Below, one piece after another: positions 1 to 24,176 of a stretch of DNA of 24,176 nt. Source of the DNA: Candidatus Woesearchaeota archaeon (GTDB taxonomy: Archaea; Nanobdellota; Nanobdellia; Pacearchaeales; GW2011-AR1). Every line of letters begins with the position of its first letter. Position 1 is the first letter of the stretch. The position numbers were made by a program, and so were the translations under genes. The notes under the pieces were generated by a model. That model had not been told where the DNA came from. It searched no databases and saw nothing but the letters and a program-made list of their open reading frames with translations. The stretch covers positions 1 to 24,176 of the forward strand of contig CAZHCL010000011.1 in assembly GCA_964530955.1 (NCBI GenBank). Reading direction: 5' to 3'.

Positions 1-28
1 GACATTCTATATGTTTTTGCAGAGAGAT

Positions 29-100
29 GCGCACGTGGCACAATGGTACTGCGTTCGGCTGCAGCCCGAATTTGTCCAGGTTCGATTCCTGGCGTGCGCT
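29..100 (+). tRNA. trnC: tRNA-Cys(GCA), intronless, CCA not encoded
   Basis: Acceptor stem GCGCACG(29-35)/CGTGCGC(93-99); anticodon stem TTCGG/CCGAA with loop CT-GCA-GC (anticodon 61-63); T arm CCAGG-TTCGATT-CCTGG; U73 discriminator at 100, the Cys identity element. Confidence 0.97.
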
Positions 101-102
101 TA
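90..102 (+). repeat. 13-bp direct repeat copy 1 (tRNA-Cys 3' end, att-like core)
   Basis: TGGCGTGCGCTTA at 90-102 is identical to 2434-2446. Confidence 0.75.
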
Positions 103-630
103 ACTTCTTTTCTTTTTATTTATAACTAGTAAAATTATAATTATGATTAAAACAAAAATTACTAGACCCACAAAAATTGGTTGTAATGTTGAAGTTGGTT
201 CAGGGTCACAGTAAAACCTGAAGTAGTTAGGTGTTCCTTGATTATTTGGATTGGGATTTGAAAGAATATTATCACAATAACCTTTAACAGATATGCTATT
301 CTCAGTTGGGCTATGTTGCAAATTCAAAGGCACTTGAAAATCACAAGCAGAACCATAATAATTTCTGTTAAGAAAAGGTATCGAAGAACTATGTGAAGAA
401 ATATGGACTGATTGTGCGTTTGTGGTGCAATTATATGAAGGATTATCTATATCAAAACAGAGATTTCCTATCAAAGAATTCTGCGAATAAGAATAAAATT
501 GACATTCCATATTAACATTTTTTGTAATTGGCGGTGGAGAACTTATTGAAGAGTCTGTAGCAGCAATAACTATTGCTAATGAACAAAATAACATGATAAT
601 CCCAAAAACAAACATGTTTGTTGCTTTCAT
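100..630 (-). CDS. Small Cys-rich secreted, membrane-anchored protein (176 aa)
   Basis: N-terminal hydrophobic signal, several Cys in the ectodomain, C-terminal TM (IFVGLVIFVLIIIIILLVI) followed by NKKKRS. Confidence 0.8.
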   Translation of the reverse strand: MKATNMFVFGIIMLFCSLAIVIAATDSSISSPPPITKNVNMECQFYSYSQNSLIGNLCFDIDNPSYNCTTNAQSVHISSHSSSIPFLNRNYYGSACDFQVPLNLQHSPTENSISVKGYCDNILSNPNPNNQGTPNYFRFYCDPEPTSTLQPIFVGLVIFVLIIIIILLVINKKKRS

Positions 631-707
631 ATACTTTTATGTTGTTAATCCTTTTTAATCTTTTTGATTAGTTAACTACATTGCTTGCTATGAATAATAC
701 AATATAT

Positions 708-2351
708 TTACTGTATGTTTATAGCATTAAGTGCTTTTCTTATTAATTCTGATTCATACGGATTGAATGTAAATGGATTGGCACCCATCACAGAATCGCC
801 ATTTGTTGTTAGAAAAGACGATCCATCGCAAGAACCTAAATAAGATCCTCCAATACTGCAATTAATGCCGATATTACAGGAAGAAGATATTGGTTCATGC
901 CCTAGTTCAACAAATTGGTTACTCCATATTTTGCTTTCACATGAAGAAGATGGTTGTGAACCGCATTGTATTTCTACTTGGTTAAGAAAATTCTGAAAAT
1001 TATTTATGCATTTACTAGTAACATTTACTCCATTACACCATTTAGTAGAAGAAAATGTATCGCAATTAATTGGAGGGACTTGAGAATTACTATAATTTAT
1101 TATATCTGATACTGGTAAAATAATATTTTGTAATGGTGCCATTGTATCATGGGCAAATCCCATGCTATGTCCAAATTCATGCGCAGCTACACGACCAACA
1201 TCGAAAAATGATAAATTTGTTGTAGAGTTTATATATTGATTTTGCGTATGGAAATCGTCAAACCACATACTCCAATTCTGAGCATAAATAGAAGATTCAA
1301 AATCCCAACCGACATTCAAATCAACAACAATAACTCTATCTATTTTCGATACATTGAGTTCTGTTTTGCATTGATCTAGTATTGTACTAGCACCCGAAAG
1401 ACAAGCAACTGGCCCAGAGCCTTCTTGCTGATTAGCAAGCTCGCAATCTAAAGATGTCGATTTGTTATAATAGTAAATATTAATTTTATCACTATACTCA
1501 TTAAGAGGAGTTATATTGAAAAAACCAGGCGCAGATTTGACTAAAGTTAATATTCCATTATCATAATCTTTTTTAGAATAGTAATATGCGTCTTCTTTTC
1601 CAAAAAATAGTTCCTTAGCTAATTTCACAAAGGTTCCATTATCAATCGTATTTTGATTAATGTTTCTATTTGGAACTACTAAAAAATTAATATTTCCATT
1701 TCCTTTTTTAATAATTTGACAATTTTTCTCTGTATGGGAAACATTCGCATTTATACATATTCCATTTTTACAACCATTAGGGCAGGTATATTCATAAGAA
1801 ATACTTCGATTATTAATGCATTCTGCTTCTAAGAGATGTCCATTATTTGAACATGTGTCGTAAGTAATTCTCTTATTGCCTGAACTATCAATCCATGTAG
1901 TATTACCTAGAATAGTATAATTCAATCCGCCGTCTGAGTCTGTACAATTAATTTTTATTGGGGGTTGCAAGCAAGCACCATTTTTACAGCCATTAATACA
2001 AGTTTCAATTATTTCATTTTTCTTATCTTGATAGCAATAGAATTCTTTGAGATTATTTGAATTCCCAAGACAGGTATCTGTATAAGTAGAAATTATATTG
2101 AAAAAGAAAAATTTATTTGTTTTAACTAATGTTCCTTGTTTAAAGAAATAAATACCATTGTCACTATCATTACAATATTTGCTATTTGGAATAGTAATAC
2201 TTTTATTATATTTAGCTTGTTGTTCGTAATTTACATCTTTTACAACAAAAGATGTGCTTTTCTTGAATAGATTATCAAATGAAAAAGCTGAAACTGTCAG
2301 TGTGGAAAGGCATAATATTCCAACTATTAAAAAAATAGTTATAAATCTCAT
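708..2351 (-). CDS. Secreted zinc metallopeptidase (metzincin motif, M64-like by resemblance) with two Cys-rich CxDSDxG repeats (547 aa)
   Basis: Signal peptide; HEFGHSMGFAH = HExxHxxGxxH at 1149-1181; possible Met-turn (DSVMGANP); repeats CNDSDNG...CINGCKNGAC and CTDSDGG...CPNGCKNGIC. Family placement is inference. Confidence 0.85.
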   Translation of the reverse strand: MRFITIFLIVGILCLSTLTVSAFSFDNLFKKSTSFVVKDVNYEQQAKYNKSITIPNSKYCNDSDNGIYFFKQGTLVKTNKFFFFNIISTYTDTCLGNSNNLKEFYCYQDKKNEIIETCINGCKNGACLQPPIKINCTDSDGGLNYTILGNTTWIDSSGNKRITYDTCSNNGHLLEAECINNRSISYEYTCPNGCKNGICINANVSHTEKNCQIIKKGNGNINFLVVPNRNINQNTIDNGTFVKLAKELFFGKEDAYYYSKKDYDNGILTLVKSAPGFFNITPLNEYSDKINIYYYNKSTSLDCELANQQEGSGPVACLSGASTILDQCKTELNVSKIDRVIVVDLNVGWDFESSIYAQNWSMWFDDFHTQNQYINSTTNLSFFDVGRVAAHEFGHSMGFAHDTMAPLQNIILPVSDIINYSNSQVPPINCDTFSSTKWCNGVNVTSKCINNFQNFLNQVEIQCGSQPSSSCESKIWSNQFVELGHEPISSSCNIGINCSIGGSYLGSCDGSSFLTTNGDSVMGANPFTFNPYESELIRKALNAINIQ

Positions 2352-2372
2352 TCTCTTGTAAAAAGTAAGTTT

Positions 2373-2380
2373 TATTTAAA
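2373..2380 (-). promoter_or_regulatory. Archaeal TATA box (TTTAAATA) for the peptidase gene
   Basis: TTTAAATA on the minus strand, 21 nt upstream of ATG 2351. Confidence 0.6.
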
Positions 2381-2404
2381 TATTCGCTTTATCTGATCGA
2401 CATC

Positions 2405-2434
2405 ACCCCAAGATGCCATTCGGCATGGGTTTTT
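2405..2434. terminator. GC-rich hairpin with T-tract, terminator-like
   Basis: ACCC-caag-ATGCC-attc-GGCAT-GGGT followed by TTTT; lies just beyond the stop of the 174-aa gene and next to the att-like repeat. Confidence 0.4.
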
Positions 2435-2446
2435 GGCGTGCGCTTA
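2434..2446 (+). repeat. 13-bp direct repeat copy 2 (duplicate of tRNA-Cys 3' end)
   Basis: TGGCGTGCGCTTA identical to 90-102. Confidence 0.75.
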
Positions 2447-2447
2447 T

Positions 2448-2972
2448 TTATTTTACTCTTAATTTAGAAATTATTTTATTGGCAAGGGTATTATTTTTTC
2501 TTTCCTCTTCTAATTCTGTTTGCTTTCGTACTTCTTCCCTTTCAATTTTTTCTTTTTCTATTAATTCTTGATAGTTTTTTTCTAGTTTCCAGAATAATTC
2601 ATTTGCTTTGTCTCTTGAAAAAGAATAAATTTCTACTTCTCCAGAATAAATAACTGCATTATATTTATCTGATGAAGGTCTTGAATCCCATACTACACAT
2701 TCACTTTCATATTCACGAGACTCTGTAAAGGAATATGAAATTTTTATTGACAAAGGAACACCATTTACTCTTGTATTTGCTTTAAGATGTACGTCATAGC
2801 TACTATTGGAATGCAAAATGCGAATTGTCTCAACAGGAGAGTTATTGCTTAGCAGGTAATCCGGCAGTCTGTTTGAAGACAATTGTCTTTCCCATTTATC
2901 AAAAGCGATTTTTTCAACTATCGCATTTGCTTCTTCCTGAGTAAGTTTTTCTAAGTTTTCTTTATTCCTCAT
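2448..2972 (-). CDS. Hypothetical protein, charged C-terminal coiled-coil-like tail (174 aa)
   Basis: Open frame with normal composition and no overlap; no family recognised. Confidence 0.75.
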   Translation of the reverse strand: MRNKENLEKLTQEEANAIVEKIAFDKWERQLSSNRLPDYLLSNNSPVETIRILHSNSSYDVHLKANTRVNGVPLSIKISYSFTESREYESECVVWDSRPSSDKYNAVIYSGEVEIYSFSRDKANELFWKLEKNYQELIEKEKIEREEVRKQTELEEERKNNTLANKIISKLRVK

Positions 2973-3006
2973 AAAATCTGCAGATAGGCACTCTATAACT
3001 AATTTT

Positions 3007-3024
3007 TATCGTATATTTACGATA
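3007..3024. promoter_or_regulatory. Perfect 7-4-7 palindrome TATCGTA-TATT-TACGATA, candidate operator
   Basis: 35-52 nt upstream of the 174-aa gene; near-identical copy at 3710-3727. Confidence 0.6.
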
Positions 3025-3030
3025 TATAAC

Positions 3031-3702
3031 TCAGATTTTATTACTTAAATGGGCAAGAATCTTTTGCTCAGCTTTTGAGAGATGGAAGTGAAGTGTTGAA
3101 GTTGAAATCCCTCTTTCTTTTGCAAGCTGTTCAAGTTTAACTTTTCTAGGATATCCATAATATCCTCTTTTTATGGCTAATGTTAAAGCATCTTTCTGTT
3201 TTTTTGTTAAATTTGGCATTGTAGAATAAATCATTAAATTTTGTACTTTTTCCTGTTTAAATTTCAGAATTTTGTATGTAAAGTTTTGAATCTTTTCACT
3301 TTTAGTAATCATATCATCAAGTATTTTCTTATCTGGAGAAGCAATTTCCCAACATTCCCATCCATTTTCATCAATAATTGCTGGCTTCAAAAATATATAG
3401 AGAGGATTATAAGATGCTTTAATTGCTTTTCCTCGCACGCTGTGTTTCTCTTCTGTATAAATGCAAATAAAATAATCCCCATTGCTTTCAAAATATGTAA
3501 CCTTCTTGTCTTTTTTCAAGTCTTCAAGGAAGGTCATCTTATTTTCTTCTTTTCCTTCAATAATTCCTGAGCCTATAAGGAATACTTTATTGCCATCTTC
3601 ATAATAATTATGACTATAAAAATAAATTTTTACTTTATGCTTTAGAGTCTTTTCTTCGTAAATATTACCTTTCTCTCTACCTTTTATCTTTAAAACCCAC
3701 AT
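3031..3702 (-). CDS. HTH_10 (bacterio-opsin activator-type HTH) transcriptional regulator (223 aa)
   Basis: C-terminal LTKKQKDALTLAIKRGYYGYPRKVKLEQLAKERGISTSTLHFHLSKAEQKIL matches the archaeal HTH_10 pattern (LT..Q...L..A...GYY..PR......LA...GIS.ST...HL..AE.K). Confidence 0.9.
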   Translation of the reverse strand: MWVLKIKGREKGNIYEEKTLKHKVKIYFYSHNYYEDGNKVFLIGSGIIEGKEENKMTFLEDLKKDKKVTYFESNGDYFICIYTEEKHSVRGKAIKASYNPLYIFLKPAIIDENGWECWEIASPDKKILDDMITKSEKIQNFTYKILKFKQEKVQNLMIYSTMPNLTKKQKDALTLAIKRGYYGYPRKVKLEQLAKERGISTSTLHFHLSKAEQKILAHLSNKI

Positions 3703-3709
3703 TATAATA

Positions 3710-3727
3710 TATAGTAAATATACGATA
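3710..3727. promoter_or_regulatory. Palindrome TATAGTA-AATA-TACGATA, candidate autoregulatory operator
   Basis: 8-25 nt upstream of the HTH_10 ATG; 3707-3727 matches the reverse complement of 3007-3027 at 20/21 positions. Confidence 0.6.
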
Positions 3728-3766
3728 TATAAATTATTGCTTTTTATTTATAAAAATAGAATTAAG

Positions 3767-4165
3767 TCAGTTGTAAGTTTCAATTCCATTAGCTAGTTTT
3801 GGCTTGATTTTTATATTACCTCTGGTTTGATTATTCTTAGAAATAATACTTTTAACCTTACTTGATTCTTCTCTTGATATTTTATTTATTATATACAGCA
3901 TTAAAATTCCAGAGATTAAATATAAACAGAGGCTTGCAAAGTCGCTCCAATTGCTTAGAGTTATTGATAAATCAGTAACGTTATTTCCTGAAATGAGAAT
4001 AATCGCTTTTTTTACAAGAATAAGTAGGGTTGCTGCCATTATCGATATAATTACATATCTCAAGGCTCCTGCACTTCTTCTTACTATAAAATAGCCTATG
4101 ATTATTGCTGCCAGACCTATAATAATAGTTACAAAACGCACAACTGCTGAAATATCTACTTGCAT
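3767..4165 (-). CDS. Small membrane protein, about 3 TM helices (132 aa)
   Basis: Three hydrophobic segments and a basic C-terminal tail; AGAGG SD-like sequence upstream. Confidence 0.75.
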   Translation of the reverse strand: MQVDISAVVRFVTIIIGLAAIIIGYFIVRRSAGALRYVIISIMAATLLILVKKAIILISGNNVTDLSITLSNWSDFASLCLYLISGILMLYIINKISREESSKVKSIISKNNQTRGNIKIKPKLANGIETYN

Positions 4166-4214
4166 TTTTCCTCTTTGCTTTTATAGACTTTTCTTTTTTT
4201 AAAGCTTGCCATTT

Positions 4215-5951
4215 TTAATTTTTAACTTGTTTTATGAAATTTTCTACAGTTACTTTTGATTTCAGGTATCCGCTCTTTGAAAGAGAATATCCGTCAATAG
4301 GTTTAATGTTTCCTTTAAGAGAATAACGTGTCAGAAGGATATTATATAGGATAATCATAAGTATAAATATAATAACTAGAGTAAGGATATAAATGAGGAG
4401 ACTTGAAGTGCTTGCTTTTTGTTTTACTTCAAACCAGGCAAATGATTGGGCAGACTTTCCGTTGTATTCTGCTGTTATCGTAAGTAAATAGTTTCCTTCC
4501 TTCATATCTTGAGGTAACTTTATTGTTTTTAGTAAACTGGCTTGGGTTTCAACTGCTATGGTTTCTTTTTCAGTTTCAATTGTATTACCTTGGGCATCTT
4601 CTATTGAATAGGTAATTGCAGTGTCTATTCTACCTGTTTCTCCCAGATTATATAGATTAATAGTTCCTATAACATCATCTCCAGGTGAGACAATGGAAAA
4701 TTCACTAGGTATTGATAATTTGATGTCGAAGAGGGCATTCTTAGCTTGCACACCCACTGCTACTGGTATCTGCTCATTCTCTCCTTGTGAATTAATGTTG
4801 ATATCTCCAGCATAAATTGAAGGGAATGCATTTTCTCTTGCTATAAAGTCGAAGTCTATTGTTTTTGATTGGCCAGGTGCAAGGGAAAAGCTGACTTCAG
4901 AAAATTTTATAAATTCTTTGAGATTATCTGATACGTTAATATTTATATCTAAACTTCCCTGTCCGGTGTTTGTCAGATTTATCTGTTCAAGGTCAGTTTC
5001 TCCCTGTCCAATATTAACTGCAAGTACTTTGGGGGAAATTTTTAATGGAAGATTTTGTTTTATTAAAGAGCTTTCTCCCCTTCCTCCGCTGCTTCCAGCG
5101 CTTCCTCCAGTTCCAGAAGACTGACTTGAATTATCTGACGACTCGGCTAGAGAATATGAGCTAAAATGCGCTACATTAAAAATGAAATTACCTCCGGAAA
5201 AGCTTAGTTTTTGGCAAAGTGTATCTGGGCAGGGCAATCCATCTACCATTATAGCGGGATTTTGAAACTGAACATTGTAGAATTCAAGAGTTGCGCTCTT
5301 ATTCAGGTTTGGCAAATTGGTTGTATTAATTTCTATTTCATTATCTGAAATTTTTATATTGTCATCAAGGTCAATAGTATTATTTGACTCCTGATTGTTA
5401 GTGATATTTATTCCCTGATTAAATTGTATTTTTCCATATTTTGGAACGTCAAATGTCAAATTAGTTATATTTTGAAGCGCTTCGTAGCTGTATACATTTA
5501 AATCGGTCGAACTTCCATTCTGATAGCTAGTGTAATTTAGTTTAAGCAATGCACTGTTAACCTTAAAACTTTTTGTTGCTACTGAAGTCAACCCATCTGA
5601 ATTTGTGGCATAAACATATAATATATGTGTTCCATTTGTAACGTTAATATATTGCGGAGAAGCTAGAGTTAAATTTTGTCCATTATCTAAATTATAAATA
5701 AGTCTATAGTAATTTGAGGCTAGGAAATTAAGAAAGACAGTATTTTTTATATATTGATTTCCGCTTATTGGACTTAGGATTGAAATTGAGGGTATTTGGG
5801 CTAAAATCTGAACATTCAAAGCAGTCTGCTGGACCGTAGCAAATCCTGTGAGGGTTGAGTTATCATACAAAACAGAGTTATCTGCACAAGCAACACCTAA
5901 CAGACCAATTACGAGGATAAAAAAGACTAATCCTTTTTTAAATGAATGCAT
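4215..5951 (-). CDS. Cell-surface protein with Ig-like/CARDB-like beta-sandwich domains and C-terminal TM (578 aa)
   Basis: Signal peptide, many NxS/T sequons, Gly/Ser linker, INLTNTG...FSLAPGQSKTIDF and NLYNLG...YLLTITAEY segments, TM IYILTLVIIFILMIILYNILL. Confidence 0.85.
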   Translation of the reverse strand: MHSFKKGLVFFILVIGLLGVACADNSVLYDNSTLTGFATVQQTALNVQILAQIPSISILSPISGNQYIKNTVFLNFLASNYYRLIYNLDNGQNLTLASPQYINVTNGTHILYVYATNSDGLTSVATKSFKVNSALLKLNYTSYQNGSSTDLNVYSYEALQNITNLTFDVPKYGKIQFNQGINITNNQESNNTIDLDDNIKISDNEIEINTTNLPNLNKSATLEFYNVQFQNPAIMVDGLPCPDTLCQKLSFSGGNFIFNVAHFSSYSLAESSDNSSQSSGTGGSAGSSGGRGESSLIKQNLPLKISPKVLAVNIGQGETDLEQINLTNTGQGSLDININVSDNLKEFIKFSEVSFSLAPGQSKTIDFDFIARENAFPSIYAGDININSQGENEQIPVAVGVQAKNALFDIKLSIPSEFSIVSPGDDVIGTINLYNLGETGRIDTAITYSIEDAQGNTIETEKETIAVETQASLLKTIKLPQDMKEGNYLLTITAEYNGKSAQSFAWFEVKQKASTSSLLIYILTLVIIFILMIILYNILLTRYSLKGNIKPIDGYSLSKSGYLKSKVTVENFIKQVKN

Positions 5952-5972
5952 TTATTAAAAGAATCTGTCAGA

Positions 5973-5980
5973 TATTTAAA
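5973..5980 (-). promoter_or_regulatory. TATA box (TTTAAATA) for the 578-aa gene
   Basis: 21 nt upstream of ATG 5951. Confidence 0.55.
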
Positions 5981-6559
5981 TTATTCCTTTCTCTTTCTTC
6001 TGACGACTGCTAGGATAACCAGCAACACAATTACTGCTCCTATTGATATATAAAGGGTATTCGAACTTGTATTAGCTGTCGAATTCTGGGTATTCTGGGA
6101 AGTGTTTTGAACCAAGACGTCAAAATAAGTATCATAGGCAGTACCAAAATTTAGCTGTCCACCCGTACCTGAGGTGATTGTTGTAAATGAAAGACCGACA
6201 CGATATTTATCTCCTATCTTTGCACTTTGGGGAATAGTGATATGTAAGTCTAGATAATTATTCTTACTTCCAGCAGGTACGAGGTAGGTTGCATTTTTAT
6301 CAGTTATCTGTGCTACGTCATTTCCAGTTATTAAGTTCGCTCTGAAGGTTATATTATCTTCTCCGACTAAATTTTGAAGTCCAAATTGAATATCTTTCGA
6401 CTCCCCCGGAAGCAGTTTAAGTGGAAATCCGTCCCAGTAGGGAGAAGTTATTCCTGCAGCAGCTACATTCTGCATTACAAGTAAAATTGTAATAATACTT
6501 GTTGCTAGAGCTAGGCTTAAAACAATACTTTTCTGTATTTTGTTTTTTTGTTTAATCAT
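5981..6559 (-). CDS. Secreted single beta-sandwich protein with C-terminal TM anchor (192 aa)
   Basis: Signal peptide ending AAA; LLPGESKDIQFGLQN motif; N/T/S linker; TM LYISIGAVIVLLVILAVV then RRKRKE. Confidence 0.85.
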   Translation of the reverse strand: MIKQKNKIQKSIVLSLALATSIITILLVMQNVAAAGITSPYWDGFPLKLLPGESKDIQFGLQNLVGEDNITFRANLITGNDVAQITDKNATYLVPAGSKNNYLDLHITIPQSAKIGDKYRVGLSFTTITSGTGGQLNFGTAYDTYFDVLVQNTSQNTQNSTANTSSNTLYISIGAVIVLLVILAVVRRKRKE

Positions 6560-6560
6560 T

Positions 6561-7481
6561 TTATACTATTTTAACTGTCCACGAACTTTCGTTCGCAGTT
6601 GAGTATGATTGTGATGTTAATTCAGCACCTGCAATTTTGATACATGGATAAAGCCTACTTTGACCTGTTCCGTTATTCAATGTTAGGTTTCCTGTTCCTA
6701 AAGTTGCTACTGCTATTCCTACAAAACCGCCTGCGCTCATATTAGTTGAAGTGCTATTGCATTCAACGGGAGGAGAACCTCCAGTGAATGTGCTTAATGA
6801 AATGTTATTTGCCCAGATTGCTTTTGTTGAATCAGTTTCTCCTCTTAGGTTTGTTCCATTAATTTGTATATTTCCTACTGTAATTGGCTTGTTTCCAGTG
6901 TTATTAAGTATCAATGGACCATTTGTAGGCGTCTGATTTTGAGAACCCGGAGCAAATGCGTTCCAGCTTAATGATCCTGGACCAAGAACGAAAGCAGAAA
7001 GCTGATTGTAGGTGAATGTTTGAGTTGTATTGTATGCATTATTTCCATAGGTATCGTTAACAGCTACTCCGATATTCCACGTTCCTGAAGTATCAAAATA
7101 CCATAAATTTACTGTGCAGGAATAATTTACATTATTTGAGTCTATATTTCCTACTTTTACGCAGGATGAATTAGATCTGACAGGATTTCCTGCTATTGTG
7201 AAGTTTGCAGTCATATTACTTAACACTGACGCTCCTGCTCCGTCGTTTGCAGTTGCGTAAAATATTATCGGCAAGAAGCTGTTTTCAGTTGGATTTTGTG
7301 CGGATGGTGCTCCAACAAAAGTAATTTTTGGAACTCCTACACTGATGTTCGTGGCCACATTTTGGCTTGTTGCTTTTCCAGTAATATCGCTCCAGAAGCT
7401 CGATGAGACAAAAGAACTAATTGTTACCAGAGTAAGGATTGACAATACAAATACAAACGTGTTCTTTTTTCCTATATTCAT
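6561..7481 (-). CDS. Secreted protein (306 aa), stand-alone paralog of the membrane-proximal domain of the 1455-aa protein
   Basis: Signal peptide; no C-terminal anchor; collinear with the 1455-aa gene at a constant 1556-nt offset and sharing the peptide ANFTIAGNPVRSNSSCVKVGNIDSNNVNYSCTVNLWYFDTSGTWNIG. Confidence 0.92.
   Translation of the reverse strand: MNIGKKNTFVFVLSILTLVTISSFVSSSFWSDITGKATSQNVATNISVGVPKITFVGAPSAQNPTENSFLPIIFYATANDGAGASVLSNMTANFTIAGNPVRSNSSCVKVGNIDSNNVNYSCTVNLWYFDTSGTWNIGVAVNDTYGNNAYNTTQTFTYNQLSAFVLGPGSLSWNAFAPGSQNQTPTNGPLILNNTGNKPITVGNIQINGTNLRGETDSTKAIWANNISLSTFTGGSPPVECNSTSTNMSAGGFVGIAVATLGTGNLTLNNGTGQSRLYPCIKIAGAELTSQSYSTANESSWTVKIV
6735..6785 (+). repeat. 51-bp perfect repeat, partner 8291-8341
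   Basis: Base-by-base identity, offset 1556. Confidence 0.9.
6857..6896 (+). repeat. 40-bp perfect repeat, partner 8413-8452
   Basis: Base-by-base identity, offset 1556. Confidence 0.9.
7068..7209 (+). repeat. 142-bp perfect repeat, partner 8624-8765
   Basis: Base-by-base identity, offset 1556. Confidence 0.95.
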
Positions 7482-7522
7482 TTTTACCCTTTTATATTTT
7501 TAATCATTGCTGTTTTAACTAT

Positions 7523-10500
7523 TTAAACGTTCCGTTGTATTTTCACTGATTTCAAGTAAGTGCTTCTGATGTTTCTCTGGTCTCTTTGCAGCACTTTAGC
7601 GATTTCACTGTATCTCATCTGATACTGCTCTTTGCAATATTGTATTGTTGATTCCATTAATGTTCTATTTTTATTGCCGAGAATACTGATAGGTATTAAG
7701 ATTCTTGACTCTTTAATTATAATCTTGCTTGCTCTTTTTTTCTGCGCTTTTTTGTATGCAACCCATATTGTTCTCTGGTCTCTTTGCAGCACTTTAGCGA
7801 TTTCACTGTATCTCATCTTATAATTCTCTCTCAGATATTTGCATGTCGCTTCCAAAATTCCCAGTTCTCTTGAAAATATTTCAACAGGCAGAGATGCTGC
7901 TCTTGGATATTCTAATATCTGTGTTGCTTCATTTTCTGTAAGAGAATTCTTTTTTTGGAACTCTTCAATAAGAGGCTTAAGGCTTTCTTTGATTCTTTCA
8001 TTATTTTCTGATTCTGCAATCAGAATGGTTATTGCTTTAGTCAGAGGGTCATTTTCGATTTTCTTCTTTTTCTTTCTTAGCTTACTACTCATATTTCCAG
8101 TTGAGAATAGCATAACAAGGATTTTTACTGTCCAAGAGCCCTGCTGGGAAGTAGAATATGCCTGGGAGCTCAGTTCAGAACCAACAGTTCTTATGCAAAC
8201 ATACAATCTTTCCTGACCTGTTACTCCGTCATTTATGGAGTTGTTTCCTGTTGAAAGATTAGCTCCTGCTATGGATACGAATCCTCCCGTGCTCATATTA
8301 GTTGAAGTGCTATTGCATTCAACGGGAGGAGAACCTCCAGTAAATGTACTGAAAGAAATATTTTCTGCGTAAATTCCCTTGCTATTATCTGTTTCTCCAA
8401 GTAAATCAGTTGCATTAATTTGTATATTTCCTACTGTAATTGGCTTGTTTCCTGTATTGTTAAGAATTATGGGGTCATTTGTAGCAGTTTGATTTTGAAT
8501 GCCTGGAACGAGTGCATTCCAAATCAAAGAAGTTGGAGAAATTACAAATGCAGCTGTTTGTTGTAAAGTGAATGTCTGTGTTGTATTATACGCGGCATTT
8601 CCTGATGTATCATTAATGCTTATTCCGATATTCCACGTTCCTGAAGTATCAAAATACCATAAATTTACTGTGCAGGAATAATTTACATTATTTGAGTCTA
8701 TATTTCCTACTTTTACGCAGGATGAATTAGATCTGACAGGATTTCCTGCTATTGTGAAGTTTGCAATAATACTCGTGTCATTTAATTTTGCCACTCCTAA
8801 ACTATCTTGAGCTGTAAAATAAAATTTTACTGGAAGGTAACTATTTTCATTTATTGTTTGAGCGGGAATTGCATCAATATATGTTATCGCAGGAAATCCT
8901 GCATTGTCATAAAATACTACTGAAGAGGAATTTACATTTCCAGAAGTGTCATTAGCATAAATTGTCCAATTGTTTGAACCAGGATTTGCAGATAATCCTG
9001 TGACATTATTTCCGCAGGTAATTGTTGTATTTGTTGCTCCCTTGTTTAATGAATACCAACATGCCTGAAGATAGGTGTCAGAAACTGTGTAATTAAGAGC
9101 ATTAATCGTTGTGCTATAGGTCGTGTTAAGAGGATAGGTTAAGTTGATTGATGGAGATTGTTGGTCTTTTAGAGAGAAGTAGGTTGTTTGAGTGTTATTA
9201 ATATTATTTGAGGTATCATTTGCTATAAATGTAATATTATATCTTCCTAATAGGGAAGGGATAGTATATGTTGTATTAAATTTTGTCTTAAATGTTAGAT
9301 TCTTTAGCGTAAGTAATGTGCTTGTTCCATTTGGAAGAGTAATATTTGCTAATGCTGCGCTGTCTCCTCCCCCTAAATCATCGGTTACATTTGCTCCTAT
9401 TTCTATTCCTTGTGTGCTCGTATAATTTGTTGCTGCTGCAGGAATTAATCCGGTAACATTTGGAGGATTTGTATCTGTGTTGTAATTCATTACTGCTTCT
9501 AAATAATCTAGGTAAAATATGGTTGCTGCTGTTCCGGTCGTATGCGTTCTTATTACTAAAGAAGTTCCGTTGACAAGATTACTTAAACCATTGGCAGAGG
9601 TAATGTTGTAAGTTAGTGTGAAATTCTGGAAAGCTGTAGGGGAAGAAGTATTAGAGCCATTAACCATTTTCCAGGCTAGCGATGTGTAATTCCATAATGT
9701 AATATTTAATTTTTCTCCTGCAGTTCCGTTTGTAGTGGATATGGTTCTTAATGCAATGGAAGAAATGCTGCTGTAATAGGGAAGGGTAAAGTTAAACTGG
9801 AAGAAAGAATCCAATGTGGTATTTCCTACCTGGAATGAACTTGTTCCTCCACTCGTATTTAATTTTGAATATTCGGTTGATAAAAGAGGCGAGCTGAATT
9901 TAGTTGTAAGTGTATTTACAGTTAATGTTCCATTGTATCCTATTCCTGTCAAAAGATTAGGAACTAATGTTACAGAAGTTGTTGGGTCGATTATATGGTC
10001 TATTTCTAAGCTGCCTCCTGTGACTTGTAAATCAAAAGTATCTTCGCTGTCTTGTAAGTTTGTAAGATAGACTTTGTTGTAGGCATTATTCTTTATGTTT
10101 GAAAATGTGGCTATAGGAATCGTTTGATTATTTTCAAAGACAGTTATCTGTGGATTACCTGAAATAGTTTTTGGATATAAGGTAATATCATTTTTATTTG
10201 TTAGATTTTCCTGAAAAGTAACTCTGATATATTCATTGTTTTTTATTTCAGGGCTCCAGATGTTGTCAAGAGCTTTTACACTGTCATAAATATCTTCTAT
10301 GAATGTCCTATTTTCATCCAGATGTTGGGCATTTGTAACAATTATTATTTCGAATGTTTCATTGCTTAAATGAGGAGTTATCCACGAAATCTGGTCGATA
10401 TATCCATCGTTATTGCTGTCGATTGGATTAAATGAGAAATCTTGTGGAGTTCCGTTTACTATCCAGTATAATTTTATTTTATCTTGAGAATTAATTGATA

Positions 10501-11890
10501 TTTTTGTGCTGATATTAGCATAGGTTAAAACATTTCGATAGTGAAGAGAATCTGGTCCAGTTACTGTTACTATTTTATGTGTTGTATCCATTTGTGTTTC
10601 AGAAGTTGTTGGAGCAGGAGTTTCGTAAATGACATTTATGTCTGTGCTATTGTCTGCAGTAAACTCTATTATATTGTCATTCTGAACCTGAGGTAGAGAA
10701 TTAATTCCTTTTTTTGCAGGAGGATTTTTTTGCCTATATGAAAATCCGCGGCTTGCATTGTTTGCGGAAGAAATATTTTTTATTTGCGCGTTGTAGGGTA
10801 AATTTAATGAAAGCAACCCTGGTTGTCCTGCTTTTATATTTCTTATCCATTGAACTGGTTTGTTAATCTCTGCAGGAAGTTGCAAGTCAGTTTGATTTTC
10901 TATTGTTGCATTGAGAGTAATATTTTCGTTCGCAGTTGAATTATCCTGAGAGATATTATTTTGAGCTGGCAAGGAGATATTTTCAGATACATTAACATCA
11001 TTTAGATTGATCATTGAGTAAGAAATGTTGTTTAGGGATAAGAAAGCGTTATTTAATTCAACTTTAATAGGATATGAGTTTTGCGAGACATTTAGCTGAC
11101 TCAGATCGCAATTTTCTGTGCAGACTTCTAAGAAAGAATAGTTTATTGGAAAGTAGGAATAGGTTGAATTATCAATAGAGGGCTTCCCTTGGTAAGGACT
11201 TGTTTGGTTTTGGGAAGCCCCCTCTTGAATATTTGATTGCTGAGAATCGGTGATGTTTATATCTGAGGTAATAAACCCAGTCAGCAGGTTTGTTGATTGA
11301 TTTGCTTGCATATTTGAAGAAGGATTTTTTGCCTGATAATTATCCGAGTTAAAAATTAGAATATTTCCTAAATAGATTTTTACATAACCATCATTACTGG
11401 TTAGCTGAATATTTCCTGAAATTTTTACAGAGGTCAAAGTTCCGTTATTCAATGGAGTCCAAACATATGTATCTGGACTTGAAAAAGAAAGTCCAAGGGA
11501 ATCCTGATAGCTATTTTCATTCTGGTTTATTATGAACCCTGATAGCTTTGGAGAGAGATAAAAGAATGAAATGAGAAGAATCGAGATAATTAGAAAGAGG
11601 AATGCTGAATTTACAATCTTTTTTCTTGTAACATTTTTATTTTCAAGTTCTATTCTTCTTTCACATTCTTTTTCAAACCACTCATAATATTCAATCCATT
11701 CAGAGATTGTTTTTCCTTCTCTCTTTTGGGAAAGGAATTCTTTATACTCTGCAAGAGTCAGTTCTTTCTTAAGAAGAAGCTCATTTTTTTTCTGTAGGAA
11801 TTGTATTAATTGTTTTTTGTACTTATTAGAAATCTCTTTCTGCCTGGAAAGAGAGTTAATCCTATCTCTGATTAAATTAGTCCTTACCAT
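7523..11890 (-). CDS. Giant membrane-anchored surface protein (1455 aa) with Ig-like ectodomain and C-terminal tandem HTH
   Basis: About 90-aa charged N-terminal domain, TM aa 92-112, about 1150-aa sequon-rich ectodomain (DSNNDGYID Ca-binding-like motif, DT.PP Ig-like repeats), short hydrophobic stretch WTVKILVMLFS plus KLRKKKKK, then two copies of MRYSEIAKVLQRDQR in HTH-like context. Confidence 0.92.
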   Translation of the reverse strand: MVRTNLIRDRINSLSRQKEISNKYKKQLIQFLQKKNELLLKKELTLAEYKEFLSQKREGKTISEWIEYYEWFEKECERRIELENKNVTRKKIVNSAFLFLIISILLISFFYLSPKLSGFIINQNENSYQDSLGLSFSSPDTYVWTPLNNGTLTSVKISGNIQLTSNDGYVKIYLGNILIFNSDNYQAKNPSSNMQANQSTNLLTGFITSDINITDSQQSNIQEGASQNQTSPYQGKPSIDNSTYSYFPINYSFLEVCTENCDLSQLNVSQNSYPIKVELNNAFLSLNNISYSMINLNDVNVSENISLPAQNNISQDNSTANENITLNATIENQTDLQLPAEINKPVQWIRNIKAGQPGLLSLNLPYNAQIKNISSANNASRGFSYRQKNPPAKKGINSLPQVQNDNIIEFTADNSTDINVIYETPAPTTSETQMDTTHKIVTVTGPDSLHYRNVLTYANISTKISINSQDKIKLYWIVNGTPQDFSFNPIDSNNDGYIDQISWITPHLSNETFEIIIVTNAQHLDENRTFIEDIYDSVKALDNIWSPEIKNNEYIRVTFQENLTNKNDITLYPKTISGNPQITVFENNQTIPIATFSNIKNNAYNKVYLTNLQDSEDTFDLQVTGGSLEIDHIIDPTTSVTLVPNLLTGIGYNGTLTVNTLTTKFSSPLLSTEYSKLNTSGGTSSFQVGNTTLDSFFQFNFTLPYYSSISSIALRTISTTNGTAGEKLNITLWNYTSLAWKMVNGSNTSSPTAFQNFTLTYNITSANGLSNLVNGTSLVIRTHTTGTAATIFYLDYLEAVMNYNTDTNPPNVTGLIPAAATNYTSTQGIEIGANVTDDLGGGDSAALANITLPNGTSTLLTLKNLTFKTKFNTTYTIPSLLGRYNITFIANDTSNNINNTQTTYFSLKDQQSPSINLTYPLNTTYSTTINALNYTVSDTYLQACWYSLNKGATNTTITCGNNVTGLSANPGSNNWTIYANDTSGNVNSSSVVFYDNAGFPAITYIDAIPAQTINENSYLPVKFYFTAQDSLGVAKLNDTSIIANFTIAGNPVRSNSSCVKVGNIDSNNVNYSCTVNLWYFDTSGTWNIGISINDTSGNAAYNTTQTFTLQQTAAFVISPTSLIWNALVPGIQNQTATNDPIILNNTGNKPITVGNIQINATDLLGETDNSKGIYAENISFSTFTGGSPPVECNSTSTNMSTGGFVSIAGANLSTGNNSINDGVTGQERLYVCIRTVGSELSSQAYSTSQQGSWTVKILVMLFSTGNMSSKLRKKKKKIENDPLTKAITILIAESENNERIKESLKPLIEEFQKKNSLTENEATQILEYPRAASLPVEIFSRELGILEATCKYLRENYKMRYSEIAKVLQRDQRTIWVAYKKAQKKRASKIIIKESRILIPISILGNKNRTLMESTIQYCKEQYQMRYSEIAKVLQRDQRNIRSTYLKSVKIQRNV
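7573..7620 (+). repeat. 48-bp perfect repeat encoding the HTH core, partner 7771-7818
   Basis: TTCTCTGGTCTCTTTGCAGCACTTTAGCGATTTCACTGTATCTCATCT at both positions, 198 nt (66 codons) apart. Confidence 0.95.
8624..8765 (+). repeat. 142-bp perfect repeat, partner 7068-7209
   Basis: Base-by-base identity. Confidence 0.95.
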
Positions 11891-11959
11891 TACTTATTAT
11901 ATATGTAAAATAAGCTTATAAAAGTTGTTATTTAACATAAAATACTTATTATATATGTA
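11891..11959. repeat. 17-bp direct repeat TACTTATTATATATGTA at 11891-11907 and 11943-11959 in the divergent promoter region
   Basis: Identical copies 52 bp apart; the first abuts the ATG of the 1455-aa gene; TGTTA-TT-TAACA palindrome (11926-11937) lies between them. Confidence 0.75.
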
Positions 11960-12029
11960 TTTTAAAATAAGAGCTCTTTGCTTGCTTTTTACTGTCTTAT
12001 GGAATAGACTCAAATTAATAATAGAAAGA

Positions 12030-12050
12030 TTTAAATATGTGTTAACACAT
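12030..12050 (+). promoter_or_regulatory. TATA box TTTAAATA (12030-12037) plus 14-bp palindrome ATGTGTTAACACAT (12037-12050), likely antitoxin operator
   Basis: Perfect palindrome between the TATA box and the probable start at 12067. Confidence 0.65.
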
Positions 12051-12066
12051 GTATACACAGAACAAT

Positions 12067-12297
12067 ATGGTGAATATAACTTTGACCGTTCCAGATGAAT
12101 TAAAGAAGAAATTGCAAAGTCATCCAGAGGTTAATTGGAGCGCTGTAATCCGCAAGTCTATGCAGGAGCATCTGAAAAAAATAGCTATAGCTGAAGCAAT
12201 TGCCCAGAAAAGTCAGCTAACAGAATTTGATGCAGAGGAAATAGGCAACTTAATAAAAAGAGAGATTGCTAAAAGACATGGAATAAACAAGGCTTAA
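12067..12297 (+). CDS. vapB: Ribbon-helix-helix (CopG/VapB-like) antitoxin; probable start 12067 (ORF track gives 12049)
   Basis: MVNITLTVPDELKKKLQSHPEVNWSAVIRKSM is an RHH pattern; 3 nt upstream of a PIN gene; TATA spacing favours ATG 12067. Confidence 0.8.
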   Translation: MVNITLTVPDELKKKLQSHPEVNWSAVIRKSMQEHLKKIAIAEAIAQKSQLTEFDAEEIGNLIKREIAKRHGINKA

Positions 12298-12300
12298 TTT

Positions 12301-12723
12301 ATGAAATTAGTTATAGATACAAATATTATAATTGCTGCTATGGTGAAAGATGGACTGGCAAGAAAAATAATCTTTTTTGGAAATGTCGATTTAATATCTC
12401 CTGAATTTACTATGGAAGAAGTATATAAACACAGAGATATCATACTCGACAAGGCTCATTTTACTGAGGAAGAATTCAGAATCTTATTTTTGACTATTTT
12501 AGGCAGAGTTAAGATAATCCCCAAATCCAGATATATCTCTTTTTTAAGGGAAGCCGATAGTTTGATTGGAAAAATAGATTATAAAGATGTGCCTTTTCTT
12601 GCTCTTTCTTTGGCCGTAAGAAATGATGGAGTCTGGAGCGATGATAAACATTTCAAAAAACAGAACAAAATCAGGGTTTTAACTACAAAAGAAATAATAG
12701 GTAGCATTCAAAAAATTTCTTGA
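12301..12723 (+). CDS. vapC: PIN-domain ribonuclease toxin (VapC-like)
   Basis: MKLVIDTNIII start; acidic tetrad candidates D6, E(TMEE), D(YKDVPFLAL), D(WSDDKHF). Confidence 0.92.
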   Translation: MKLVIDTNIIIAAMVKDGLARKIIFFGNVDLISPEFTMEEVYKHRDIILDKAHFTEEEFRILFLTILGRVKIIPKSRYISFLREADSLIGKIDYKDVPFLALSLAVRNDGVWSDDKHFKKQNKIRVLTTKEIIGSIQKIS

Positions 12724-12727
12724 ATTT

Positions 12728-13588
12728 TTAAGCGGCATTTCTTATTCTATCAAGGACGCTCGTTTGTGTGTATTGGAGTATTGCGTTTAAAACGTCCAGG
12801 TCAACAATGTCTCGAGGGTCGTCTTTTTTACCTTCTTTCTCTCTTTTTTTCATATGCTCTTTTTTGACTTCAAATAAATACTTTGGATTGGCAATGCTTA
12901 TTTTTGTTCCTTCTAGGCAAAGCTGTATTGGTTGAAAGCTGGCAAGAGGGAGAGTTATTCCTTCTTTATTGGACACAATATATACTTCTGACTGGGAGAC
13001 TAATCTTTCGCCTGCTGTGAACTTGTATCCATCTCTAGTTACTATATTATTTTGAGAATCCTTATAATGGTGGACAAATAAGTCGAAGTAATCTCCTATT
13101 CTGTGCCCTTTTACATTTGCATTTTTCATTATTCTAAGCCTGTGTGAAGTATGCTTTTCCCTTTTCCAAGTTTCTCTTCCTTCTCTTATTTGTTTTGGAG
13201 TTATTGGGTGGGCAGCATCAACTTTAATGCCTCCTCCTATTGAAGCAGTGGAAGTTATTTGGTAGATACCCATTCCGTTTTCTTCAGTTTTTGCAGCAAT
13301 TGTCTCTAGATCCTGCTCCATACATGTGTAATGAATAACTCCTGAGCTATCTCGGTAAAACCCATCTACTGGATTTTTTAAGTGTAGGGAATATAATTCC
13401 AGACTTTCTTTGTCTCTTTCTGAGTATAGTTTAGTTAAAAATTGTATTGCCAAACCCCCGCTAAGTATTAATGGGGCATTTTGCATGCATCTAAAACTAT
13501 CAATTACTCTCCTTTCCAATTCAGCCACTTTTTCGGGAGAAATATGTCTGAACTCTCTTGGATGCTTATAACCCAGCGCAAGCGTCAT
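12728..13588 (-). CDS. Nucleotidyltransferase-fold protein (AbiEii/DUF1814-like), catalytic DxD apparently degenerate (286 aa)
   Basis: ILSGGLAIQ motif, C-terminal NPKYLFEVK and PRDIVDLDVL resemble this superfamily; expected R.T.DID is replaced by RDSSGVI. Confidence 0.55.
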   Translation of the reverse strand: MTLALGYKHPREFRHISPEKVAELERRVIDSFRCMQNAPLILSGGLAIQFLTKLYSERDKESLELYSLHLKNPVDGFYRDSSGVIHYTCMEQDLETIAAKTEENGMGIYQITSTASIGGGIKVDAAHPITPKQIREGRETWKREKHTSHRLRIMKNANVKGHRIGDYFDLFVHHYKDSQNNIVTRDGYKFTAGERLVSQSEVYIVSNKEGITLPLASFQPIQLCLEGTKISIANPKYLFEVKKEHMKKREKEGKKDDPRDIVDLDVLNAILQYTQTSVLDRIRNAA

Positions 13589-13723
13589 GTAATATGAAAT
13601 AAACTCATATTCTTAAACCTTATACCTTCTTTTCACTACTGCAATATGAAACTTGGCTAAACCTAAGGTTTATAAAAGCCAGCTATTTAGAATCATTATC
13701 GTATTGTTTTAACTAAACATATC

Positions 13724-13730
13724 AGGAGGT
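13724..13730 (+). promoter_or_regulatory. Strong Shine-Dalgarno AGGAGGT
   Basis: 3 nt upstream of ATG 13734; TTTATAAA box at 13669-13676. Confidence 0.7.
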
Positions 13731-13733
13731 AAA

Positions 13734-13907
13734 ATGGCAAAAGAAAAAATGGAGTTTTATGATGTGAAGAGCAAGAAGAAGTTTTCCACTGAGGATTATA
13801 GACTAGTTGAGAAAGGCGGAAGGAACTTCGCTGTTGCAAAGTCACAATCTGGACCTCATGAATGCTGGCGAGTTGTTTCAAAGGAAACTGCAGCTAAGAT
13901 TAAGTAA
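13734..13907 (+). CDS. cc1: CC1-like small archaeal chromatin protein (57 aa), not in ORF track
   Basis: MAKEKMEFYDVKSKKKFSTEDYRLVEKGGRNFAVAKSQSGPHECWRVVSKETAAKIK; the FYD.K.K..F.T..Y..VEK....FAVAKS pattern matches crenarchaeal CC1 as I recall it; SD and TATA upstream, T-rich terminator downstream. Confidence 0.85.
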   Translation: MAKEKMEFYDVKSKKKFSTEDYRLVEKGGRNFAVAKSQSGPHECWRVVSKETAAKIK

Positions 13908-13914
13908 CGAGTCT

Positions 13915-13967
13915 ATTAATTTTTACTTTTTTATTATTTTTTGTTGGTTGATTTTTTGTGATTTTAT
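13915..13967 (+). terminator. T-rich archaeal terminator-like tract
   Basis: Several oligo-T runs immediately after the CC1-like stop. Confidence 0.45.
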
Positions 13968-14001
13968 ATTCTTATTAGCTTTTGCGGTTGGTGACGAAAG
14001 G

Positions 14002-14030
14002 TTTATATATCTGGTAAGTCATGCCTTACC
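14002..14030 (+). promoter_or_regulatory. TATA box TTTATATA (14002-14009) and inverted repeat GGTAAG-N6-CTTACC (14013-14030), likely AbrB operator
   Basis: The inverted repeat fills the space between the TATA box and ATG 14031. Confidence 0.65.
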
Positions 14031-14300
14031 ATGGTAGAAATAGAGACTGCAACCGTAAGCTCAAAGGGGCAGATTGTAATTCCTGCAAGTATGAGAAAGG
14101 ATATAAAAGAAGGAGATAGATTTTTAATTATTAAAGACAAGTCCAGCTTTCTCCTTAAGAAAGCTGATGATTTAGATGAGAAGTTCAAAGAGGACTTAGA
14201 ATTTGCCAGAAGAACTGAAGAGGCATATAAAAGACATGAAAGAGGGGATTTCAAGAGAATGTCTGCCAACGAGTTTCTTGAAGAACTCAAAAAGTGGTGA
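14031..14300 (+). CDS. AbrB/MazE/SpoVT-family DNA-binding protein (orphan antitoxin-like, 89 aa)
   Basis: TATVSSKGQIVIPASMRKDIKEGDRFLI is the AbrB-fold signature; acidic/aromatic C-terminal tail typical of antitoxins. Confidence 0.9.
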   Translation: MVEIETATVSSKGQIVIPASMRKDIKEGDRFLIIKDKSSFLLKKADDLDEKFKEDLEFARRTEEAYKRHERGDFKRMSANEFLEELKKW

Positions 14301-14359
14301 ATCTATTTTTTTCACTCCAATAATTGTTCCATAAGCCTTAAAAACTTAAATGGATAGAG

Positions 14360-14665
14360 ATGAATATGGCAAAGAAAGATGAAATTGAAAGAATAAAGAA
14401 TAAGATATTACCTATTTTAAAAAAACATAAAGTGATTAAAGCAGGTATATTTGGTAGCTATGCGAGAGGGGAGCAGAAAAAGAAAAGCGATGTTGATATC
14501 CTTGTTGAAATAGATGATAATGAAATGAGTTTAATGGGATTTATCAGATTAAAAAATATATTGGAGAAGGCTATCAGAAGAAAAATTGATTTGGTAGAAT
14601 ATAGTTTAATAAGAAAAGAATTACGTCAAAATATACTTCATGACGAGATTCCTATTTTAAGATGA
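14360..14665 (+). CDS. mntA: Minimal nucleotidyltransferase (MNT) antitoxin
   Basis: GSYARGEQKKKSDVD = GSX10DXD; IDLV near the C-terminus; ATGA overlap with the HEPN gene. Start may be 14366. Confidence 0.93.
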   Translation: MNMAKKDEIERIKNKILPILKKHKVIKAGIFGSYARGEQKKKSDVDILVEIDDNEMSLMGFIRLKNILEKAIRRKIDLVEYSLIRKELRQNILHDEIPILR

Positions 14666-14997
14666 AAAGAGAATACAAACTTTATTTGAATGATATAACT
14701 AATTGTATTAAACAAATTGAAGGATACATGAAAGGTGTTTCTGAAGAGGAATTTAGAAAGAATGAATTGCTCCAAGATGCAGTTATAAGAAGGTTTGAGA
14801 TTATCGGTGAAGCCAGTAGGAATATTCCCAGAGCATTAAAAGAAAAAAACAGACATGTACCTTGGTTCGATATGTCACAATTCAGAGATTTAATTGCTCA
14901 TGGATATTTTGAAGTTAGCTTAAATAAAGTTTGGAAAGAGTTTAAGAATGAACTTCCTAAGATAAAAGAAGCAATGAAAAATATAACTTTGATTTAA
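14662..14997 (+). CDS. hepT: HEPN (DUF86) RNase toxin
   Basis: QDAVIRRFEIIGEA and RDLIAHGY = RX4HXY. Confidence 0.93.
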   Translation: MKREYKLYLNDITNCIKQIEGYMKGVSEEEFRKNELLQDAVIRRFEIIGEASRNIPRALKEKNRHVPWFDMSQFRDLIAHGYFEVSLNKVWKEFKNELPKIKEAMKNITLI

Positions 14998-15148
14998 TCT
15001 TATTTGCAAAGTATAAATTTCTATTAAAATTAACACGAACTTTAAATATTTATTAATCTGTCAGTAAAAAATTTGCTCTTCTTTTATATCTGCTAAATCA
15101 GAGATATTAGTTACTCCACAAGCATTAAAATGACATGCCAAGAAAGCA

Positions 15149-15156
15149 TTTAAATA
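15149..15156 (+). promoter_or_regulatory. TATA box TTTAAATA for the giant gene (probably leaderless transcript)
   Basis: 27 nt upstream of ATG 15184, preceded by purine-rich AAGAAAG. Confidence 0.6.
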
Positions 15157-15183
15157 TCTATTTTTACTCTACAAATTGGAAAG

Positions 15184-18100
15184 ATGGTGCATAAAAGGTT
15201 TATCAAAAAAGGTGGTAAAAGTTATGGTCCCTATTACTACGAAAGCTACAGAGAAGATGGAAAGGTAAAGAAAAAATATATTGGGACAAGTCCTCAAAAA
15301 AATAATTTTAGCGTTGATTTTTCCCAAATTAAATCAGTTACTCCACAAATTTTAATTGTTCTTTTAATCATTGCTGTTGCTTATTTTGGTGTTTCGCATT
15401 TCATTACTGGGAAAGCAATAAGTGATGGAACATCAGCAGATAATTCTGCTCAGCAAAATTCTGTTGACCAGAATAATGCACCTGCAGACACTACAGGAAA
15501 TTCTGCAACTTCTGCTCAGAGTTCTGACAGCAATTCTGGAAGTTCGGATTCTGGAAATCTGACAACTGGTGGAACTGCTGATACAACAACTTCTCCAGCA
15601 AATTCAGATTCTGGTTCAACTGGTCAAGGAACAGCAACAAATGGAGCAACAGATAACTCTTCAAATCAGCAACAAGAGCAGGCTCCCGTTTCTCAAGAAA
15701 ATAATACGCCTACTAATCAAACAGTCAATGTTCCAGAAGAAAATTCATCTTTGAATCAAACTATTACTAATCAAACTATTCCAAATGAAACAATAATAAA
15801 CCAAACTATAACTAATGAAACTTCTGCAAATAATGAGTCAAATCTAACTTTGCCTAATCAGACAATTGTTAATCAAACTTTAACAAATGAAACTTTTTCA
15901 AATAATACAATAATTAATGAAACACTGACAAATCAAACAGCCGTAAATGAAACAATAATAAACCAAACTATTACTAATCAGACTCAGGTAAATTTAACGC
16001 TTGAAAACTTGAGCATACTGGCAGTAATTCCAACTATAAGGATTGCTGCAAATGGTAGTGCGCAGGTAACATTATCTGATTATTTTTCTGGGGCTGAAAG
16101 TTATTCTTTCAATGCTCTAAATATCAGCTCTGCAATAAATGGTGATGTTTTGACTTTGACTCCTGATTCTGGATTTAGGGGAGCGAGGAAAGGAACAATA
16201 ACTGCTTATTCAGGAAACGATTCTTTGCAGAGTAATAGTTTTGACATATTTGTTTCTTCAGGAGCAATAAATATTCAGACAATAAGAAACAAGATAAAAC
16301 TTGGAGAGCCTGTTAAATGGACTAAGAACGTAACTCTTGACAATCCTCAACAGCTTTCTCTTGAATTGCCTAGTGATGCGAGCAACATAACTGTAACTAA
16401 AACTGATTCCTCGCAAGGCTCTAGTTCAAAGAGTATTACAGGAAACGTTATATCTGATTCCAATGGCAATAAAAAATCATTAAGCTTTTTAGATAGATTA
16501 TTTAATTTTTTCAGGCTTTTCCTTCTTACTGGAAGAGCAATTTCAGATACTTCCCAAAATCAGGACATAGCAAATAATACTACAAATGCCACTATTCAGG
16601 TTACTCTTAATGATAATGCAACCCAATACACTGTTGAATATACAACTCCTTCTCCAGTTTCAACTGAAAAAGATATCTTGGGAGGGAAACAAATGTCTAT
16701 TTCTGCTCCTGAAGAATTAAACTACACTGATGTAATTGCTAATACAAATATTTCTGATGCAAGCAAGATTGCTGATGCAGGAACAATAAAGATTTATTGG
16801 CATAATTATGATCCTGCAGCTGTTCAGGCTGCGGAAGATAAAGATGCTGCTGCTTTGCAGGCATTGAAAGAGCAGGCAAAGCAAGTCTCTGAAGTTGCAA
16901 ATTCTACCGTAGTTGAGGATGTCAATCTTGGAAGCAATGAAACACTTCCAACAGTAATTAACTCTACATTTGATAATGCAACTTCTGATTTAGGTAATGT
17001 TACAGATAATAGCACAGCAGATAATTTCTCTTCAAATGTATCTTCAAGTATTTTGACAGGAAATGCAATTCTTGATGGTGATGTTGCAAATTCAACAGCC
17101 ATAGAAAATATGACTAATGATAGCAATGTAACAGACAACGCAACATTAAATGCAACTAATAATACTAACGTAGGTGTAAGCACAAGCGTTCTTACAGATG
17201 CCAATGGAGGAAAGTATATTCTTCAGGAAGTTCCATTTGATGCCTATGATACAAACGGAGATGGGAATATTGATTATGTTGAATGGGTAGTTCCTCACTT
17301 TTCAAACCAGACCTATGATATAATATTAATCAGTAAGGCAGAGCATCTTGATGAAAATAAGACTTTCATTGAGGATGTTTATACTCAGGTTCAAGCTTTA
17401 GATAATGTAACTGCTGAAATACCTGCAGGAGATTACTTAAGAGTAAGTTTCCAGCAGAACTTGACAAACAAGAACGATATTACTTTCTACGGAGCAAGCA
17501 ATTCAACTGATAACTCAAGCTCAACAATAGAGGTTTATGAGAAAGACCAAAACAGAACTATCGCATTATTTGATAACGTAAGCTCTTTCAACAAATATAG
17601 AATAACTTTGGATAATTTAAGCAGTGATGATAATTATTCTCAAGGCACTTTTGATTTGCTGATTAAAGGTAATCCAGTTGACTTTGACTATGTTGTTGAC
17701 CCTTACACAGATACGGGTGCTTTGGCCCAGAATGTCAATGATTGCGGAATATTGAATACTAGTAATGCGGTTTATACATTAATTAATAACGTAAGCACAA
17801 CATCTACTTGCTTCAATATAACTGCCAATAATATAACTTTTAATGGAGCTGGATTTACGGTCAATTATTCAAGTGTAGGCGCAACTTCAGATAGTGGCTT
17901 TTCTATCAGTGGTTACAATTTTACTACGGTAAAGAATACGAAGTTTTTATTTTCATCTATTACTACTCCTAATACTGGGATTGCATTCCTTTTGGCAGGA
18001 TCAAACAATGGAACTTATGTTAATGATACTTTTTTAAGGACAATTCAGGGCACTGCTCCTTTCTTTTCTTTATCATCTTCATCACAAAATAATATAAGTT

Positions 18101-21100
18101 ATAATTTCGCCTTTGGTAACGGGTATACGAATCAATTTATTAATGATTTCGGTTCAGGTTCGCTTAATATTCTTGCTAATAATAATATAACTTATTCAGG
18201 AGCTAATTCGGCTGCCGGAATTCGTTTAGCAGCTGGAGGGCAAAATCAAATATTCAATAATCAACTTTATTCAACAGAAAGTTTAAGTCCATATGCGATA
18301 TTTTTAATAAATGGAAATGATGGGTCTATTATATATAATAATAGTATAACTCTTACCGGTGGATCTGGAGGAGCGATTACAACTCAAGGTGCAAATAATA
18401 TTACTATGTTCAATAACACTATAAATTGCCTTGCGACTGCTACTGGAATTAGCATAGGAACATCAACAAATATTACTCTTTCACAAAATCTACTTAATAC
18501 AACTCAAGGCTTAGGAATTATTGTTTCAGGAACAGCTATTAATCAGCTAAACCAGACAATTGACTCTTTAAACTTAGCCGAAGGACTGCCCGTAAATTAT
18601 ACTTTTGGATTAAATAATTCTCTTATTCAGAATATAAATAGTTCTACCTATGGGCAGATAATCTGTGCATCTTGTAATAATGTAACTTATAATAATATTA
18701 CTATGTATAATGTCGATGGAATTTCATTGATTAATTCAACTAGTATGGTTGTAAATAATTCTAATTTTACTTCTAACAGAGGATATGGTGTATACATAAC
18801 TGCTGGAGCAAATAACATTACGGTTTCAAATAATAATATCTATGAATATCTGAATGCTAATTTATACGGTGTTTACACTGGCTGGACTTCTAATACGGTT
18901 ATACCCAATAATATTTATATAACTGGAAATAACATTACTTATAATACTAGTGCTAGTGCTAGTGGTGGCTCGGTTTACTTTACTGCTCCCATTACTAACT
19001 CCATTGTTAGTAATAATAACTTATCGGTCAGAGGTTCTGGTACAAAATATGGATTCTATTTGGCTCAGCCCTCTGTAATAGCGAATAACATTTCTATTTT
19101 GTCTAATATCTTTTCTACTGGAGGCATAGAGATGAGCGGGGGTGCTCCCAATAGTGTTTTTGATAACAATCAGCTTAATAATATCAGTGTTCCATATGCT
19201 TTTGATTTTTCTGGTATCTTTGATAACGATACAATAACTAACAATCGTATAACCAGCGCCAATAGTGCTCGTGTTATTGATTTTAGGGGGGGTGCTGCTT
19301 CAGGTCTTTATGTTGCTAACAACACGATTACTACTATTGCAGATATTCCTGCTATGTATGTTGAAAGTGCAATCACAAATAGTAGGTTCATAAATAACAC
19401 TATTACTTCTGTTGCGACTACCCAAAATCCTTTTACTTTTGGTGTGGCTGGAAATTCAAACGTTACTTTCACTGGACTGAAAATTTATGGGAGCGTTAGC
19501 AATGCTATTGATAGTTTTAAGGTTGCTTTTGCAAGTAATTTCACAATGACTGACAGTGTATTAAATACTTCATCAACCCATAGTGCTTTTTTAATCAGTA
19601 ATTCTGTTCCTTGGGGATATTGGAATTTCACAAATGTAACTGAAGCAGATGGAACTCCTATTAATATTTCTTGGGGCGGGGGAGCGAATGGAACTGCAAA
19701 TAATATATATTATCTTGATGCAAACGCAAGCTATCCAACGGGAACGCCAGCGGTCAGTGCTAACATAACTGGATATAGAAATGATGGCCTCCTTTGGTTT
19801 AGTAATCTTACTGACTCAAATGGATTAATTCAAAGGCAGACTGTATTGCAATATAAACTTACAAACAACTCTGCAGGAAGTAGTGTTTATACATGGTATT
19901 CTAATTATACTGTGAATGGAACTGATGTTTATGGAAATGGAGACGCTCATTCTATCAATATCACGGGAAATATGGTGGGTTCAAGTGCAGTTACATTAAG
20001 CTTTGTTAATCTGACTAGTGGATGTGTAAATATATCTAATCCAAATGCTTATATTTTACTTACTGCGAATATAACTTCAACTGGAACTTGTCTTACAGTG
20101 CTTGCGAATAATGTAACTATTGACGGGGGAGGATATACAATTAATTATTCTAGCGCTGGTGGTTCAATAGGATACGGAATTAATGTCACTAATTATAATT
20201 TTACAACAATAAAAAATGTCAAAATTACTGAAGGGACTTCGACGACTAATAGTAAGCCAGCGATATCTTTATCAAATGCATACAATGTAACCATACAAAA
20301 TAATACTCTCTTAACGAGCGGTCTGTTTTCAGATGGAATTGATATGGCTAATAATAAATATGCCCTTATCACAGGTAATATTATTAATACAACTACTGGA
20401 GGTGCTAGTTCTGGAGGTTATGCAGTATTTATGAGCTGTAGTAGTACTAACCATAATATTTCAGGTAATTCGATATTTACTTCGAGCAATGGAAATAGCA
20501 TACGTTCTATATACGGTAGTTGTGGTGTCAGTGGAGGAAATAATCTCTTCATTGGATATAATAATATAAGTTCATATGACTATCAAATTTATGTTCATTC
20601 TGGTAACACTATAATTGGAAACAATTTAACTGATGCTGCTCCATCTGGTGCAAGAGGATTCTCAATTGATTCGAATAATATTCTGATTAATAATTCTTGG
20701 TCTATTCCAAATGCATATGATACTTTTGCATATCCATTTCAAATAACTGCGGGTAATAATACTCTTACTGGAAATAAATTTTCTGACCCTAATGTTATTA
20801 CTTTCACTTTGACTGGAACAACTTTGGCGAATCTTAATAATACCTTAGACTCTTCAAACTTAATAGGCGGTATTCCAATTAATTTTTCATTTGCACTGAA
20901 TAATGCAGTTATTCAAAATGCCAACAGTTCGACATATGGCTCTATATTTTGCGTATATTGTAATAATGTTACTTATAATAACATCACCATGTTCAATGGA
21001 GATGGAATATACTTGATTAATTCATCCAACTCAGTTGTAAGTAATTCTAATTTAACAACCAATAAGGGGTTTGGAGTATACATTTCTGTTAACGGGTTTA

Positions 21101-24100
21101 ATAATACTGTTGTAAATAATACTATTGCTACAAAAACAAACAATTTATTGTATGGTGTTTATTCATCTTCTTCTAATTATACTAGTGTTATTGGGAACAA
21201 CATTACTACAAGTACGACTGGTTCATCTGCCGTCTCTTTAACTACTTCTTTATTTGGAATTATTAACAATAATAATATTACCGCAACAGGCTCTGGGACT
21301 GGGCTGTATGGTTTGGGAATTAGTTTACTTACAGCATCAAATAATAACACTATGAGTGGGAATATTATAAAGACCACGAGTTCTGCAGCTCCGCCTATCT
21401 TTTTATCCTCTTCAAATAATAATATTGTCTTAAACAATTCATTGACTTCTACAGGTACTAATGGATTTGGAGTAGATATACAATCGTCTTCCAACAACAG
21501 CATTATAAATAATACTATATCTTGTTCTAATAGCAATTCAGCAGGCATTTTGTCTCAGGGTGTATCTACAAATGATAGAAATGTACTTACTAATAATTCA
21601 ATAGCAATGATGGGTATTCAGTCATACGGAATACAACTTTTACAATCAAGTAGCAACACCATCAGTCAAGGTTCAATAAGAGTTAGTTCAATTGCACAGA
21701 ATGGAATTTATATTCAATCTAGTACTAATGATTTGATTTCAGGTGTTAATGTAATAATCAATTCTACTTCTGGAACGGGAGCTATTCAGACTAGCGGTTC
21801 GAGTAGTTTTTTCATTAATGATTCATACTTAAACTCTTCAAATTCAGCAACTGGTGAGTTTTACATATCTGCTGGAGTTGCTTCAGGAACTTGGAATTTC
21901 ACAAATGTAAGTCGCTTAAATGGTGGTCTTATTAATGTCACTTGGACTGGTGGTTCAAAGGGTACTTTGAATTATATGTGGTGGGTAAGTGCGAATACAA
22001 CTGTGAATCAGACGAAAGGTCCTTTGGCGGGAGTAAATGTGAGTGCTTGGAATGTGAACAATGTCAGTATGTTTAGCGAGATATCTGGCAGTTTGGGGAA
22101 TATTTCTAGTTATCCTTTACTTCAGTATACGATGACAAATAACAGTGCTGGAGGTACTGTAACTACATATTATTCGCCTTATACCCTTAATGCAACAAAG
22201 AGCGGTTATAATACTTATTCAAATGCAACTATTAATTTGACTACAAATTATCTTGTAAATGCAGGATTGTTCGACATTGTTCCTACATTGCAGTTTGTAT
22301 CTCCAACTGATACAGATAGTTCTAATCTAACTAGAAACAATATATTTGCAAACGTTAGTGTGACTGATACTACATTTGTAAATGTAACTCTTAATCTTTA
22401 TAATGCGACAAGCAATGCATTAGTTAATAGCACAACTTCAACAAGTCCTATTTATTATGTTAACTTTATTGGTCTCGGTGATGGCACTTATTATTTAAAT
22501 GCAACTGCTGCTGACTTGGCTGGAACTCTAAACTCAACTGAAACTAGAAGGATTACCGTGGATACGGTCATGCCTACGATAAATGTAACCTCTCCTTTAG
22601 CCCAGAATTATACTACAAATAATATTACAATTAATTTCACTTCTGCTGACTTTAATGGAATAAGTGCCCGATGGTTTTACAATGGAACTACAAATATTAC
22701 ATATTCTGGGGTAACAAGTGTTATTGCGCCTGAGGGCAGTAACAATTTTACATTTTATTCAAATGATACTTTCGGTAATTTGAATTCTACTTCAGTTACT
22801 TTCTTTGTTGACTCCATAATTCCGCTAATACAGTTTGTATCTCCTACAGATACAAATGCTTCTCAGCTTTCTCGTAGTAATATATTAGTAAATGTAACTG
22901 CTTCAGATACCAATTTAAAAAATATTACTATATTTCTTTACAATTCAACTAATAATTTAATTAACACTACAATTAGCACAACATCTCCTTCATATATTAA
23001 CTATGTCGGTCTTTTAGATGGGAATTATTCCTTCAATTCTACGGTTTATGATACTCTTGGAAATAAAAATAGTACTGAGACTAGAACGATAACTCTTGAT
23101 ACAATTGGACCTAATATAACAATAAATTATCCTTTAAATACTACAACGCACTTTTCTGCAGTAATATCATTCAATGCAACTGCGATTGATTTGCAAAGAG
23201 GAATTTCTTCATGTGTTTACAGCCTTGATAATGTAGCGAATGTAACTATGAGCGCATTGAATACAACATTCTTTAATTATTCTTATTCTGGAATAGGTCA
23301 TGGATTGCATAATGTTACTGTTTCATGTAATGATACATTGAATAACTGGAATTCTGCTTCAATGTATAATTTCAATGTAAACTTGCTTGACTTGACTATC
23401 CATAGTGTCACTTTGACTAATCCAGTATACCCTAATTCAACTTTAATATCTATTAATGTATCAAATGATGGTGCGCCTAATGCAACGAACATAAATGTAA
23501 GCTGTTATCTTGATAATGTTTTGTTTGATTCTTCTTTAATAAGCCAGATAAATGGCGGGCAGGATTACATTACCAATTGTACGAGAACGTTTTATTCAGG
23601 AAACTTCACATTAAATGTAACTCTTGACCCTCTAAATGTAATTCCTGAAAGCAATGAGACTAATAACGCCAATATAACTACTGTAAACGCAGTTGTTGCA
23701 ATAAGAAATGAAAGTCATAATGGACTGATAACTTCATTGCAGACAGTTAATTATAATGAAAATGTAAACTTGACTTTGAATATTCCAAATGGAACAATAA
23801 ATACGACCCGTGCGGGATATAATTTGAGTGCTGTTTGGGCAAACATTACTTTACCTAATGGAGCAATAAATAAACTCTACCTATCTGGAAATAGTGCTGG
23901 AGGAATATGGAATGCTACCTATATCGCTTCAACATTGCTTGGAAATTATTCAGTTGTTTATTCTGCGAATCTTACAAATGGATTTAACTTTGTTCAGAAT
24001 GTTACAACCAGTTTCATTGTTAAAAATACCTCTATAAGTATTGTTGCTTCTCAAAGTGTAAACACGACAAATATAATCCCTATATCTGGTTTGATTAGAT

Positions 24101-24176
24101 TGTTCAATGGGACATCTCTAGAAAATCTTACAAATAATGGATTCGTAATTAAATTGAATAATGTAACTGTAAGTTC
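15184..24176 (+). CDS. Giant cell-surface glycoprotein/adhesin-like protein, 3'-partial (at least 2997 codons); not in ORF track
   Basis: Read codon by codon: no stop from ATG 15184 to the window end. Layout: basic N-terminal domain (MVHKRFIKKGGKSYGPYYYESYREDGKVKKKYIG), TM about 15349-15399, low-complexity linker, NxT repeats, core shared with the 1455-aa protein (about 16285-17703), two beta-helix modules, Ig-like repeats (about 22273-23385), CARDB-like domain (DPLNVIPESNETNN, about 23386-23670). Confidence 0.95.
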   Translation, partial: MVHKRFIKKGGKSYGPYYYESYREDGKVKKKYIGTSPQKNNFSVDFSQIKSVTPQILIVLLIIAVAYFGVSHFITGKAISDGTSADNSAQQNSVDQNNAPADTTGNSATSAQSSDSNSGSSDSGNLTTGGTADTTTSPANSDSGSTGQGTATNGATDNSSNQQQEQAPVSQENNTPTNQTVNVPEENSSLNQTITNQTIPNETIINQTITNETSANNESNLTLPNQTIVNQTLTNETFSNNTIINETLTNQTAVNETIINQTITNQTQVNLTLENLSILAVIPTIRIAANGSAQVTLSDYFSGAESYSFNALNISSAINGDVLTLTPDSGFRGARKGTITAYSGNDSLQSNSFDIFVSSGAINIQTIRNKIKLGEPVKWTKNVTLDNPQQLSLELPSDASNITVTKTDSSQGSSSKSITGNVISDSNGNKKSLSFLDRLFNFFRLFLLTGRAISDTSQNQDIANNTTNATIQVTLNDNATQYTVEYTTPSPVSTEKDILGGKQMSISAPEELNYTDVIANTNISDASKIADAGTIKIYWHNYDPAAVQAAEDKDAAALQALKEQAKQVSEVANSTVVEDVNLGSNETLPTVINSTFDNATSDLGNVTDNSTADNFSSNVSSSILTGNAILDGDVANSTAIENMTNDSNVTDNATLNATNNTNVGVSTSVLTDANGGKYILQEVPFDAYDTNGDGNIDYVEWVVPHFSNQTYDIILISKAEHLDENKTFIEDVYTQVQALDNVTAEIPAGDYLRVSFQQNLTNKNDITFYGASNSTDNSSSTIEVYEKDQNRTIALFDNVSSFNKYRITLDNLSSDDNYSQGTFDLLIKGNPVDFDYVVDPYTDTGALAQNVNDCGILNTSNAVYTLINNVSTTSTCFNITANNITFNGAGFTVNYSSVGATSDSGFSISGYNFTTVKNTKFLFSSITTPNTGIAFLLAGSNNGTYVNDTFLRTIQGTAPFFSLSSSSQNNISYNFAFGNGYTNQFINDFGSGSLNILANNNITYSGANSAAGIRLAAGGQNQIFNNQLYSTESLSPYAIFLINGNDGSIIYNNSITLTGGSGGAITTQGANNITMFNNTINCLATATGISIGTSTNITLSQNLLNTTQGLGIIVSGTAINQLNQTIDSLNLAEGLPVNYTFGLNNSLIQNINSSTYGQIICASCNNVTYNNITMYNVDGISLINSTSMVVNNSNFTSNRGYGVYITAGANNITVSNNNIYEYLNANLYGVYTGWTSNTVIPNNIYITGNNITYNTSASASGGSVYFTAPITNSIVSNNNLSVRGSGTKYGFYLAQPSVIANNISILSNIFSTGGIEMSGGAPNSVFDNNQLNNISVPYAFDFSGIFDNDTITNNRITSANSARVIDFRGGAASGLYVANNTITTIADIPAMYVESAITNSRFINNTITSVATTQNPFTFGVAGNSNVTFTGLKIYGSVSNAIDSFKVAFASNFTMTDSVLNTSSTHSAFLISNSVPWGYWNFTNVTEADGTPINISWGGGANGTANNIYYLDANASYPTGTPAVSANITGYRNDGLLWFSNLTDSNGLIQRQTVLQYKLTNNSAGSSVYTWYSNYTVNGTDVYGNGDAHSINITGNMVGSSAVTLSFVNLTSGCVNISNPNAYILLTANITSTGTCLTVLANNVTIDGGGYTINYSSAGGSIGYGINVTNYNFTTIKNVKITEGTSTTNSKPAISLSNAYNVTIQNNTLLTSGLFSDGIDMANNKYALITGNIINTTTGGASSGGYAVFMSCSSTNHNISGNSIFTSSNGNSIRSIYGSCGVSGGNNLFIGYNNISSYDYQIYVHSGNTIIGNNLTDAAPSGARGFSIDSNNILINNSWSIPNAYDTFAYPFQITAGNNTLTGNKFSDPNVITFTLTGTTLANLNNTLDSSNLIGGIPINFSFALNNAVIQNANSSTYGSIFCVYCNNVTYNNITMFNGDGIYLINSSNSVVSNSNLTTNKGFGVYISVNGFNNTVVNNTIATKTNNLLYGVYSSSSNYTSVIGNNITTSTTGSSAVSLTTSLFGIINNNNITATGSGTGLYGLGISLLTASNNNTMSGNIIKTTSSAAPPIFLSSSNNNIVLNNSLTSTGTNGFGVDIQSSSNNSIINNTISCSNSNSAGILSQGVSTNDRNVLTNNSIAMMGIQSYGIQLLQSSSNTISQGSIRVSSIAQNGIYIQSSTNDLISGVNVIINSTSGTGAIQTSGSSSFFINDSYLNSSNSATGEFYISAGVASGTWNFTNVSRLNGGLINVTWTGGSKGTLNYMWWVSANTTVNQTKGPLAGVNVSAWNVNNVSMFSEISGSLGNISSYPLLQYTMTNNSAGGTVTTYYSPYTLNATKSGYNTYSNATINLTTNYLVNAGLFDIVPTLQFVSPTDTDSSNLTRNNIFANVSVTDTTFVNVTLNLYNATSNALVNSTTSTSPIYYVNFIGLGDGTYYLNATAADLAGTLNSTETRRITVDTVMPTINVTSPLAQNYTTNNITINFTSADFNGISARWFYNGTTNITYSGVTSVIAPEGSNNFTFYSNDTFGNLNSTSVTFFVDSIIPLIQFVSPTDTNASQLSRSNILVNVTASDTNLKNITIFLYNSTNNLINTTISTTSPSYINYVGLLDGNYSFNSTVYDTLGNKNSTETRTITLDTIGPNITINYPLNTTTHFSAVISFNATAIDLQRGISSCVYSLDNVANVTMSALNTTFFNYSYSGIGHGLHNVTVSCNDTLNNWNSASMYNFNVNLLDLTIHSVTLTNPVYPNSTLISINVSNDGAPNATNINVSCYLDNVLFDSSLISQINGGQDYITNCTRTFYSGNFTLNVTLDPLNVIPESNETNNANITTVNAVVAIRNESHNGLITSLQTVNYNENVNLTLNIPNGTINTTRAGYNLSAVWANITLPNGAINKLYLSGNSAGGIWNATYIASTLLGNYSVVYSANLTNGFNFVQNVTTSFIVKNTSISIVASQSVNTTNIIPISGLIRLFNGTSLENLTNNGFVIKLNNVTVS
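15754..16014 (+). repeat. Pentapeptide N-x-T/S-x-x coding repeat (18 sequons)
   Basis: NQTIT NQTIP NETII NQTIT NETSA ... NQTQV NLTLE NLS with 15-nt periodicity (one 4-aa unit). Confidence 0.9.
17734..22272 (+). repeat. Two tandem about 760-aa parallel beta-helix modules (about 17734-20010 and 20011-22272)
   Basis: Paired landmarks: CGILN/CVNIS (17743/20023), CFNITANN/CLTVLANN, CASCNNVTYNNITM/CVYCNNVTYNNITM (18664/20950), WNFTNV (19621/21892). Confidence 0.85.

What the first reader, a model, noticed from the sequence alone, without database searches (positions are those of the whole stretch)
7523..8134. Giant surface protein ending in a twin-HTH domain: possible giant transmembrane one-component regulator
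Seen: where the paralog stops (SWTVKIV*), the 1455-aa protein continues in frame LVMLFSTGNMSSKLRKKKKK, then a helical linker and two HTH-like repeats (LEATCKYLRENYKMRYSEIAKVLQRDQRTIWVAY; MESTIQYCKEQYQMRYSEIAKVLQRDQRNIRSTY). Known: ToxR/CadC-type regulators link a small sensor to a cytoplasmic HTH through a TM. Inference: an about 1150-aa adhesin-like ectodomain is coupled to DNA binding, so it could sense host contact or fibre assembly, or tether the chromosome to the membrane. Caveat: the second hydrophobic stretch is short (about 11-17 aa, includes a Lys), so cytoplasmic location of the HTH is not certain; proteolytic release or an extracellular DNA-binding role are alternatives.
Basis: partly seen in the sequence, partly recalled or inferred. 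Interest (0 to 1): 0.82.

Follow-up and report, generated by a model that had tools for sequence, protein, structure and literature searches.

The report
Surface giant with DNA-binding tail
A 1455-residue cell-surface protein of a tiny DPANN archaeon really does end in two DNA-binding (helix-turn-helix) modules. Matching DNA boxes sit only at its own promoter, so it most likely controls its own production from the membrane, a design I found in no paper.

Summary
ORF 7523-11890 (-) is one uninterrupted 1455-aa frame. Its order is: a conserved ~90-aa basic N-terminal domain, a clear TM helix, a ~1140-aa acidic sequon-rich ectodomain ending in ...SWTVK, 13 uncharged residues, KLRKKKKK, a helical linker, and two HTH modules.

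The fusion is not an artefact. The same tail lies in long open frames in 37 of 151 genomes of the order, and a profile finds 2270 protein clusters, including free-standing twin-HTH proteins.

AlphaFold (pLDDT 91) folds each repeat as a sigma-70 region 4 / LuxR-type HTH.

New here: two identical 17-bp boxes (TACATATATAATAAGTA) flank the TATA box of the gene's own promoter, the second abutting the ATG. They are the only two such sites in the 761-kb assembly. They recur at the same positions in distant orthologues, and related boxes precede free-standing twin-HTH genes.

Best reading: a membrane-tethered autoregulator of a surface-protein operon.

Weak point: the second hydrophobic stretch is far too short for a canonical TM (family median 9 residues), and AlphaFold predicts no helix there. 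The tail's cytoplasmic location is therefore inferred, and any sensing role is untested.

This scan has already reported the same design on other DNA (e1-2801546, e1-1360380, e1-4486377, e1-979279). No paper describing it was found.

The parts
7523..11890 (-). Whole gene: 1455-aa surface protein with a C-terminal twin-HTH tail
   Evidence: Single open frame. Orthologous fused frames of 1100-4500 aa occur in 37 of 151 genomes of the order.
11943..11959 (-). Box 1 (TACATATATAATAAGTA), at -69..-53 from the ATG, upstream of the TATA box
   Evidence: Exact 17-nt direct repeat of box 2 at 52-bp spacing. It is one of only two matches in the 761-kb genome and is conserved in orthologous promoters.
11915..11922 (-). 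TATA box TTTATAAG at -32..-25 from the ATG (implies a leaderless or near-leaderless mRNA)
   Evidence: Read from the sequence. This column block is conserved in the alignment of 13 orthologous promoters. The position rule for archaeal TATA boxes is general knowledge.
11891..11907 (-). Box 2 (TACATATATAATAAGTA), at -17..-1, abutting the start codon, between the TATA box and the expected transcription start
   Evidence: The same position holds in orthologues.
11618..11890 (-). N-terminal ~91-aa basic helical domain (cytoplasmic), unnamed
   Evidence: Conserved in full-length homologues. Net charge +8 and 1 sequon. With this query it was found only in ORFs that also carry the tail, or in ORFs cut by a contig end. 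No Pfam hit.
11552..11617 (-). TM1, signal-anchor helix (aa 92-113, IVNSAFLFLIISILLISFFYLS)
   Evidence: Kyte-Doolittle 19-residue window 2.58 at aa 92-110. The same position is seen in many homologues.
8123..11551 (-). Ectodomain (aa 114-1256): acidic and rich in N-glycosylation sequons. The last ~260 aa form two Ig-like beta-sandwiches paralogous to the 306-aa gene.
   Evidence: Aa 114-1258 hold 68 N-x-S/T sequons (5.9 per 100 aa) and a net charge of -35. AlphaFold model of aa 1000-1455 has pLDDT 86. Foldseek hits are generic Ig-like and fimbrial adhesin folds.
8084..8122 (-). Short uncharged/hydrophobic stretch ILVMLFSTGNMSS (aa 1257-1269): putative minimal stop-transfer segment
   Evidence: The junction W-x-[IV]-[KR]-[IVL] + 6-13 uncharged residues (median 9) + poly-K/R is conserved in 106 distinct sequences. 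It is not scored as a TM, and residues 1261-1271 have pLDDT below 50.
8060..8083 (-). Polybasic cluster KLRKKKKK (aa 1270-1277)
   Evidence: 6-11 K/R within the 12 residues after the hydrophobic stretch in all 106 junctions.
7898..8059 (-). Helical linker (aa 1278-1331), three to four helices
   Evidence: AlphaFold tail model, helices at tail residues 2-13, 16-30, 32-48 and 53-60. It aligns with the N-terminal part of free-standing twin-HTH proteins.
7736..7894 (-). HTH module 1 (aa 1333-1385; LPVEIF strand + three helices; recognition helix RDQRTIWVAYKKAQKK)
   Evidence: Matches include NarL 1je8 (Z 5.9, rmsd 2.5 over 57) and M. tuberculosis sigma-H 5zx2 (Z 5.9, rmsd 2.8 over 53).
7529..7699 (-). 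HTH module 2 (aa 1398-1454; IPISIL strand + three helices; recognition helix RDQRNIRSTYLKSVK)
   Evidence: Matches include sigma-28 1rp3 (Z 5.6, rmsd 0.8 over 48), sigma-E r4 on -35 DNA 2h27 (rmsd 0.8 over 48) and archaeal EnfR 8hno (Z 5.6, rmsd 1.1 over 49).
6561..7481 (-). Downstream 306-aa secreted paralogue of the giant's membrane-proximal domains, ending SWTVKIV*; probably co-transcribed
   Evidence: It is 71% identical to aa 1000-1455 over the shared part. The 41-nt gap to the giant's stop contains GGGT shortly before the ATG.

Best explanation
The gene encodes one polypeptide with both ends in the cytoplasm and a ~1140-residue glycosylated, adhesin-like loop outside the cell. The N-terminal TM helix starts export. 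A conserved minimal stop-transfer element, about 9-13 uncharged residues followed by 6-11 Lys/Arg, halts it. This leaves a ~185-residue basic tail inside, made of a helical linker and two sigma-70-region-4/LuxR-type HTH modules. The tail binds the two 17-bp boxes (TACAyAnAnrATArGTA) that flank the TATA box of the gene's own promoter. Box 2 fills the space between the TATA box and the start codon, so occupancy should block TBP/TFB/RNA polymerase. The protein therefore represses itself once enough copies sit in the membrane, along with the probably co-transcribed small surface-protein genes downstream. Holding the promoter at the membrane may also help co-translational insertion of the giant. 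Shown: the continuous frame, conservation of the architecture, the HTH fold, and the uniqueness and conservation of the boxes. Inferred: the tail is cytoplasmic, the tail is what binds the boxes, and the effect is repression.
For: (1) The fusion is real. There is no stop in the frame. The tail lies in long open frames in 37 of 151 genomes of the order, usually once per genome. Forty-nine large database proteins carry it at the very C-terminus.
(2) The junction is stereotyped in 106 distinct sequences.
(3) The fold is an HTH. The AlphaFold model has pLDDT 91.4. The structural neighbour list is dominated by sigma region 4 and LuxR/NarL HTH domains, several solved on DNA, at rmsd 0.8-2.8 A over 48-57 residues. 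The nearly invariant columns fall largely in the recognition helices (R..RTIW..Y and RDQRN..Y).
(4) Topology is supported by composition. Sequon density is 5.9 per 100 aa in the ectodomain against 0.5-1.1 in the N-domain and tail. Net charge is -35 against +8 and +19. The same pattern holds in 17 orthologues. Of 35 free-standing relatives shorter than 260 aa that start with Met, 33 have no TM-like segment.
(5) The target is specific. The box pattern occurs exactly twice in the own genome, both at this promoter. A weight-matrix scan gives 25.7 bits for each against 13.5 for the next best site. This genome has only one twin-HTH.
(6) There is a phylogenetic footprint. Thirteen orthologous promoters share box 1, the TATA box and box 2 with fixed spacing, while the flanks are unconserved. 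The proteins themselves are only 23-45% identical. A LamG-type member shows the same layout.
(7) Boxes co-occur with the gene. Nineteen of 37 genomes with the tail have the exact pattern against 7 of 114 without. Of those 7, three are genes cut by a contig end or a frameshift, one is a remnant pair, and three are singletons at the level of the control pattern.
(8) Free-standing twin-HTH genes carry related multi-copy boxes upstream, for example CTTACATAATAAGTA. The box therefore travels with the HTH module, not with the giant.
Against: The second hydrophobic segment is far below canonical TM length. No 19-residue window reaches the threshold here, or at the junction of most of the 48 large homologues checked, whereas TM1 scores 2.58. 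AlphaFold gives pLDDT below 50 and no helix for residues 1261-1271. Translocon studies put such lengths at the lower limit of integration: 9-10 Leu are inserted, but mixed Leu/Ala needs at least 13 (PMC4796907). Pfam scores for this protein are under the gathering cut-off. HTH2 here has Arg where the family has Trp in the recognition helix (RNIRSTY vs RNIWTIY). No binding, transcript or proteomic data exist. The direction of regulation is inferred from box position alone. Conserved boxes could in principle be bound by another factor.
Confidence: 0.55

Rival explanations
1. Release by cleavage (Notch/SREBP/anti-sigma-like). The tail is held at the membrane only until host contact, mechanical load or fibre assembly triggers cleavage at or near the short hydrophobic/polybasic junction. 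The freed ~22-kDa twin-HTH protein then acts on the boxes like the free-standing family members.
For: The freed fragment would match the size and layout of free-standing homologues (160-200 aa, same helical linker). The junction is strongly conserved yet too short for a normal TM, which fits a recognition or processing element. The genome encodes a site-2 protease and two rhomboids.
Against: Those proteases were found in all 14 control genomes, so they say little. No cleavage motif is known and no fragment data exist. In a cell this small a tethered regulator could plausibly reach the chromosome, as membrane-bound regulators such as ToxR and CadC do (general knowledge).
Confidence: 0.2
2. The HTH-like repeats are protein-binding modules, as sigma region 4 is when it binds anti-sigma factors. 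They could dock the giant to a cytoplasmic partner or to its own N-terminal domain. The promoter boxes would then be read by another factor.
For: The N-terminal ~90-aa domain and the tail occur together in the same ORFs, so an intramolecular cytoplasmic assembly is plausible. Many top structural matches are sigma/anti-sigma complexes.
Against: The best conserved residues lie largely in the recognition helices. The boxes accompany free-standing twin-HTH genes that lack the giant and the N-domain. The genome has one tail and exactly one boxed promoter.
Confidence: 0.1
3. The tail is exported with the rest of the protein because no real stop-transfer occurs. It acts outside the cell, binding extracellular or host DNA or acidic surface polymers.
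For: The hydrophobic stretch is too short for a canonical TM and AlphaFold predicts none. DPANN archaea are thought to scavenge nucleic acids (general knowledge).
Against: A conserved run of 6-11 Lys/Arg follows directly. The tail is depleted in sequons and strongly basic, like the N-terminal cytoplasmic domain. Free-standing relatives have no signal peptide or TM. Specific boxes in its own promoter make no sense for an extracellular domain.
Confidence: 0.07
4. Artefact: an assembly error, frameshift or lost stop codon joins two separate genes.
For: The paralogue stops exactly where the tail begins. Free-standing twin-HTH genes exist, one of them translationally coupled to a 5173-aa giant.
Against: The same in-frame fusion, with the same junction, is seen in dozens of independent assemblies. 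There is no conserved internal Met at the junction. In the coupled case the gene order is the reverse (HTH first).
Confidence: 0.02

Closest known systems
Bacterial transmembrane one-component transcription regulators (ToxR, TcpP, CadC)
   Same: One polypeptide joins an extracytoplasmic domain to a DNA-binding domain on the other side of the membrane, and the regulator reads promoters while membrane-bound (general knowledge).
   Different: Those proteins have an N-terminal OmpR-type winged helix, one canonical TM and a small periplasmic sensor. This one has a C-terminal tandem sigma-r4/LuxR-type HTH, two membrane passes (the second atypically short), a ~1140-aa glycosylated adhesin-like ectodomain, and apparently only its own promoter as target.
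ArnR / ArnR1 of Sulfolobus acidocaldarius (PMC6396743)
   Same: Archaeal membrane-bound transcription factors that control genes for cell-surface structures by binding their promoters.
   Different: No sequence relationship to ArnR/ArnR1 was detected with the tools used. The paper abstract read here describes regulators of other genes (flaB, aapF, upsX), with no ectodomain of this kind mentioned. Those proteins are regulators only and are not themselves the surface structure.
Sigma-70 region 4 / LuxR-GerE HTH domains, and the archaeal Tfx-type regulator EnfR (PDB 8HNO; PMC10570040)
   Same: Each repeat has the same three-helix fold (Z 5-5.9, rmsd 0.8-2.8 A) with weak sequence similarity.
   Different: There is no sigma region 2 and no receiver or ligand domain, and no other Pfam domain (including a Tfx C-terminal domain) was hit. 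Two or four modules stand in tandem, each preceded by a conserved IPxxIF strand.
Membrane-tethered transcription factors released by regulated proteolysis (Notch, SREBP/ATF6; bacterial anti-sigma systems)
   Same: A large extracellular part is coupled to a transcription regulator across the membrane.
   Different: No evidence of cleavage here. The effector is a direct DNA binder fused in cis, not an anti-sigma factor.
Giant surface proteins of DPANN archaea (e.g. SPEARE proteins of Nanohaloarchaeota)
   Same: Very large, fast-evolving, multi-domain surface proteins in host-dependent nano-archaea, clustered with other surface genes.
   Different: This comparison rests on an earlier scan note and my own knowledge; the paper was not read here. 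I know of no DNA-binding cytoplasmic tail or self-targeting promoter boxes described for them.

Membership tests
Unnamed DPANN twin-HTH family (2270 clusters) | Two tandem modules with IPxxIF ... LxxLE..KYLKE ... YSEIA..L.R..RTIW..Y | tested here: met
   Alignment A1. The tail matches homologues at E 1e-58 to 1e-10.
Unnamed DPANN twin-HTH family, fused (giant-tail) form | Junction W-x-[IV]-[KR]-[IVL] + 6-13 uncharged residues + poly-K/R, with the tail at the very C-terminus | tested here: met
   WTVK-ILVMLFSTGNMSS-KLRKKKKK here, compared with 106 distinct junctions.
Unnamed DPANN twin-HTH family, fused (giant-tail) form | Conserved ~90-aa N-terminal domain followed by a TM at about residues 92-110 | tested here: met
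Unnamed DPANN twin-HTH family, fused (giant-tail) form | Two TACAyAnAnrATArGTA boxes flanking the TATA box of the gene's own promoter, ~52 bp apart, the second abutting the ATG | tested here: met
Sigma70_r4_2 (PF08281) / LuxR-type HTH | Pfam score at or above the gathering cut-off | tested here: not met
   23.7 bits against a cut-off of 25.7 (E 3.6e-5, two stretches). PF08281 is listed among the precomputed Pfam hits of many homologues, though marked 'faint' where the call gives a mark.
Sigma70_r4_2 (PF08281) / LuxR-type HTH | Three-helix HTH fold that superposes on solved region 4 / LuxR domains | tested here: met
   Z 5.0-5.9, rmsd 0.8-2.8 A over 48-57 residues for both modules. This family dominates the neighbour list. 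Foldseek local probability is 0.99 for 2h27 and 8jzt. The Z values are modest because the domains are small.
Bacterial sigma factors | Region 2 (core-binding and -10 recognition) present | tested here: not met
   No other sigma region was found by Pfam in the 1455-aa protein. That archaea use TBP/TFB rather than sigma factors is general knowledge.
ToxR/CadC-type transmembrane regulators | N-terminal OmpR/PhoB-type winged-helix DNA-binding domain | tested here: not met
   No such Pfam hit. The DNA-binding modules are C-terminal and of the sigma-r4 type.
ToxR/CadC-type transmembrane regulators | A membrane-spanning segment separates the sensor from the DNA-binding domain | tested here: inconclusive
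   There are 13 uncharged residues followed by a polybasic run. No TM is called by hydropathy and AlphaFold gives no helix. Charge and sequon asymmetry nonetheless support opposite sides of the membrane.
ToxR/CadC-type transmembrane regulators | Binds promoter DNA while membrane-bound and responds to an external signal | not testable with these tools
   Needs EMSA or footprinting, localisation and physiology.
Tfx family (EnfR) | N-terminal HTH plus a Tfx C-terminal domain | tested here: not met
   The HTH superposes (8hno, Z 5.6, rmsd 1.1 over 49). Sequence similarity is only E 0.12-0.14, and Pfam hit no other domain in the protein.

The most novel reading that the evidence does not exclude
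The giant is a contact or load sensor. Binding of the ectodomain to a host cell, or its incorporation into a surface fibre together with the free 306-aa paralogue, changes the state of the cytoplasmic tail through clustering, release from its own N-terminal domain, or cleavage at the conserved short junction. That switches the surface operon on or off. This would be a Notch-like, single-protein line from the cell surface to a promoter in an archaeal episymbiont. The unusual 6-13-residue membrane-crossing element would be a new type of stop-transfer or processing signal.
Probability: 0.15. Interest if true: 0.9.

Novelty: new variant of a known kind. Interest (0 to 1): 0.7.

Why it matters
DPANN archaea live attached to other cells. 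Their giant surface proteins are the prime candidates for host recognition, yet how these genes are controlled is unknown, and transcription factors in these genomes are largely unannotated. This finding gives a large unnamed family (over 2000 clusters), a specific predicted operator and a simple testable circuit: a surface protein that carries its own regulator. If the tail works from the membrane, it is a new architecture for membrane-tethered transcription control in archaea. It would also be a case where a structural protein counts itself. The conserved 6-13-residue hydrophobic plus polybasic junction is also a natural test case for how short a membrane-retention signal can be.

Tried and rejected
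- A lost stop codon relative to the paralogue is rejected. The DNA diverges right after the codons for WTVKI, not by one base.
- A separate tail protein made from an internal start is rejected. M1267 is not conserved at the junction in homologues. I saw no TATA-like element or box in the 200 nt upstream of it. The sigma-70-type promoter scan is not informative for archaea.
- Whole-model Foldseek of the tail gave no hit at E <= 0.001. Only local per-module matches were usable, so VIA-align was run as well.
- A profile search against PDB sequences gave only weak hits: sigma-H 3mzy at E 0.024 and EnfR at E 0.12.
- A wider regulon was looked for. No further box of 14 bits or more exists in the 761-kb assembly, which is 82.7% complete, so other targets cannot be excluded.
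- Covariation between recognition helices and divergent boxes was examined (L025-L027). There were too few cases to judge.
- The seven box hits in genomes without the tail were checked one by one. None is a clean counter-example. G065 carries an unexplained remnant pair.
- Five literature searches found no description of this architecture.
- DeepTMHMM or Phobius were not available. A Kyte-Doolittle scan and AlphaFold were used instead.
Full report
**Observation.** The window (GC about 33%; contig 11 of a 761-kb, 82.7%-complete genome) carries ORF 7523..11890 on the minus strand. It is 1455 codons with no stop. The next gene downstream (6561..7481, 306 aa) is a paralogue of the giant's last ~260 ectodomain residues and ends ...SWTVKIV*. 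The two DNA sequences diverge right after the WTVKI codons, so this is not a one-base stop loss. The two HTH cores share 48 identical nucleotides.

**Is the fusion real?** Yes.
- A database search with the 189-aa tail found 74 proteins of similar length. Some are free-standing 160-200-aa proteins that start with Met. Others are contig-truncated fragments that contain the same '...WT[VI][KR]I + short hydrophobic + poly-K/R' junction.
- The search among longer proteins found 49 proteins of up to 1917 aa. All carry two (sometimes one or four) HTH modules within about 420 residues of the C-terminus, behind varied ectodomains (LamG, beta-helix, Ig-like, FG-GAP).
- In 151 genomes of the same order, 37 carry the tail. 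Nearly all are in open frames of 1100-4500 aa, and usually there is one copy per genome.
- A profile search of 1.84 billion cluster representatives found 2270 hits, 1414 of them at E <= 1e-30. The forms are free-standing twins, ~300-370-aa double twins, and C-terminal tails of giants of up to 5919 aa.

**Anatomy.**
- Residues 1-91 form a basic helical domain that is conserved among full-length relatives.
- Residues 92-113 are a canonical TM (hydropathy 2.58).
- Residues 114-1256 are acidic (net -35) and carry 68 N-x-S/T sequons (5.9 per 100 aa). The N-domain and tail have 1.1 and 0.5 per 100 aa and net charges of +8 and +19. Seventeen orthologues show the same asymmetry.
- AlphaFold of residues 1000-1455 (pLDDT 86) gives two Ig-like beta-sandwiches whose last strand is WTVK. 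It then gives a low-confidence stretch at residues 1261-1271 and helices from residue 1268 onward. Foldseek finds only generic Ig-like and fimbrial adhesin folds for the sandwiches.
- The tail alone (pLDDT 91.4) consists of a helical linker and two three-helix modules, each preceded by a short strand (IPxxIF).

**The HTH fold.** Pfam scores are just under threshold (Sigma70_r4_2 at 23.7 vs 25.7 bits). The structural neighbours of both modules are sigma region 4 domains, LuxR/NarL/GerE domains and the archaeal Tfx-type regulator EnfR. The sigma examples are sigma-E r4 on -35 DNA, sigma-28, SigF and M. tuberculosis sigma-H. Values are Z 5.0-5.9 and rmsd 0.8-2.8 A over 48-57 residues (local Foldseek probability 0.99). 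The nearly invariant columns of the family lie largely in the recognition helices.

**The likely DNA target.** I tested this.
- Upstream of the ATG lie two identical 17-nt boxes, TACATATATAATAAGTA, at 11943-11959 and 11891-11907, 52 bp apart.
- A TTTATAAG TATA box lies at -32..-25 between them. Box 2 therefore fills the interval between the TATA box and a start that is probably leaderless.
- The degenerate pattern TACAYANANRATARGTA occurs exactly twice in the whole assembly, both times here. The control pattern gives 0 hits in this genome.
- A weight matrix gives 25.7 bits for each box against 13.5 for the next best site.
- The promoters of 13 orthologues align with box 1, a half-box, the TATA box and box 2 conserved at fixed spacing, while everything further upstream is unconserved. 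The proteins are only 23-45% identical.
- A LamG-type member from another assembly shows three boxes around the same TATA box.
- Across the order, 19 of 37 tail-bearing genomes have the exact pattern, against 7 of 114 without the tail. Three of those seven are genes cut by a contig end or a frameshift, one is a remnant pair, and three are singletons, comparable to the 8 control hits. Related genomes are not independent, so no statistical test is claimed.
- Free-standing twin-HTH genes in other DPANN contigs carry related multi-copy boxes upstream, for example CTTACATAATAAGTA four times. One such gene is translationally coupled to a 5173-aa surface giant. The box follows the HTH module.

**Mechanism.** This genome has one twin-HTH and one boxed promoter. 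The simplest model is autoregulation, in which tails of membrane-inserted copies bind the boxes. Box 2 should exclude the pre-initiation complex, giving negative feedback on the giant and on the probably co-transcribed downstream surface genes. Tethering the promoter at the membrane may additionally favour co-translational insertion. These steps are inferred.

**The weak point.** The second hydrophobic element is only 13 uncharged residues here, and 6-13 (median 9) in 106 distinct junctions. It is always followed by 6-11 Lys/Arg within 12 residues. Neighbouring surface proteins have 20-22-residue C-terminal anchors. Hydropathy does not call it a TM and AlphaFold models no helix. Translocon work shows that 9-10 leucines can integrate while mixed sequences need about 13 (PMC4796907), so this is at the limit. 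Its strict conservation suggests a dedicated minimal stop-transfer or processing signal. The cytoplasmic location of the tail rests on the polybasic run, the charge and sequon asymmetry, soluble free-standing relatives (33 of 35 without any TM-like segment) and the promoter boxes. It does not rest on a predicted helix.

**Rivals.**
- Release by cleavage fits the size of free-standing relatives. The conserved junction and the presence of S2P and rhomboid proteases also fit, though those enzymes are universal.
- A protein-binding role would fit the strict co-occurrence of the N-terminal domain and the tail.
- An extracellular role and an assembly artefact are both unlikely.

**Comparison and novelty.** Functionally the protein resembles membrane-bound one-component regulators such as ToxR/CadC, and archaeal ArnR/ArnR1 (PMC6396743). 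It fails their defining features: the type and position of the DNA-binding domain, and the topology. The fold of each module belongs with sigma-r4/LuxR/Tfx HTHs. No paper describing this architecture was found. Within this scan the same design was already reported on other genomes. This window adds an independent case with two perfect boxes that are unique in the genome.

**Verdict.** This is a new variant of a known kind, with interest 0.7.

Noticed in passing
window 7573-7620 vs 7771-7818 (within the 84-nt repeat 7573-7656 / 7771-7854): The two HTH cores are identical over 48 nt (MRYSEIAKVLQRDQR), whereas in relatives HTH1 and HTH2 differ. This looks like recent intragenic gene conversion between the two modules.
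   Followed up: partly
window 6561-7481 vs 8117-8893: The 306-aa secreted paralogue is 71% identical to the giant's two membrane-proximal beta-sandwiches, with long near-identical protein stretches. This suggests gene conversion between neighbouring genes. The paralogue has no anchor and may assemble onto the giant.
   Followed up: partly
window 12049-12723 (+); P0097 contig: An 82-aa and a 140-aa gene are transcribed divergently from the giant's promoter. I read them as an RHH/PIN pair but did not scan them. An RHH_12/PIN_2 pair sits in the same divergent position upstream of the homologous giant P0097 in another metagenome, so the neighbourhood may be conserved.
   Followed up: no
window 11618-11890 (-): The ~90-aa N-terminal cytoplasmic domain (MGRT.LAKA...ISY..Y.E...GR.I.EWI.YYD.YI..C) has no Pfam match. 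With this query it was found only in ORFs that also carry the twin-HTH tail, which suggests the two cytoplasmic ends work together.
   Followed up: partly
L030 (G065:C3, boxes at about 35646-35696): In a genome where the tail was not found, a pair of boxes only 34 bp apart with a TATA box between them precedes a 40-codon ORF starting MGR. It is possibly a decayed remnant of the giant's promoter and start.
   Followed up: partly
L002-L006 (P0034 contexts): A free-standing twin-HTH gene overlaps by a few bases a downstream gene for a SLFN_AlbA_2 + HATPase_c_4 protein and follows an AbiEii gene. The module therefore also heads operons unrelated to surface proteins.
   Followed up: no
window 15184-24174 (+): A second giant surface protein (over 2997 aa, open at the window end) shares the mid-region block '...AEHLDENKTFIEDVY...NLTNKNDIT.Y' with the 1455-aa protein. 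It has a different N-terminus (KRFIKKGGKSYGPYYYESYREDGKVKKKYIG before the TM), and its promoter has no boxes.
   Followed up: no
window 3031-3702 (-): A 223-aa protein has a clear C-terminal HTH_10 domain (E 1.8e-19). It is the only other confidently recognised regulator in the part of the window that was scanned.
   Followed up: no
window 708-2351 (-): A 547-aa secreted, Cys-rich protein has a weak metallopeptidase signature (HEFGHSMGFAH; Peptidase_M10 at E 7.5e-4, below the cut-off).
   Followed up: no

What the first reader, a model, noticed from the sequence alone, without database searches (positions are those of the whole stretch)
15184..15399. At least 3000-aa surface protein begins with a basic, aromatic, nucleic-acid-binding-like cytoplasmic mini-domain
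Seen: MVHKRFIKKGGKSYGPYYYESYREDGKVKKKYIG precedes the single N-terminal TM. From memory this three-stranded pattern resembles the N-termini of IS1634-type transposases (Y..ESYR..GKV..R) and DUF6788-like GPYWY...GK...Y proteins, which are presumed DNA binders; no catalytic transposase domain follows. Inference: a domesticated DNA/RNA-binding module on the inner face of a giant adhesin. Together with the twin-HTH giant, both large surface proteins here may link the cell exterior to nucleic acid, for contact signalling, chromosome tethering or co-translational capture of their own long mRNA.
Basis: partly seen in the sequence, partly recalled or inferred. Interest (0 to 1): 0.75.

Follow-up and report, generated by a model that had tools for sequence, protein, structure and literature searches.

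The report
Conserved inner-face module on giant adhesins
The first 35 residues of this roughly 5,400-residue surface protein of a tiny DPANN archaeon form a very conserved, basic, tyrosine-rich three-stranded sheet on the inner face of the membrane; the module heads hundreds of unrelated giant surface proteins, resembles the front end of IS1634 transposases, and usually comes with a DNA box in its own promoter, so it probably binds nucleic acid, though this is untested.

Summary
The ORF starting at 15184 opens with the quoted basic, aromatic 34-mer, then an 18-21-residue linker and one TM helix (about aa 54-74).

The segment is not a loose signal n-region. It is a discrete module, modelled by AlphaFold2 as a three-stranded sheet (pLDDT 90-96). 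It sits at residue 1 of 1,684 protein clusters. It occurs in 59 of 401 sampled genomes of the phylum (Pace-/Woesearchaeota-type) and in 22 of 27 of the window's own family. Its carriers are mostly 600 to over 4,000 aa and have unrelated adhesin domains.

No Pfam or NCBIfam model covers it. DUF6788 and DUF1678 score only below threshold. A profile-profile test does link it to the N-termini of IS1634 transposases from the same class (86% probability, E 5e-6, above 150 shuffled controls).

Rare small proteins consist of the module, a linker and a C-terminal TM only, so the module can work in the cytoplasm without a passenger.

A DNA box (GTT-N5-AC, consensus TAGTTGYACTACAAA) lies between the TATA box and the start codon of 38 of 77 module genes, and again near +190 in 19 of 77. 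It is found at about 1-3% of other gene starts. The window has three copies.

Best reading (about 0.4): a membrane-tethered, transposase-related nucleic-acid-binding module that acts on its own gene. Binding was not tested. The scan had not found this module before on other DNA.

The parts
15106..15128 (+). Distal copy of the module-gene DNA box (core AGTTACTCCACAA, 15109-15121). It forms a 23-nt imperfect direct repeat with 15333-15355.
   Evidence: the 13-mer occurs only twice in the window, with 0 expected in 100 shuffles. It matches the motif class found at 45 of 77 module genes.
15149..15156 (+). TATA-like box TTTAAATA, 28-35 nt upstream of the start codon.
   Evidence: Read from the sequence. 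The order TATA, about 6 nt, box, 10-20 nt, ATG recurs in many loci. The role as promoter is inferred, not mapped.
15161..15175 (+). Promoter-proximal, degenerate copy of the box (TTTTTACTCTACAAA), between the TATA-like box and the ATG.
   Evidence: Leave-one-out PWM score 9.2 against a 99th-percentile control score of 6.5. It lies at -21 to -23, the modal position of the upstream copies.
15184..15288 (+). N-terminal module, aa 1-35: basic, Tyr-rich, predicted three-stranded antiparallel sheet (strands 2-9, 12-24, 27-35).
   Evidence: pLDDT 93-96 in the 110-aa model; 1,684 clusters; the match starts at residue 1 in about 142 of the best 150; similarity to IS1634 N-termini.
15289..15348 (+). Polar, variable linker (aa 36-55).
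   Evidence: the linker has a median length of 16 aa (7-71) and a mean net charge of +2.9 across carriers. AF2 gives it low confidence.
15333..15355 (+). Downstream copy of the DNA box inside the coding region (core 15336-15348, +153 from the ATG). Here it encodes S-V-T-P-Q, just before the TM.
   Evidence: PWM 17.1. In other loci the downstream copy lies in other reading frames and protein contexts, so it is a nucleotide-level element.
15349..15405 (+). Single transmembrane helix or signal-anchor h-region (about I56-I74).
   Evidence: Hydropathy peak 2.63. AF2 helix 54-69, pLDDT about 85. 98 of 102 sufficiently long carriers have a TM within 150 aa of the module.
15403..15420 (+). Post-TM motif ITGKAI ([TS]G-x-[AVSTI]). 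It is a possible signal-peptidase or processing site.
   Evidence: the motif is present within 25 aa after the TM in 108 of 166 carriers. Background is 6.5% per 20-aa window, and 22 of 151 ordinary N-terminal hydrophobic ORFs of this genome have it.
15184..24174 (+). Window part (2997 aa) of the giant surface-protein gene. It holds a Ser/Thr/Asn-rich stalk, right-handed beta-helix repeats and Ig-like domains. It continues beyond the gap to about 5,400 aa, with a HerA/DUF87-type P-loop near the C-terminus.

Best explanation
Residues 1-35 are an autonomous, folded cytoplasmic module: a three-stranded, strongly basic, tyrosine-rich beta-sheet. A short basic linker and one TM helix hold it on the inner face of the membrane. 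It is evolutionarily related to the N-terminal domain of IS1634-family transposases. In DDE transposases the N-terminal region is usually the part that recognises the element's DNA ends. This is general knowledge about the class and has not been shown for IS1634.

The module has become the standard head of giant surface proteins in Pace-/Woesearchaeota-type DPANN archaea. I propose that it binds nucleic acid. The most likely target is the GTT-N5-AC box that sits between the TATA box and the start codon of module genes, and again about 190 nt into the coding region.

The proposed sequence of events is as follows. The module is made first, so it can fold and bind its own gene while translation goes on, as transposases do when they act in cis. 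The TM then takes the complex to the membrane. The result would be feedback on transcription, since the box occupies the site where archaeal repressors block polymerase. It could also keep a 16-kb gene and its long mRNA at the translocon.

Shown here: the fold prediction, position, topology logic, distribution, similarity to the transposase N-terminus, and the gene-specific DNA box. Inferred: that the module binds nucleic acid, that the box is its target, and the consequence.
For: - Fold and conservation.
- Always at residue 1, then a basic linker, then a TM.
- It heads unrelated passengers (Big_9, He_PIG, cadherin-like, LamG, beta-helix, S8 peptidase).
- It heads the two largest ORFs of this genome, while other exported proteins use ordinary signal peptides.
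- Small proteins that are only module + linker + C-terminal TM exist. P0173 is on 18 contigs up to 257 kb, P0022 on 30 contigs, and L045 has a 79-aa gene with no giant gene beside it. A few carriers have no TM..
- hhalign against IS1634 N-termini: 86% probability, E 5.1e-6, above all 150 shuffled controls.
- The DNA box is found in 38 of 77 module genes at -62..-5 and in 19 of 77 at +120..+260 at a 1% control threshold. It is found at 6 of 222 other gene starts in the same loci (two of these are further module genes) and 6 of 697 in this genome.
- The window has three copies.
- The downstream copy lies in different reading frames.
- The top Foldseek rows are a Sulfolobus nucleoid protein that binds DNA through beta-hairpins, and arm-type integrase domains. 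These are not significant.
Against: - No binding test of any kind was possible.
- Fold searches are not significant (Z at most 2.6), and a three-stranded meander is a common arrangement.
- The DNA box could be the site of an unrelated regulator of adhesin genes.
- Half of the module genes lack a detectable box, including the C9 paralog of this genome, which scores 6.4 (borderline).
- The near-identity of the module across paralogs is unusual for sequence-specific regulators.
- The linker can be as short as 7 aa, which holds the module very close to the membrane.
- IS1634 ends in the same class do not consistently carry the box.
- DNA binding by the IS1634 N-terminus is itself an assumption.
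- Many carriers also have a C-terminal TM anchor, which fits an N-terminal export signal as well.
Confidence: 0.4

Rival explanations
1. Cytoplasmic docking or clustering module. The exposed edges and tyrosine faces of the small sheet pair with each other or with a conserved cytoplasmic partner (cytoskeleton, secretion ATPase, ribosome or SRP). This would gather the giant adhesins at one site, for example the host contact. The small tail-anchored paralogs would act as scaffold or competitor.
For: - Sequence conservation is extreme across paralogs and orders, as expected for one invariant partner.
- A 35-residue sheet has no core of its own and carries about 6.8 aromatic residues.
- Free-standing module + TM proteins exist.
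- Structural rows include strand-swapping or dimerising sheets such as COMMD-like proteins and UBP, at non-significant Z.
Against: - No conserved neighbour gene was found. The best upstream cluster is in 8 of 58 loci and is a ribosomal-protein operon.
- This reading does not explain the module-gene-specific DNA box or the similarity to a transposase N-terminus.
Confidence: 0.25
2. Extended signal or topogenic leader for very long exported proteins, an archaeal analogue of ESPR, YSIRK or KxYKxGKxW leaders. The folded, highly positive N-terminus would fix the N-in orientation and pace or route Sec translocation. It may then be cut off at the [TS]G-x-[AV] site.
For: - The module is always at the extreme N-terminus, directly before a hydrophobic segment.
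- It is associated with the longest exported proteins.
- The same head sits on unrelated passengers.
- Many carriers have a C-terminal TM anchor plus a basic tail, so the N-terminal TM need not be the anchor.
- The post-TM motif is found in 65% of carriers.
Against: - Module + TM proteins with no passenger, and a few carriers without a TM, exist.
- Ordinary n-regions are not folded domains.
- The sequence models for ESPR and the like gave no hit at E up to 1.
- This reading does not explain the DNA box or the transposase similarity.
Confidence: 0.2
3. Juxtamembrane lipid-binding patch. The basic and aromatic sheet lies on the anionic inner leaflet and stabilises the anchor of a very heavy ectodomain.
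For: The composition (+6.7 net charge and about 19% aromatic residues) and the short linker fit an interfacial position.
Against: - Position-specific conservation, including an invariant G-P-Y turn, exceeds what interfacial binding needs.
- TM-less carriers exist.
- There is no explanation for the DNA box.
Confidence: 0.07

Closest known systems
N-terminal domain of IS1634-family DDE transposases (NCBIfam NF033559)
   Same: About 40 residues at the extreme N-terminus share the pattern M-x-[FHY]-x-[RK]-[RK]..G..Y.Y..S.R..GK[VI]...Y[IL]G. hhalign of 24 modules against 9 transposase N-termini from the same archaeal class gives 86% probability and E 5.1e-6 over 40 columns.
   Different: No DDE catalytic domain follows; a TM helix and a giant ectodomain follow instead. 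The module has an invariant G-P-Y turn that the transposases lack. The NF033559 model itself does not hit the module. The window's genome has no IS1634 transposase.
Pfam DUF1678 (PF07913) and DUF6788 (PF20586), both of unknown function
   Same: The module aligns to a central stretch of both profiles (DUF1678 positions 32-78, DUF6788 positions 44-77). 8 and 5 of 24 members respectively hit at E below 1. The C9 paralog reaches 24.9-25.2 bits for DUF1678.
   Different: The window copy scores 12.6-13.6 bits against cut-offs of 25 and 27.2. No DUF6788 hit over the cut-off was found in 301 genomes of the phylum, and the only DUF1678 hit over its cut-off was G000's own C9 paralog. Neither family describes a head of giant membrane proteins.
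Membrane-bound one-component regulators (ToxR, CadC, TcpP)
   Same: The order of parts is the same: an N-terminal cytoplasmic putative DNA-binding domain, one TM, then an extracytoplasmic part. A candidate operator sits in the gene's own promoter.
   Different: Those regulators use an OmpR-type winged helix and a small sensor domain. Here the domain is a 35-residue beta-sheet, the ectodomain is a giant adhesin, and DNA binding is unproven.
Extended signal peptides of very large bacterial surface proteins (ESPR of autotransporters, KxYKxGKxW and YSIRK leaders)
   Same: They are conserved, basic and aromatic N-terminal extensions before the hydrophobic core of the signal, found on the longest exported proteins and shared by unrelated passengers.
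   Different: There is no sequence-model match. Those leaders are about 25 residues and are not known to fold or to exist without a passenger. They are bacterial.
SPEARE giant proteins of DPANN (Hamm et al. 2019, PMC6642349)
   Same: The whole gene fits that type: a giant adhesin-like ectodomain, a TM and a cytoplasmic C-terminal P-loop/ResIII-like region.
   Different: The paper does not describe this N-terminal module. The module is not tied to that tail, since five other genomes have it on giants without a DUF87 hit.

Membership tests
Pfam DUF6788 (PF20586) | Score at or above the curated gathering cut-off (27.2 bits) | tested here: not met
   The window module scores 12.2-13.6 bits. The best relative scores 18-19 bits. 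No hit over the cut-off in 301 genomes of the phylum.
Pfam DUF1678 (PF07913) | Score at or above the curated gathering cut-off (25 bits) over the 196-position profile | tested here: not met
   The window module scores 12.6-13 bits and covers only profile positions 38-74. The C9 paralog is borderline at 24.9-25.2 bits.
IS1634-family transposase (NF033559) | N-terminal beta-strand module of the M.F.R...G..Y....S.R..GK type | tested here: met
   hhalign A1 against A3: 86% probability, E 5.1e-6, score 27.8 against at most 21.9 in 150 column-shuffled controls.
IS1634-family transposase (NF033559) | DDE catalytic domain; whole-protein score of at least 100 bits | tested here: not met
   No NCBIfam or Pfam transposase hit on the 2997-aa part or the 2419-aa tail. 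No NF033559 match anywhere in the genome.
Sec-type signal peptide or signal anchor | Positively charged n-region followed by a hydrophobic h-region | tested here: met
   The module and linker are strongly positive. The hydrophobic stretch is about aa 56-74 and is modelled as a helix.
Sec-type signal peptide or signal anchor | Cleavage by signal peptidase after the h-region | not testable with these tools
   A conserved [TS]G-x-[AVSTI] motif follows the TM in 65% of carriers. No cleavage predictor or proteomic data were available.
ESPR / KxYKxGKxW / YSIRK extended signal peptides | Match to the family's sequence model | tested here: not met
   Scans of aa 1-80 against all of Pfam-A and NCBIfam at E up to 1 returned none of these. 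That both libraries hold these models rests on my knowledge.
SPEARE-type giant DPANN protein | Giant extracytoplasmic adhesin region, a TM, and a cytoplasmic C-terminal P-loop/restriction-like domain | tested here: met
   The tail ORF has DUF87 (E 5e-10), HerA_C, TrwB_AAD_bind and ResIII hits at tail aa 1972-2133. The description is from PMC6642349. The tail lies outside the window.
ToxR-like membrane-bound transcription regulator | OmpR-type winged-helix DNA-binding domain at the cytoplasmic N-terminus | tested here: not met
   No such Pfam hit. The AF2 model is an all-beta meander. Only the order of parts is alike.
Sequence-specific DNA-binding domain with a cognate site | Direct binding of the module to the GTT-N5-AC box | not testable with these tools
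   Only co-occurrence is shown: the box is at 45 of 77 module genes against about 1-3% of other gene starts.

The most novel reading that the evidence does not exclude
A DNA-binding head borrowed from an IS1634-type transposase has become the common cytoplasmic handle of DPANN giant adhesins. The nascent module would bind boxes in its own promoter and about 190 nt into its own gene. It would then be carried to the membrane by the TM that follows. Each giant gene would thus be physically tied to the membrane where its product is exported, and would be shut off or tuned by its own product. This would be a transposase-style cis action turned into gene-to-membrane coupling, with the small tail-anchored paralogs as free regulators.
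Probability: 0.2. Interest if true: 0.85.

Novelty: new variant of a known kind. Interest (0 to 1): 0.62.

Why it matters
DPANN archaea live attached to other cells, and their giant surface proteins are the prime candidates for that attachment. Almost nothing is known about how these proteins are made, placed or controlled.

This module is the one part that hundreds of otherwise unrelated giants share. It is small enough (35 residues) to synthesise and test directly. It also comes with a candidate DNA target.

If it binds that target, it would give the first regulatory handle on host-attachment genes in Pace- and Woesearchaeota. It would also be a clear case of a transposase DNA-binding head being reused in a membrane protein.

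If it turns out to be an export leader, it would be the first archaeal counterpart of the extended signal peptides of bacterial giant adhesins.

Either way, it is a reliable sequence tag for finding the 5' ends of giant surface-protein genes in fragmented metagenomes.

Tried and rejected
- Known domain by sequence: Pfam, NCBIfam and PHROGs gave only sub-threshold hits. The PDB sequence profile search gave nothing below E 0.16. tblastn against plasmids gave nothing at E up to 10. IMG/VR viral contigs gave no relative. The ESM Atlas gave only a 0.86 lead to a Nanobdellota cluster with 16% DUF6788.
- Known fold: Foldseek against the PDB gave a best E of 0.77. VIA-align gave Z at most 2.6, both wide and as a second look. 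I do not read a function from these.
- Conserved partner gene: none was found. The best upstream cluster is in 8 of 58 loci and is the L7Ae-S28e-L24e operon. The window's own upstream genes are toxin-antitoxin pairs.
- Obligate link to the HerA-type tail: rejected.
- Conserved RNA element or coding artefact for the module: rejected by the codon-position analysis. Rfam found nothing in 14700-15700.
- The DNA box as a relic of IS1634 terminal repeats: one element (L125) carries a similar stretch in its inverted repeat and L124 shares a 9-mer, but most do not. This is inconclusive.
- The two box copies as target-site duplications or recombination sites: within-locus similarity at variable positions is only weakly above permuted pairs (0.558 against 0.484, 107 of 5000). 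Not supported.
- Small tail-anchored form in the sampled genomes: not found among 401, so it is uncommon.
- Literature: no paper holds DUF6788, DUF1678 or the motif strings. The SPEARE paper does not mention the module.
Full report
**1. What is at the coordinates**

The window is contig C11:1-24176 of a 761-kb, 34.5% G+C genome in 26 contigs. Related records are titled Pacearchaeota, Woesearchaeota or Nanoarchaeota.

Residues 36-55 are polar. Residues 56-74 are hydrophobic. I-T-G-K-A-I follows at 15403-15420.

The ORF is cut by a 100-N scaffold gap at 24177. The next ORF (L001:3-7262, 2419 aa) opens with the same 18 residues that close the window part, so the two are one gene of about 5,400 aa. 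Its tail carries DUF87/HerA, TrwB and ResIII-type P-loop hits. This is the SPEARE design described by Hamm et al. (PMC6642349). That paper does not mention the N-terminal segment.

**2. The segment is a discrete, widespread module**

A second giant gene of the same genome (C9; at least 2,208 aa, LamG and Ig domains) starts with the same pattern.

Distribution:
- A six-frame search with aa 1-45 found the module in 59 of 401 genomes sampled from the phylum and in 22 of 27 of the window's own family. There are one to three copies per genome, always at the start of the open frame. One of the 59, G360, is an unpublished genome. Only that tally rests on it.
- The median open frame is 1,434 aa, and 47 of 72 are at least 1,000 aa. 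The median for all ORFs of 100 aa or more in this genome is 181 aa.
- In this genome the module heads the two largest ORFs. Other large exported proteins have ordinary short signal peptides.
- A profile of 24 modules (A1) found 1,684 cluster representatives at E up to 1e-3 among 1.84 billion. In about 142 of the best 150 the match starts at residue 1.
- 272 loci were confirmed among GTDB species representatives.

Conservation and architecture:
- Seven residues are invariant (M1 K12 G15 P16 Y17 Y19 Y32).
- Codon positions 1, 2 and 3 are 72%, 73% and 49% identical, and the invariant residues use all synonymous codons. Selection is therefore on the protein.
- 98 of 102 sufficiently long carriers have a TM within 150 aa. 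The median linker is about 16 aa with net charge +2.9. The module has net charge +6.7 and 6.8 aromatic residues in 35.
- After the TM, [TS]G-x-[AVSTI] occurs in 108 of 166 carriers, against a 6.5% background.
- What follows is unrelated from one carrier to the next: Big_9, He_PIG, cadherin-like, LamG, beta-helix/NosD and S8 peptidase domains.
- Some carriers also have a C-terminal TM with a short basic tail. Others have only the N-terminal TM.

**3. Fold**

AlphaFold2 on the 46-aa alignment gives a three-stranded antiparallel sheet (strands 2-9, 12-24, 27-34). pLDDT is about 90 over residues 1-30. On 110 aa the module reaches pLDDT 93-96 and residues 54-69 form a helix.

Fold searches give nothing significant:
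- Foldseek's best E is 0.77. The hit is the Sulfolobus nucleoid protein UBP, which binds DNA through beta-hairpins (PMC12141716).
- VIA-align gives Z at most 2.6 in both modes. UBP and arm-type integrase domains are tied with cystatins and enzymes.

I take from this only that the fold is a common small meander.

**4. Family tests**

- DUF6788: the window copy scores 12-14 bits and relatives at most 19, against a cut-off of 27.2. No hit over the cut-off in 301 genomes.
- DUF1678: the window copy scores 13 bits. The C9 paralog is borderline at 24.9-25.2 against a cut-off of 25.
- NCBIfam, PHROGs, PDB sequences, plasmids and viral contigs gave nothing.

NF033559 finds such transposases in 15 of 301 genomes of the same class. 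Nine of their N-termini show the pattern M-x-F-x-R..G..Y....S.R..GK.....Y.G. hhalign of the module alignment against them gives 86% probability and E 5.1e-6 over 40 columns. The score is 27.8, against a mean of 8.5 and a maximum of 21.9 for 150 column-shuffled controls, and 8.6 for the reversed alignment.

The module therefore shares this head with IS1634 transposases, but it has no catalytic domain and is not a transposase.

A 134-aa protein in another genome (L141) also matches, at 90.9%. A Fic protein's N-terminus (L139) matches only weakly, at 22.6%.

**5. Evidence that the module works on its own in the cytoplasm**

The protein database holds small proteins that are module + polar linker + C-terminal TM and end within a few residues of the helix. 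The TM often contains a conserved Asp.
- P0173 (97 aa) was seen on 18 contigs, the longest 257 kb.
- P0022 (104 aa) was seen on 30 contigs.
- Other examples are P0178, P0179, P0181, P0035, P0197, P0057 and P0175.
- In L045 a 79-aa gene of this kind stands after a ribosomal-protein operon, with no giant gene beside it.

A few carriers have no TM at all.

These forms argue against a mere signal n-region. They do not exclude that the head of the giants is cut off after export. If it were cut at the [TS]G-x-[AV] site, the product would have the same layout as the small proteins.

**6.

In the window the 13-mer AGTTACTCCACAA occurs twice, at 15109-15121 and 15336-15348. Nothing is expected by chance.

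The same kind of sequence turned up as an upstream/downstream repeat in other loci. The pattern GTT[AG][TC]N[CT][CT]AC[AT] gives 59 sense and 17 antisense hits within -200..+400 of 80 module genes, against 1.7 expected from its density elsewhere in the same loci.

With a leave-one-out weight matrix and a 1% threshold taken from 1,267 control windows:
- 38 of 77 unique module genes have the box at -62..-5.
- 19 of 77 have it at +120..+260.
- 45 have either and 12 have both.

Among other gene starts it passes in 6 of 222 in the same loci, two of which are further module genes, and in 6 of 697 in this genome.

The upstream copy usually follows a TATA box by about 6 nt and precedes the ATG by 10-30 nt, often with a GAGG between. 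By the usual archaeal spacing this places it between the TATA box and the transcription start. That placement is inferred, not mapped.

The window also has a degenerate copy there (15161-15175), after TTTAAATA at 15149-15156.

The downstream copies lie in different reading frames and protein contexts: before, inside or after the TM. The constraint is therefore on the nucleotides.

Further checks:
- The C9 paralog has only a borderline copy.
- Similarity of the two copies within a locus is weakly above permuted pairs (p about 0.02, not corrected for relatedness).
- IS1634 ends do not consistently carry the box.
- Rfam finds nothing here.

**7. Reading**

The positive-inside rule, the passenger-less forms and the fold model place a folded module on the cytoplasmic face. 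Its kinship with a transposase N-terminus and the gene-specific box make nucleic-acid binding the best single explanation (about 0.4). The gene's own promoter and early coding region are the likely target. The module emerges first during translation, so action in cis, as known for transposases, would be natural.

Nothing here shows binding, and the box may belong to another regulator.

The rivals are:
- a docking or clustering module (0.25);
- an extended export or topogenic leader analogous to ESPR and KxYKxGKxW (0.2);
- a lipid-binding patch (0.07).

I did not re-test that.

**8. Novelty**

No model, name or paper that I could find covers this module. The kinds it resembles are known: a reused transposase head, a membrane-tethered regulator, an extended leader. 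I therefore rate it a new variant of a known kind. It is of real interest to DPANN biology because it is common, compact and directly testable.

Noticed in passing
window 24120-24176 and G000:C11:24279-24335 (L001:3-60): The residues on the two sides of the 100-N scaffold gap repeat (NLTNNGFVIKLNNVTVSS). The gap is therefore an assembly join with overlapping ends, and the gene is continuous at about 5,400 aa.
   Followed up: partly
window 15403-15420 and carriers in A2: The [TS]G-x-[AVSTI] motif a few residues after the TM is in 65% of module carriers but in only 22 of 151 ordinary N-terminal hydrophobic ORFs of this genome. It may be a processing site specific to this leader type.
   Followed up: partly
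L002:3395-3700 (C9 paralog), L021, L023, L024, L028, L031, L033, P0007, P0010, P0013, P0019: Many carriers, but not the window's gene, share a conserved domain right after the TM, of the type TGK..LDI...Y..GE.I.G.L.L.LK.GELIP. It has no Pfam hit.
   Followed up: no
L045, L048, L084, L090, L092, L105, L107, L114 (upstream of the module gene): In 8 of 58 loci the module gene lies directly downstream of the ribosomal-protein genes L7Ae, S28e and L24e and runs in the same direction.
   Followed up: partly
window 12049-14997: The genes upstream of the giant are toxin-antitoxin type: a PIN domain (12301-12723), a MazE-like gene (14031-14300) and a nucleotidyltransferase/HepT pair (14360-14997).
   Followed up: partly
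L047 (Pacearchaeota contig NZCQ01000020.1): Two divergently oriented module genes sit about 2.2 kb apart, and each has the DNA box in its promoter.
   Followed up: no
L139:418-1314 (-): A 298-aa Fic/DOC protein next to a 202-aa module protein begins with a similar strand pattern (KKYFYLVHSYREGKSVKKKQFYLG). hhalign to the module is weak (22.6%).
   Followed up: partly
window about 17236-17292 (aa 685-702 of the giant): An EF-hand-like calcium loop (DTNGDGNIDYVE) gives sub-threshold EF-hand hits. A like loop is in P0003.
   Followed up: no
P0173, P0178, P0179, P0181, P0022, P0035, P0057: The small tail-anchored module proteins share an Asp inside the C-terminal TM helix, two-thirds of the way along it.
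   Followed up: no
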